Source: Escherichia coli (lineage in GTDB: Bacteria; Pseudomonadota; Gammaproteobacteria; Enterobacterales; Enterobacteriaceae). Taken from it: 64,000 nucleotides of DNA. Made by a program: the position numbers and the translations under genes. How positions within the stretch are numbered: the first letter of the stretch is position 1; each line of letters starts with the position of its first letter. The DNA is taken from NCBI RefSeq assembly GCF_003334815.1, contig NZ_QOWO01000009.1. One strand, written 5' to 3'. The notes under the pieces are model-generated. The model saw only the letters and a program-made list of their open reading frames with translations, ran no database searches and was not told the origin of the DNA. This document shows positions 1-64,000 of the stretch, in pieces.

Positions 1-516
1 AACGCCGCAGTGCGTATCCGCCAGCAGCATCCGGTCACGCAATTTACTGACCAGCTGCGCGGCATTATTCACGCCGACGAAAAACTGGCACGGGAAGATT
101 TTATCATTCATCGCCGTGATGGGTTGTTCGCCTACAACCTGGCTGTTGTGGTTGATGATCATTTCCAGGGCGTTACAGAAATAGTGCGTGGGGCTGATCT
201 GATTGAACCAACAGTAAGGCAAATCTCGCTGTACCAGCTTTTTGGCTGGAAAGTGCCAGATTACATTCATCTGCCGCTGGCGCTTAATCCACAAGGCGCT
301 AAACTTTCCAAGCAGAATCATGCGCCTGCGTTGCCGAAAGGCGATCCACGCCCGGTACTAATCGCGGCACTTCAATTTCTGGGGCAGCAGGCAGAAGCAC
401 ACTGGCAGGATTTCAGCGTCGAGCAAATCCTTCAGTCAGCCGTCAAAAACTGGCGGCTTACCGCCGTGCCCGAGTCGGCAATTGTAAATTCAACATTCTC
501 AAATGCGTCATGCTGA
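1..516 (+). CDS. gluQ: glutamyl-Q tRNA(Asp) synthetase, 5'-truncated at window edge (C-terminal 168 codons present)
   Basis: ORF 10..516 translation recognised as the GluQ-RS C-terminus; reading frame is open to the window start; lies immediately upstream of pcnB as in E. coli. Confidence 0.85.
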
Positions 517-575
517 GCTATGATTAGCCGCTATTTTTTTGTCCTGAATGATGTTTGACACTACCGAGGTGTACT

Positions 576-1973
576 ATTTTTACCCGAGTCGCTAATTTTT
601 GCCGCAAGGTGCTAAGCCGCGAGGAAAGCGAGGCTGAACAGGCAGTCGCCCGTCCACAGGTGACGGTGATCCCGCGTGAGCAGCATGCTATTTCCCGCAA
701 AGATATCAGTGAAAATGCCCTGAAGGTAATGTACAGGCTCAATAAAGCGGGATACGAAGCCTGGCTGGTTGGCGGCGGCGTGCGCGACCTGTTACTTGGC
801 AAAAAGCCGAAAGATTTTGACGTAACCACTAACGCCACGCCTGAGCAGGTGCGCAAACTGTTCCGTAACTGCCGCCTGGTGGGTCGCCGTTTCCGTCTGG
901 CTCATGTAATGTTTGGCCCGGAGATTATCGAAGTTGCGACCTTCCGTGGACACCACGAAGGTAACGTCAGCGACCGCACGACCTCCCAACGCGGGCAAAA
1001 CGGCATGTTGCTGCGCGACAACATTTTCGGCTCCATCGAAGAAGACGCCCAGCGCCGCGATTTCACTATCAACAGCCTGTATTACAGCGTAGCGGATTTT
1101 ACCGTCCGTGATTACGTTGGCGGCATGAAGGATCTGAAGGACGGCGTTATCCGTCTGATTGGTAACCCGGAAACGCGCTACCGTGAAGATCCGGTACGTA
1201 TGCTGCGCGCGGTACGTTTTGCCGCCAAATTGGGTATGCGCATCAGCCCGGAAACCGCAGAACCGATCCCTCGCCTCGCTACCCTGCTGAACGATATCCC
1301 ACCGGCACGCCTGTTTGAAGAATCGCTTAAACTGCTACAAGCGGGCTACGGTTACGAAACCTATAAGCTGTTGTGTGAATATCATCTGTTCCAGCCGCTG
1401 TTCCCGACCATTACCCGCTACTTCACGGAAAATGGCGACAGCCCGATGGAGCGGATCATTGAACAGGTGCTGAAGAATACCGATACGCGTATCCATAACG
1501 ATATGCGCGTGAACCCGGCGTTCCTGTTTGCCGCCATGTTCTGGTACCCACTGCTGGAGACGGCACAGAAGATCGCCCAGGAAAGCGGCCTGACCTATCA
1601 CGACGCTTTCGCGCTGGCGATGAACGACGTGCTGGACGAAGCCTGCCGTTCACTGGCAATCCCGAAACGTCTGACGACATTAACCCGCGATATCTGGCAG
1701 TTGCAGTTGCGTATGTCCCGTCGTCAGGGTAAACGCGCATGGAAACTGCTGGAGCATCCTAAGTTCCGTGCGGCTTATGACCTGTTGGCCTTGCGAGCTG
1801 AAGTTGAGCGTAACGCTGAACTGCAGCGTCTGGTGAAATGGTGGGGTGAGTTCCAGGTTTCCGCGCCACCAGACCAAAAAGGGATGCTCAACGAGCTGGA
1901 TGAAGAACCGTCACCGCGTCGTCGTACTCGTCGTCCACGCAAACGCGCACCACGTCGTGAGGGTACCGCATGA
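576..1973 (+). CDS. pcnB: poly(A) polymerase I; start taken as the non-canonical AUU codon at 576..578 (ORF track begins at an in-frame TTG at 555)
   Basis: Translation matches PAP I ([11 protein letters not shown]... through the basic C-terminal tail). No in-frame ATG exists near the N-terminus; pcnB is known to initiate at AUU. Confidence 0.9.
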
Positions 1974-2449
1974 CAGTGGCGTATATTGCCATAGGCAGCA
2001 ATCTGGCCTCTCCGCTGGAGCAGGTCAATGCTGCCCTGAAAGCATTAGGCGATATCCCTGAAAGCCACATTCTTACCGTTTCTTCGTTTTACCGCACCCC
2101 ACCGCTGGGGCCGCAAGATCAACCCGATTACTTAAACGCAGCCGTGGCGCTGGAAACCTCTCTTGCACCTGAAGAGCTACTCAATCACACACAGCGTATT
2201 GAATTGCAGCAAGGTCGCGTCCGCAAAGCTGAACGCTGGGGACCACGCACGCTGGATCTCGACATCATGCTGTTTGGTAATGAAGTGATAAATACTGAAC
2301 GCCTGACCGTTCCGCACTACGATATGAAGAATCGTGGATTTATGCTGTGGCCGCTGTTTGAAATCGCGCCGGAGTTGGTGTTTCCTGATGGGGAGATGTT
2401 GCGTCAAATCTTACATACAAGAGCATTTGACAAATTAAACAAATGGTAA
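1970..2449 (+). CDS. folK: 6-hydroxymethyl-7,8-dihydropterin pyrophosphokinase (HPPK)
   Basis: 159-aa ORF with HPPK sequence ([12 protein letters not shown]...); start overlaps the pcnB stop by 4 bp (ATGA). Confidence 0.95.
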
Positions 2450-2818
2450 TTTATTTATATTGCGAATATAAATATTTTCTGAAAATCATATCTCATCTCT
2501 TTCCTTAATTACGATTTTAGTTTAAACATCTCTTTGCGGAAATAATATAACTTCCTATAAATAAATATCAATCCCATCTCCATACCCTAACCAATTGCAC
2601 TTGTGAACTTATTTTTACTTAATTTTGAATTAAGTAAATTTAATTTGTTCAAAAGCTTCTAAAGTGCACAATAGGCGACCTAATGAACAATGGTTGTAAA
2701 TTTGGGTAACAAATATCATTGCTCATTAATATCTAACATTTGTTTCTCCTATTTGTGTCATGAATAGTCATTCTTCAAACATGTAGTCTGACTAATGGAA
2801 TTTTATTAAAGGATTTTT

Positions 2819-3403
2819 ATGTCTAAAAAATTAGGTTTTGCCCTGTCTGGTCTTATGCTGGCGATGGTTGCAGGTACTGCTTCTGCTGATATGGACGGCG
2901 GTCAGTTAAATATCAGTGGTCTGGTTGTTGATAACACCTGTGAAACCCGCGTTGACGGCGGTAACAAGGATGGTCTGATCCTGCTGCAAACCGCAACCGT
3001 TGGTGAAATCGATGCTGGCGTACTGAATGACACCGTTGGCGCTAAAGCTAAACCTTTCAGCATCACCGTTGACTGCAGCAAAGCAAATCCGAATCCAGGT
3101 AGCACGGCTAAAATGACCTTCGGTTCTGTTTTCTTTGGTAACAGCAAAGGGACTTTGAACAACGACATGTCTATTAACAACCCATCTGACGGCGTTAATA
3201 TCGCTCTACACAATATTGATGGTTCCACTATCAAACAGGTTCAAATTAACAACCCTGGCGATGTGTATACTAAAGCCCTGGATGCAACGACAAAATCTGC
3301 TGTTTATGATTTTAAAGCGTCTTACGTTCGTGCCGTCGCAGACCAAACAGCAACTGCTGGTTATGTAAAAACTAACACTGCATACACCATTACTTATCAG
3401 TAA
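2819..3403 (+). CDS. yadN: fimbrial major subunit-like protein with signal peptide
   Basis: 194-aa ORF, N-terminal signal peptide, fimbrial subunit fold signature (Cys pair, C-terminal beta strand); first gene of a chaperone-usher operon after an AT-rich leader. Confidence 0.9.
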
Positions 3404-3500
3404 GTATTCACCAGTTAAATTGATTGAATGAATATACAGGGAATAATAATTTCTATTTTATATTATTCCCTGTTTTAATTAACTCTATCAGGGATGGTTT

Positions 3501-4241
3501 ATGTTTTTTAACACCAAACATACAACAGCTTTATGCTTCGTAACCTGTATGGCTTTTAGTTCATCGTCTATTGCGGACATTGTCATTTCGGGTACTCGCG
3601 TAATATATAAAAGCGATCAAAAAAGTGTCAACGTACGTCTGGAAAATAAAGGGAATAACCCGTTGCTTGTCCAGAGTTGGTTAGATACTGGCGATGACAA
3701 CGCTGAGCCTGGCAGTATTACAGTCCCTTTTACTGCTACGCCGCCAGTATCGCGTATTGATGCCAAACGTGGGCAAACAATCAAATTAATGTACACAGCC
3801 AGCACCTCACTGCCTAAAGACAGAGAGAGCGTGTTCTGGTTTAACGTACTGGAAGTTCCACCAAAACCAGATGCAGAAAAGGTCGCGAATCAAAGCCTGC
3901 TGCAACTGGCATTTCGCACACGTATAAAACTTTTCTATCGCCCGGATGGATTGAAGGGAAATCCCTCTGAAGCCCCGTTAGCCCTGAAGTGGTTCTGGTC
4001 AGGTTCAGAAGGTAAGGCGTCATTACGAGTGACCAATCCAACCCCTTACTACGTCTCTTTTAGCAGTGGTGATTTAGAAGCTAGCGGTAAACGCTATCCG
4101 ATTGATGTGAAAATGATTGCACCATTTAGTGATGAGGTCATGAAAGTCAATGGCCTTAATGGCAAAGCGAATTCTGCAAAAGTGCATTTTTACGCCATTA
4201 ATGACTTTGGTGGCGCAATTGAAGGTAATGCCAGGCTGTAA
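3501..4241 (+). CDS. yadV: periplasmic fimbrial chaperone (PapD-like)
   Basis: 246-aa ORF with signal peptide and PapD-family chaperone motifs; sits between the pilin and usher genes. Confidence 0.9.
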   Translation: MFFNTKHTTALCFVTCMAFSSSSIADIVISGTRVIYKSDQKSVNVRLENKGNNPLLVQSWLDTGDDNAEPGSITVPFTATPPVSRIDAKRGQTIKLMYTASTSLPKDRESVFWFNVLEVPPKPDAEKVANQSLLQLAFRTRIKLFYRPDGLKGNPSEAPLALKWFWSGSEGKASLRVTNPTPYYVSFSSGDLEASGKRYPIDVKMIAPFSDEVMKVNGLNGKANSAKVHFYAINDFGGAIEGNARL

Positions 4242-4275
4242 TCAGGCAAGGATATAATTCCGCAGGAAGCATAGC

Positions 4276-6873
4276 GTGACTATAGAATATACTAAAAATT
4301 ATCATCATCTGACCCGTATCGCCACGTTTTGCGCGCTGCTGTATTGCAATACTGCTTTCAGTGCTGAACTCGTTGAATATGACCATACCTTCCTGATGGG
4401 GCAGAATGCATCTAATATTGATCTCAGCCGGTACAGTGAAGGTAACCCCGCTATACCGGGTGTTTACGACGTCAGTGTTTATGTAAACGACCAACCAATC
4501 ATTAACCAAAGTATTACATTTGTCGCAATTGAAGGAAAAAAGAACGCCCAGGCTTGTATCACATTAAAGAATTTATTGCAGTTTCATATTAATTCTCCCG
4601 ATATAAATAACGAAAAAGCCGTTCTGCTTGCCAGGGATGAAACGCTCGGCAATTGCCTCAATTTGACGGAAATTATCCCTCAGGCTTCTGTTCGTTATGA
4701 CGTTAACGATCAACGTCTGGATATAGACGTTCCTCAAGCCTGGGTAATGAAAAATTACCAAAACTATGTTGATCCATCGTTATGGGAAAACGGCATTAAT
4801 GCGGCCATGTTGTCATACAACCTCAACGGATATCATAGTGAAACCCCTGGTCGAAAAAATGAAAGCATTTATGCTGCATTTAACGGTGGGATGAATTTAG
4901 GTGCATGGCGACTGCGTGCCTCGGGCAACTACAACTGGATGACCGATTCTGGCAGTAATTATGATTTTAAGAATCGGTATGTTCAGCGTGATATCGCCTC
5001 GCTGCGTTCTCAACTCATTCTTGGTGAGTCTTATACGACGGGCGAAACCTTTGATTCCGTCAGTATCCGAGGCATTCGTTTATACAGTGACAGCCGCATG
5101 TTGCCTCCGACTTTAGCCAGCTTTGCGCCTATCATTCATGGCGTTGCCAATACCAACGCCAAAGTCACTATTACGCAAGGTGGCTATAAGATTTATGAAA
5201 CGACGGTGCCGCCAGGCGCTTTCGTCATTGATGATCTGAGTCCGTCAGGGTACGGCAGCGATCTTATTGTTACCATCGAAGAATCCGATGGCTCAAAGCG
5301 GACATTCTCGCAACCTTTCTCATCCGTTGTTCAAATGTTACGCCCTGGCGTTGGACGTTGGGATATTAGCGGCGGTCAGGTCTTAAAAGATGATATTCAG
5401 GATGAGCCTAATTTATTTCAAGCAAGCTACTACTACGGCCTGAATAACTATCTGACGGGTTATACCGGTATTCAGATAACCGATAATAACTATACCGCTG
5501 GTTTGTTAGGTCTTGGTCTGAATACTTCAGTTGGTGCATTTTCTTTCGATGTGACTCATTCCAATGTTCGTATCCCGGATGATAAAACATACCAGGGGCA
5601 AAGTTATCGTGTTTCCTGGAACAAGTTATTCGAAGAAACAAGTACTTCACTGAATATCGCGGCCTATCGCTATTCGACACAGAATTACCTTGGTCTTAAT
5701 GATGCACTAACTCTAATTGATGAAGTGAAACATCCCGAACAAGATCTTGAACCGAAATCCATGCGTAATTACTCACGCATGAAAAATCAGGTTACGGTCA
5801 GTATTAACCAACCGTTGAAATTTGAGAAAAAAGATTACGGTTCATTTTATCTTTCCGGAAGTTGGTCCGATTACTGGGCTTCCGGACAAAATCGTAGCAA
5901 TTACTCTATTGGCTACAGTAACAGTACATCCTGGGGCAGCTACAGTGTCAGTGCCCAGCGTTCATGGAATGAAGACGGCGACACTGACGATAGCGTTTAT
6001 CTTAGTTTCACCATTCCAATTGAAAAATTACTTGGCACTGAACAACGTACTTCAGGTTTCCAGAGTATTGATACTCAAATAAGCAGTGACTTTAAGGGTA
6101 ATAACCAACTCAACGTTAGCAGCAGTGGCTATAGCGATAACGCTCGCGTCAGTTATAGCGTGAATACTGGCTATACGATGAATAAAGCCAGCAAAGATTT
6201 GAGTTATGTTGGGGGTTATGCCAGCTATGAGTCACCATGGGGAACGCTGGCAGGTTCAATTTCTGCAAATAGCGATAACAGCCGTCAAGTTTCTCTCAGC
6301 ACCGACGGTGGTTTTGTATTGCATAGCGGTGGACTGACTTTCAGTAATGATAGTTTTAGCGACTCCGATACACTGGCGGTAGTTCAGGCTCCAGGTGCTC
6401 AAGGAGCGCGAATAAATTATGGCAACAGTACTATCGATCGATGGGGTTATGGTGTCACCAGCGCTCTTTCTCCTTATCATGAAAACCGTATCGCGCTGGA
6501 TATCAACGATCTTGAGAACGATGTTGAATTAAAAAGTACCAGTGCAGTAGCTGTACCGCGTCAGGGTTCAGTCGTCTTTGCTGATTTTGAAACCGTGCAA
6601 GGGCAATCAGCCATTATGAACATCACACGAAGTGATGGTAAAAATATTCCATTTGCTGCAGATATTTATGATGAGCAAGGCAATGTCATTGGTAATGTTG
6701 GACAGGGTGGACAAGCATTTGTTCGTGGTATTGAGCAGCAGGGAAATATCAGCATTAAATGGCTCGAACAAAGTAAACCCGTAAGTTGTCTTGCGCATTA
6801 TCAACAAAGCCCAGAAGCAGAAAAAATAGCACAATCTATTATTCTGAATGGAATTCGGTGTCAGATTCAGTAA
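4276..6873 (+). CDS. htrE: outer-membrane fimbrial usher (GTG start)
   Basis: 865-aa ORF, usher family, begins at GTG 4276; typical size and position in a chaperone-usher operon. Confidence 0.9.
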   Translation: MTIEYTKNYHHLTRIATFCALLYCNTAFSAELVEYDHTFLMGQNASNIDLSRYSEGNPAIPGVYDVSVYVNDQPIINQSITFVAIEGKKNAQACITLKNLLQFHINSPDINNEKAVLLARDETLGNCLNLTEIIPQASVRYDVNDQRLDIDVPQAWVMKNYQNYVDPSLWENGINAAMLSYNLNGYHSETPGRKNESIYAAFNGGMNLGAWRLRASGNYNWMTDSGSNYDFKNRYVQRDIASLRSQLILGESYTTGETFDSVSIRGIRLYSDSRMLPPTLASFAPIIHGVANTNAKVTITQGGYKIYETTVPPGAFVIDDLSPSGYGSDLIVTIEESDGSKRTFSQPFSSVVQMLRPGVGRWDISGGQVLKDDIQDEPNLFQASYYYGLNNYLTGYTGIQITDNNYTAGLLGLGLNTSVGAFSFDVTHSNVRIPDDKTYQGQSYRVSWNKLFEETSTSLNIAAYRYSTQNYLGLNDALTLIDEVKHPEQDLEPKSMRNYSRMKNQVTVSINQPLKFEKKDYGSFYLSGSWSDYWASGQNRSNYSIGYSNSTSWGSYSVSAQRSWNEDGDTDDSVYLSFTIPIEKLLGTEQRTSGFQSIDTQISSDFKGNNQLNVSSSGYSDNARVSYSVNTGYTMNKASKDLSYVGGYASYESPWGTLAGSISANSDNSRQVSLSTDGGFVLHSGGLTFSNDSFSDSDTLAVVQAPGAQGARINYGNSTIDRWGYGVTSALSPYHENRIALDINDLENDVELKSTSAVAVPRQGSVVFADFETVQGQSAIMNITRSDGKNIPFAADIYDEQGNVIGNVGQGGQAFVRGIEQQGNISIKWLEQSKPVSCLAHYQQSPEAEKIAQSIILNGIRCQIQ

Positions 6874-6889
6874 CTACAAGGGACGTCAA

Positions 6890-7459
6890 ATGATAAAAAC
6901 AACGCCACATAAAATAGTGATACTGATGGGAATATTATTATCACCCTCAGTATTTGCAACGGATATTAATGTAGAGTTTACAGCCACTGTCAAAGCGACA
7001 ACCTGTAACATCACACTTACTGGTAATAACGTCACGAATGATGGCAATAATAACTACACATTGAGAATCCCTAAGATGGGTCTGGATAAGATCGCGAATA
7101 AAACGACAGAATCTCAGGCTGATTTTAAACTGGTTGCCAGTGGGTGCAGCAGTGGCATCAGTTGGATTGATACCACTCTGACCGGAAATGCATCATCAAG
7201 CTCACCTAAGCTTATTATACCGCAGTCTGGTGATTCATCTTCGACGACAAGTAATATCGGTATGGGTTTCAAAAAACGGACTACTGATGATGCCACTTTC
7301 CTTAAACCTAACAGTGCGGAAAAGATACGCTGGAGCACAGACGAGATGCAGCCCGATAAGGGTCTTGAAATGACCGTTGCGCTACGTGAAACAGATGCAG
7401 GGCAAGGTGTACCGGGGAATTTTCGTGCACTGGCGACGTTTAATTTCATCTATCAATAA
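6890..7459 (+). CDS. yadM: fimbrial minor subunit-like protein
   Basis: ORF 6848..7459 in frame; likely true start at the internal Met (MIKTTPHK...) preceding a signal peptide, giving 189 aa. Confidence 0.85.
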   Translation: MIKTTPHKIVILMGILLSPSVFATDINVEFTATVKATTCNITLTGNNVTNDGNNNYTLRIPKMGLDKIANKTTESQADFKLVASGCSSGISWIDTTLTGNASSSSPKLIIPQSGDSSSTTSNIGMGFKKRTTDDATFLKPNSAEKIRWSTDEMQPDKGLEMTVALRETDAGQGVPGNFRALATFNFIYQ

Positions 7460-7470
7460 GAAGGATAATT

Positions 7471-8076
7471 ATGATGACATTTAAAAATTTACGTTATGGA
7501 TTATCCAGCAGTGTCGTTTTGGCTGCCTCATTGTTCAGCGTACTCTCTTATGCGGCAACAGACAGTATTGGACTGACCGTTATTACTACTGTAGAAATGG
7601 GTACTTGTACCGCTACATTAGTAAATGACTCTGATCAGGACATTTCTGTTGTTGATTTTGGTGATGTATATATTTCTGAAATCAATGCCAAGACCAAAGT
7701 AAAAACATTCAAACTCAAATTCAAAGACTGTGCGGGTATCCCCAATAAAAAAGCGCAAATAAAATTAACCAAGCGAGCCACATGCGAGGGAACTGCTAAT
7801 GACGGTGCGGGGTTTGCAAATGGTTCCACAGCCGCAGATAAAGCAAGTGCTGTCGCCGTTGAAGTCTGGAGCACTGTAACTCCGGCAACAGGGAGTGCAA
7901 CACAATTTAGCTGTGTAACACCAGCATCACAAGAGGTAACAATCTCCACTGCAGCCAATGCGGTCGTTTATTATCCGATGAGTGCACGCCTGGTCGTGGA
8001 AAAAAATAAAACCGTAAACAATGTCACTGCGGGTAAGTTTTCTGCACCAGCCACATTTACAGTAACCTATAACTAA
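7471..8076 (+). CDS. yadL: fimbrial minor subunit-like protein
   Basis: 201-aa ORF with signal peptide; pilin-like. Confidence 0.85.
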   Translation: MMTFKNLRYGLSSSVVLAASLFSVLSYAATDSIGLTVITTVEMGTCTATLVNDSDQDISVVDFGDVYISEINAKTKVKTFKLKFKDCAGIPNKKAQIKLTKRATCEGTANDGAGFANGSTAADKASAVAVEVWSTVTPATGSATQFSCVTPASQEVTISTAANAVVYYPMSARLVVEKNKTVNNVTAGKFSAPATFTVTYN

Positions 8077-8102
8077 CAGACTTACAGATTCAGGAACTAT
8101 AT

Positions 8103-8699
8103 ATGCATCCCACTCAACGTAAGCTGATGAAGAGAATAATTCTGTTTCTGTCATTACTGTTTTGCATCGCCTGTCCAGCCATTGCTGGACAGGATATTGA
8201 CCTTGTTGCCAATGTAAAAAACAGCACCTGCAAAAGCGGAATCAGTAACCAGGGTAATATTGATCTTGGCGTCGTTGGGGTGGGATATTTTTCAGGTAAT
8301 GTTACTCCTGAAAGTTATCAACCAGGTGGAAAAGAGTTCACTATCACTGTATCCGACTGTGCATTACAGGGAACTGGCGATGTGCTAAATCAGTTACATA
8401 TTGATTTTAGAGCCCTTAGCGGTGTCATGGCTGCTGGCTCTAGGCAAATATTTGCTAATGAAATTTCGTCAGGAGCAAGTAATGTAGGAGTAGTTATATT
8501 TTCTACTCAGGATTCGGCGAATACATTCAATGTTCTTAATGCTTCAGGCGGATCTCGTTCCGTTTATCCAGTAATGTCGGATGACATGAATGGTTCATCC
8601 TGGAAATTTAGCACCCGAATGCAAAAAATCGATCCTGCATTGAGTGTTACATCTGGTCAACTTATGAGCCATGTGTTAGTGGATATTTACTACGAATAA
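8103..8699 (+). CDS. yadK: fimbrial minor subunit-like protein
   Basis: 198-aa ORF with signal peptide; pilin-like. Confidence 0.85.
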   Translation: MHPTQRKLMKRIILFLSLLFCIACPAIAGQDIDLVANVKNSTCKSGISNQGNIDLGVVGVGYFSGNVTPESYQPGGKEFTITVSDCALQGTGDVLNQLHIDFRALSGVMAAGSRQIFANEISSGASNVGVVIFSTQDSANTFNVLNASGGSRSVYPVMSDDMNGSSWKFSTRMQKIDPALSVTSGQLMSHVLVDIYYE

Positions 8700-8748
8700 C
8701 AAACAAAAACAGCGCAAACCATAACAATAAAGAAACATTGGAGTAAAA

Positions 8749-9987
8749 ATGAAGACTATCTTCAGGTACATTCTTTTTTTAGCACTGTATTCTTGTTGTA
8801 ATACAGTCAGTGCATATACAAGTTTTATTGTGGGAAATAATGCAGGAGTTGATAACTATCGAGGCCCCTCCACTGCCGCACAGATGACCTTTAATTACAC
8901 ATCAACAGCAAGCAACTTGGTTTTTTATAAACCCACGCAGCTCGGCCCGACTGGGGTAAAAATGTACTGGTCATACCTGGATACAGGTACCGGTGGTGGT
9001 ATTCTTTACTGCAATACATCTGGCAGAGCGAATCCTGGTCCAATAACTATTGAAAATGCCATGGTCTATTCAGGTAAAGATTATGGCGGACATAAACTAT
9101 TTAATACATCTGTTCCTGGTCTGTATTACACCATGTTAATATCAAGGGTCTGGTCTGCATACGATACAATAACTGACATTCAATCGCCAGGAATCTATAT
9201 CGGAGATCCTTCCAACCAAGAATTTTTCTTTTCCGTCACAGACAGCGATCTACAAACTAAGGGTTGCAACAAAGCAGACGACTACGATAAGTTTTGGGCT
9301 ATTGGTGGTATAGTACACAACATAACTGTTGAATTTTATACAGATACTAATTTCGATCCTACACTTAATCAGCAAGTCCAGTTATCCAGTTCATCAAATT
9401 ACCTTTATTCGTTTAAGGCCTACAGTCCTGGTACAAAAGTTGTAGATCACAGCAACCACATTTATGTCAATTTCACACTGAATAATGTCAAATTAACCTT
9501 ACCAACATGTTTTACCTCCATACTTACCGGGCCATCAGTCAATGGTTCAACGGTTAGAATGGGAGAATATAGCTCTGGGACAATTAAAAATGGCGCTTCA
9601 CCTGTTCCCTTTGATATCTCGCTTCAGAATTGTATTCGTGTGCGTAATATTGAAACAAAACTCGTCACTGGAAAAGTAGGTACTCAAAACACACAACTGC
9701 TTGGTAATACGCTTACTGGAAGCACTGCCGCCAAAGGCGTTGGCGTACTCATTGAAGGTTTAGCAACCAGTAAAAATCCGCTAATGACATTAAAACCTAA
9801 TGATACGAATTCTGTTTATATAGATTATGAAACCGAAGATGACACCTCCGATGGGGTTTACCCTAATCAAGGTAACGGCACATCACAGCCTCTTCATTTC
9901 CAGGCAACATTAAAGCAAGACGGGAATATTGCTATCGAACCCGGCGAATTTAAAGCCACCAGTACTTTCCAGGTAACCTATCCCTGA
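8749..9987 (+). CDS. yadC: putative fimbrial tip adhesin (two-domain adhesin-pilin)
   Basis: 412-aa ORF with signal peptide; the large size and terminal position in the operon are typical of tip adhesins. Confidence 0.85.
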
Positions 9988-9990
9988 TAA

Positions 9991-10027
9991 CGTAGCAGCA
10001 CTGTCACCTTCTGGCAGTGCTGCTACG
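9991..10027 (+). terminator. strong stem-loop immediately after yadC (13-bp perfect stem: cgtagcagcactg / cagtgctgctacg)
   Basis: Perfect inverted repeat read directly in the sequence just 3' of the yadC stop; no clear U-tract, so it may be a Rho-independent-like terminator or an RNA-stabilising hairpin. Confidence 0.4.
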
Positions 10028-10100
10028 GATAAATCATTGCCCCCACCAATGTGACTGATAAAATGCCAGACAGCACAACATCAATTTATCAGGATACGTT

Positions 10101-10895
10101 ATGAAACCGACCACCATCTCCTTACTGCAGAAGTACAAACAGGAAAAAAAACGTTTCGCGACCATCACCGCTTATGACTATAGCTTCGCCAAACTCTTTG
10201 CTGATGAAGGGCTTAACGTCATGCTGGTGGGCGATTCGCTGGGCATGACGGTTCAGGGGCACGACTCCACCCTGCCAGTTACCGTTGCCGATATCGCCTA
10301 CCACACTGCCGCCGTACGTCGCGGCGCACCAAACTGCCTGCTGCTGGCTGACCTGCCGTTTATGGCGTATGCCACGCCGGAACAAGCCTTCGAAAACGCC
10401 GCAACGGTTATGCGTGCCGGTGCTAACATGGTCAAAATTGAAGGCGGTGAGTGGCTGGTAGAAACCGTACAAATGCTGACCGAACGTGCCGTTCCTGTAT
10501 GTGGTCACTTAGGTTTAACACCACAGTCAGTGAATATTTTCGGTGGCTACAAAGTTCAGGGGCGCGGCGATGAAGCGGGCGATCAACTGCTCAGCGATGC
10601 ATTAGCCTTAGAAGCTGCTGGGGCACAGCTGCTGGTGCTGGAATGCGTGCCGGTTGAACTGGCAAAACGTATTACCGAAGCACTGGCGATCCCGGTTATT
10701 GGCATTGGCGCAGGCAACGTCACTGACGGGCAGATCCTCGTGATGCACGACGCCTTTGGTATTACCGGCGGTCACATTCCTAAATTCGCTAAAAATTTCC
10801 TCGCCGAAACGGGCGACATCCGCGCGGCTGTGCGGCAGTATATGGCTGAAGTGGAGTCCGGCGTTTATCCGGGCGAAGAACACAGTTTCCATTAA
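10101..10895 (+). CDS. panB: 3-methyl-2-oxobutanoate (ketopantoate) hydroxymethyltransferase
   Basis: 264-aa ORF matching PanB. Confidence 0.95.
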
Positions 10896-10906
10896 GGAGT
10901 CACGTT

Positions 10907-32114: not shown

Positions 32115-34007
32115 TTACATCACCAGACGGCGAATGTCAGACAGCGTGTTGTTAATGATGGTAATGAAACGGGCACCATCAGCACCGTCGATCACGCGGT
32201 GGTCGAAGGAGAGAGAAATCGGCAGCATCAGACGCGGCACGAACTCTTTACCATTCCACACCGGCTCCATCGCGGACTTGGAAACGCCGAGGATAGCCAC
32301 TTCCGGCGCGTTCACAATCGGCGCGAAGTGGGTAGTACCCAGGCCGCCGATGCTGGAGATGGTGAAGCAACCGCCCTGCATTTCGCCCGCAGTCAGCTTA
32401 CCGTCACGCGCTTTCTTAGAAATAGTCATCAGCTCGCGAGACAGCTCGATGATGCCTTTCTTGTTGACGTCTTTGAATACCGGAACAACCAGACCGTTCG
32501 GGGTATCCACCGCCACACCGATGTTGATGTATTTCTTCAGGGTCAGACGCTGACCGTCTTCCGACAGCGAACTATTGAAGCGAGGCATCTGCTCAAGAGC
32601 TGCAGCAACGGCTTTCATGATGAAGACAACCGGGGTGATCTTCACATCCAGCTTACGTTTCGCCGCTTCTTCGTTCTGCTGTTTACGGAACGCTTCCAAC
32701 TCGGTGATATCGGTTTTGTCGAAGTGAGTAACATGCGGGATCATTACCCAGTTACGGCTCAGGTTCGCACCAGAGATTTTCTGGATGCGGCCCAGTTCCA
32801 CTTCTTCGATTTCACCAAACTTGCTGAAGTCCACCTTCGGCCACGGCAGCATGCCAGGGATACCACCGCCAGTCGCTGCCGGAGCTGCTTCTGCACGTTT
32901 GATAGCTTCTTTCACGTAAGCCTGAACGTCTTCGCGCAGGATACGACCTTTACGGCCAGTGCCCTTCACTTTCGCAAGGTTAACACCAAACTCGCGTGCC
33001 AGACGGCGGATCAGCGGAGTCGCGTGAACATAAGCGTCGTTTTCAGCAAATTCAGATTTGCCTTCCGCTTTCGCAGCTGGTGCTGCTGCCGGGGCTTCAG
33101 CTTTTGCTGCCGGTGCCGGCGCTGCCGCTTCCTGTTTCGCAGGAGCTGCCGCAGGCGCTGCGCCTTCAACTTCGAAGATCATAATCAGCGAGCCAGTTTT
33201 CACTTTATCGCCAACGTTGACTTTCAGTTCCTTCACGACGCCTGCAAACGGCGCCGGAACTTCCATAGAAGCTTTGTCGCCTTCTACGGTGATCAGTGAC
33301 TGTTCAGCGGCAACTTTGTCGCCCACTTTCACCATCACTTCAGTCACTTCAACTTCGTCACCGCCGATATCCGGAACGTTAACTTCTTTCACGCCAGCCG
33401 CTGGTGCAGGGGCCGCTGCCGGAGCTGCTTCCTGTTTAGCGGCCGGAGCTGCCGCGCCTGCTTCACCCGCGACTTCGAAGACCATAATCAGCGAGCCGGT
33501 AGACACTTTGTCACCCACGTTCACTTTGATCTCTTTCACGGTGCCAGCAAACGGAGCCGGAACTTCCATAGAAGCCTTGTCGCCTTCTACGGTGATCAGC
33601 GACTGTTCAGCTTCAACTTTATCGCCAACTTTCACCAGGATTTCGGTCACTTCAACTTCGTCGCTGCCGATATCCGGAACGTTAACGTCTTTTGCCGCCG
33701 CAGCCGCTGGTGCTGCTGCCGGAGCTGCTTCTTTCTTCTCTTCTGCCTGAGCAGGTGCAGCGTCTGCTGCACCGTCGGCGGAATCGAAAATCATAATCAG
33801 TGCGCCGGTCTGGGTTTTATCGCCAACAGAGACTTTGATCTCTTTAACGATACCCGCCTGCGGAGACGGAACTTCCATAGAGGCTTTGTCGCCTTCTACG
33901 GTGATCAGCGACTGTTCGGCTTCAACTTTGTCGCCCACTTTGACCAGGATCTCGGTGATTTCAACTTCATCAGCCCCGATGTCCGGTACTTTGATTTCGA
34001 TAGCCAT
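32115..34007 (-). CDS. aceF: dihydrolipoamide acetyltransferase (E2 of pyruvate dehydrogenase) with three lipoyl domains
   Basis: 630-aa ORF; three repeated lipoyl domains (…[11 protein letters not shown]…) separated by Ala/Pro-rich linkers, then E3-binding and catalytic domains. Confidence 0.95.
33060..34007 (-). repeat. three tandem repeats of about 305 bp encoding the aceF lipoyl domains
   Basis: Near-identical segments (e.g. gtcgccttctacggtgatcag...) recur at about 33276, 33579 and 33888. Confidence 0.85.
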
Positions 34008-34021
34008 TATTCTTTTACCTC

Positions 34022-36685
34022 TTACGCCAGACGCGGGTTAACTTTATCTGCATCGATGTTGAATTTGGCGATTGCGTCAGCAACCACTTTCTTATCGATT
34101 TCGCCACGTTTAGCCAGTTCGCCCAGCGCCGCAACCACGACATAAGAAGCATCAACTTCGAAGTGGTGACGCAGGTTCTCACGGCTGTCGGAACGACCGA
34201 AGCCATCAGTACCCAGTACGCGGTAGTCGTCAGCCGGTACGTAAGTACGGACCTGCTCAGCGAACAGTTTCATATAGTCGGTAGATGCCACTGCCGGAGC
34301 GTCGTTCATCACCTGAGCGATATACGGAACGCGCGGAGTTTCCAGCGGGTGCAGCATGTTCCAGCGTTCACAATCCTGACCATCACGCGCCAGCTCGGTG
34401 AAGGAGGTCACGCTATAAACGTCAGAACCTACGCCGTAATCTTTCGCCAGGATCTCAGCTGCTTCACGGACGTGACGCAGGATAGAACCGGAGCCGAGCA
34501 GCTGAACTTTACCTTTGCTACCTTCAATAGTTTCGAGTTTGTAGATACCTTTACGGATACCTTCCTCAGCACCTTCCGGCATTGCCGGCATGTGGTAGTT
34601 TTCGTTCAGCGTAGTGATGTAGTAGTAAACGTTCTCTTGTTTTTCACCGTACATACGCTCCAGACCGTCATGCATGATGACAGCAACTTCGTAAGCGTAA
34701 GCCGGGTCGTAAGAGATACAGTTCGGGATAGTCAGCGACTGAATGTGGCTGTGACCATCTTCGTGCTGCAGACCTTCGCCGTTCAGGGTGGTACGACCGG
34801 AAGTACCGCCGATCAGGAAGCCACGCGCTTGCTGGTCGCCAGCCGCCCAGCACAGATCGCCAATACGCTGGAAGCCGAACATCGAGTAATAGATGTAGAA
34901 CGGGATCATCGGCAGATTGTTGGTGCTGTAAGAGGTCGCCGCTGCCAGCCAGGAACAACCTGCGCCCAGCTCGTTGATCCCTTCCTGCAGAATCTGACCT
35001 TTCTCGTCTTCTTTATAGTAAGCAACCTGCTCGCGGTCCTGCGGGGTGTACTGCTGACCGTTCGGGCTGTAAATACCAATCTGACGGAACAGACCTTCCA
35101 TACCGAAAGTACGCGCTTCGTCGGCGATGATCGGTACCAGACGATCTTTGATCGACTTGTTCTTCAGCATCACGTTCAGAGCACGAACGAAAGCGATAGT
35201 GGTAGAGATCTCTTTGCTCTGCTCTTCCAACAGCGCGCCGAAGTCTTGCAGGCTCGGCAGCTCAAGCTTCTCGGTGAAGTTCGGCTGACGGCTTGGCAGA
35301 TAACCGTGCAGTTTCTGACGCTGAGCGTGCAGATAGGTATGCTCTTCAGAACCTTCCGGGAAGGTGATGTACGGCAGTTTTTCGATATCTGCATCAGACA
35401 CCGGCACATTGAAACGGTCGCGGATATGACGCACACCGTCCATGTTCATTTTCTTAACCTGGTGCGCGATGTTTTTACCTTCAGCCGCGTCGCCCATGCC
35501 GTAACCTTTAATGGTATGAGCAAGGATTACTGTCGCTTTGCCTTTGGTTTCCTGCGCTTTCTTGAATGCAGCGTAGATTTTCTTCGGATCGTGACCACCA
35601 CGGTTCAGTGCCCAGATCTGCTCGTCAGTCCAGTCTGCAACCAGTGCTGCGGTTTCAGGATATTTACCGAAGAAGTGTTCACGAACGTACGCACCATCTT
35701 TCGATTTGAAGGTCTGGTAGTCGCCGTCAACGGTTTCGTTCATCAGCTGGATCAGTTTACCGCTGGTATCCTTACGCAGCAGTTCATCCCAACGGCTACC
35801 CCACATCACTTTGATCACGTTCCAGCCAGCACCTTCGAAGATGCCTTCCAGTTCGTTGATGATCTTGCCGTTACCGGTGACCGGGCCGTCAAGACGCTGC
35901 AGGTTACAGTTGATAACGAAGACCAGGTTATCCAGTTTTTCACGGGTAGCGATGGTGATCGCACCTTTGGATTCCGGTTCGTCCATTTCACCGTCACCGA
36001 GGAACGCGTAAACGGTTTGTTTAGAGGTATCTTTCAGGCCACGGTGTTCCAGATATTTCAGGAATTTAGCCTGGTAAATAGCACCAATCGGACCCAGACC
36101 CATAGATACGGTCGGGAACTGCCAGAATTCCGGCATCAGTTTCGGGTGCGGATAGGAAGAGAGGCCATTGCCGTGAACTTCCTGACGGAAGTTATCCAGC
36201 TGCTCCTGAGTCAGACGACCTTCCAGGAAAGCACGAGCGTACACGCCCGGGGAGATGTGGCCCTGGAAGTAAACCAGGTCGCCGCCATCCTGCTCGTTGC
36301 GTGCACGGAAGAAGTGGTTAAAGCACACATCATAAATGGTTGCGGAAGACTGGAAGGACGCCATATGGCCGCCCAGTTCGAGGTCTTTTTTCGACGCACG
36401 CAGCACCGTCATGATGGCGTTCCAGCGGATAGCTGAACGAATACGGCGTTCCAGTTCCAGATTACCCGGATACTCCGGTTGTTCTTCAACGGGGATGGTG
36501 TTGATGTAGTTGCTGATACCTGTGCCTGCGGCTACGTTTACACCGCCTTTGCGGGCTTCAGCAAGCAGTTGGTCGATCAGATACTGAGCACGCTCAACAC
36601 CTTCTTCACGGATGACCGATTCGATCGCCTGGAGCCAGTCGCGAGTTTCGATCGGATCCACGTCATTTGGGAAACGTTCTGACAT
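34022..36685 (-). CDS. aceE: pyruvate dehydrogenase E1 component
   Basis: 887-aa ORF matching the homodimeric E1 ([24 protein letters not shown]...). Confidence 0.95.
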
Positions 36686-36845
36686 GGGTTATTCCTTATC
36701 TATCTAATAACGTTGAGTTTTCTGGAACCTGTCCCATTGAACTCTCGCCGGAAAGCTCAATAAGACAGGTTCTACGTTTAGTTGCCGCGCTTTTATATGC
36801 GCTTGATTTACAACATCTTCTGGATAATTTTTACCAGAAAAATCA

Positions 36846-37610
36846 CTAATTCTTTCGTTGCTCCAGACGACGCAGAGAACGCTCACGGCGGCTCTCTTCA
36901 CGACTTCTGTCGAGCAAAATTTCTTCGATAAAGGCCAGATGGCGATGCGATGCTTCGCGCGCTTCTTCCGGCTTACCGGCCATAATCGCTTCAAATATGC
37001 GGGTGCGGTGACTACTCACCAGCGGCAGCATCTCGCGACGCGAATAGAGCAATTCGAAGTTCTGGCGGACATTCTGGGCCAACATCGGCTCCATACACCT
37101 TAGCAGATGAAGCAGAACTACATTGTGGGCCGCTTCGGTGACGGCAATCTGATACTGGAGTACGGCGTTTGATTCCGCGTCCAGATCGCCAGACTGCTGC
37201 GCCAGCTCTATGGCGTGGTGGAGTTCACGGATGCGTTCCTTGTCTTCATCGGTACTACGCAGCGCGGCGTAATAAGCGGCGATACCTTCCAGGGCGTGTC
37301 GTGTTTCGAGCAAGTCATACTGTGACTCAGGATGGTCGGAGAGCAGCTCCACCAGCGGATCGCTGAAGCTTTGCCATAGGCTGCTCTGGACAAAAGTGCC
37401 GCCACCCTGGCGACGAAGCAACAAGCCCTTCGCTTCGAGACGTTGAATCGCCTCACGCAAGGAGGGACGGGAGACGTCAAACTGTTTTGCCAGTTCGCGT
37501 TCCGGTGGGAGTTTTTCGCCCGGGCGGAGAGTGCCTTCGAGGATCAAAAACTCCAGTTGCTGCTCAATCACATCGGAGAGTTTTGGTTGGCGGATTTTGC
37601 TGTAGGCCAT
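36846..37610 (-). CDS. pdhR: GntR-family pyruvate-responsive transcriptional regulator
   Basis: ORF 36846..37643; PdhR sequence starts [17 protein letters not shown] (254 aa) with a GntR-type HTH and FCD domain. Confidence 0.93.
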
Positions 37611-37641
37611 GAGTTCCTGTCTTAAGCCACTTGCCGAAGTC

Positions 37642-37658
37642 AATTGGTCTTACCAATT
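37642..37658. promoter_or_regulatory. PdhR operator palindrome aattggtcttaccaatt
   Basis: Perfect 7-bp inverted repeat (AATTGGT-N3-ACCAATT) read about 30 bp upstream of the pdhR start; matches the known PdhR box in the pdhR-aceEF-lpd promoter. Confidence 0.8.
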
Positions 37659-38062
37659 TCATGTCTGTGACGCTAAAGTAACAAAGTATTCACCTTATGT
37701 CCATACAGGTTTTGATTGAAATCATGAAACTGTGCACATTTTAACAACTTGACATATATAACGTTTCAAAGTTGTAACTATGCACAAATGTAGACTTTAC
37801 GTAGGAAAGGAGTTTTTTAACGATTATTAAACTATAAAAATCCGAATTGAACCGATTCACTTACCAATTTTGTGATTTTTAATTCAATTAAAACGAATTT
37901 AAATTCATTCTACATATTGAGAGGGGTTGAGGCTGAGCTTTACAAACGGTTTCTTTTTAAGCAACTCATCTTCAACCATGCATAAAGCGGGTGCATTCGC
38001 TGCCGCATACCATTATTCTTGATCTGACGGAAGTCTTTTTGTAACAATTCAAACTTCTTTGA

Positions 38063-38080
38063 TGTAAACAAATTAATACA
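38063..38080. promoter_or_regulatory. candidate TyrR box (tgtaaa-N6-aataca) in the aroP promoter region
   Basis: Partial match to the TGTAAA-N6-TTTACA consensus about 70-90 bp upstream of the aroP start; aroP is known to be TyrR-regulated, but the exact site is not verified here. Confidence 0.3.
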
Positions 38081-38150
38081 ACAAACGGAATTGCAAACTT
38101 ACACACGCATCACTGCGTAGATCAAAAAAACAACCACCGCACGAGGTTTC

Positions 38151-39524
38151 ATGATGGAAGGTCAACAGCACGGCGAGCAGCTAAAGCGCGGCCTTAAAAA
38201 CCGCCATATTCAGCTTATCGCGCTGGGTGGCGCGATAGGGACCGGGTTATTCCTGGGTAGCGCCTCCGTAATACAGTCCGCAGGGCCAGGGATTATCCTG
38301 GGTTACGCCATTGCTGGTTTTATCGCCTTTCTGATCATGCGTCAGCTGGGTGAAATGGTGGTCGAAGAACCTGTCGCAGGCTCCTTTAGCCACTTTGCTT
38401 ATAAATACTGGGGCAGTTTTGCCGGTTTCGCCTCTGGCTGGAACTACTGGGTACTGTACGTTTTAGTTGCCATGGCTGAGCTGACTGCCGTGGGTAAATA
38501 CATTCAGTTCTGGTATCCGGAAATCCCCACCTGGGTTTCTGCCGCCGTATTCTTTGTGGTGATTAACGCCATCAACCTGACCAACGTTAAAGTGTTTGGC
38601 GAGATGGAGTTCTGGTTTGCCATTATCAAAGTTATCGCGGTGGTAGCGATGATCATCTTCGGCGGCTGGCTGCTATTCAGTGGCAACGGCGGCCCGCAGG
38701 CGACCGTTAGCAACCTGTGGGATCAGGGTGGTTTCCTGCCGCACGGCTTCACCGGGCTGGTGATGATGATGGCGATTATCATGTTCTCGTTCGGTGGTCT
38801 GGAACTGGTGGGGATCACCGCAGCAGAAGCTGATAACCCGGAGCAAAGTATACCGAAAGCAACTAACCAGGTTATCTACCGCATCCTGATTTTCTATATT
38901 GGTTCGTTAGCCGTTCTGCTCTCACTGATGCCGTGGACCCGCGTTACCGCCGATACCAGTCCGTTTGTGCTGATCTTCCACGAGTTAGGCGATACCTTTG
39001 TGGCGAATGCGCTGAACATCGTGGTACTGACTGCGGCGCTCTCCGTGTACAACAGCTGCGTATATTGCAACAGCCGTATGCTGTTTGGTCTGGCACAACA
39101 GGGTAATGCGCCAAAAGCGCTGGCGTCTGTCGATAAACGTGGTGTACCAGTAAATACCATTCTGGTGTCTGCACTGGTAACGGCGTTGTGCGTACTGATT
39201 AACTACCTTGCCCCAGAGTCCGCTTTCGGACTGTTAATGGCGCTGGTGGTATCTGCACTGGTAATCAACTGGGCGATGATTAGCCTGGCGCATATGAAAT
39301 TCCGTCGCGCCAAGCAGGAACAAGGCGTGGTAACTCGCTTCCCTGCTCTGCTTTATCCGCTGGGTAACTGGATCTGCCTGCTGTTTATGGCGGCGGTACT
39401 GGTGATTATGCTGATGACCCCAGGAATGGCGATTTCGGTATACCTGATCCCGGTATGGCTGATCGTGTTAGGTATCGGCTATCTGTTTAAAGAGAAAACC
39501 GCCAAAGCCGTAAAAGCGCATTAA
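38151..39524 (+). CDS. aroP: aromatic amino acid:H+ symporter (APC family)
   Basis: 457-aa ORF with 12 TM segments (MMEGQQHGEQLKRGLKNRHIQLIALGGAIGTGLF...). Confidence 0.95.
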   Translation: MMEGQQHGEQLKRGLKNRHIQLIALGGAIGTGLFLGSASVIQSAGPGIILGYAIAGFIAFLIMRQLGEMVVEEPVAGSFSHFAYKYWGSFAGFASGWNYWVLYVLVAMAELTAVGKYIQFWYPEIPTWVSAAVFFVVINAINLTNVKVFGEMEFWFAIIKVIAVVAMIIFGGWLLFSGNGGPQATVSNLWDQGGFLPHGFTGLVMMMAIIMFSFGGLELVGITAAEADNPEQSIPKATNQVIYRILIFYIGSLAVLLSLMPWTRVTADTSPFVLIFHELGDTFVANALNIVVLTAALSVYNSCVYCNSRMLFGLAQQGNAPKALASVDKRGVPVNTILVSALVTALCVLINYLAPESAFGLLMALVVSALVINWAMISLAHMKFRRAKQEQGVVTRFPALLYPLGNWICLLFMAAVLVIMLMTPGMAISVYLIPVWLIVLGIGYLFKEKTAKAVKAH

Positions 39525-39533
39525 TCTCTCTAC

Positions 39534-39566
39534 GCCCTCACCCGTACAGGGTGAGGGCAATAATCT
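39534..39566. terminator. bidirectional terminator between convergent aroP and ampE (gccctcaccc-gtaca-gggtgagggc)
   Basis: Perfect 10-bp GC-rich stem, loop gtaca, followed by aataatcttt. Confidence 0.55.
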
Positions 39567-40421
39567 TTACACCAACGCCCCGTAAATCGTCAGTAGTGCA
39601 ATCACCACCACGACCACGAACGAGGTTTTCTTCGCCATTGAAACCGCTGCCTTCGGCGTCTCCACCTTATCGACATGCGGTTCACGCGCCAGAGAGAACT
39701 GCGCCAGACGCGTTAACACCTGATACTGCGAAGTATGGAAATCACCCAGCGAAGCAAACCAGGCCGGTAACGCTTTCTCACCATGACCGATCAAGGCATA
39801 TACCACACCCGCAAGACGAACCGGCACCCAATCCAGTACATGAAGCACGGCATCAATGCCGGACTGTAAACGATGATGCGGCGTCTGATATCGCGCCAGC
39901 CAGTATTGCCATGCACGCAAAAACGCATACCCCATCAGCGTAACGGGTCCCCAGGTTCCCCCCACAATCAGCCAGAACAGCGGTGCAAGATAAAAACGAA
40001 AGTTAATCCACAGCAATGCATTTTGCAGCTCACGCAAATACTCACGTTCGTCGCAGCCTGCCGGGACGCCGTGAATCATGGTGAGTTCGCCAGCCATCGT
40101 GGCACGGGCATGGCTATCATTACGTGAAGCAGCTGTCAGATAAGCATGATAATGAAGACGAACTTTACCTGCGCCAATACACAGCAAACCAATCAGCAGC
40201 CACACCAGTAGCGTGGGAACGTTGAACAATACTCCCTGCAATGCGCGTAACAGTAAAAAAGTCACGCCCATCGCAATAATGGTCATGCCTAACGTGCGCC
40301 CGAGAGAAAAATGTTTCACCCGCCGAAAGAACGCTTCAAGACGATGATCAAGCTGCCAGTGCTCGCCCAACTTAAACAGGCGCTCGAAAATTAACACCAG
40401 TAAGGTTGTAAATAGCGTCAT
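39567..40421 (-). CDS. ampE: inner-membrane protein AmpE (ampicillin-resistance-locus membrane protein)
   Basis: ORF 39567..40460; likely start is the internal Met ([16 protein letters not shown]), whose ATG overlaps the ampD stop (ATGA); 284 aa. Confidence 0.9.
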
Positions 40422-40969
40422 GTTGTCTCCTTGCTGACCAGCACACGAAACCGTGCCCAATCAAATGCAGGACCGGGATCGGTTTTCCGATCCGGCGCAA
40501 TATCACAATGGCCCGTCATGTTTTTAGCGATATCCGGATAGCAATCAATCAGTGCCCGCGTAACCGCCGCAAGCTGTTGATACTGCGCATCGGTATACGC
40601 CAGCGTATCGGTGCCTTCAAGCTCAATCCCAATAGAAAAATCATTGCAGCGTTCGCGCCCCTGATACTGAGAGACTCCCGCATGCCATGCACGTTTATCG
40701 AAAGGAACATACTGGACTATTTCACCATCACGGCGAATCAAACAGTGAGCGGAGACGCGCAAATGGGCGATCTCAGCAAAGAAAGGATGTGCCTGCGGAT
40801 CAATAGTTCCAGTGAATAATGCGTCGATCCACGGACCGCCAAACTCGCCTGGCGGCAGGCTAATATTGTGCACCACCAGCAGGGTGGGTGTTTCGTCATC
40901 CGGGCGGCAATCGTAATGTGGTGAGGGAACGCGGCGCGCGCCAACCAGCCACCCCTGTTCTAACAACAT
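40418..40969 (-). CDS. ampD: 1,6-anhydro-N-acetylmuramyl-L-alanine amidase (cytosolic peptidoglycan recycling)
   Basis: 183-aa ORF of the amidase_2 family matching AmpD. Confidence 0.95.
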
Positions 40970-40996
40970 GCAGGATCTCCTTATATGTGGTGCTAA

Positions 40997-41950
<954 letters not shown>

Positions 41951-42152
41951 TAGTTGACAGATTTATCCGCTCCATCGCGGGCGGATAATCTCCCCTTCCC
42001 CAACTTTCTTCGTAACGCCTCGCAAATTTCTTGTCTTTCGCTGCAACGAAATAAAAAACCTCGGAATCTGCTTTCCCGTTTCGTTTTTTGCCCCTCGCCT
42101 GTGCTGATGGCGTTTGCCAAAGTAGCGCCAACCAAATCAAGGAGCGAAACAG

Positions 42153-42593
42153 ATGGACAAGCAACGCGGTTTTACACTTATCGAACTGATGGTGGTTATT
42201 GGCATCATTGCCATTTTAAGCGCCATTGGTATTCCCGCTTATCAAAACTACCTGCGCAAAGCCGCACTCACCGACATGCTACAAACCTTTGTGCCTTACC
42301 GTACCGCCGTAGAGTTGTGCGCGCTGGAACATGGTGGATTAGATACCTGCGACGGTGGCAGCAATGGCATTCCCTCGCCTACCACCACCCGCTATGTTTC
42401 AGCCATGAGTGTGGCAAAGGGCGTGGTGTCGCTGACCGGGCAAGAAAGTCTCAATGGGCTAAGCGTCGTCATGACACCGGGTTGGGATAACGCAAACGGC
42501 GTCACCGGCTGGACGCGCAACTGCAATATTCAAAGTGACAGCGCATTGCAGCAAGCCTGCGAAGATGTCTTCCGCTTTGATGACGCCAACTAA
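42153..42593 (+). CDS. ppdD: type IV prepilin (major pilin) with N-terminal class III signal (GFTLIELMVV)
   Basis: 146-aa ORF with the characteristic prepilin leader MDKQRGFTLIELMVVIGIIAILSAIGIPAY. Confidence 0.93.
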   Translation: MDKQRGFTLIELMVVIGIIAILSAIGIPAYQNYLRKAALTDMLQTFVPYRTAVELCALEHGGLDTCDGGSNGIPSPTTTRYVSAMSVAKGVVSLTGQESLNGLSVVMTPGWDNANGVTGWTRNCNIQSDSALQQACEDVFRFDDAN

Positions 42594-42602
42594 GGAGCGG
42601 CA

Positions 42603-43988
42603 ATGAATATTCCACAGCTCACTGCCCTGTGTCTGCGTTATCATGGAGTCTTGCTGGATGCCAGCGAAGAGGTGGTTCATGTTGCGGTAGTCGATGCACC
42701 TTCGCATGAGCTACTGGACGCATTGCATTTCGCTACCACCAAACGTATTGAGATCACCTGCTGGACGCGCCAACAAATGGAAGGTCACGCCAGTCGCACA
42801 CAACAGACATTGCCCGTAGCTGTTCAGGAGAAGCATCAGCCCAAAGCAGAGTTGCTAACTCGAACGTTACAATCTGCGCTGGAACAACGCGCGTCTGATA
42901 TTCATATCGAACCAGCGGACAATGCCTACCGCATCCGCTTGCGTATCGACGGCGTATTGCATCCTTTACCGGATGTTTCACCGGATGCCGGAGTCGCATT
43001 AACCGCCAGATTAAAAGTGCTGGGAAACCTGGATATTGCGGAACATCGCCTGCCGCAGGACGGGCAATTCACTGTCGAACTGGCAGGAAACGCCGTCTCA
43101 TTTCGTATTGCGACCTTACCATGTCGGGGTGGTGAAAAGGTGGTATTAAGGTTGTTACAGCAGGTGGGTCAGGCACTGGATGTCAACACGCTTGGAATGC
43201 AGCCGTTACAACTGGCGGACTTTGCTCATGCCTTGCAACAACCACAGGGACTGGTGCTGGTAACTGGCCCTACCGGCAGCGGCAAAACGGTCACGCTTTA
43301 TAGTGCCCTGCAAAAGCTGAATACCGCTGACATTAATATTTGTAGCGTCGAAGATCCAGTTGAGATCCCCATAGCCGGACTAAACCAGACGCAAATCCAT
43401 CCGCGTGCCGGACTCACCTTTCAGGGCGTTTTGCGTGCGTTATTGCGCCAGGATCCTGACGTCATCATGATCGGAGAGATCCGCGATGGCGAAACAGCAG
43501 AGATCGCTATTAAAGCGGCGCAAACTGGTCACCTGGTGTTGTCTACCCTACACACTAATTCCACCTGCGAAACGCTGGTACGTTTACAGCAAATGGGGGT
43601 CGCCCGCTGGATGCTATCATCGGCGCTTACGCTGGTAATAGCCCAGCGTCTGGTACGCAAACTTTGCCCACATTGTCGCCGGCAGCAAGGGGAGCCCATC
43701 CACATTCCAGACAATGTATGGCCATCGCCGCTGCCCCACTGGCAGGCACCCGGTTGTGTACATTGCTACCACGGTTTTTATGGTCGTACGGCCTTATTTG
43801 AAGTTCTGCCCATAACGCCGGTCATTCGTCAGCTTATTTCCGCTAATACCGACGTTGAATCGCTGGAAACGCACGCACGACAGGCGGGTATGCGTACGCT
43901 TTTTGAAAACGGCTGCCTGGCCGTAGAGCAAGGCTTAACCACCTTTGAAGAGTTAATCCGCGTACTGGGGATGCCGCATGGCGAGTAA
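42603..43988 (+). CDS. hofB: type IV pilus assembly ATPase (GspE/PilB family)
   Basis: 461-aa ORF with Walker A (GPTGSGKT) and C-terminal tetracysteine motif (CPHC...CVHC). Confidence 0.93.
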   Translation: MNIPQLTALCLRYHGVLLDASEEVVHVAVVDAPSHELLDALHFATTKRIEITCWTRQQMEGHASRTQQTLPVAVQEKHQPKAELLTRTLQSALEQRASDIHIEPADNAYRIRLRIDGVLHPLPDVSPDAGVALTARLKVLGNLDIAEHRLPQDGQFTVELAGNAVSFRIATLPCRGGEKVVLRLLQQVGQALDVNTLGMQPLQLADFAHALQQPQGLVLVTGPTGSGKTVTLYSALQKLNTADINICSVEDPVEIPIAGLNQTQIHPRAGLTFQGVLRALLRQDPDVIMIGEIRDGETAEIAIKAAQTGHLVLSTLHTNSTCETLVRLQQMGVARWMLSSALTLVIAQRLVRKLCPHCRRQQGEPIHIPDNVWPSPLPHWQAPGCVHCYHGFYGRTALFEVLPITPVIRQLISANTDVESLETHARQAGMRTLFENGCLAVEQGLTTFEELIRVLGMPHGE

Positions 43989-45180
43989 GCAACTCTGGCG
44001 CTGGCATGGCATAACCGGCGACGGCAATGCGCAAGATGGGATGCTATGGGCAGAGAGCCGTACTTTACTGCTTATGGCACTACAGCAACAGATGGTTACC
44101 CCACTAAGCCTGAAGCGAATCGCCATCAATTCTGCGCAGTGGCGAGGAGATAAAAGCGCGGAAGTCATTCATCAACTGGCGACGCTACTCAAAGCAGGGT
44201 TAACGCTTTCTGAAGGGCTGGCTCTGCTGGCGGAACAGCATCCCAGTAAGCAATGGCAAGCGTTGCTGCAATCGCTGGCGCACGATCTCGAACAGGGCAT
44301 TGCTTTTTCCAATGCCTTATTACCCTGGTCAGAGGTATTTCCGCCGCTCTATCAGGCGATGATCCGCACGGGTGAACTGACCGGTAAGCTGGATGAATGC
44401 TGCTTTGAACTGGCGCGTCAGCAAAAAGCCCAGCGTCAGTTGACCGACAAAGTGAAATCAGCGTTACGTTATCCCATCATCATTTTAGCGATGGCAATCA
44501 TGGTGGTTGTGGCAATGCTGCATTTTGTTCTGCCGGAGTTTGCCGCTATCTATAAGACCTTCAACACCCCACTACCGGCACTAACGCAGGGGATCATGAC
44601 GCTGGCAGACTTTAGTGGCGAATGGAGCTGGCTGCTGGTGTTGTTCGGCTTTCTGCTGGCGATAGCCAATAAGTTGCTGATGCGCCGACCGACCTGGCTT
44701 ATAGTGCGGCAGAAATTGCTGTTACGCATCCCGATTATGGGTTCACTGATGCGGGGACAAAAACTCACGCAGATCTTTACGATTCTGGCGCTGACACAAA
44801 GTGCAGGCATTACTTTTTTACAGGGCGTAGAGAGCGTCAGAGAAACAATGCGCTGCCCGTACTGGGTGCAACTTCTGACACAAATCCAGCACGATATCAG
44901 TAACGGTCAACCCATCTGGCTGGCGCTAAAAAATACCGGTGAGTTTAGCCCGCTCTGTTTGCAATTAGTGAGAACAGGAGAGGCATCCGGCTCTCTGGAT
45001 CTCATGTTAGACAACCTCGCCCATCATCATCGGGAAAACACAATGGCGCTGGCGGATAACCTCGCAGCCTTACTGGAACCGGCGTTGCTGATCATAACGG
45101 GAGGAATTATTGGTACGCTGGTGGTGGCAATGTATCTGCCAATTTTCCATTTAGGCGATGCGATGAGTGGGATGGGATAA
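43978..45180 (+). CDS. hofC: type IV pilus inner-membrane platform protein (GspF/PilC family)
   Basis: 400-aa ORF with duplicated GspF domains; overlaps the hofB end by 11 bp. Confidence 0.93.
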   Translation: MASKQLWRWHGITGDGNAQDGMLWAESRTLLLMALQQQMVTPLSLKRIAINSAQWRGDKSAEVIHQLATLLKAGLTLSEGLALLAEQHPSKQWQALLQSLAHDLEQGIAFSNALLPWSEVFPPLYQAMIRTGELTGKLDECCFELARQQKAQRQLTDKVKSALRYPIIILAMAIMVVVAMLHFVLPEFAAIYKTFNTPLPALTQGIMTLADFSGEWSWLLVLFGFLLAIANKLLMRRPTWLIVRQKLLLRIPIMGSLMRGQKLTQIFTILALTQSAGITFLQGVESVRETMRCPYWVQLLTQIQHDISNGQPIWLALKNTGEFSPLCLQLVRTGEASGSLDLMLDNLAHHHRENTMALADNLAALLEPALLIITGGIIGTLVVAMYLPIFHLGDAMSGMG

Positions 45181-45208
45181 CGCTGGCGTGTTGCTCCACG
45201 CCAGCGTT
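45181..45208. terminator. hairpin between convergent hofC and guaC (cgctggcgtg-ttgctc-cacgccagcg)
   Basis: Perfect 10-bp stem read in sequence; U-tracts are weak. Confidence 0.35.
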
Positions 45209-45214
45209 GGGAGA

Positions 45215-46258
45215 TTACAGGTTGTTGAAGATGCGGTTTTCTTGTTCCTGCACACGAATAAACGTGGTGCGCTTGGTCAGCTCTTTCAGGCGTGAAGCCC
45301 CAACGTATGTACAAGCTGAACGCAGGCCGCCCAAAATATCTCGCGCGGTATTTTCAACCGGGCCTCGCAGCGGCAGCTTAACGGTTTTACCTTCTGCTGC
45401 GCGATATTCCGCAACGCCGCCAACGTGACGTTTCATCGCAGACTCGGAGCTCATGCCGTAGAACAGCATAAATTTCTCGCCGTTCTCCTCAACGATGCGA
45501 CCGCCGCTCTCTTCGTGGCCCGCCAGCATGCCGCCAAGCATGACGAAATCGGCACCGCCGCCAAAGGCTTTCGCCACATCGCCCGGCGTGGTGCAGCCAC
45601 CATCGCTGACGATCATTCCGCCCAGACCGTGCGCAGCATCGGCACATTCGATTACCGCAGAAAGTTGCGGATAACCGACGCCTGTTTTGACGCGAGTTGT
45701 ACAAACAGAACCTGGGCCAATGCCAACTTTAACGATATCGGCACCTGAGAGGATAAGCTCCTCACACATTTCACCAGTCACTACGTTACCAGCACAAATG
45801 GTTTTGGTCGGCCACGCTTCACGCGCTTTCGCAACGAACTGCACGAAGTGTTCGGAATAACCATTCGCCACGTCAATACAAACGAAGTTTAATGCCGGGT
45901 TCAGGTCGAGAATCTGTTTAGTTTTTTCGAAATCCGCATCAGACGTACCGGTAGAAACCATCACATGTTTCAGCACATCAGCGGAAGAATTGTTGATAAA
46001 CGCTTGCCACTCTTCGACAGAATAGTGTTTATGCACAGCAGTCAAAATATCAAAAGAAGCCAGCGCAGAGGCCATAGAAAATGTGCCTACGGTGTCCATA
46101 TTTGCGGCGATAATCGGCACGCCGGACCAGCTCTGACCTGAATGTTTGAAGGTGAATTGACGTTCCAGTTCAACATCGGAACGGCTTTTAAGAGTGGAGC
46201 GTTTAGGGCGGATGAGAACGTCTTTAAAACCTAACTTCAGATCTTCTTCAATACGCAT
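45215..46258 (-). CDS. guaC: GMP reductase
   Basis: 347-aa ORF in the IMPDH/GMPR family ([29 protein letters not shown]...). Confidence 0.95.
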
Positions 46259-46482
46259 GTGCGGATTCCTGGGGTTAATGGCTATAAGGGTAAGAGCGCA
46301 ACTCCAGTGACGCTATCATACGCACTAATCAATGCGGCGCAAGACTGCGAAATTGTCTTTTTTTACGCTACAATCCCATAAATTTACCTGGTAAATAGTG
46401 AGCGAACGTTTCATCAATTTCGCTTTCGTGCACTCATTTTTAACGTTTTGATAATCATGATGAATTCCCGGGAATATAAATT

Positions 46483-47103
46483 ATGAGGTATATAGTTGCC
46501 TTAACGGGAGGCATTGGCAGTGGCAAGAGTACCGTTGCCAATGCGTTTGCTGATCTCGGAATTAACGTCATTGATGCCGATATTATTGCGCGTCAGGTGG
46601 TTGAACCAGGTGCACCTGCGCTACATGCCATTGCTGATCACTTTGGCGCTAACATGATTGCTGCTGATGGAACATTGCAGCGCCGGGCCTTGCGCGAGCG
46701 GATCTTCGCCAACCCGGAAGAGAAAAACTGGCTTAACGCCCTGCTGCATCCGCTGATTCAGCAAGAGACGCAACACCAGATCCAGCAAGCTACTTCCCCC
46801 TATGTACTGTGGGTTGTGCCATTGCTGGTAGAAAACTCACTGTATAAAAAAGCGAATCGAGTGCTTGTGGTGGATGTCAGCCCAGAAACGCAACTTAAGC
46901 GCACCATGCAGCGCGATGATGTAACTCGCGAGCATGTCGAACAAATCCTTGCTGCTCAGGCAACGCGCGAAGCCCGCCTTGCCGTGGCAGATGACGTCAT
47001 TGATAATAACGGCGCACCGGATGCTATCGCATCGGATGTTGCCCGCCTGCACGCACACTATTTGCAGCTTGCGTCGCAGTTTGTCTCACAGGAAAAACCG
47101 TAA
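46483..47103 (+). CDS. coaE: dephospho-CoA kinase
   Basis: 206-aa ORF with P-loop (GGIGSGKST). Confidence 0.95.
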
Positions 47104-47846
47104 TGCAGACCCAGGTCCTTTTTGAACATCCACTAAATGAAAAAATGCGTACATGGCTGCGCATTGAGTTTTTGATTCAGCAACTCACCGTTAATTTACC
47201 CATCGTTGACCACGCTGGCGCGCTGCATTTCTTCCGTAATGTCAGTGAATTACTGGATGTTTTCGAGCGCGGCGAAGTCCGCACTGAGCTGTTGAAAGAA
47301 CTTGACCGGCAGCAACGTAAACTCCAGACCTGGATTGGCGTGCCTGGCGTGGACCAGAGCCGTATTGAAGCATTAATTCAGCAGTTAAAAGCGGCGGGGA
47401 GCGTATTAATTTCCGCGCCGCGTATCGGGCAATTTCTGCGTGAAGATCGTTTGATTGCTCTGGTGCGTCAGCGACTGAGCATCCCAGGCGGCTGTTGCAG
47501 CTTTGATTTACCTACATTGCACATTTGGCTGCATCTACCCCAGGCGCAGCGCGACAGCCAGGTAGAAACCTGGATTGCCAGCCTGAACCCGCTCACCCAG
47601 GCACTTACCATGGTGCTGGATTTAATTCGCCAGTCGGCCCCCTTCCGTAAACAAACCAGCCTGAATGGTTTTTATCAGGATAACGGTGGCGATGCCGACT
47701 TGCTGCGCCTGAATCTGTCGCTCGATTCACAGCTTTATCCGCAAATTTCCGGACATAAGAGCCGTTTTGCCATTCGTTTTATGCCGCTGGACACTGAAAA
47801 CGGACAGGTACCGGAACGTCTGGATTTCGAACTGGCCTGTTGCTAA
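47103..47846 (+). CDS. zapD: cell division factor ZapD (FtsZ-associated)
   Basis: 247-aa ORF; start overlaps the coaE stop (TAATG). Confidence 0.9.
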
Positions 47847-47855
47847 GGAGTAAAA

Positions 47856-48053
47856 ATGTCAGAAACTATTACGGTGAATTGCCCAACCTGCGGGAAAACG
47901 GTGGTGTGGGGTGAAATCAGCCCGTTTCGGCCATTTTGCTCCAAACGTTGTCAGCTGATCGACCTCGGAGAATGGGCTGCTGAAGAAAAACGAATCCCCA
48001 GCAGTGGCGATCTTTCCGAAAGCGATGACTGGAGCGAAGAACCAAAGCAGTGA
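47856..48053 (+). CDS. yacG: DNA gyrase inhibitor YacG (zinc-ribbon protein)
   Basis: 65-aa ORF with four Cys (CPTCGK...CSKRCQ) and an acidic C-terminus. Confidence 0.9.
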
Positions 48054-48059
48054 CATTTG

Positions 48060-48268
<209 letters not shown>

Positions 48269-48272
<4 letters not shown>

Positions 48273-48658
48273 AGACGTTTAAGCTTCGCAATTACCGGTT
48301 CATTGGCTGGCGGAAAATCATCGGCATTAAGACCGACCAGCGACATCCACTCACCGGGTTGCCCTTCTTTACCCCACGGCTCCCCTTCCCAGCGTTCGAC
48401 CAGCCAAAACCACAGTGTTATATGCCTGTCCGGGAATTCATATTCCAGTTTTTCAAATAGCGAAAAATGTTGGGGGGTAATCCCGACTTCTTCCTGAAGT
48501 TCACGCACCACCGCCTGTTCCGGCGTTTCACCCATTTCAATTTTACCGCCGGGAAACTCCAGTTTATTCGCCATGTGCGCATCTGCTGCGCGACGCGTTA
48601 TAAAGATTTCATTGTTCTCGTTGCGAATAATACCTACCGCAATTTGCAGCTTTTTCAT
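48269..48658 (-). CDS. mutT: 8-oxo-dGTP diphosphatase (Nudix hydrolase)
   Basis: 129-aa ORF with Nudix box (GGKIEMGETPEQAVVRELQEEVG). Confidence 0.95.
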
Positions 48659-48671
48659 TGTCTTAAACCTA

Positions 48672-48701
48672 TAAAAAAGGCGCAGAATCCTGCGCCTTTT
48701 A
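48672..48701 (-). terminator. hairpin with U-tract downstream of secA (minus strand: aaaaggcgcag-gattc-tgcgcctttttt)
   Basis: GC stem followed by T-run on the minus strand between secA and mutT; could act as a partial terminator or attenuator. Confidence 0.4.
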
Positions 48702-48717
48702 CTTCAACAGTTAGCTT

Positions 48718-51423
48718 TTATTGCAGGCGGCCATGGCACTGCTTGTATTTTTTACCAGAACCGCACGGGCAAGGATCGTTACGTCCTACTTTGCGCTCTC
48801 CGGTTTGCGCCGCCAGTGCAGCTGCGGCTGCAGAGTCGTCATCCTGATGGCTAAGCTGCTGCATTTGCGCTAAACGCTCGGCTTCCATACGACGCTGTTG
48901 TTCCAGCTCCTCAACCTCTTCAGGCATACGTACCTGAACTTTGCTCAGCGTACTGATAACTTCATATTTCAACGACTCCAGCATCGCTGCAAACATGGAG
49001 AACGATTCACGTTTGTATTCCTGCTTCGGATCTTTCTGTGCGTAGCCACGCAGGTGGATACCCTGACGCAGATAGTCCATCGCTGCCAGGTGCTCTTTCC
49101 ACAGGGAGTCAAGCGTTTGCAGCATGACGCCTTTCTCGAAGTGACGCATCATCTCAGCACCAACCACTTCTTCTTTACGCTGATACACTTCGATGGACTG
49201 CGCCAGAATGCGCTCACGCAGCGTCTCTTCATGCAGTTCTGGTTCTTTATCCAGCCACTCGGCAATTGGCAAATCGAGGTCGAAATCGTTCTTCAGACGT
49301 TCCTGCAGCCCCGGAATATCCCACATTTCTTCCAGCGACTGTGGTGGAATGTAGGCATCAATGGTCGCTTTGAACACATCTTCACGAATGCTGTTAATGG
49401 TTTCGCTCACATCGCTGACATCCAACAGTTCGTTACGCTGGGAGTAAATGGCGCGACGCTGATCGTTAGCCACGTCATCATATTCCAGCAGTTGCTTACG
49501 AATGTCGAAGTTACGGCTTTCAACTTTACGCTGGGCGTTGGCAATCGCTTTAGTCACCCACGGGTGTTCAATGGCTTCGCCTGGCTTCATACCCAGTTTA
49601 CGCATCATGCCGGATACTCGGTCGGAAGCAAAAATACGCATCAGCGCATCTTCCATCGACAGGTAGAAACGGGAAGAACCAGCATCCCCCTGACGACCAG
49701 AACGACCGCGCAACTGGTTATCGATACGACGGGATTCGTGACGCTCGGTACCGATGATATGCAGGCCACCTGCTTCCAGTACCGCATCGTGACGTACCTG
49801 CCAGTCGGCTTTAATTTTTTCAATTTGCTCTGCGGTCGGATTTTCCAGCGCGGCAACTTCTGCCTGCCAGCTACCACCGAGCACAATATCTGTACCACGA
49901 CCCGCCATATTGGTCGCGATAGTCACCGCAGCCGGATAACCTGCCTGAGCAACAATCGCCGCTTCGTTGGCGTGGAATTTGGCGTTCAGGACGTTGTGCT
50001 TAATACCGGCTTTGGTCAGTTCGTTTGACACCAGCTCCGATTTTTCGATGGAGATAGTACCCACCAGCACCGGCTGGCCTTTCGCAGTACGTTCTTTGAT
50101 ATCTTCAATGATCGCCTGAATTTTTTCCGCTTCAGTCATGTAGACCAGGTCCGGCAGATCTTTACGAATCATTGGACGGTTGGTCGGAACAACGACGGTA
50201 TCCAGCTTGTAGATTGAGCTAAATTCGAAAGCTTCGGTATCAGCAGTACCGGTCATCCCCGCCAGTTTTTCATACAGACGGAAGTAGTTCTGGAAGGTGA
50301 TCGAAGCCAGCGTTTGGTTTTCGTTCTGGATCTGCACACCTTCTTTCGCTTCCACAGCCTGGTGCAGACCATCGGACCAGCGACGGCCCTGCATGGTACG
50401 ACCGGTGTGTTCGTCAACGATGATAACTTCACCATCTTTAACGATGTAGTCGACGTCACGGGTAAACAGCGCATGAGCGCGCAGCGCCGCCGTTACGTGG
50501 TGCATCAGCATGATGTTGGCCGGAGAGTACAGAGACTCCCCTTCATCCATGATGCCCTCTTTCACCAGCAGTTCTTCAATCAGCACCAGACCACGTTCGG
50601 TCAGGTTCACCTGGCGAGATTTTTCGTCCACCGAGAAGTGGCCTTCGCCCTGGAAGGTTTCGGAGTCTTCTTTTTCCTGACGGATCAGGTGCGGAATAAT
50701 TTTATTCACGCGTTTATACATTTCCGAGCTGTCTTCTGCCGGGCCGGAAATGATCAGCGGTGTACGCGCTTCATCGATCAGGATGGAGTCCACTTCGTCC
50801 ACCAGCGCATAGTGCAGTTTACGCTGTACACGTTCTTCAGGGCTGAACGCCATGTTGTCGCGCAGGTAGTCAAAGCCGTATTCGTTGTTCGTACCGTAAG
50901 TGATGTCAGCTGCGTAAGCTTCGCGCTTTGCCGGTGCTGGCATGCCCGGCAGGTTGATACCGACAGTCAGGCCAAGGAATTCAAACAGCGGACGGTTGTT
51001 TTCGGCGTCACGTTGCGCCAGGTAGTCGTTGACGGTAACTACGTGCACGCCTTTACCGGTTAGTGCGTTCAGGTAAGCAGGCAGCGTTGCGGTCAGGGTT
51101 TTTCCTTCACCGGTACGCATTTCGGCGATGCAGCGTTCGTTAAGAACCATACCGCCGAGTAACTGAACGTCGAAGTGACGCATACCAAAGACGCGCTTAC
51201 TTGCCTCACGTACCACGGCGAAAGCTTCCGGGATCAGATTTTCCAGCACTTCGCCTTTTTCCAGACGTGCACGAAACTCTGCGGTTTTCCCTTTCAGTTC
51301 TTCGTCGGAGAGTTTTTCCATCTCCGGTTCCATGGCATTGATGATGTTGACCACTTTGCGCATCCGGCGCAGGGTGCGATCGTTACGACTACCGAAAACT
51401 TTAGTTAACAATTTGATTAGCAT
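48718..51423 (-). CDS. secA: preprotein translocase ATPase SecA
   Basis: 901-aa ORF with DEAD-like motor domains and C-terminal zinc-binding [14 protein letters not shown]. Confidence 0.97.
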
Positions 51424-51484
51424 AATAAAATCTCAAACGCCCCGCGTTGCGGAGTTAATAAAATGAAGTAAAGGTTTATTGTTG

Positions 51485-52165
<681 letters not shown>

Positions 52166-52227
52166 TCACCTGGCCGGAGAGAGTGCCAGATTTGCCAGTC
52201 GAATTTTATACGACAGTATAAATGTCG

Positions 52228-53166
<939 letters not shown>

Positions 53167-53245
53167 CTATCCAACCGAAGTGTACTATACATTCGGCGGG
53201 CCAGTTTAGCACAAAGAGCCTCGAAACCCAAATTCCAGTCAATTC

Positions 53246-54397
53246 TTAATCAGCTTGCTTACGCAGGAATGCTGGGATATCCAGATAATCCGGCTCTTTC
53301 GCAGTTTGCGGCGCATTGTCATTCACGACTTTAGCAACCGGCTTCTGCTCCTGGGTCAGCGGAGCCATCCCATGCTGCTGGTAGCGATCCATCACTGGCT
53401 GCTGAACCTGCTTATTGGTCACCAGAGTGATTTCAGGACGTTTGTCCATGCCGATACCTGTCGCAACAACGGTTACGCGCAGCTCGTCATTCATATCCGG
53501 GTCAAGAGAAGTACCGATAACCACAGTCGCGTTGTCGGAAGCAAATGCACGGATGGTGTTACCTACCGTTTCGAACTCATCCAGACGCAGGTCGAAGCCC
53601 GCCGTGATGTTAACCAGCACGCCGCGCGCGCCAGACAGGTCGATATCTTCCAGCAGCGGAGAAGAGATAGCCATTTCAGCAGCTTCTTCCGCACGGTCTT
53701 CACCGCTCGCCACGCCAGAACCCATCATTGCGTAGCCCATCTCAGACATTACGGTGCGTACGTCTGCAAAGTCCACGTTCATCAAACCCGGACGAGTAAT
53801 CAGTTCAGCGATACCTTGCACAGCGCCTTTCAGTACATCGTTCGCTGCGCCAAACGCATCCAGCAGGGAGATACCGCGGCCCAGAACTTTCAGCAGTTTG
53901 TCGTTCGGGATAGTGATCAGAGAGTCCACATGCTTGGACAGTTCAGTGATCCCCTGCTCCGCGAATGCCATACGCTTCTTGCCTTCAAAGTTGAAAGGCT
54001 TAGTGACGACAGCAACGGTCAGGATACCCAAATCTTTTGCCACTTCAGCGACGACTGGTGCTGCACCTGTACCGGTACCACCACCCATACCCGCAGCAAT
54101 AAAGACCATGTCTGCACCTTCCAGCGCCGCACGCAATGCATCGCGATCCTCATCAGCCGCATTGCGGCCAACTTCTGGATTAGCGCCAGCGCCCAGTCCT
54201 TTGGTGATACCGCTACCGATTTGAATCGTCTGTCCAACCGCTGTTTTACGCAGCGCTTGTGCATCGGTATTTACCGCGAAGAATTCAACACCTTCAATGC
54301 GCTCGCGCACCATGTGTTCAACAGCATTACCGCCGCCGCCGCCGACGCCGATGACTTTAATCACCGCGTCATTGGTAAGTTCCATTGGTTCAAACAT
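53246..54397 (-). CDS. ftsZ: cell division GTPase FtsZ
   Basis: 383-aa ORF with the tubulin signature GGGTGTG. Confidence 0.98.
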
Positions 54398-54457
54398 AGT
54401 TTCTCTCCGATTTGTGCCTGTCGCCTGAGGCCGTAATCATCGTCGGCCTCATAAAAA

Positions 54458-55720
54458 TTAAAACTCTTTTCGCAGCCAACTATTGAGTCGCTTGATCCAC
54501 GAGCCAACTGATGCTGTAACACGTTTTTCTACTTCAGCTTCACCGTTAAGATGTGACTCTTTCCCATAGTGAAGCAATCCCACCGCCGTCGAATAATACG
54601 GCTCCTGAGCATAATCCGTTAAACCGGTAATGTTCAGCGGCGCGCCGATACGCACTTGCGTATGAAACACGCGCTGAGCACAGGCTGCAAGACCTTCGAT
54701 CTGCGCTGCGCCACCGGTTAATACAATGCCTGCCGCCAGGTGATGTTTAACCCCTTGTTGGCGAAGCTTTTCCTGCAACTGCAATATCTCTTCGTTGACC
54801 AGGTTGAGCAGCTCGGTATAGCGCGGCTCGATCACCTCTGCCAGTGTCTGACGTTGCAGACTCCGTGGCGGACGACCACCTACGCTCGGCACTTCCACGC
54901 TCTCATCTTTTCCAACGATGGAACCCAGCGCACAACCGTGGCGAACTTTAATCGCTTCGGCGTCGCTTGGCGGCGTGCCAAAGGCGTAAGCGATATCACT
55001 GGTCACGACATTGCCAGCATAAGGAATTACCTTAGTGTGGCGCAATGCCCCACCGGTATAAACGGCGATATCCATTGTACCACCACCGATATCGACGACG
55101 CAGACACCCAGTTCACGTTCATCTTCCGTCAATACCGAATAACTTGATGCCAGTCCGGCAAATATCAGTTGGTCAACTTTCAGCCCACAACGTTCAACCG
55201 CTTTGACGATGTTTTTCGCCATATCGTTGTGACATGTGATCAGGTGCACTTTTGCCTGCATCCGCACGCCCGAAAGTCCTACCGGATTCTTGATCCCTTC
55301 CTGATAGTCAATCGCATACTCTTGCGGGATCACATGCAGCACACGATGCTCATCGCGCACACGCACCGATTTCGCGGTATGGACGACGTTTTCCACATCT
55401 TCTTGCGTCACTTCTTCTTCAGAAATAGGCACCATACCAATTTCATTCTGGCAGCTGATGTGCTTACCAGAAAGCGCCAGATATACCGAAGAGATCTGAC
55501 AATCTGCCATCAATTCTGCCTGGTCAATGGCGCGTTGTACGCACTTGACCACGGATTCGAGGTCGTTCACCCCGCCTTTATCCATACCACGCGACGGGCA
55601 GCTGCCCACGCCAATGATATTGACCATACCGTCGGGCAGAACTTCCCCTACTAAAGCGGCAACCTTCGCGGTACCAATCTCCAGTCCTACTACCAGTTTT
55701 CTGTCCGTCGCCTTGATCAT
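54458..55720 (-). CDS. ftsA: cell division protein FtsA (actin-like ATPase)
   Basis: 420-aa ORF matching FtsA. Confidence 0.97.
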
Positions 55721-56547
55721 TGTTGTTCTGCCTGTGCCTGATTTTGTTGCTGAGTAGATTCCTCTGGCGGCAAGGGCGCCCAGCCTACTGCCGCTCCAGA
55801 GTCATAACGCAAATCAACGTAGCTAATCCGTTTGCCATCGGTTTGCGCCTGCTGCTGTAAAACCGGATAAAGTTCTACAAAGCGAGCCAAACGTTTCATC
55901 GTATCGCCCCGGCCAAGATTGAGCTTAATATCGTTATTCAGCGTCAACTGCCAGGAACGCCGCGCGGTCATCGCCGCTTCCTTCAGAGTAAATCTGTCCT
56001 TTGCCAGCATCTGCCCCATTTCGCGATAGCCCTGCAACACTTCATTGGCGCTGCCTTCCGGGCCATACAGCATTGGAAGCACCTGCTTGCTGGTGCGTTC
56101 TGGCGGCACGCTGAAGGTATTTCCTTCCGCGTCTACCATATGTTGATCATTCCACCGCGCAATCGGCACATATTCAACCAGATGAATCTTCAATTCATCA
56201 GGCCACTGCTTTCTGACGCTCACCTGCTTAATCCACGGCAGGCGTTGTTCTATTTGCGTCTGGATGATGTTGACATCCTGGGTCATAAAGGTACCCGGCT
56301 CACCCAATGCCAGGATCGACTGCCGGATATCGTCATTACGTGTGTAATGGCGTTCACCGGTCAACACCAGCTTTGAGAGCGGCAGGCGTTGCGCATCTTC
56401 CATCCAGCCCAACACGACCCAGCCGCTCACCAACACTGTCGTTAAAACGGTCAGCAGGAAAAGGATCCCCGCCAGACGCGTTCCATTATTGCGGCGAGAA
56501 GAAACCTCTTCTTCGCTGTTTCGCGTGTTCAGAGCAGCCTGCGACAT
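55717..56547 (-). CDS. ftsQ: cell division protein FtsQ
   Basis: 276-aa ORF with a single TM segment and POTRA domain; overlaps the ftsA start by 4 bp. Confidence 0.95.
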
Positions 56548-56548
56548 A

Positions 56549-58937
<2,389 letters not shown>

Positions 58938-58990
58938 TCTTTACGCCATTAACTTCTTAAATTCATACGATGCAAAAGGCATCGCTACAA

Positions 58991-60058
58991 TTACGCCCGG
59001 GCAACCCGGCTCACTTCATTTGCCACTCGCTCGGTGGCATCCGGAATGGATGCAGCGCGGGCGCGTTCTGCCATGGTTAATAAGGTTTCTCGCGACCACC
59101 CGGCCAGGGTGTTGGCGACAGCATCCACGCTAAGCTGTGGCTGCTCGATAATTTTGGCTGCGCCCGCTTTTTCCAGCGGTAGCGCATTCCAGTATTGCTG
59201 GCGGTCTTTATGTTGAAACGGCACAAACAACGCCGGTAGTCCTGCCGCGGCGATTTCACTCACCGTTAACGCACCGGAGCGGCAAACGACGACATCCGCC
59301 CACGCATACGCCGCCGCCATATCATCAATAAATTCCGTCACTTTATGCTGCGGTTGCCCCGCTTCGGCATACGCCTGTTCAACGGATTGTTGCGAACCTT
59401 TGCCGCTCTGATGCCAGATAGTGACTGAATCACCCAGTTTCGCAGCAACCTGCGGCATTGTCTGGTTAAGAATGCGTGCGCCCTGAGAACCACCCACTAC
59501 CAGCACACGAACCGGACCTTCACGTCCAGCCAAACGTTGCTGCGGCAACGGCAGCGCCAACACATCGGTACGCACCGGGTTACCCACTACTTCCGCATTA
59601 GGGAAAGCACCTGGAAACGCCTGCATCACTTTGGTGGCAATCTTCGCCAGCCATTTATTGGTTAAGCCCGCAATACCGTTTTGTTCATGAAGTACAACCG
59701 GAATGCCTAACGACCACGCGGCCAGACCACCTGGACCTGACACGTAGCCTCCCATACCGAGCACCACGTCAGGTTTGTACGCTTTCATAATCGCCCGCGC
59801 CTGACGCCAGGCGTTGAAGATACGCAGCGGGGCAGCTATCAGTGCTTTTATACCTTTTCCACGCAGACCAGAGATACGAATGAAATCAATTTCGATGCCA
59901 TGTTTTGGCACTAAGTCCGCTTCCATACGGTCGGCAGTCCCCAGCCAGCGAACTTGCCAACCCTGAGCCATTAGATGGTGCGCAACCGCCAGTCCCGGGA
60001 ATACATGTCCACCGGTTCCGCCTGCCATCACCATTAATCGCTTTCCTTGACCACTCAT
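58991..60058 (-). CDS. murG: UDP-GlcNAc:undecaprenyl-PP-MurNAc-pentapeptide GlcNAc transferase
   Basis: 355-aa ORF matching MurG. Confidence 0.97.
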
Positions 60059-61299
60059 CGTGAACCTCGTACAAACGCCTGCGCTTTCTCCAGACGCGTT
60101 TCATAATCAATACGCAACAGCATCATGATGGCTGTCGACATAATCAGTAAGCTCGAACCACCGTAACTGATCAGCGGCAATGTCAGACCTTTGGTCGGTA
60201 ACATCCCCGCCGCCGCGCCTACGTTAACCAGCGCCTGGAAGCTAAACCAGATGCCAATAGAACAGGCGAGAAAACCGGAAAAACGGTGGTCAATTTCTAA
60301 TGCTTTACGGCCAATCGACATCGCGCGAAAAGCGACGAAGAATACCATTAAAAGTGCCAGCACCACACCGACATACCCCAGTTCTTCGCCGATAATGGCG
60401 AAAATAAAGTCAGTGTGCGCTTCCGGCAGATACTCCAGTTTTTGTACCGAGTTACCTAAACCTTGCCCCCAAAGTTCGCCGCGACCAAACGCCATCAGCG
60501 ATTGCGTTAACTGATAGCCGCTGCCAAAGGGATCTTCCCACGGGTTCCAGAATGCGGTAACACGGCGGATACGGTACGGTTCGGCGAGTATCAGCAACAC
60601 AACCGCTGAAATGCCCATACCGATAATGGCAATGAACTGCCACAATTTCGCTCCCGCCAGGAACAACATCGCCAGCGTAGTCACAAACAACACCACCACC
60701 GTACCAAGGTCTGGCTGTGCCAGCAGTAACACTGCCAACACCAGAATCACGCCCATCGGTTTCAGGAAGCCGCGCAGGTTATTACGTACTTCGTCGCCTT
60801 TACGCACCAGATAGTTGGCGATATAGCAAAACAGCGACAGTTTTGTCAGCTCCGCAGGCTGGATACGCAGCAAACCGAGATCGATCCAACGCGATGCCCC
60901 TTTAACCGAGCTACCCACTACCAGGACGATCATCAGCAGGATGATAGATCCGAGCAGCATCGTGGCACTGTAGCGTTGCCAGAACTCCATCGGCAGACGC
61001 AGCGTAATGATCGCCAGAATAAACGCCAAAATCAGATAGACACCATCACGCTTCGCGAAGAAGAACGGATCGTTGGTTAAGCGTTGCCCTATGGGCATTG
61101 ACGCCGAGGTCACCATGATAAAGCCAATCGCCGCGAGGCCGAAGGTCAGCCACAGTAAGGTGCGATCGTACATGATCAGGCTGTCGGTATCTTTTTCCCG
61201 CGAGCCCATCACCCAGCCCTTTAGCGCCGTGGAGATCCAGACCAGGATACTGAATCCTGGCAGGCGCGGCATTTTCAGGCGAGGGAGAGATAAACGCAT
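60055..61299 (-). CDS. ftsW: SEDS-family peptidoglycan glycosyltransferase / cell division protein FtsW
   Basis: ORF 60055..61302; 414 aa from the second Met; polytopic membrane protein; overlaps murG by 4 bp. Confidence 0.95.

Positions 61300-64000: not shown

Follow-up and report, generated by a model that had tools for sequence, protein, structure and literature searches.

PAP I, the product of pcnB, governs RNA decay and the copy number of ColE1-type plasmids and is toxic when overproduced, and the question raised by its gene in Escherichia coli is which codon starts its translation. A preliminary description of the locus had argued that, with no in-frame ATG before the conserved N-terminus, only a TTG or an ATT could serve and that initiation must therefore be non-canonical. 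We analysed a stretch of E. coli DNA of 64,000 nucleotides (contig NZ_QOWO01000009.1 of assembly GCF_003334815.1), referred to here as the window, to which all positions refer. It is chromosomal sequence with the gene order gluQRS-pcnB-folK and corresponds to the reverse strand of MG1655 (NC_000913.3), window position x being MG1655 coordinate 159702 - x. Of the 5426 complete E. coli genomes, 5424 contain a match to positions 300–900 that covers 80% or more of the length at an identity of no less than 95%. The gluQRS gene ends at 516 (stop codon 514–516), the pcnB reading frame ends at the TGA at 1971–1973, and folK starts at 1970. The pcnB stop and folK start overlap in an ATGA at 1970–1973, a layout typical of translational coupling, and folK adjoins pcnB in every distant locus retrieved.

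The identity of the gene is clear from its product and its neighbourhood. The polypeptide matches the E. coli PcnB cluster P0002 with 100% identity and contains all three Pfam domains of the family, PF01743, PF12627 and PF12626 (E ≤ 5e-20), that is, the PolyA_pol head domain, which begins at residue 62, the RNA-binding domain and the arginine-rich C-terminal domain. The gluQRS-pcnB-folK arrangement found here recurs with equal neighbours in the distant loci. PDB entries 3AQK–3AQN represent the same protein, residues 28–442; the models begin at residue 28 or 29 and the native N-terminus is not visible in them. An Rfam search of window positions 1–2500 gave no match at E ≤ 1, and the matches above the gathering threshold elsewhere in the window (tp2, two of naRNA4, STnc40 and PssrA) are unrelated to pcnB. 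The features considered below are collected in Table 1.

Table 1. Positions of the features discussed, numbered along the window.
Feature	Position	Strand	Basis or remark
sigma-70 promoter-like site TTCTCA-17-TATGAT	496–524	+	consensus scan; overlaps the last codons and stop of gluQRS
In-frame TGA closing the pcnB frame upstream	549–551	+	
In-frame TTG	555–557	+	taken as start in earlier annotations (472 aa); most probably not functional
Shine-Dalgarno GAGGTG, 4 nt upstream of ATT	566–571	+	invariant in 83 loci
ATT (AUU) start codon of pcnB, PAP I of 465 aa	576–578	+	RefSeq, conservation, literature
Codons 1–13, conserved N-terminal basic amphipathic motif	576–614	+	
pcnB coding sequence	576–1973	+	PolyA_pol head, RNA-binding and arginine-rich C-terminal domains
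In-frame GTG, codon 12	609–611	+	picked as start in automated gene calling, giving 454 aa
First in-frame ATG, codon 52 counted from ATT	729–731	+	
Rfam matches tp2, naRNA4 (two copies), STnc40, PssrA	36688–36801; 48076–48269; 48673–48742; 54389–54478	+; -; -; -	

After the TGA that closes the frame upstream, the in-frame codons read TGT, TTG (555), ACA, CTA, CCG, AGG, TGT, ACT, ATT (576) and TTT. Both the TTG and the ATT are thus located where the preliminary description had placed them, and it was also correct in finding no in-frame ATG ahead of the conserved N-terminus, the first being codon 52. This ATG, at 729, was reportedly proposed as the pcnB start by Liu and Parkinson in 1989. The statement that only TTG or ATT is available was, however, too strong, since in-frame GTG codons are present at 609, at 660 (codon 29) and at 666 (codon 31), all of them upstream of the first in-frame ATG and of the head domain. 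Both TTG and GTG belong to the standard start codons of bacteria. A non-canonical start is therefore not forced by the lack of ATG, and because TTG is itself canonical, the choice of ATT over TTG needs evidence from outside the window, the sequence of which would permit a canonical start. That the 8 codons separating ATT from the upstream stop include no ATG is statistically unremarkable. What exceeds chance, judged from the sequence comparisons, is conservation: ATT is invariant across the species sampled and the surrounding segment is near-identical across E. coli.

For these comparisons a genome scan provided 80 Enterobacteriaceae species with 86–100% protein identity, and three more distant Enterobacterales (L084–L086) brought the full set to 83 loci. 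Within E. coli, the 60 nt at 552–611 are identical in 5417 of 5425 complete genomes, and in the one variant inspected the sole change, C574T, falls in the spacer between the Shine-Dalgarno sequence and ATT. ATT occupies the homologous codon in all 80 Enterobacteriaceae and in 83 of 83 loci when L084–L086 are included. The GAGGTG upstream and the 4-nt spacer separating it from ATT are likewise invariant in all 83, the spacer (572–575) being fixed in length and variable in sequence (TACT, CACT, CACC, CAAC, CGCT and others). A column-by-column profile of the 80 species places TTG555 within the least conserved part of the leader, 541–556, and shows a conserved block that starts at about position 563 and continues into the coding region. 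As expected of an AUU-initiated gene, ATT stands where the conserved protein begins, no canonical start being present that could take its place, and a Shine-Dalgarno sequence lies at functional spacing from it. A 15-codon out-of-frame upstream reading frame at 548–595 (ATG ATG TTT GAC ... CGC TAA) overlaps both the Shine-Dalgarno sequence and AUU. A function for this frame was considered and rejected as improbable, because its ATG codons are lost in most Citrobacter and in other genera.

Pairing with the 3' end of 16S rRNA was calculated for each candidate start. The value for ATT576, -9.8 kcal/mol, is in the top 3% of the window positions sampled, and those for the other candidates are -8.2 (GTG666), -4.5 (GTG660), -4.0 (ATG729, with a spacing of about 3 nt), -2.3 (TTG555) and -0.1 kcal/mol (GTG609), the last two codons having no Shine-Dalgarno sequence. 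The pcnB ribosome-binding site has been called 'poor' (PMC3561954, PMC8496165, bioRxiv 10.1101/063800). By calculation its Shine-Dalgarno sequence is instead strong, and the inefficiency appears to sit in the codon. A 'poor' site in the sense of a strongly structured one was also considered and found unsupported, the predicted RNA fold of 530–640 being less structured than that of shuffled controls (z = +1.24). Further downstream, a Shine-Dalgarno-like AGGUGA at 658–663 precedes GTG666, and most Enterobacteriaceae have ATG as codon 29, where E. coli has GTG (660). The region 658–668 could be a site of internal initiation or pausing, and it might be related to the two bands detected by anti-PAP I antibodies in PMC2939334.

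Codons 1–9 are invariant at the nucleotide level within the Enterobacteriaceae. As this alone cannot separate coding from non-coding constraint, the argument about the start needs more distant homologues. A direct search for homologous proteins yielded close Enterobacteriaceae only; the distant homologues were therefore drawn from 50%-identity protein representatives, for which the encoding DNA was then retrieved, resulting in seven loci. L084, L085 (from a 1.08-Mb genome) and L086 are Enterobacterales-like, with 62–67% protein identity, and have the exact GAGGTG-N4-ATT, at 840, 801 and 765, respectively. In L087 (55% identity) GAGG is followed by ATT ATT, and in L088 (54%) the motif starts with ATC, the stretch from the upstream stop to the motif being free of canonical codons. 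L089 (48%) offers GTG, or ATC six nt after TAGGTG, and L090 (53%) has a plain ATG start at the DNA level. This pattern agrees with a statement, attributed to Binns and Masters in PMC3561954, that in many Proteobacteria AUU may be the start codon of PAP I homologues.

The protein comparison bears on the same point. PAP I residues 1–13 align with the extreme N-terminus of distant homologues (MLIIKKLFKKIF, MIRKLIKVF, MINQFIRRIL and MLQFLKKVF), which are listed with an N-terminal M; among proteins of this kind the DNA was read for L090 alone, where the codon is ATG. Residues 1–13 are followed by a variable linker and then by a conserved core from about residue 31. Because the motif is homologous to the extreme N-termini of these distant proteins, the start should lie at 576 or within one or two codons of it. 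A start at GTG609 is excluded because it would delete the motif, and a start at ATG729 would remove, in addition, some 20 conserved core residues (31–51).

Upstream of the gene, the promoter-like site TTCTCA/TATGAT is probably the major pcnB promoter pB of Binns and Masters, with transcription probably beginning a short way downstream of it. The block around 496–540 shows conservation of at least 80% across the 80 species, with a conserved TAGCCGCTATTTTTTT tract downstream of the promoter-like site. TTGACA at 555–560 was tried as a -35 box and rejected; there is no acceptable -10 element at 16–18 nt, the promoter scan is silent there, and the sequence is kept in some genera only. An internal sigma-S promoter, pS1, is active in vitro with the sigma-S holoenzyme; its activity in vivo is confined to stationary phase in the absence of ppGpp (PMC2939334). 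The PS1.rev primer of that study is the reverse complement of positions 710–733, which fixes the ATG of the product proposed for pS1 at 729.

Three other starting points for translation have to be weighed against AUU576. Initiation at UUG555 would yield a PAP I of 472 aa with seven extra residues, MTLPRCT, and ATT576 would then be an internal Ile codon. UUG555 is the first start-capable codon of the reading frame and a standard bacterial start, it would be on the transcript if the promoter is the one at 496–524, and 472-aa versions of the protein have been deposited for several genera. It is also the start named in the introduction of PMC3561954, where the old TTG annotation still echoes; the same paper gives AUU in its discussion, and RefSeq and the later literature use AUU. 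Against UUG555, beyond its lack of a Shine-Dalgarno sequence and its position in the least conserved leader segment, a TTG at -21 is found in only 26 of the 80 species. No in-frame ATG, GTG or TTG exists between the upstream stop and ATT in 43 of the 80, and in three species (L050, L062 and L076) a TAA at -15, five codons upstream of ATT, makes any start upstream of ATT impossible, yet all of these keep ATT and its Shine-Dalgarno sequence. The residues MTLPRCT, moreover, have no counterpart in distant homologues. Taken together, these data make initiation at UUG555 very improbable.

Initiation at a downstream GTG, either 609 (454 aa) or 660/666 (about 435 aa), would turn 576–608 into untranslated leader. 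GTG609 is invariant in the 80 species and is chosen by gene callers, a non-coding regulatory element could formally account for the nucleotide invariance of 576–602, AGGUGA precedes GTG666 with a favourable pairing energy, and most species have ATG at codon 29. GTG609, however, has practically no calculated pairing with 16S rRNA, the third position of codon 31 (GTG666) is highly variable, and diverged orthologues change nucleotides in this region yet keep the peptide pattern of residues 1–13 in frame. Far homologues whose listed sequences carry an N-terminal M have the motif right at their beginning, L090 being confirmed from its DNA to start at ATG, and we consider a GTG start scarcely credible. 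The third possibility, proposed by Nadratowska-Wesolowska et al. (PMC2939334), is of another kind, in that a shorter isoform translated from ATG729 on the pS1 transcript would be made in addition to the AUU product and would explain the two anti-PAP I bands. The in vitro activity of pS1, the two immunoreactive bands described in several papers (PMC2939334) and the position of the PS1.rev primer are in its favour. Codon 52 is nevertheless Leu, not Met, in most Enterobacteriaceae species, the Shine-Dalgarno sequence ahead of it is weak and closely spaced, the product would be without conserved residues 31–51, and its own proposers regard the short isoform as unlikely under normal conditions (PMC2939334). 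Such an isoform is improbable and, given the non-conserved Met and the weak Shine-Dalgarno sequence, would be at best a conditional by-product.

The reading that remains, and in which we have high confidence, is that pcnB is transcribed mainly from the promoter just upstream and translated from AUU576 behind a strong Shine-Dalgarno sequence, inefficient initiation keeping PAP I low. The sequence anatomy of the start, its conservation and the exclusion of the alternatives upstream and downstream are what the present comparisons establish. IF3 discriminates against codons that are not AUG, GUG or UUG, as in infC autoregulation. In the proposed mechanism, the pcnB mRNA would arise mainly from the upstream promoter, probably TTCTCA/TATGAT at 496–524, and the well-spaced GAGGUG would set the 30S subunit on AUU576, where the initiator tRNA would pair at two of the three codon positions and form a complex of the type that IF3 discriminates against. 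Initiation would then be inefficient, AUU working at about 1–2% of AUG in the reporter assays of the literature, and PAP I would be held at a few tens of molecules per cell, so that the toxicity of excess polyadenylation is avoided. By analogy, we infer that IF3 sets the PAP I level and that output should rise when IF3 is limiting. The inefficient AUU start would be one way in which PAP I stays scarce.

This agrees with what has been reported for the gene. According to accounts in PMC2939334, PMC3561954, PMC9764084, PMC8496165 and bioRxiv 10.1101/063800, Binns and Masters (2002, Mol Microbiol 44:1287) found that the AUU start limits PAP I synthesis. PAP I is present at about 30–50 molecules per cell, and its overexpression kills cells via tRNA polyadenylation (PMC3561954). 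In both MG1655 records examined, the RefSeq pcnB coding sequence of 465 aa starts at window position 576, which is MG1655 159126. The suggestion in the preliminary description that initiation at ATT576 matches the reported AUU start, and that this start keeps PAP I levels low, is accordingly borne out by RefSeq, the literature, the species comparison and the Shine-Dalgarno analysis. In the literature searched, neither ribosome profiling nor N-terminal proteomics turned up for pcnB, and retapamulin was linked to the gene only by a mention in a reference list. The AUU start has been known since 2002 and is annotated in RefSeq, and for E. coli the present analysis is a correct re-reading with nothing new in this respect. 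What is added here is the larger sample of 83 loci, the quantified Shine-Dalgarno energies and the frozen synonymous sites in codons 1–9.

These frozen sites (576–602) are the only part of the locus where something so far undescribed might lie. In each of the nine, codon 4 with its rare CGA among them, a single codon is used by at least 97% of 78 Enterobacteriaceae species; elsewhere in the gene only 10% of comparable codons for invariant residues are that uniform (naive P of about 1e-9). Of the 10-codon windows within the first 400 codons, this one is the lowest. Codons 41–44 (CGC AAA GAT ATC; 696–707) are likewise frozen across the 78 species. The two stretches together suggest nucleotide-level constraint, which may come from the initiation region, from promoter pS1 or from an RNA- or protein-binding site. 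A candidate hairpin was found in which the Shine-Dalgarno region (565–571) pairs with ACCCG of codons 2–4 (581–586), with AUU in a 9-nt loop and a predicted energy of -4.5 kcal/mol. The pairs are 565-586, 566-585, 568-584, 569-583, 570-582 and 571-581. Natural changes within it are wobble-compatible single substitutions in L036, L048 and L085 and, in L045, one that breaks only the terminal pair; no compensatory double changes occur, and the pairing is lost in L086. We raise only tentatively the idea that a second cis-acting element tunes AUU initiation, be it this hairpin or a site bound by a protein or small RNA. The frozen codons 1–9 could equally well stem from ribosome contacts, from pS1 or from a binder acting in trans.

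The practical value of the result is a lesson for annotation. Because gene callers ignore ATT, they either lengthen pcnB by starting at a TTG or ATG upstream or shorten it to the GTG at codon 12 or an ATG at codon 19, and the PcnB orthologue group has been deposited with at least six N-termini, giving lengths of 465, 472, 454, 447, 478 and 481 aa (P0012, P0013, P0014, P0032, P0105). Two Salmonella subspecies have ATG at -21 in place of TTG. In these Salmonella enterica loci (L021, L022) the in-frame ATG, 21 nt upstream of position 1501 of the locus, stands in the place of the E. coli TTG555, and NCBI annotates a 472-aa PcnB from it (MTLPRCAIFTRV..., P0013, a cluster of 2921 sequences). This ATG has no Shine-Dalgarno sequence, and GAGGTG-N4-ATT is fully kept in both. 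Salmonella PcnB is widely annotated from an ATG that lacks a ribosome-binding site.

Among known systems, the closest is the E. coli pcnB AUU start itself as described by Binns and Masters (2002), which shares locus, codon and interpretation with the present reading and differs from it in nothing of substance. Together with infC, pcnB is one of the only two confirmed AUU-initiated genes of E. coli (PMC9764084). The infC gene, which encodes IF3 and lies outside this window, resembles pcnB in having a rare AUU start that is conserved across species and throttles translation. It differs in that infC is autoregulated by its own product, whereas for pcnB we infer that IF3 would act in trans, without a feedback loop. 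In Enterococcus faecalis, a rare ATT start of ebpA is described (PMC4447247) as attenuating the expression of a protein whose excess is harmful or costly, a role similar to the one proposed here although both the protein and the organism are unrelated to pcnB.

Follow-up and report, generated by a model that had tools for sequence, protein, structure and literature searches.

The seven-gene yad fimbrial operon of Escherichia coli K-12 is a low-GC island between folK and panB

Results

Positions 2450-9987 of the 64,000-nucleotide stretch of E. coli DNA analysed here (the window) contain yad (loc2), the chaperone-usher fimbrial operon that E. coli K-12 carries as an island between folK and panB. 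E. coli K-12 derivatives are 100.0% identical to the window over positions 2000-10200, and their records are annotated yadN to yadC. All seven open reading frames lie on the + strand at the positions given in an earlier note on this DNA, in the order yadN-yadV-htrE-yadM-yadL-yadK-yadC and bounded by folK and panB, the arrangement of E. coli Yad fimbriae; all seven are intact in K-12, with signal peptides and invariant pilin motifs. We regard the explanation as a whole, that is, a K-12 yad operon with its assembly pathway, its silencing by H-NS, its subunit stoichiometry and its lineage-restricted insertion, as very nearly certain.

The roles that the earlier note had given to the seven genes were borne out by NCBIfam cut-offs, by Pfam PF00419 and by structural matches of YadC. 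The major pilin gene, annotated yadN (2819-3403), encodes a product with PF00419 over residues 31-194, in which Cys41/Cys86, Gly181 (14th from the C-terminus) and the penultimate Tyr193 are invariant across seven alleles. It is followed by yadV (ecpD; 3501-4241), encoding the periplasmic chaperone (NCBIfam NF007398, 472 bits against a cut-off of 285, residues 1-246), and by htrE (4276-6873), encoding the outer-membrane usher (NF007337, 1701 bits against 830), which also matches NCBIfam usher families of the FimD and LpfC type. Minor pilins are encoded by yadM (6890-7459; PF00419 over residues 29-189, E = 1.6e-25), yadL (7471-8076; NF011795, 448 bits against 392) and yadK (8103-8699; NF011794, 311 bits against 132), and the tip adhesin by yadC (8749-9987; NF007268, 885 bits against 382). 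The locus thereby holds a PapD-like chaperone (YadV), an usher of about 850 aa (HtrE) and pilins with the Fimbrial domain, as a chaperone-usher system does. The longest open reading frame of yadM begins at 6848, within htrE, and a ribosome-binding site, AGGGA, precedes the ATG at 6890; for yadC, GGAG lies 5 nt 5' of the ATG at 8749, and the RefSeq start in ER1709 is 8737.

In YadC, PF00419 is confined to the C-terminal domain (residues 265-411), and G399 and Y411 are invariant among the compared alleles. The lectin domain has neither a Pfam family nor a PDB relative by sequence; a PDB sequence search with YadC returned no matches, and folds were therefore compared. The best full-length structural matches of the AlphaFold2 model (pLDDT 83.6) were LpfD (5afo), CupB6 (5cyl) and FimH (1qun), each with a probability of 1.00. 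The model points to a two-domain tip adhesin composed of an N-terminal receptor-binding domain and, at the C-terminus, a pilin domain. The earlier statement that the receptor specificity of YadC is not established is out of date, as D-xylose has been published as its ligand and annexin A2 as the host receptor (PMC6921372, PMC12442223, PMC13245861). Family membership and established chaperone-usher biology suggest how the products would act together: YadV would chaperone the pilin subunits in the periplasm and HtrE would polymerise and secrete them, with YadN building the shaft, YadK, YadL and YadM probably serving as adaptor or minor subunits, and YadC expected at the tip, bearing the lectin domain.

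The GC content of the operon is 0.416 (41.6%) against 0.523 (52.3%) in the rest of the window, in agreement with the claim that it falls below that of the flanks. Gene by gene, GC ranged from 0.40 to 0.45 in the yad genes and from 0.46 to 0.56 in the others, while the seven yad genes had a GC3 of 0.34-0.41, beneath the minimum of 0.49 found in 43 other genes (Mann-Whitney p = 2e-8). The suggested departure of codon usage from that of the flanks applies to six of the seven genes, which are poorly adapted (CAI 0.31-0.39), but not to yadN, which is codon-adapted with a CAI of 0.63 and 0.5% rare codons.

The segment 2450-2818 (+ strand), 369 bp in length, coincides exactly with the space between folK and yadN. 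It had been called a leader, which was an assumption; the region is the yad promoter/control region plus the 5' UTR, and is the expected target of H-NS. Its GC of 0.266 (26.6%) is the minimum of all 369-bp windows in the 64 kb; windows this low make up 0.024% of the total, every one of them at this site, and the next lowest elsewhere has a GC of 0.314. TpA steps occur at 11.1 per 100 bp against 4.6, and A/T runs of at least 4 number eight, a density 2.6-fold that of the window. The AT-richness noted earlier thus stands, whereas the number of A/T tracts does not go beyond that expected from base composition (8.6 +/- 2.5 in shuffles). The H-NS high-affinity 10-mer motif was likewise not enriched over background in 2450-2818, so that the case for H-NS that can be read from the DNA comes down to AT-richness and TpA density.

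Silencing by H-NS, as proposed in the earlier note, is supported by published experiments. In CFT073, deletion of hns raised yad promoter activity more than 100-fold, an effect complemented by H-NS, YadN was detected solely in the absence of H-NS, and H-NS ChIP-seq occupancy has been published (PMC13245861). Repression by H-NS in K-12 had been reported before (Korea 2010 and Larsonneur 2016, as cited in PMC13245861). Papers citing the same two studies state that K-12 Yad fimbriae, when expressed, are assembled and mediate adhesion, and that yad in K-12 is induced by low temperature and anaerobiosis. In the literature, the near silence of the operon in laboratory conditions is ascribed to H-NS binding to the AT-rich upstream region and the operon. 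De-repression would be brought about by environmental or host cues, those published being low temperature and, via ArcA, anaerobiosis in K-12, and serum in ExPEC.

The AT-rich upstream region is kept in 19 of 19 alleles (GC 0.24-0.32) irrespective of host GC, which suggests selection for it. Within 2450-2818 and its right edge, blocks at 2464-2474, 2626-2635, 2665-2673, 2723-2729 and 2795-2830 are conserved across six alleles, the second of them sitting within a palindrome at 2614-2636. A simple sigma-70 consensus scan of 2450-2818 gave no promoter-like sites on the + strand, and the total number of matches equalled the shuffle expectation. An AT hairpin at 2452-2474, just 3' of the folK stop, was considered as a terminator and rejected, since its stability was that of shuffles (z = -0.87). 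The sequence at this hairpin, GAATATAAATA, is conserved despite that ordinary stability.

Two other readings of the operon and its control region can be weighed against this evidence. Many E. coli chaperone-usher operons are phase-variable, and inverted repeats rich in AT occur at several places in the upstream region, among them 2500-2526/2612-2638 and the palindrome at 2614-2636, as might be expected of a switch of the fim-like invertible or pap-like Dam/Lrp methylation type. The repeats are imperfect (70-84%), however, and consist of low-complexity AT sequence; no fim-like inverted repeats were found flanking the whole of 2450-2818, which contains no GATC site, and from folK to yadN we found chance-length open reading frames alone and no recombinase or papI/papB-like gene. 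The literature also describes Yad fimbriae as not phase-variable. We rejected a fim/pap-type switch and give it hardly any credence. We find it no more credible that K-12 yad is a decaying, non-functional relic and not a regulated organelle. The very low expression in laboratory culture ('cryptic'), the low codon adaptation of six genes and the pseudogenised copies in other strains (the usher frameshifted in O55:H7 DEC5B, yadL frameshifted in ETEC4079, and yadC interrupted by IS insertions) would fit decay, but the seven K-12 reading frames are intact, yadN is strongly codon-adapted, and the fimbriae assemble, adhere and are inducible according to the citing papers mentioned above. The preferred reading is that of a regulated, H-NS-silenced operon.

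Stem-loops 3' of the major pilin gene are common in chaperone-usher operons. Between yadN and yadV, a hairpin with a perfect 13-bp stem followed by UUUU lies at 3436-3477 on the + strand (-15.6 kcal/mol, z = -3.6). A stable hairpin occupies the equivalent place in seven of seven alleles (z -3.1 to -4.4), with stem sequences that differ among alleles and usually with a U-rich tract next to it. We infer that it acts as a partial terminator, or as a stem-loop that stabilises mRNA, and in this way determines how far major pilin is in excess; hairpin and U-tract 3' of yadN, combined with the gene's high codon adaptation, would favour an excess of the major subunit. A second hairpin, with a 16-bp GC-rich stem, stands directly 3' of the yadC stop at 9991-10027 on the + strand (-30.4 kcal/mol, z = -6.9). 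The post-adhesin spacer could be extracted in 17 loci including this one, and among the 16 others, 15 have a strong hairpin of other sequence behind the adhesin gene, that of C. werkmanii being weak. This hairpin is a candidate operon-end terminator or insulator that should stop the transcript ahead of the panB promoter, although its lack of a U-tract may set it apart from classical intrinsic terminators. An Rfam scan of 1-14000, which was also the sole search for tRNA, gave no families at the gathering score; at E <= 1 there were two chance-level matches alone, a snoRNA and mir-786, the latter over the yadN-yadV hairpin, and a known RNA family was rejected.

The folK-panB site is empty, with a gap of 98-155 bp (about 120 bp), in 65 of 77 informative enterobacterial species, and carries a syntenic yad-type operon of 7.4-9.0 kb in the remaining 12. 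Atypical composition combined with an empty site in related genomes marks the operon as an island. At the left junction (2390-2449, + strand), the last ~17-20 codons of folK encode an AT-rich, allele-specific FolK tail: GC falls from 0.52 over folK codons 1-140 to 0.35 at the folK end, the columns invariant among seven E. coli alleles end at about G141, and the tail is unlike the (E/A/D)KPxxW tail kept by 59 of 66 empty-site species. Judged from these sequence features, the left junction lies inside the 3' end of folK, within the last ~17 codons. On the right, the panB promoter region (10028-10100, + strand) aligns with the folK-panB spacer of empty sites and is core DNA outside the island; it includes a promoter-like site at 10037-10064 (TTGCCC and TAAAAT separated by 16 nt, the latter having a TG upstream). 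Conservation of the panB promoter extends across the right junction, whereas the FolK tail is replaced. No integrase or transposase genes were found between folK and panB, nor any direct or inverted repeats flanking the junctions, which share no 8-mer or longer. The operon is best explained as a lineage-restricted insertion between folK and panB, with its left junction inside the folK 3' end, and homologous recombination through the flanks is a likely mechanism of acquisition.

The yad alleles of E. coli are hyperdivergent and polyphyletic. Identity to the K-12 alleles is 21-69% for YadC and 44-100% for YadN, against 96-98% for the flanking PanB, and within E. coli the ushers differ by up to 44-48% compared with 2-4% for PanB. 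In the usher tree the O55:H7 allele groups with E. albertii (75% identity) and not with K-12 (56%), and in the usher, chaperone and pilin trees E. coli alleles are interleaved with those of E. albertii, Pseudocitrobacter, Citrobacter and Superficieibacter. Strain d1-58 is 98-100% identical to K-12 from YadN to YadL, but only 83% in YadK and 66% in YadC, a drop after YadL that indicates a recombination breakpoint. Pseudocitrobacter vendiensis is unusually close to E. coli in PanB (98%) and FolK residues 1-148 (93%), with PcnB at 90%. Throughout the genus Escherichia the site holds an operon, also in strains published as 'Yad-negative'; the 80% HtrE identity threshold of prevalence surveys misses deeply divergent syntenic alleles, so phylogroup E is not truly Yad-less. 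The alleles have probably been exchanged by recombination, with divergence fastest at the adhesin end.

Discussion

We tentatively propose, as an idea with somewhat less than even support, that the folK-panB junction is a cross-genus cassette site, at which Escherichia, Pseudocitrobacter, Citrobacter and Superficieibacter exchange whole yad-type modules by homologous recombination via the flanking core genes. The module would comprise its own FolK C-terminal tail, the long AT-rich control region, the seven genes and the terminal hairpin. If so, exchange would account for the polyphyletic E. coli alleles, the 'Yad-negative' strains of phylogroups D and E would carry xenologous Yad types, and the tail of an essential folate enzyme (HPPK) would vary with the fimbrial allele. 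The opposing view is that yad is an ancient, vertically inherited resident of Escherichia, whose low GC and allelic divergence stem from selection, namely H-NS control and diversifying or balancing selection on surface-exposed subunits, and not from horizontal transfer. It gains from the presence of the operon at folK-panB, in equal gene order, in every Escherichia genome examined (including phylogroup E O55:H7, E. albertii and E. whittamii), from the selection suggested by the universally AT-rich upstream region, and from the lack of detected mobility genes and flanking repeats. The mixing of E. coli alleles with those of other species and genera, the contrast between usher and PanB divergence, the breakpoint in d1-58, the closeness of the P. 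vendiensis flanks and the many species with an empty site all speak against it, and we consider strict vertical descent unlikely. Horizontal acquisition, as put forward in the earlier note, is thus upheld by composition and the empty site, but not as a recent event in K-12, the site being occupied genus-wide.

In ExPEC, Yad is already recognised as a colonisation factor and as an anti-adhesion target. The observation that started this analysis is correct but ordinary, because earlier publications already cover the operon, its silencing by H-NS, its receptor and ligand, and the variation among its alleles; they include two of the checks that the earlier note proposed, expression in an hns deletion and yadC allelic variation. 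The value added here is modest, evolutionary and annotational: the empty-site survey, the left junction in folK, the polyphyly of alleles, the conserved hairpins and AT-rich upstream region, and the codon adaptation of yadN. The island limits can now be set at a few codons of folK on the left and about 75 bp upstream of panB on the right, and the conserved hairpins and upstream blocks are concrete targets for mapping the yad promoter and the serum-responsive anti-H-NS activator.

The Yad (loc2) system of E. coli K-12, UPEC, APEC and EHEC (yadN-ecpD/yadV-htrE-yadMLKC) is this very locus, without differences, and its published properties apply here, namely H-NS repression, D-xylose binding, the annexin A2 receptor and the absence of phase variation. 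UPEC alleles differ from the K-12 allele mainly in YadK and YadC (YadC 62-69% identity). Outside E. coli, the nearest NCBIfam families are those of Salmonella Sta (YadN-StaA 1e-35, YadM-StaD 1e-43, YadL-StaE 1e-51), and Sta (staA-G) and Yad are laid out alike, in seven genes of which three encode minor pilins and one a large adhesin. Yad scores under the Sta equivalog cut-offs, which makes the two paralog-level relatives and not orthologs, and the folK-panB site is empty in the two Salmonella genomes scanned, those of subsp. arizonae and diarizonae. Sta presumably falls in the gamma-4 chaperone-usher clade, which also takes in Yeh among other ushers. The Yad usher is assigned to the same clade in PMC7098969, where Nuccio & Baumler 2007 is cited, and Sta as the source of the nearest pilin families by sequence is consistent with that placement.

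Type 1 (Fim) and P (Pap) pili resemble Yad in their chaperone-usher assembly, in pilins of the donor-strand type that carry a Cys pair and a penultimate Tyr, and in a two-domain tip adhesin, FimH chains being among the best matches to the YadC model. Fim has an invertible promoter with FimB/FimE and Pap has PapI/PapB with Dam GATC sites, whereas Yad has neither, and its three minor pilins are ordered differently. In K-12, the ycb/elf, yeh, yfc, yra, sfm and ybg operons share with Yad a low GC and an AT-rich promoter region according to the literature, which also describes them as silent in the laboratory and de-repressed in hns mutants (Korea 2010). Among these cryptic operons of K-12, Yad alone has a defined sugar ligand, a host receptor and in vivo virulence data.

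Organization of the yad operon

Seven consecutive open reading frames, all on the + strand, lie between folK (1970-2449) and panB (10101-10895). When compared by megablast with 5,426 complete E. coli genomes, window 2000-10200 matched K-12 derivatives such as ER1709 over its full length with 100.0% identity. The RefSeq annotation of ER1709 names the genes yadN, yadV, htrE, yadM, yadL, yadK and yadC, with pcnB-folK on one side and panB-panC-rpnC-panD on the other. The perfect match and the gene names together identify the window as E. coli K-12; its orientation is the reverse of that used by convention for MG1655. The span assigned to the operon in the earlier note, 2450-9987, is exact, beginning one base past the folK stop codon and closing with the stop codon of yadC. 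Elsewhere, the window departs from the otherwise identical ER1709 by a 1-bp indel between yadE and yadI (~14622-14684), and mraY, intact here (62618-63700), is annotated in ER1709 as frameshifted.

YadV (fimbrial chaperone), HtrE (usher), YadL (as YadL), YadK (fimbrial-like protein) and YadC (fimbrial-like adhesin) all pass curated NCBIfam cut-offs, and the Pfam Fimbrial domain (PF00419) is present in YadN and YadM. In YadC, the PF00419 match is limited to residues 265-411, and sequence searches with the N-terminal ~240 residues found neither a Pfam family nor a relative in the PDB. An AlphaFold2 model of YadC (17 homologues, pLDDT 83.6) found its best full-length structural matches among the two-domain tip adhesins LpfD, CupB6 and FimH, suggesting a similar architecture. 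The pilin hallmarks, namely the Cys pair, the Gly 14 residues from the C-terminus and the penultimate Tyr, are unchanged across alleles.

Base composition and codon usage

The folK-yadN spacer (2450-2818, 369 bp) is indeed extremely AT-rich, with a GC content of 0.266. Just 0.024% of the 369-bp windows across the 64 kb reach so low a value, and these all fall at this site; the lowest value outside the leader is 0.314, in the pdhR-aroP spacer. That spacer (37611-38150, 540 bp, GC 0.35) ranks second in AT-richness among stretches of the window. The operon as a whole also lies below its surroundings, with a GC content of 0.416 for 2450-9987 versus 0.523 for the rest of the window, and GC3 is 0.34-0.41 in the seven yad genes compared with a minimum of 0.49 among the 43 other window genes (p = 2e-8). 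Codon adaptation indices (CAI), weighted on six highly expressed window genes (aceE, aceF, lpdA, acnB, secA and ftsZ), are low (0.31-0.39) in six yad genes, the exception being yadN (2819-3403), which despite its low GC3 reaches 0.63 with 0.5% rare codons, equal to housekeeping genes. As GC and codon usage distinguish the operon from its flanks, the check proposed in the earlier note bears out its observation. High codon adaptation in yadN next to low adaptation in 3501-9987 is consistent with selection on this supposedly 'cryptic' operon to make shaft subunits in strong bursts. The window holds a second silent pilus system, the type IV pilin operon ppdD-hofB/gspE-hofC (42153-45180), which in contrast to yad combines low CAI (0.34-0.43) with normal GC.

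The A/T tracts that had been read as an additional signal do not exceed what base composition predicts (8 observed versus 8.6 +/- 2.5 in shuffles), and no enrichment of H-NS 10-mers was found in the leader. The H-NS-type sequence signal of the leader is its AT-richness and TpA density as such.

Hairpins and conserved leader elements

A perfect 13-bp hairpin followed by UUUU occupies 3436-3477 in the yadN-yadV spacer (z = -3.6). A stable hairpin sits at this position in each of the seven E. coli alleles compared, usually with a U-rich tract after it, and the stem sequences differ. This hairpin may act as an attenuator or mRNA stabilizer and, together with the codon optimization of yadN, would yield an excess of shaft subunits. 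A 16-bp GC-rich hairpin just 3' of the yadC stop codon (-30.4 kcal/mol, z = -6.9) would end the operon ahead of the panB promoter; hairpins of differing sequence follow the adhesin gene in 15 of 16 other loci with an extractable spacer, and that of C. werkmanii is weak.

The leader (2450-2818) contains neither GATC nor a regulator ORF, and its inverted repeats are all imperfect and AT-rich, which fits the published lack of phase variation (PMC13245861). Across six alleles, conserved blocks were found at 2614-2636 (a palindrome with 9-bp arms, TTACTTAAT-N5-ATTAAGTAA), 2665-2673 (TGCACAATA), 2723-2729 (TCATTAA) and 2795-2830. All are candidate regulatory sites judging from their sequence conservation; the leader is otherwise divergent, and the two blocks best conserved in it, the palindrome and TGCACAATA, are candidates for a regulator or promoter site.

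The folK-panB junction across species

A FolK-anchored scan, in which each GTDB species was represented by one genome, returned 80 loci, onto which the K-12 proteins were mapped, 77 species being informative. In 65 of these the site is empty, with folK and panB 98-155 bp apart; they include Salmonella enterica subsp. arizonae and diarizonae, Klebsiella, Enterobacter, most Citrobacter, Kluyvera and Kosakonia. In the other 12, namely the Escherichia species, three Pseudocitrobacter, four Citrobacter and Superficieibacter, an operon of 7.4-9.0 kb with the same N-V-E-M-L-K-C gene order occupies exactly the folK-panB site.

On the right, K-12 can be aligned with the empty sites over the last ~75 bp before panB, which contain the panB promoter. 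On the left, divergence begins within folK itself. FolK is invariant to ~G141, beyond which its tail is allele-specific and AT-rich in K-12-type alleles. The folK 3' end (2390-2449, the last ~17 codons) has a GC content of 0.35 versus 0.52 upstream, and the encoded tail varies with the yad allele; a (E/A/D)KPxxW tail is kept in 59 of 66 empty-site species and differs in K-12. This AT-rich, allele-dependent tail places the island junction inside an essential gene. No integrase, tRNA or junction repeats were found at the island, and exchange was likely by homologous recombination through the flanks. In Pseudocitrobacter vendiensis, PanB (98% identity) and FolK residues 1-148 (93%) are unusually similar to E. 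coli, compared with 90% for PcnB and 86-93% for PanB of empty-site species; these sequence identities hint that flanking core DNA travelled together with the cassette.

A recombination-promoting nuclease gene, rpnC/yadD (11832-12734, - strand), separates panC from panD. Among 65 loci of other genera, the panC-panD gap has a median of 100 bp and only a single locus (S. enterica diarizonae) carries an rpnC-like gene in it. With the yad and rpnC insertions, the E. coli pan cluster is thus interrupted twice.

Allelic divergence of the operon

Six other E. coli alleles were compared with the K-12 reference. The flanking FolK (90-96% identity) and PanB (96-98%) bracket YadN (44-100%), YadV (61-98%), HtrE (75-98%), YadM (50-99%), YadL (40-98%), YadK (41-85%) and YadC (21-69%, a range that includes a realignment). 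From YadN to YadL, strain d1-58 shares 98-100% identity with K-12, but the values drop to 83% in YadK and 66% in YadC, which indicates an internal recombination breakpoint. E. coli O55:H7 (phylogroup E; 12733-19677 in its own locus) and ETEC4079 (10799-17343) have syntenic, deeply divergent operons of seven or six genes at folK-panB that would score 'Yad-negative' at the published 80% HtrE identity threshold. Some copies are decaying: the usher is frameshifted in DEC5B, and ETEC4079 has a frameshifted yadL and no yadK. The O55:H7 allele clusters with E. albertii and a Pseudocitrobacter allele rather than K-12 in trees of the usher, chaperone and pilin, its usher being 75% identical to E. albertii and 56% to K-12. 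The upstream region is long (201-601 bp) and AT-rich (GC 0.24-0.32) in all 19 alleles; AT-richness therefore looks maintained and not merely a relic.

Comparison with published Yad fimbriae

Silencing by H-NS, as proposed in the earlier note, has already been published. In CFT073, hns deletion raises yad promoter activity >100-fold, complementation restores repression, and neither YadN protein nor surface fimbriae are seen unless H-NS is absent; serum is an inducer, and yad deletion attenuates bloodstream infection (PMC13245861, 2026). For K-12, that paper credits H-NS repression, control by temperature and ArcA, and xylose binding to Korea 2010 and Larsonneur 2016. Genomic SELEX placed an RpoH-holoenzyme site in the yadV-htrE spacer (4242-4275) and an RpoE-holoenzyme site within htrE (PMC5493296); these may be internal stress promoters, in line with htrE having been named for 'high-temperature requirement'.

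The statement that the YadC receptor is not established is outdated, as annexin A2 has been reported as receptor and D-xylose as inhibitor (PMC6921372, 2019), both given in a 2025 review (PMC12442223). The proposed hns-deletion and yadC-allele checks have likewise been answered, the latter by variation per gene and in the lectin domain across 911 yad operons (PMC13245861), so that the open question and two of the four proposed checks are settled, and a third, GC and codon adaptation, was computed here; we found no glycan array with the purified YadC lectin domain in the Yad papers examined. Altogether, the earlier interpretation is essentially right yet previously established, and the finding is an ordinary one, its sole mildly new angle being possible cassette-like evolution at the folK|panB junction.

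Follow-up and report, generated by a model that had tools for sequence, protein, structure and literature searches.

The divergent pdhR-aroP control region of Escherichia coli: a conservation map with predicted Cra and ArgR operators at its centre

The pdhR-aroP spacer and its conserved flanks

The stretch of Escherichia coli DNA analysed here (64 kb, hereafter the window) contains the divergently oriented genes pdhR and aroP and, between them, a control region whose features are collected in Table 1. A long, AT-rich divergent control region had been described at this position in the original prediction, and the ORF map bears this out: the spacer is 540 bp long at 35% GC, in a window of 0.51 overall, and it is the second-lowest-GC stretch of its length within the 64 kb. 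Its GC content falls to 0.295 over 37700-37960, with a minimum of 0.28-0.30 at the centre. A base-by-base comparison found 100% identity to positions 121552-122091 of MG1655 (window coordinates are 159702 minus the MG1655 coordinate), an interval in which the MG1655 RefSeq record has no annotated features. The region is the documented aroP-pdhR region of E. coli K-12, the same locus with zero differences, and the published PdhR box, transcription start site (TSS), FNR position, P3 -10 element and TyrR box all map onto the window.

Conservation was assessed with one genome per species carrying PdhR, which gave 80 loci. In 78 of the 80, from about 40 genera, aroP and pdhR are divergent neighbours, and in 77 of these 78 the spacer measures 524-653 bp, mostly 530-545; the remaining locus (L059, from Superficieibacter) has a 1,981-bp spacer with a usp remnant. 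Because the length is so similar in species that carry the gene pair, the long spacer is ancestral in Enterobacteriaceae. We aligned the 79 spacers (the window and 78 species loci) and measured identity to E. coli against a neutral baseline of 47%, which is the value found for the four-fold synonymous sites in pdhR. The spacer alternates between strongly conserved blocks and unconstrained stretches, the latter including 37860-37870 (34% identity), 37910-37938 (28%) and 38020-38062 (42%). Several blocks beyond the two promoters stand above the synonymous-site baseline, so that the additional conserved elements on which the original prediction had staked itself are present. Other genera, whose spacers have 38-42% GC, retain both boxes and length, and extreme AT content is therefore not the property that has been conserved.

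Table 1. Genes, published elements and predicted sites in and around the pdhR-aroP spacer (window coordinates)
Feature	Position	Strand	Basis or remark
pdhR gene	36846-37610	-	ORF map; start at 37610
pdhR-aroP divergent intergenic control region	37611-38150		540 bp, 35% GC; ORF map and sequence
PdhR operator AATTGGT-CTT-ACCAATT, AATTGGTCTTACCAATT	37642-37658		+11 to +27 of pdhRp
pdhR TSS	37668	-	5'RACE promoter sequence GTATGGACATAAGGTGAATACTTTGTTACTTTAGCGTCA (PMC2759082) mapped onto the window
pdhR core promoter	37675-37703	-	-10 TACTTT 37680..37675; -35 TGGACA 37703..37698; read relative to the published TSS
FNR site TTGAT-TGAA-ATCAT (TTGATTGAAATCAT)	37712-37725		Centre 37718.5, i.e. -50.5 from the pdhR TSS
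Conserved upstream block GCACATTTTAACAAC, then TACAGAAATAACGTTTCA..TGTAAC..TGCACAAATG	37734-37790		Alignment identity
Conserved block	37796-37836		Conserved-block list
Cra (FruR) consensus core TGAACCGATTCA	37848-37859		Exact TGAANCGNTTCA match; predicted
ARG box 1 TGTGATTTTTAATTCAAT	37871-37888		1 mismatch to WNTGAATWWWWATTCANW
ARG box 2 AACGAATTTAAATTCATT	37892-37909		1 mismatch to WNTGAATWWWWATTCANW; 3 bp after box 1
Unconstrained central spacer	37910-37938		28% identity, below the 47% baseline; no conserved fold
Conserved box TTTACAAACGGTTTCTTTTTAAG (TTTACAAATGG-TTTCTTTTTA); family consensus TTTACAAATGGTTTCTTTTTA	37939-37961		76% identity
aroP P1/P3 overlapping core region	37980-38019		Published P3 -10 located in the sequence
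P3 -10 TGGTAT	38012..38007	-	Published element (PMC7142922) found in the sequence
Strong TyrR box TGTAAACAAATTAATACA	38063-38080		2 mismatches; 80% identity
aroP 5' leader: C/A-rich stretch and GAGG ribosome-binding site	38081-38150	+	Sequence
aroP gene	38151-39524	+	ORF map; start at 38151

On the pdhR side, the perfect PdhR palindrome pointed out in the original prediction is exact, and it is the only exact match to the PdhR pattern AATTGGTNNNACCAATT in the 64 kb. It has the 17-bp palindromic form AATTGGTnnnACCAATT of a PdhR (GntR/FadR-type) operator and is listed as a 14/14 box by gSELEX (PMC7660256). Identity across 69 non-Escherichia species is 99%, and neither half-site differs in any of the 24 representative genera shown. 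The box lies just downstream of the pdhR start site, where bound repressor would block transcription; that start was placed by 5'RACE as a single TSS, an A that precedes the ATG by 58 nt (PMC2759082). The core promoter block (37668-37703) is 95% identical across genera, against the synonymous-site baseline of 47%. Upstream of it, the published FNR position at -50.5, a ChIP-seq site with its peak at MG1655 121,987, or 37715 in the window (PMC3688515), coincides exactly with the tabulated FNR element, which is 93% conserved; FNR ChIP-chip agrees (PMC1802558; see also PMC3974632).

Beyond the FNR site, GCACATTTTAACAAC (37734-37748) reaches 95% identity and the remainder of the upstream block (37749-37790) 76%. 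ArcA, CRP or MarA-type regulators are candidate binders of this block. ArcA ChIP-seq gives two binding regions upstream of pdhR (PMC3798270), and the pdhR-aceEF-lpd operon is repressed by Cra and activated by CRP (PMC5888115). An invariant extended -10-like element, TGTTAAAAT, on the minus strand at 37746..37738 was considered as a second pdhR promoter and set aside, since 5'RACE gives a single TSS (PMC2759082).

On the aroP side, promoters P1 and P2 have been described together with a divergent, weak P3 and with TyrR boxes (PMC7142922). Counting pdhRp, more than two promoters are thus on record for the spacer (PMC2759082, PMC7142922), in agreement with the multiple promoters that had been foreseen. 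The P1/P3 core shows 80% identity, and a Salmonella RamA ChIP site, GCATTCGCGGCCACA, corresponds to the same block (PMC10268841). The TyrR box in Table 1 is the sole match in the spacer with three or fewer mismatches. aroP is a verified GcvB R1 target subject to post-transcriptional repression (PMC11878033), and the leader (38081-38150) is the presumed target region.

Predicted Cra and ArgR operators at the centre

The original prediction had drawn attention to direct and inverted AT-rich repeats near 37840-37910 and had read them as sites for nucleoid proteins. Both of the strings it quoted are present, at 37844-37860 and 37879-37910, so the observation stands; the reading as generic nucleoid-protein sites does not, as the strings fall in a Cra-consensus box and tandem ARG boxes. 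Generic repeat content is not above chance for a spacer of this composition: the count of short direct repeats equals the dinucleotide-shuffle expectation, and inverted 7-mers show no more than a marginal excess over shuffles in 37830-37915 (P about 0.04). Judged by motif, the first repeat is part of a predicted Cra-consensus operator and the second part of a predicted ARG-box operator. Since these are ordinary operators, there is no call to postulate a new gene or element for them.

The Cra core TGAANCGNTTCA has one exact match in the 64 kb, the one in Table 1, and the palindromic form of the core, TGAAnCGnTTCA, is found there with a chance expectation in the spacer that we estimate at ~6e-4. 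The core is found in 72 of the 79 intergenic sequences (78 species loci and the window), a count which, the species being related, is higher than that of independent observations. In 70 of these 72 the start of the core is 237-241 nt away from the pdhR ATG, the two exceptions lying at 248 and 255 nt, and the core has 94% identity in the family alignment. The only variants are of the form TGAA[C/G]CG[A/T/G]TTCA, in which just two N positions vary, matching the degeneracy of the consensus.

Operators for Cra (FruR) are known at pykF, ppsA and epd, among others. The box described here would resemble them in its exact core match with the two degenerate positions free, and its function at 37848-37859 is suggested by motif and conservation. 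It lies ~180 bp upstream of the pdhR TSS, whereas a Cra ChIP-exo study places Cra binding downstream of two pdhR promoters (PMC5888115). There is a Cra-like site with one mismatch inside pdhR, at 37444-37455, and this could be the published ChIP-exo site.

Canonical ArgR operators, such as those of argCBH, carAB and artJ, consist of two 18-bp ARG boxes 3 bp apart. The same 3-bp tandem is found next to the Cra core, with one mismatch per box. Just two matches to the ARG-box consensus WNTGAATWWWWATTCANW, an 18-bp imperfect palindrome, occur in the 64 kb with two or fewer mismatches, and they are these two, 21 bp apart; a tandem of this kind arose in none of 20,000 composition-matched random 540-mers (P < 5e-5). 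Of the 49 ARG-box matches (two or fewer mismatches) in the species set, 46 are placed at +11 or +31/+32 relative to the Cra core; the background elsewhere is 3 per 38,427 positions. An ARG box at +11 is found in 30 of the 72 species with a Cra core, and the second box is weak in many genera. The canonical operators overlap their promoter, whereas the ARG boxes here lie ~115 bp upstream of the aroP P1 core and hold a position fixed to pdhR and not to aroP.

A published ChIP-chip and ChIP-exo study of ArgR describes, upstream of the aroP promoter, a double peak-pair that it assigns to an "upstream mode" (PMC4381063). This fits the tandem ARG boxes, the match being one of location wording and of the term "double peak-pair" in that text. 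We infer that 37848-37859 and the ARG boxes are sites bound in vivo, and likewise which promoter they act on.

The spacing of these boxes bears on their target. In more than 70 Enterobacteriaceae species the Cra box lies ~238 nt and the ARG operator ~261 nt from the start codon of pdhR, whereas on the other side the interval up to aroP differs by more than 100 bp between species. As the genus-to-genus variation in length falls on the aroP side of the boxes, the module is anchored to pdhR. Current annotation assigns ArgR at this spacer to aroP; the anchoring would instead suggest that arginine and glycolytic flux act, unrecognised so far, on the expression of pyruvate dehydrogenase, or that the module holds an unmapped promoter. 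On this reading, which we regard as speculative and rather improbable, the Cra box and the ARG operator may form one conserved composite module.

Alternative readings of the AT-rich centre

The alternative that retains most weight is that the length and AT-richness of the spacer make it a platform for H-NS, IHF and Fis with non-productive promoter-like sites, and that the repeats are generic curved or AT-tract DNA. The interval 121694-122036, aroP(-)/pdhR(+), is one of 78 PlatProm-defined "promoter islands" (supplement to Panyukov & Ozoline 2013, PMC3661553), a class defined by a very high density of predicted start points and reported in all 78 cases to be H-NS bound and weakly transcribed. 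In the window this island (121694_343) covers 37666-38008. H-NS also represses the P3-driven usp gene of island-bearing strains (PMC7142922), the central GC content is low, and generic repeat content, as noted above, is at chance. H-NS binding, one of the original suggestions, is thus published for the promoter island and for P3-driven usp, and it applies to the AT-rich stretches between boxes and not to the flagged repeats.

Those repeats are poorly explained in this way, as they fit the consensuses of Cra and ArgR much better than chance would allow and keep their positions, and other genera preserve the boxes and the length at a higher GC content. The H-NS high-affinity motif is absent from the spacer; the IHF consensus WATCAANNNNTTR has six matches in the 64 kb and zero within 37611-38150, so that the suggested IHF binding finds no counterpart there. 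A sigma70 consensus scan found no strong promoter-like site. The locus is like other promoter islands in being AT-rich, H-NS associated and weakly transcribed, but most of these flank horizontally acquired genes, whereas here the island lies between two core genes, both they and the spacer are ancestral in 78 species, and specific operators are strongly conserved. Only one of five foreign-gene predictors flags the aroP/pdhR locus (table in PMC3661553); the link to foreign DNA is, in this case, that other strains have the PAIusp island inserted at the same place. As an account of the whole spacer we find this alternative doubtful, although it can still hold for the stretches between boxes. For the boxes themselves, we prefer an ancestral array of specific operators.

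An unannotated gene for a small RNA or small protein in the middle of the spacer, expressed for instance from P3 or an internal promoter, is very unlikely. In its favour, P3 fires toward pdhR from about 38000, two minus-strand small ORFs exist (24 codons from 37979 and 18 codons from 37996), and promoter islands are reported to yield short oligonucleotide transcripts. Against it, an Rfam search at E <= 10 over 36600-38600 returned just tp2 in the pdhR-aceE spacer and noise, and a consensus scan of 37500-38250 found zero terminator-like sites. The folding of a putative P3 transcript and of the central plus strand did not differ significantly from shuffles (z = -1.8 and +1.1, respectively), and conserved structure was absent from the central spacer over the 79 sequences (median z about 0 to +0.6); GC-rich hairpins do occur there in some genera, with a median z still about 0. 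The ATG of the 24-codon ORF at 37979 is AGG in most genera, and the ORFs that share the 37996 start differ in length (11 to 46 codons) and are alike just in stretches of invariant DNA. A plus-strand ORF beginning at the ACAAATGG box, found in 44 species, was rejected as well: Escherichia has ACG and then an in-frame stop, and the ORF overlaps promoter DNA. 5'RACE records a single TSS upstream of pdhR (PMC2759082), MG1655 RefSeq holds no gene here, and the sole extra transcript on record is the weak, "non-productive" one from P3 (PMC7142922). The small transcript that had been proposed is therefore rejected, given the lack of an Rfam match, terminator, fold or conserved ORF, and the suggested search for short conserved ORFs or conserved sRNA structure found neither across the aligned species.

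A third possibility arises from a polymorphism within the species. The central segment 37785-37990 is present in 4,365 of 5,426 complete E. coli genomes and absent in 1,061; of the partial-match group, the three strains that were inspected (H17, H18 and H20) have usp (annotated tssD) and imu immunity genes in its place. The pdhR-aroP spacer is the known insertion site of PAIusp, and P3 is the promoter used for usp in strains with the island (Rihtar et al. 2020, PMC7142922). By megablast against a usp+ strain, homology stops at 37791 and resumes at 37981/38062, and nothing in the window's spacer resembles island DNA. In the usp+ strain AVS0247, the Cra box and its neighbours are retained next to the island, on a flank allele closest to Citrobacter and Salmonella (84-86% identity) and not to Escherichia. 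This suggests, from sequence comparison, that the island arrived along with its flanks through homologous recombination and that a crossover took place at the conserved block whose end is 37790.

With 1,061 genomes lacking the segment, a break in homology to the usp+ strain and a low GC content, the AT-rich centre (37792-37980) might be taken for a scar left by the loss of an acquired island such as PAIusp, but this origin is extremely unlikely and is ruled out by outgroup spacers: the spacers of 78 species agree in length and in the order of their boxes (Cra, ARG, TTTACAAATGG), L059 alone having anything usp-like, the window's spacer lacks island-like DNA, and the divergent allele of usp+ E. 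coli points to insertion with flank replacement. The K-12 form is accordingly the empty ancestral site, not a scar, because the outgroups share its length and ordered boxes; compared with the published PAIusp locus (PMC7142922), the present window is the same intergenic region with the site empty.

The box at 37939-37961 is found on both sides of the island in AVS0247, with a copy on each side, and as the aroP-side junction in L059, where usp is decayed. The conserved TTTACAAATGGTTTCTTTTTA box may possibly be an att-like target for PAIusp, an integrase-less island. The duplication is imperfect and T-rich, and so is counted as a lead and not as a result.

A shared control region for pdhR-aceEF-lpd and aroP

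Taken together, the spacer is very probably an ancestral, densely packed bidirectional control region common to pdhR-aceEF-lpd and aroP. On the pdhR side, PdhR at +11..+27, acting on its own gene, and FNR at -50.5 would both repress a single sigma70/sigma38 promoter with its TSS at 37668 on the minus strand; upstream of the FNR site come ~70 bp of conserved sequence (37734-37790), and ArcA and CRP are known to act on this promoter. In the centre, the Cra-consensus operator (37848-37859), separated by 11 bp from the tandem ARG-box operator (37871-37909), would bring glycolytic-flux (Cra) and arginine (ArgR) signals to the spacer. On the aroP side, TyrR boxes would repress the overlapping P1 and P2 and favour the divergent, weak P3, and the aroP leader would be targeted by GcvB. 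The unconstrained AT-rich stretches between blocks could be coated by H-NS and would correspond to the published "promoter island". In about 20% of E. coli, the PAIusp genotoxin island occupies this same spacer, with usp expressed from P3.

The region is real, ordinary and already known, and holds no hidden gene. What is added here is modest: the base-level placement of the Cra-consensus and tandem ARG boxes and a family-wide conservation map. The region nonetheless controls the entry of carbon into the TCA cycle, through pdhR-aceEF-lpd, and general aromatic amino-acid uptake, through aroP, and is a textbook example of many regulators acting on one divergent stretch. A map of constraint that includes the conserved boxes, with the Cra/ArgR module positioned relative to pdhR, is modestly useful in this setting, and for pathogen genomics it gives a clearer picture of the position and arrangement of the usp genotoxin island within the spacer.

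Sequence patterns in the pdhR-aroP spacer

An exact 11-nt repeat, CTTACCAATTT, covers the right-hand half of the PdhR box and recurs directly after the Cra box in the divergent control region between pdhR and aroP; it is confined to Escherichia and occurs at about chance level for the composition of the spacer. Upstream of the Cra box, a TTTACC-N8-GGTAG-TTTTAAC-N6-TGAAACG pattern, containing a TACC/GGTA dyad and a Cra-like half-site, is kept at fixed spacing in most genera. The extended -10-like TGTTAAAAT, some 70 nt upstream of the pdhR transcription start, is nearly invariant among aligned representative genera, despite which only one pdhR start was detected by 5'RACE (PMC2759082).

Coordinates of features in the window and in two further loci
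Feature	Locus	Position	Strand
CTTACCAATTT repeat	window	37649-37659; 37860-37870	
TGTTAAAAT, extended -10-like	window	37738-37746	-
Dyad and Cra-like half-site pattern	window	37796-37836	
Central spacer segment	window	37785-37990	
TGAATCGCCTCA, Cra-like	window	37444-37455	
tp2 match	window	36688-36801	+
GC minimum	window	~2321-2860	
Island-adjoining spacer boxes	L004	20181-20353; 24933-25019	
aroP-pdhR spacer holding the usp remnant	L059	6020-8000	

Features beyond the spacer

Within the pdhR coding sequence, TGAATCGCCTCA is Cra-like with one mismatch, and published descriptions of Cra binding downstream of the promoters may refer to this predicted site. The tp2 sRNA family (RF02030) is matched over its full length in the pdhR-aceE spacer (103 bits, E = 1.5e-19), running antisense to the operon. 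The stretch with the lowest GC of the whole window (0.31) corresponds to the yadN/folK 'promoter island' listed at 156927-157305 in PMC3661553.

The PAIusp island and its flanks

The central spacer segment is absent from 1,061 of 5,426 complete E. coli genomes, and the inspected strains without it (L002, L003 and L004) carry the genotoxin island PAIusp, comprising usp (annotated tssD), two to four immunity genes and orphan toxin fragments. An additional IS3 sits at spacer position 142 in CFT073. In L004 the spacer boxes adjoining the island, including the Cra box, are a Citrobacter/Salmonella-like allele (84-86% identity) and found no match among Escherichia alleles. Imperfect copies of the TTTACAAATGG-TTTCTTTTTA box, a conserved block of the spacer, lie at both island ends. 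Because of this flank allele and the paired boxes, there are sequence-based hints that the flanks were co-transferred with the island and that the box is an att-like target.

Between aroP and pdhR of Superficieibacter sp. 1612_C1 (L059) lies a usp remnant that carries a frameshift, breaks off at residue 406 and has no immunity genes; its aroP-side junction is at the same conserved TTTACAAATGG-TTTCTTTTTA box. Judged from its sequence, this remnant would extend PAIusp, in decayed form, beyond Escherichia and Salmonella.

Follow-up and report, generated by a model that had tools for sequence, protein, structure and literature searches.

The ppdD-hofB-hofC type IVa pilus operon of Escherichia coli, its Sxy- and CRP-dependent promoter and a tentative link to CytR

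Several described operons resemble the Escherichia coli ppdD-hofB-hofC genes in content or in control. The pilABCD operon of Haemophilus influenzae likewise places pilin, assembly ATPase and platform genes after a CRP-S site and is induced by Sxy together with CRP, and it includes the prepilin peptidase gene pilD. E. coli ppdD also responds to sxy from H. influenzae, a species that has no CytR and is naturally transformable, unlike E. coli. The pilA and pilBCD genes of Pseudomonas aeruginosa encode protein families in common with ppdD-hofBC, with pilA being controlled by PilS/PilR and sigma-54, whereas ppdD-hofBC has neither a linked pilD nor a sigma-54 promoter. The hcpABC genes of EHEC O157:H7, which encode the hemorrhagic coli pilus (HCP), are the same locus at the same genomic position as ppdD-hofBC of K-12, and the structure of the EHEC filament has been solved (6GV9). 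Earlier publications already cover the genes and their distant partners, the silence in K-12 and activity in EHEC, and the Sxy/CRP-S promoter, and the value of the present identification in practice is the correct annotation of a known operon.

We analyzed the locus in a 64,000-nt stretch of E. coli DNA (hereafter, the window), of which positions 40202-47202 are 100% identical to the reverse complement of MG1655 NC_000913.3 112500-119500, where the counterparts of ppdD, hofB and hofC are b0108, b0107 and b0106. The locus is the E. coli K-12 ppdD-hofB-hofC type IV pilus / DNA-uptake operon, and it is intact. Its three open reading frames, which coincide to the base with those given in a preliminary description of this DNA, are flanked by nadC (ending at 41950) on one side and by guaC on the other (Table 1). 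According to the ORF coordinates, ppdD and hofB are separated by a 9-nt gap and hofB overlaps hofC by 11 nt, an overlap that suggests translational coupling of the latter two genes. The inverted repeat beyond hofC is probably a shared 3' hairpin or terminator of hofC and guaC, termination there being presumed only, because a T-run is absent on both sides. Similarly, the inverted repeat that follows nadC forms a stem in the RNA fold of 41945-42100 and is probably a nadC 3' hairpin; a terminator role is again only presumed, since no T-run comes after the repeat.

Table 1. Features of the ppdD-hofB-hofC locus and its upstream region (window coordinates; A1, alignment of the intergenic region from 16 Enterobacteriaceae genomes)
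Feature	Position	Strand	Description
nadC-ppdD intergenic region	41951-42152	+	ppdD promoter / regulatory DNA; conserved blocks across A1
Inverted repeat TTATCCGC...GCGGATAA	41963-41988	+	Just 3' of nadC; read from sequence
CRP-S site TTCTTCGTAACGCCTCGCAAAT	42006-42027	+	Predicted; core 42009-42024, TTCGTAACGCCTCGCA; centre 42016.5
CytR-operator-like octamer GCTGCAAC (consensus AATGCAAC)	42040-42047	+	TGCAAC begins 17 nt past CRP-S core
Conserved dyad cGGAA-TCTGCT-TTCCc	42059-42080	+	Centre 42069.5; 53 bp from CRP-S centre; GAA and TC invariant in A1
CTCGCC hexamer	42094-42099	+	-35 position of predicted promoter; C92, T93, C94 and G95 (nearly) invariant in A1
Predicted extended -10, TGcCAAAGT	42115-42123	+	A1 invariant columns at TG (-15/-14), A(-11), A(-9) and T(-7)
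ppdD Shine-Dalgarno, AAGGAG	42139-42144	+	3' end 8 nt before ATG; GGAG invariant in A1
ppdD	42153-42593	+	146 aa; major type IVa prepilin
hofB	42603-43988	+	461 aa; PilB/GspE-family assembly ATPase
hofC	43978-45180	+	400 aa; PilC/GspF-family inner-membrane platform protein, two T2SSF domains
Inverted repeat CGCTGGCGTG-ttgctc-CACGCCAGCG	45181-45206	.	Perfect, 10-bp, GC-rich; between convergent hofC and guaC

The preliminary description had named the three products as a pilin, an assembly ATPase and a platform protein, and these identities are borne out by NCBIfam equivalogs, Pfam domains and a PDB match. The equivalog models were NF007862 (269 bits, cut-off 138), NF007755, which is HofB's own model (823 bits, cut-off 617), and NF007861 for HofC (661 bits, cut-off 401). 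PpdD contains the N_methyl (E 5e-10) and Pilin (E 6e-4) Pfam domains, scores 35.9 bits on TIGR02532 (cut-off 16.3) and begins with a class III signal peptide (MDKQRG/FTLIELMVV), in which the short basic leader MDKQRG ends in Gly -1, with cleavage before Phe +1, and is followed by Glu +5 (E5) and a hydrophobic helix. PpdD residues 7-146 align to positions 1-140 of the chain of the EHEC pilus in PDB 6GV9 (E 3e-91), and 6GMS was also matched. Mature cysteines 50, 60, 118 and 130 (pairs C50-C60 and C118-C130) are present together with H54, as expected of a major pilin of type IVa, which has a C-terminal disulfide-bonded loop; the roles of the PpdD disulfides and of H54 have been described, with the second disulfide, C50-C60, and H54 constituting a trait of the enterobacterial subclass of pilins (bioRxiv 10.1101/2021.04.14.439816). 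The T2SSF domains (PF00482) of HofC, two as expected of a polytopic platform protein, span residues 64-186 and 269-388.

HofB presents a T2SSE domain (PF00437, E 1e-146), a weak N-terminal MshEN match and the elements of a PilB-type protein: an ATPase core with Walker A (GPTGSGKT, 222), Asp box (DPVE, 251), Walker B (VIMIGEIRD, 287), His box (HTNS, 317) and tetracysteine motif (CPHC/CVHC, 355 and 385). A difference from P. aeruginosa is that it falls below the PilB equivalog cut-off (TIGR02538; 485.8 vs 675.65 bits), with an alignment that spans only positions 160-561 of the 564 in the model. HofB therefore represents an enterobacterial subfamily of its own (NF007755), shorter at the N-terminus but PilB-like in its working. 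RefSeq names hofB 'gspE', despite sub-cut-off scores on both PilB and GspE. Its PGAP product name, 'type II secretion system protein GspE', and the matches of HofB to the GspE model (E 1e-137) and of HofC to the GspF model (E 1e-78) could be read as evidence that the two genes encode type II secretion components dedicated to protein secretion and not to a pilus. However, HofB lies below the GspE equivalog cut-off (458 vs 630 bits) and scores slightly higher on PilB (486), HofC lies below the GspF cut-off (264 vs 424), and both genes share a transcript with that of a type IVa pilin of solved filament structure. Furthermore, the Gsp loci of K-12 are separate and have components of their own, and Sxy co-regulates ppdD-hofBC with hofMNOPQ. 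We thus consider a role in protein secretion highly improbable, and we treat HofB and HofC below as parts of a pilus machine.

The remaining parts of this machine are encoded at a distance, as the preliminary description had proposed. No prepilin peptidase, secretin or alignment (PilMNOP-type) genes are annotated in the window, according to the RefSeq annotation of a near-identical strain spanning it, and the partners are found at other loci of the same genome in MG1655: hofMNOPQ at 3.52 Mb, gspO at 3.47 Mb, pppA at 3.11 Mb and ppdAB-ygdB-ppdC at 2.96 Mb. Genome-wide, the type IVa machine is complete, with peptidase, secretin, PilMNOP proteins and minor pilins all lying outside the window. The three-gene set, initially called incomplete, is the usual enterobacterial arrangement and not a defect. 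The ampD-nadC-ppdD-hofB-hofC-guaC order is kept, wholly or largely, in nearly all the Enterobacterales loci examined.

The laboratory silence of the locus could also be explained if it were a decaying, cryptic pilus remnant that E. coli no longer uses. Expression under standard conditions is undetectable, PpdD is not made by any ECOR strain (0/72), the operon has no linked prepilin peptidase or secretin gene, and HofB (64-77% identity) and HofC (55-70%) diverge more rapidly between genera than the neighbouring NadC and GuaC (83-94%). In contrast to what decay would entail, the locus is present in 5424/5426 complete E. coli genomes and its three ORFs are intact, with dN/dS values against E. albertii of 0.042 (ppdD), 0.076 (hofB) and 0.060 (hofC), a range of 0.04-0.08 that is close to the 0.011-0.054 of the flanking housekeeping genes; all three genes are under strong purifying selection. 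The functional motifs are all kept, the regulatory site is conserved, the locus is inducible with processing of PpdD, and the near-identical EHEC locus makes pili. Decay is hence refuted for practical purposes and retains next to no probability as an explanation.

The sequence upstream of ppdD, where the preliminary description had suspected a regulatory input, comprises the entire intergenic region between the end of nadC (41950) and the start of ppdD (42153). A CRP-S search of this region returned one candidate, the only TGCGA-N6-TCGCA-like match in it. As expected of a CRP-S site, which pairs a TGCGA-type half having C6 with a weaker one, the promoter-proximal half is a perfect TGCGA, read on the bottom strand, whereas TTCGT, the left half-site, is a poor one in E. 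coli. This asymmetric form fits the description of E. coli CRP-S sites in PMC6728893. The candidate is positionally kept, with the best CRP-S match located between -130 and -146 relative to the ppdD ATG in 23/25 Enterobacterales genomes (binomial 2e-19). It also falls within the published CRP-binding fragment, which was used in EMSA and maps to 41939-42069 of the window; CRP binds this fragment, and ppdD is induced 90-fold by Sxy, a response that needs CRP and cAMP (Cameron & Redfield 2006, PMC1635313). These data substantiate the expected regulatory input and its inducibility, and because upstream regulation has already been demonstrated by the Sxy induction, the objection that the region might contain no inducible promoter is answered in the negative. 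Following Sxy induction, PpdD is processed and DNA uptake is hofQ-dependent (PMC3330819). The poor laboratory expression ascribed to the locus likewise agrees with published work, in which K-12 expression is low or undetectable (PMC1635313, PMC2649431).

No sigma-70 consensus promoter scores in 41951-42152, no Rfam family matches in 41900-42250, even at E <= 1, and no sigma-54, sigma-E, sigma-32 or sigma-28 pattern fits the conserved blocks when compared by eye. From the invariant columns of the alignment we infer an extended -10 core promoter that would start transcription near 42130; in more distant Enterobacterales, TATCCT or TAGACT-like hexamers lie about as far from the ATG. The CTCGCC hexamer may, by inference only, act as the -35-position element of this promoter, and the ppdA promoter has CTCGTC 17 nt upstream of a -10-like CATACT. 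Given a start near 42130, the CRP-S would be centred at about -113.5 and the second dyad at about -60.5, and this conservation-based location of the CRP-S lies further upstream than the class I range of -62 to -100 expected for CRP-S sites (PMC1635313).

Other promoter and RNA readings of the region were rejected. Taking TAAAAA (42052-57) as the -10 would place the CRP-S at -47.5, fitting neither CRP promoter class, and this hexamer is less conserved than the surrounding elements; with CTGCAA as -35 and a -10 at 42064-69, the GAAnCn element loses the essential -7 T in other species. The hairpin and T-run at 42062-42090, considered as a terminator or attenuator, was flagged by the scan on the minus strand only, with the scan total no higher than chance would give (6 matches vs 4.3 expected), and on the plus strand its stem has only 4 bp with partial covariation (3 compensatory vs 5 mismatched lineages). 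As to masking of the ribosome-binding site by folding of the 5'-UTR, RNAalifold gave a 7-pair helix of -0.6 kcal/mol with almost no covariation, and pairing of GUUUCGUUUUUUG with the Shine-Dalgarno region in a single-sequence fold reached z = -1.5; the idea was dropped because the T-run is upstream of the start under the extended -10 model.

Taken together, these data make it nearly certain that ppdD-hofB-hofC is an intact Sxy/CRP-controlled type IVa pilus / DNA-uptake operon with partners encoded elsewhere in the same Sxy regulon. The operon supplies the machine with its major type IVa pilin, its extension ATPase and its inner-membrane platform. It is intact and functional in principle, but its transcription requires the joint action of Sxy (TfoX) and cAMP-CRP at a weak, non-canonical CRP-S that lies ~136 bp upstream of the ppdD ATG. 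The prepilin is then cut after Gly6 by a distantly encoded prepilin peptidase (gspO or pppA), and assembly of the cleaved PpdD involves the HofMNOP/HofQ alignment-secretin complex together with the minor pilins (ppdAB-ygdB-ppdC), the genes of which belong to the same Sxy regulon as the ppdD operon.

The claim that homologues form pili in pathogens is supported by EHEC, which on Minca medium builds HCP pili from PpdD/HcpA (PMC2920817), whereas K-12 pili are not seen under natural conditions. K-12 and EHEC Sakai differ by 1 amino acid in PpdD, 4 in HofB and 10 in HofC, and by 8/202 promoter positions, none of them in the CRP-S, the octamer or the -10; sequence comparison found no cis-acting reason for the difference in piliation. 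It is conceivable, if somewhat doubtful, that the role of the locus is host adhesion and virulence, as the hemorrhagic coli pilus, in response to signals other than Sxy/CRP, and not DNA uptake. Such a role would agree with the appearance of EHEC HCP only on Minca medium, with the adherence and cytokine release that HCP mediates, with the poor kidney colonisation of a UPEC hofQ mutant and with the very weak, barely detectable DNA uptake of K-12. Nonetheless, the CRP-S and the entire promoter are essentially identical in EHEC, and no other regulators are documented in the literature consulted. An adhesion role is also compatible with a Sxy/CRP-controlled operon, since one machine could do both.

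The region between the CRP-S and the predicted core promoter presents two further conserved elements. The dyad is possibly a second, weak CRP/CRP-S-type site: GGAA-N6-TTCC is a poor match to CRP in E. coli (4/10) and a better one in Enterobacter (6-7/10), where Enterobacter spp. have TCACA or TCACG as the right half, and GGAATCTGCTTTCC of the dyad is also found at the CRP-S position of Yokenella ppdA. The 53-bp spacing between the two dyad centres is conserved in A1, and the 22-mers are 31 bp apart, a gap that falls among the inter-CRP distances of CytR promoters (PMC3454398). The other element is a single good CytR-like octamer, with a 6/8 match and only a degenerate adjacent copy, whose distance is 12 nt to the distal 22-mer and 11 nt to the proximal one; the published rule for the CytR motif is an octamer <=5 nt from the CRP site (PMC3454398). 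The T, G, A and A of its TGCAA are invariant in the 16 genomes of A1, and the TGCAA positions of ppdA are invariant in 7 genera, where background identity is 66%.

These elements raise the tentative possibility that CytR binds between the two ppdD CRP-type sites and beside the CRP-S sites of other competence operons, stabilising or anti-activating CRP and tying pilus / DNA-uptake expression to nucleoside availability. Octamers of the AATGCAAC type follow 5/8 CRP-S cores (ppdD, ppdA, hofM, yhgH and smf) at fixed offsets on the same strand, with 7 observed beside the cores vs 0.24 expected (P 7e-9), and TGCAAC is observed 5 times vs 0.05 expected (P 3e-9); these statistics are partly post hoc, because the motif was first noticed in the same sequences. 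The octamers of hofM and yhgH are perfect (8/8) and begin 1 nt past the CRP 22-mer, the corresponding distance being 2 nt for the first octamer of ppdA and that of smf, so that all four operons satisfy the <=5-nt rule. However, CytR motifs are degenerate as well as weak, a single good octamer is present at ppdD, none occurs at these offsets in sxy, ycaI and yifB, and the TGCAA repeats may alternatively represent part of the core promoter or a contact for Sxy. Conservation of the hofM, yhgH and smf sites is uninformative because they are located in neighbouring coding regions, and that of the hofM octamers, inside mrcA codons, was rejected as independent support for CytR. No reports of CytR binding or expression control at these promoters were found in the searched literature, which covered journals outside subscription. 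Direct participation of CytR as a third partner of CRP and Sxy at the ppdD, ppdA, hofM, yhgH/comF and smf/dprA promoters, which these sequence patterns suggest, is accordingly put forward as a speculative proposal. If true, it would be a natural instance of CytR acting at a weak CRP site, would provide a mechanism for the CytR requirement in V. cholerae competence and would connect nucleoside (cytidine) signalling with the pilus that is silent in E. coli. If the octamers are real operators, what keeps the E. coli competence pilus off, and likewise how CytR promotes Vibrio competence, become directly testable by simple genetics.

The pilABCD operon of V. cholerae, a species known here from the literature alone, has dependence on TfoX (Sxy) and CRP in common with the E. 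coli operon and adds chitin and quorum-sensing inputs. Its pilA expression needs CytR, which positively controls pilA and comEA, a parallel to the CytR-like octamers at the E. coli promoters. At the CytR promoters of E. coli (deoP2, udp, cdd, nupG, tsx and cytR), AATGCAAC-related octamers adjoin CRP sites at a similar CRP spacing, and the deoP2 CRP sites, at -40.5 and -93.5, are 53 bp apart, like the ppdD dyads. The literature searched does not report ppdD among the known CytR-regulated promoters, which serve genes of nucleoside transport and catabolism, have canonical CRP sites and are repressed by CytR, whereas the ppdD sites are CRP-S-type or very weak. Common to the CytR promoters and ppdD are weak CRP sites that depend on a partner protein.

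The ppdD, hofB and hofC ORFs lie exactly where the preliminary description had placed them, with a 9-nt gap between ppdD and hofB and an 11-nt overlap between hofB and hofC, which is the layout of an operon. The window is DNA of Escherichia coli K-12. The segment 40202-47202 is 100% identical to MG1655 (NC_000913.3) 112500-119500 in reverse orientation, so that MG1655 coordinates are obtained as 159702 minus the window coordinate, and the remaining window is colinear with a K-12-like laboratory strain at 99.99% identity. The observation is confirmed, its interpretation is supported and the feature has been described in detail before; what is new is only a refined, predicted promoter map and a lead involving the nucleoside regulator CytR.

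Features of the ppdD-hofB-hofC locus, its partner loci and other parts of the window (window coordinates unless MG1655 is stated)
Feature	Coordinates	Strand	Remarks
ppdD	42153-42593	+	146 aa ORF
hofB	42603-43988	+	461 aa ORF
hofC	43978-45180	+	400 aa ORF
Inverted repeat	45181-45206		perfect, 10-bp, GC-rich; fills gap from hofC to convergent guaC
CRP-S site	42009-42024 (22-mer 42006-42027)		conserved block; TTCGTAACGCCTCGCA
cTGcAAc	42041-42047		conserved block
GAA...TC of dyad GGAA-N6-TTCC	42063-42076		conserved block; centre 53 bp from CRP-S centre
T-run			conserved block
CTCG	42094-42097		conserved block
TG-CA-A-T	42115-42123		conserved block
ppdD Shine-Dalgarno sequence			conserved block
gspO	MG1655 3.466 Mb		machine partner
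pppA	MG1655 3.114 Mb		machine partner
hofMNOPQ	MG1655 3.519-3.523 Mb		machine partners
ppdAB-ygdB-ppdC	MG1655 2.962-2.964 Mb		machine partners
yadN, yadV, htrE, yadM, yadL, yadK, yadC	2819-9987	+	complete Yad chaperone-usher fimbrial operon
yacC	22785-23132	+	PulS/OutS-related "pilotin-like" lipoprotein
tp2	36688-36801	+	upstream of pdhR; Rfam gathering threshold
naRNA4, two copies	48076-48153, 48193-48269	-	between yacG and mutT; Rfam gathering threshold
STnc40	48673-48742	-	between mutT and secA; Rfam gathering threshold
PssrA-family	54389-54478	-	dcw cluster region; Rfam gathering threshold

The identities proposed for the three products (pilin, assembly ATPase and platform protein) are borne out, each scoring above the threshold curated for its particular NCBIfam equivalog. 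PpdD carries a class III signal peptide (MDKQRG|FTLIE...), Glu5, His54 and the disulfides C50-C60 and C118-C130, the roles of the disulfides and His54 being described in bioRxiv 10.1101/2021.04.14.439816, and its mature form matches the EHEC pilus subunit of solved structure (PDB 6GV9 and 6GMS). HofC has two T2SSF domains, and HofB a complete T2SSE ATPase core (Walker A, Asp box, Walker B, His box and tetracysteine motif). RefSeq labels hofB "GspE", which is a family-level name, because HofB does not reach the equivalog cut-off of either PilB or GspE and its alignment to the PilB model covers only positions 160-561 of 564; the label is no evidence of a secretion role, which is very unlikely.

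Genes for a prepilin peptidase, a secretin, PilMNOP-type proteins and minor pilins are not annotated anywhere in the 64 kb window, and the partners map to four MG1655 loci elsewhere, as expected from the earlier view of an incomplete locus dependent on distant genes. Such scattering is the normal enterobacterial arrangement, and the machine is not thereby defective: K-12 cells produce processed PpdD and show hofQ-dependent DNA uptake after Sxy induction (PMC3330819). Elsewhere in the window, YacC (NF037975, 197 bits) matches GspS weakly and has no secretin gene in its neighbourhood, and the Yad usher gene, htrE, is uninterrupted at 865 aa; the near-identical strain KMS2001 has it as an annotated pseudogene containing an internal stop.

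The locus was found in 5424 of 5426 complete E. coli genomes, and the order ampD-nadC-ppdD-hofB-hofC-guaC is kept wholly or largely in nearly all Enterobacterales loci compared, which range from Escherichia to Yersinia, Serratia and Dickeya. Relative to E. albertii, dN/dS is 0.042 for ppdD, 0.076 for hofB and 0.060 for hofC, compared with 0.011-0.054 for the flanking housekeeping genes; these low values rule out a decaying remnant. Across genera of the Enterobacteriaceae, identity is higher for PpdD (78-92%) than for HofB (64-77%) and HofC (55-70%). Most type IV pili show the opposite order of conservation. That PpdD is highly conserved had been noted before (Luna Rico et al. 2019, cited by bioRxiv 10.1101/2021.04.14.439816). 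In E. coli strain 74-2 (NZ_CP050044.1), a broiler-chicken isolate, the stretch from the nadC 3' end to guaC matches in two pieces, and the features annotated under this split match include an IS903B-family transposase; it looks like an uncommon disruption of natural origin.

Since nadC ends at 41950, the 200-bp stretch upstream of ppdD singled out in the preliminary description as a possible regulatory input is the whole nadC-ppdD intergenic region. That input is documented: Cameron & Redfield (PMC1635313), whose primers for the ppdD promoter fragment correspond to 41939-41960 and 42048-42069 of the window, found CRP binding to be weak but specific, and reported a 90-fold induction by Sxy for which CRP and cAMP are absolutely required. 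The reporter assay that had been suggested, in which a lack of inducible activity would count against the proposal, is thus already answered. E. coli CRP-S sites, the weak CRP sites that need Sxy (TfoX), are asymmetric (TGCGA-N6-TTCCA), and there is genetic evidence that CRP and Sxy touch directly and that activation is of the class I type (Søndberg et al., PMC6728893). The suggested search for such sites returned a single TGCGA-N6-TCGCA-like sequence in the intergenic region, with a perfect promoter-proximal half and a poor distal one. In upstream regions of about 230 bp from the window and 24 other Enterobacterales, the best match lies at -130 to -146 from the ppdD ATG in 23 of the 25 genomes (binomial 2e-19), and Serratia bockelmannii has a perfect 10/10 site.

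In an alignment of the ppdD upstream region from 16 Enterobacteriaceae (adding 42002 to the column number gives the window coordinate), columns without variation cluster in the discrete blocks listed in the table. The TG-CA-A-T block fits a predicted extended -10 element (TGnCAAAGT), exactly the critical positions of which are invariant. This element predicts a transcription start near 42130 and a 23-nt leader; with such a start, the CRP-S site would lie at about -113.5 and the dyad around -60.5. The ppdA promoter is organised alike: a CRP-S site is followed by TGCAAC, which starts 17 nt after the core, and CTCGTC stands 17 nt upstream of a CATACT whose end is 6 nt from the ATG. This -10-like CATACT is conserved in the alignment of the thyA-ppdA spacer (MG1655 stretch L006, 4176-4365), and from its position the mRNA of the minor-pilin operon is predicted to be leaderless, with the CRP-S site at about -111.5; the lack of a ppdA Shine-Dalgarno sequence is consistent with such an mRNA. 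The ppdD dyad, centred 53 bp downstream of the CRP-S centre, resembles a doubled "weak" CRP-S half-site, and GGAATCTGCTTTCC of the dyad region (42059-42080) occurs as an identical copy at the CRP-S position of Yokenella ppdA.

The conserved TGCAAC of the ppdD promoter (octamer 42040-42047) matches the CytR operator octamer AATGCAAC/GTTGCATT, which occurs as inverted or direct repeats adjoining CRP sites (PMC3454398). We scanned eight E. coli promoters of the Sxy regulon on the downstream side of their best CRP-S-like cores and counted 7 CytR-type octamers against 0.24 expected (P 7e-9) and 5 TGCAAC against 0.05 expected (P 3e-9), in the same sequences in which the motif was first spotted. The octamers occur at five promoters, hofM (AATGCAAC, then ACTGCAAG), yhgH (AATGCAAC), ppdA (TTTGCAAC, then CCTGCAAC), smf (TATGTAAC, followed by CTTGCAAA, which at 5/8 is under the counting threshold) and ppdD (GCTGCAAC), always on the coding strand and starting 5-6 nt or 15-16 nt past the CRP-S core; the other three of the eight (sxy, ycaI and yifB) lack the motif. 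The first octamer is 1 nt from the CRP 22-mer at hofM and yhgH and 2 nt from it at ppdA and smf, the published limit being 5 nt. In the thyA-ppdA spacer, which is truly non-coding, seven genera agree at every TGCAA position of both repeats, against 66% identity otherwise. Based on sequence, the octamers are candidate CytR operators, a side lead that we consider rather doubtful: the motifs recognised by CytR are weak, the sites at hofM, yhgH and smf fall within adjacent ORFs, and ppdD has a single good octamer only. Alternatively, the repeats may be contacted by Sxy or belong to the core promoter. A role as CytR operators would bear on V. cholerae, in which pilA and comEA expression requires CytR by a mechanism left unexplained, the authors knowing of no natural promoter at which CRP binding to a weak site is stabilised by CytR (PMC4581735); the literature searched held no link of CytR to ppdD or E. 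coli CRP-S promoters. CytR is present in Vibrionaceae and absent from Pasteurellaceae. The divergent mrcA-hofM region (L004, 4250-4470, aligned with L097-L102) is 92% identical across genera, HofM proteins being 51-69% identical, and the published hofM CRP-S site and octamers fall inside the first mrcA (PBP1a) codons on the opposite strand. Upstream of MG1655 cytR, a CRP-S-like 16-mer (TGCGAGGCGGATCGAA) about 140 bp before the start codon may be a chance match.

The contrast drawn earlier between laboratory silence and pili in pathogens agrees with published work, in which EHEC makes pili on Minca medium (PMC2920817) and no pili were seen in K-12 or UPEC (PMC2649431). Judged by its sequence, the ppdD-hofB-hofC locus provides no cis-acting explanation for the difference between EHEC and K-12: the proteins differ by 1 residue in PpdD, 4 in HofB and 10 in HofC, and the promoters differ at 8 of 202 positions, with the CRP-S site and the other conserved blocks untouched.

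Follow-up and report, generated by a model that had tools for sequence, protein, structure and literature searches.

Long antisense open reading frames opposite ftsZ, aceE, acnB, and secA of Escherichia coli as probable by-products of codon bias

Do the very long open reading frames (ORFs) on the strand opposite ftsZ, aceE, acnB, and secA of Escherichia coli encode proteins, or do they only reflect the codons of the genes that they face? We addressed this in a stretch of 64,000 nucleotides, here called the window, which is the 2-minute region of an E. coli K-12-type chromosome in reverse-complemented orientation. Many E. coli chromosomes match its ftsZ-side segment with 100% identity. The whole window is 99.98 to 99.99% identical to a K-12-like RefSeq chromosome, from whose annotation the gene identities were taken. 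The gene order is pcnB ... acnB, lpdA, aceF, aceE ... secA, secM, lpxC, ftsZ, ftsA ... mraY. In the RefSeq annotation of the near-identical chromosome, the strand opposite ftsZ, aceE, acnB, secA, and the other genes concerned carries no features at all. The four sense genes are as follows.

53246-54397, minus strand: ftsZ, sense gene
34022-36685, minus strand: aceE, sense gene, with the strongest codon bias among the 55 window genes
25490-28087, minus strand: acnB, sense gene
48718-51423, minus strand: secA, sense gene

The initial annotation had pointed to antisense ORFs over these four genes, and all of its coordinates agreed with mechanically produced ORF lists. Its four entries stand, but the list was incomplete, because five further ORFs of the same kind (207 to 409 aa) had been overlooked. 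These are the last five lines below.

53255-54436, plus strand: ftsZ antisense ORF, 393 aa, TTG start, stop-free, codon-opposite frame
34163-36436, plus strand: aceE antisense ORF, 757 aa, codon-opposite frame
26408-27520, plus strand: acnB antisense ORF, 370 aa, codon-opposite frame
48898-50028, plus strand: secA antisense ORF, 376 aa, codon-opposite frame, facing secA codons 466-842
32070-33299, plus strand: aceF antisense ORF, 409 aa, codon-opposite frame
30339-31196, plus strand: lpdA antisense ORF, 285 aa, codon-opposite frame
25457-26305, plus strand: second acnB antisense ORF, 282 aa, codon-opposite frame
50314-51063, plus strand: second secA antisense ORF, 249 aa, codon-opposite frame
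19545-20168, minus strand: gcd antisense ORF, 207 aa, codon-opposite frame

The 393-aa ORF ends 39 nt past the ftsZ start codon and corresponds to MG1655 105,266-106,447 (minus strand), with its TTG at 106447. The 757-aa ORF lies inside an open run of 803 codons that follows a TCA at aceE codon 84, and the 370-aa ORF lies inside an open run bounded by acnB codons 190 and 595. Of ten long antisense ORFs, nine share the codon-opposite frame (frame -1), and only 33058-33750 does not. In this register, position 1 of the antisense codon faces position 3 of the sense codon, and the stops TAA, TAG, and TGA are the reverse complements of sense TTA (Leu), CTA (Leu), and TCA (Ser). Because frame -1 stops are possible only opposite these three codons, the openness of the frame is set solely by their usage in the sense gene. 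We refer to them as breaking codons and count them among the Leu plus Ser codons of each gene. The longest open run in a gene is the spacing between its breaking codons.

Breaking codons were scarce in the genes with long antisense ORFs: 0/41 Leu plus Ser codons in ftsZ, 1/62 in aceF, 2/113 in aceE, 2/48 in lpdA, 5/124 in acnB, and 7/126 in secA. The corresponding counts were 18/66 in ddlB and 12/45 in murG. Averaged over the window, TTA and CTA together make up 15.9% of Leu codons and TCA makes up 12.0% of Ser codons. The Leu codons of ftsZ are CTG (24), CTT (2), and TTG (3), and its Ser codons are TCT (7), TCC (3), and AGC (2). This kind of choice is usual in highly expressed E. coli genes.

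If all genes followed window-average usage, about 6 breaking codons would be predicted for ftsZ, and the probability of finding none is 0.0014. About 16 would be predicted for aceE, and 2 were observed. A simulation with the same usage gave 0.20 genes with an open run of at least 350 codons against 5 observed (P<0.0005). Therefore, the long runs are not a coincidence. The fraction of breaking codons fell with codon bias measured on other amino acids (Spearman correlation of -0.61 to -0.62, P<1e-6). Among the 55 window genes, aceE, lpdA, aceF, acnB, and secA took the first five places for bias. ftsZ ranked between 7 and 17 on a general index and 2 of 55 for preference among the nonbreaking Leu and Ser codons. 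The fraction also fell as published sense mRNA abundance rose (rho -0.46, P=0.012, n=29; abundances from PMC7373196 Table S1c, which covers 29 window genes). ftsZ was fourth of these 29 by sense RPKM.

We then asked how much of the scarcity is reproduced by a leave-one-out logistic model fitted on the 55 genes, in which bias was taken from amino acids other than Leu and Ser (a PCA axis or Fop). It reproduced the counts of aceE, aceF, lpdA, acnB, and secA (P between 0.10 and 0.68). ftsZ was a mild outlier, with 3.2 to 4.8 breaking codons expected and 0 observed (P between 0.006 and 0.036). With Fop as the predictor, it had a lower P value than any other of the 55 genes, but this lost significance after correction for 55 genes. 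The model was overdispersed (1.44), and preference among nonbreaking Leu and Ser codons, as a second predictor, added nothing beyond Fop.

In bias-aware simulations, about 2 genes with runs of at least 350 codons were expected and 5 were observed (P of about 0.01). For runs of at least 200 codons, 7.5 genes were expected and 10 were observed (P of about 0.11). Per-gene run-length P values under this null ranged from 0.01 to 0.44, with aceE at about 0.01 to 0.02 and ftsZ at about 0.03 to 0.04. A small residual excess of long runs therefore remains under this crude 55-gene model. The model overshoots breaking codons in the most biased genes (for aceE, 4.5% predicted against 1.8 to 3.5% in five species), and this accounts for at least part of the excess.

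A protein-coding frame should persist in relatives, and conservation of the antisense frames was a check proposed in the initial annotation. ftsZ loci were taken from 80 species representatives, 79 of which had a complete ftsZ. The antisense frame was fully open in none of the 79 other species. Some had a single break: one TCA in Escherichia albertii, one TTA in a Citrobacter, and one TCA in a divergent lineage labelled "E. coli." The 21 closest Enterobacteriaceae averaged 1.7 breaking codons in ftsZ, a mean at which the Poisson probability of zero is about 0.18. The breaks varied by species and fell at codons 7, 49, 88, 92, 123, 154, 159, 189, 218, 297, and 378. Across species, ftsZ gained breaking codons as GC3 dropped, from 1 to 4 at a GC3 of 0.5 to 0.7 to between 29 and 35 at a GC3 of about 0.1. 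A GTDB record labelled "E. coli" (L068) was reassigned to a divergent Escherichia lineage, as all 5,425 E. coli genomes compared were just 90 to 95% identical to its ftsZ allele.

The frame is also broken within E. coli. In strain E92, for which the whole allele was read, ftsZ codon 254 is CTA instead of CTG, which places a stop in the antisense frame and leaves FtsZ identical. An exact 61-mer with this CTA was found in 149 of 5,426 complete E. coli genomes. The genomes with this allele come from dogs, pigs, and humans. The 61-mers for TTA at codon 123 and TCA at codon 159, taken from alleles of relatives, were found in none of the complete E. coli genomes. These negatives are uninformative because ftsZ diversity within E. 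coli is 1% or less. Four divergent E. coli ftsZ alleles, that of E92 among them, encode an identical FtsZ, and their antisense translations are altered at 8 to 13 residues.

The other frames were no more stable. The aceE antisense frame was open in five other E. coli strains, in which 22 to 33 of its translated residues differed and AceE was 100% identical. It was also open in Klebsiella and broken in the three others of four other genera (at codons 474 and 480 in Salmonella, 650 in [Pantoea] beijingensis, and 801 in Raoultella). Breaking codons in acnB are gained and lost from strain to strain within E. coli. In each of the five other strains sampled, acnB codon 244 is TCA instead of TCT, which interrupts the 370-aa ORF. 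The same five strains have lost the CTA at acnB codon 595, and their open runs are quite different, at 334 to 621 codons. The 376-codon stretch of secA was open in 6 of 37 orthologues of the same length and was broken in E. albertii and in Escherichia lineage L068. The whole aceF antisense frame was open in Salmonella, Klebsiella, and Raoultella. Evidently, such frames appear and vanish wherever TTA, CTA, and TCA are rare.

Substitution patterns pointed the same way. For ftsZ and secA, dN/dS was 0.004 to 0.05 in the sense frame and 1.1 to 4.0 in the antisense frame. The antisense translations of these two genes were 59 to 87% identical in comparisons where the true proteins were 93 to 99.7% identical; for FtsZ itself, the range was 97 to 99.5%. 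The fraction of synonymous codon differences in ftsZ (0.16 to 0.45) was no lower than in ftsA, lpxC, ddlB, murC, or secA. Therefore, the silent sites of ftsZ are under no extra constraint. Noncoding frame -1 ORFs, the one opposite dnaK included, have been described with the same pattern (10.1101/724807). On this check, then, the expectation of a by-product held: the antisense frames were not conserved and showed no purifying selection, and ftsZ had no excess of synonymous constraint.

Signals for expression of the 393-aa ORF were sparse. The 20 nt before its TTG at 53255 (ccagtcaattcttaatcagc) contain no Shine-Dalgarno-like sequence. ATG occurs in frame only twice, at 53372 (MG1655 106330) and 53930. 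A GGAG precedes the ATG at 53372 by 7 nt, quite possibly by chance. A promoter and terminator scan of positions 52900-54700 found no sigma-70-like site on the plus strand.

The composition of the antisense translations is atypical (high Arg, His, Phe, Thr, and Gln; low Lys, Pro, Met, and Glu). A Pfam search of these translations returned only noise (best i-E of 0.067), and the 757-aa aceE translation had no Pfam match even at an E value of 10 or less. A search of NCBIfam gave a single match, at 17.5 bits against a cutoff of 751. Five translations (ftsZ, aceE, acnB, secA, and aceF) had no exact match in a collection of 15 billion proteins, a look-up that excludes only that precise sequence and start choice.

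Published expression surveys were also searched. None of the six genes is among the 216 E. coli antisense candidates with Ribo-seq support of Zehentner et al. or in its 18 supplements. They had no match in the supplement of one small-ORF ribosome-profiling preprint, which may index by coordinate. A preprint on 660 antisense RNAs yielded nothing on these genes.

Antisense RNA does exist at ftsZ. The cis-antisense RNA StfZ was reportedly first described by Dewar and Donachie in 1993. It and a second source of antisense RNA lie in the window as follows.

54203-54754, plus strand: StfZ cis-antisense RNA, mapped from published coordinates (PMC9628754)
53333-53394, no strand assigned: cluster of 21- to 22-bp dsRNAs captured with RNase III/p19, MG1655 106308-106369 (PMC7373196 Table S3)

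According to PMC9628754, StfZ transcripts begin at +9, +117, or +195 of ftsZ, and all of them end 357 nt before the ATG. In the window, these isoforms start at 54389, 54281, and 54203 and share a 3' end at 54754. Their mapped lengths of 366, 474, and 552 nt are exactly those published (PMC9628754), and the AATAATA and CTCTCC motifs of StfZ were located where that paper places them. The overlap with the 1,182-nt ORF is limited to its last 48 to 234 nt and does not include the ORF start. The StfZ authors reported that every frame of this RNA contains stops and that it lacks a ribosome-binding site (PMC9628754). We considered whether the ORF at 53255-54436 might be StfZ and rejected this, the shared stretch being 234 nt or less. 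Thus, the earlier statement that antisense transcription of ftsZ had been reported was borne out by StfZ (PMC9628754), yet this RNA covers no more than the last 234 nt of the ORF.

The second source is at the other end of the gene. Huang et al. reported a p19-captured 21-bp dsRNA at MG1655 106346-106369 (sense strand, 99.9 RPM; antisense strand, 15.4 RPM; PMC7373196). This main ftsZ dsRNA ranks high in their exponential-phase list and has two adjacent 22-bp dsRNAs (PMC7373196). Its antisense strand is 53335-53355 of the window (plus strand). Therefore, an antisense RNA is also made across the 3' portion of ftsZ, where it falls within the 5' portion of the ORF. dsRNAs are listed as well in ftsL, ftsI, ftsW, murC, ddlB, ftsQ, ftsA, secM, aceE, and aceF (PMC7373196).

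The same data allowed antisense RNA levels to be compared with frame openness. Antisense reads amounted to 1.3% of sense reads in ftsZ, 1.4% in aceE, 2.1% in secA, and 0.5% in acnB, and to 1.2% in ddlB and 1.7% in murC, which have no long antisense ORF (PMC7373196 data). The overall range was about 0.4 to 2% with or without such an ORF, and antisense RNA level and frame openness were uncorrelated (rho -0.15, P=0.44). These reads are pervasive transcription and not a signature of long ORFs. StfZ and the dsRNA-forming 3' RNA are best read as noncoding or pervasive transcripts unrelated to the ORF.

We conclude, with a probability of roughly 0.93, that codon bias in highly expressed genes has produced these antisense ORFs as a by-product and that they are frame -1 shadow ORFs rather than genes. 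The initial annotation had favored this reading, which now draws support from the frame geometry, the codon counts, the trends with bias and mRNA level, and the missing conservation and selection. In the mechanism that we propose, TTA, CTA, and TCA are disfavored in E. coli, and translational selection would remove them from highly expressed genes. The few left in ftsZ, aceE, aceF, lpdA, acnB, and secA would leave the opposite frame stop-free for hundreds of codons. We infer that the three codons are avoided because of translational selection on the sense gene and that no functional protein is made from the frames. By-product, noise-level translation, and functional protein are not mutually exclusive as readings.

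Other causes of the openness fit less well. Base composition or mutation bias at the third position (G+C), rather than selection linked to expression, would explain why breaking codons in ftsZ rise so steeply across species as GC3 falls. But neighboring genes in the window differ 10-fold or more (18/66 in ddlB and 12/45 in murG against 0/41 in ftsZ), a contrast by which this explanation is largely refuted. Average usage yields only 0.2 long ORFs against the 5 observed, and the effect follows mRNA level, so we regard base composition as a very unlikely cause. Pure coincidence, with no underlying cause, could appeal to the fact that each gene alone is merely a mild outlier under the bias-aware model. 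Five genes with the same open frame, all among the most codon biased of the window, and P<0.0005 under average usage leave it a negligible probability.

Two further explanations concern what the frames might do. One is that at least one frame, with that of ftsZ the likeliest candidate, is a genuine protein-coding gene in antisense overlap, like those reported in EHEC and Pseudomonas. It could call on a frame that is open across the full gene (P of 0.006 to 0.036 for zero breaking codons under the bias model), on antisense RNA at both ends of ftsZ, on a GGAG located 7 nt ahead of the in-frame ATG 53372, and on the argument of some authors that long antisense ORFs exceed expectation (PMC3454372). 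Nevertheless, we consider it highly improbable. The P value for ftsZ is not significant once corrected for 55 genes, and the frame has breaks in every one of the 79 other species as well as in 149 genomes of E. coli. The dN/dS of the antisense frame is 1 or more with no excess synonymous constraint, and 8 to 33 antisense residues vary among E. coli alleles whose FtsZ or AceE is identical. Moreover, the TTG has no Shine-Dalgarno sequence, 52900-54700 has no sigma-70-like promoter on the plus strand, the known transcripts do not span the ORF, no protein family matches, and the ORFs are missing from the list of 216 Ribo-seq candidates and its 18 supplements. We would likewise give very long odds to a young, lineage-specific E. 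coli protein or peptide opposite ftsZ, made for example from ATG 53372 on the hot-spot RNA and aiding control of cell division. In a milder variant, the 3' antisense RNA may be a second cis-regulator of ftsZ or lpxC, beside StfZ. The other explanation is noise-level (pervasive) translation of parts of the antisense RNA into short, nonfunctional, and unconserved peptides, for example from ATG 53372. Antisense reads of about 1.3% of sense in ftsZ, the dsRNA hot spot at 53333-53394, the weak GGAG upstream of that ATG, and published pervasive antisense translation (PMC7457138) are consistent with it. However, no transcription start site is known upstream of 53372, RNase III cleaves RNA paired with abundant sense mRNA, and these genes had no match in the one small-ORF profiling supplement, which is possibly indexed by coordinate. 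We therefore think such translation unlikely, though less so than a functional gene.

The shadow-ORF reading carries a caution. Very long ORFs opposite highly expressed genes are tempting candidates for hidden genes. They can be told apart quickly from true overlapping genes by frame geometry, counts of TTA, CTA, and TCA, and breaks in near relatives and natural strains. A ready-made natural knockout of the antisense frame is present in the 149 complete E. coli genomes that have CTA at ftsZ codon 254. If the frames were coding, the view of ftsZ and aceE as single-product loci would be overturned, and nothing here points in that direction.

How do these ORFs compare with known systems? StfZ shares the strand and the locus with the 393-aa ORF but is a different thing. 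It is a noncoding RNA of 366 to 552 nt over the 5' end of ftsZ, the intergenic region, and 297 nt of ftsA, and it lacks the ORF start and about 80% of the ORF length. Pervasive antisense translation has been reported in bacteria (PMC7457138). Antisense overlapping genes have experimental support in E. coli O157:H7 and P. aeruginosa: laoB (PMC5810103), pop (PMC7103648), and olg1 and olg2 (PMC8850804). As summarized in these reports, candidates of this type have evidence from transcription and ribosome profiling and, in some cases, phenotypes or purifying selection. The ORFs in the window resemble them in being long and embedded antisense in an annotated gene. Unlike them, the frames in the window fail the tests of conservation and selection, and evidence for expression of a full ORF was not found.

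A closer parallel is the antisense ORF of dnaK, which was once annotated as an NAD-specific glutamate dehydrogenase (Pfam PF10712) and is discussed in 10.1101/724807. Like it, the ftsZ case is in frame -1 opposite most of a conserved, highly expressed gene. The apparent conservation of the dnaK shadow ORF is inherited from the sense gene (10.1101/724807), and this is why shadow ORFs can enter protein databases. The dnaK ORF recurs in hundreds of genomes and did enter them, whereas the translations from ftsZ, aceE, acnB, secA, and aceF in the window have neither a Pfam family nor an exact copy in the collection of 15 billion proteins.

The phenomenon seen here is already known. Shadow ORFs have been on record since the 1990s (PMC3454372, citing Merino 1994 and Silke 1997), and both the mechanism of frame -1 stops and shadow ORFs due to codon bias have been published (PMC3454372; 10.1101/724807). 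An excess of long antisense ORFs over expectation has been argued for (PMC3454372), and the small residual excess over our crude model echoes the one reported by Mir et al. As with the published frame -1 shadow ORFs, those in the window lie opposite highly expressed, biased genes, are not conserved, and have an antisense Ka/Ks of 1 or more. Nothing essential differs between them, and the ORFs in the window are further examples, found in DNA of the E. coli K-12 type.

In the antisense frame whose codons lie directly opposite those of the gene, a stop arises only opposite a sense TTA, CTA, or TCA codon. The few such codons that remain in the highly biased genes were clustered toward the 5' ends and were conserved (window genes and comparison records L087 to L095):

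aceE, codons 2, 5, and 18
acnB, codons 2, 46, and 49
secA, codons 2 and 6
lpdA, codons 28 and 199

The aceE codon 2 was TCA in all five species examined, and both lpdA codons (TTA-28 and TCA-199) were present in five of five species. The three acnB codons (CTA-2, TTA-46, and TTA-49) were found in 6/6 E. coli alleles. Therefore, the clustering and conservation suggest that rare codons are retained position-specifically in highly biased genes.

Two long ORFs lie in an antisense frame other than the codon-opposite one, and the TTA/CTA/TCA rule does not account for them:

33058-33750 (+), 230-aa ORF within aceF
53754-54224 (+), 156-aa ORF within ftsZ

The longer one is located in the part of aceF that encodes the lipoyl domain repeats and the linkers rich in Ala and Pro.

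The comparison records also revealed strain differences. An island between pdhR and aroP was present in three of five other E. coli strains and missing from the window:

L088, L089, and L091, ~13000-17200, pdhR-aroP island
window, ~37644-38150, equivalent site

Its genes include the type VI secretion protein TssD (Hcp), DNase toxin fragments fused to or following TssD, and bacteriocin immunity genes in repeated copies. The window guaC (45215-46258) is an intact 347-aa ORF. The laboratory strain TUM23337 is otherwise near-identical, but its guaC (L001 12216-13259) is a pseudogene by annotation, interrupted by an internal stop.

The ftsZ gene of L068 (NZ_JAATUR010000005.1, labelled Escherichia coli strain SCPM-O-B-8794) had only 94.6% nucleotide identity to that of the window. 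Among 5,425 complete E. coli genomes, no ftsZ allele was >95% identical to that of L068. Rather than E. coli proper, this record probably represents a divergent lineage of Escherichia. The E. coli genome searches also returned full-length ftsZ and aceE matches in three records typed as plasmids, which are probably either replicons assigned to the wrong type or very large elements derived from the chromosome.

In published E. coli double-stranded RNA (dsRNA) data (PMC7373196 Table S1c), antisense reads as a share of sense reads were 144% for yacH, 71% for mutT, 51% for aroP, and 51% for hofC, far above the ~1% measured in genes with long antisense ORFs. Regions with a high antisense share were:

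28442-30295, yacH
38151-39524, aroP
from 47847, mutT region

The same study's main text does not mention ftsZ. In its supplements, RNase III/p19-captured dsRNAs form an abundant cluster in the 3' part of this gene:

window 53333-53394 (MG1655 106308-106369), ftsZ dsRNA cluster

The main 21-mer of this cluster was recovered at 99.9 RPM from the sense strand and 15.4 RPM from the antisense strand (PMC7373196). This cluster implies that an antisense RNA distinct from StfZ, the published cis-antisense RNA of ftsZ, is present over the 3' part of the gene.
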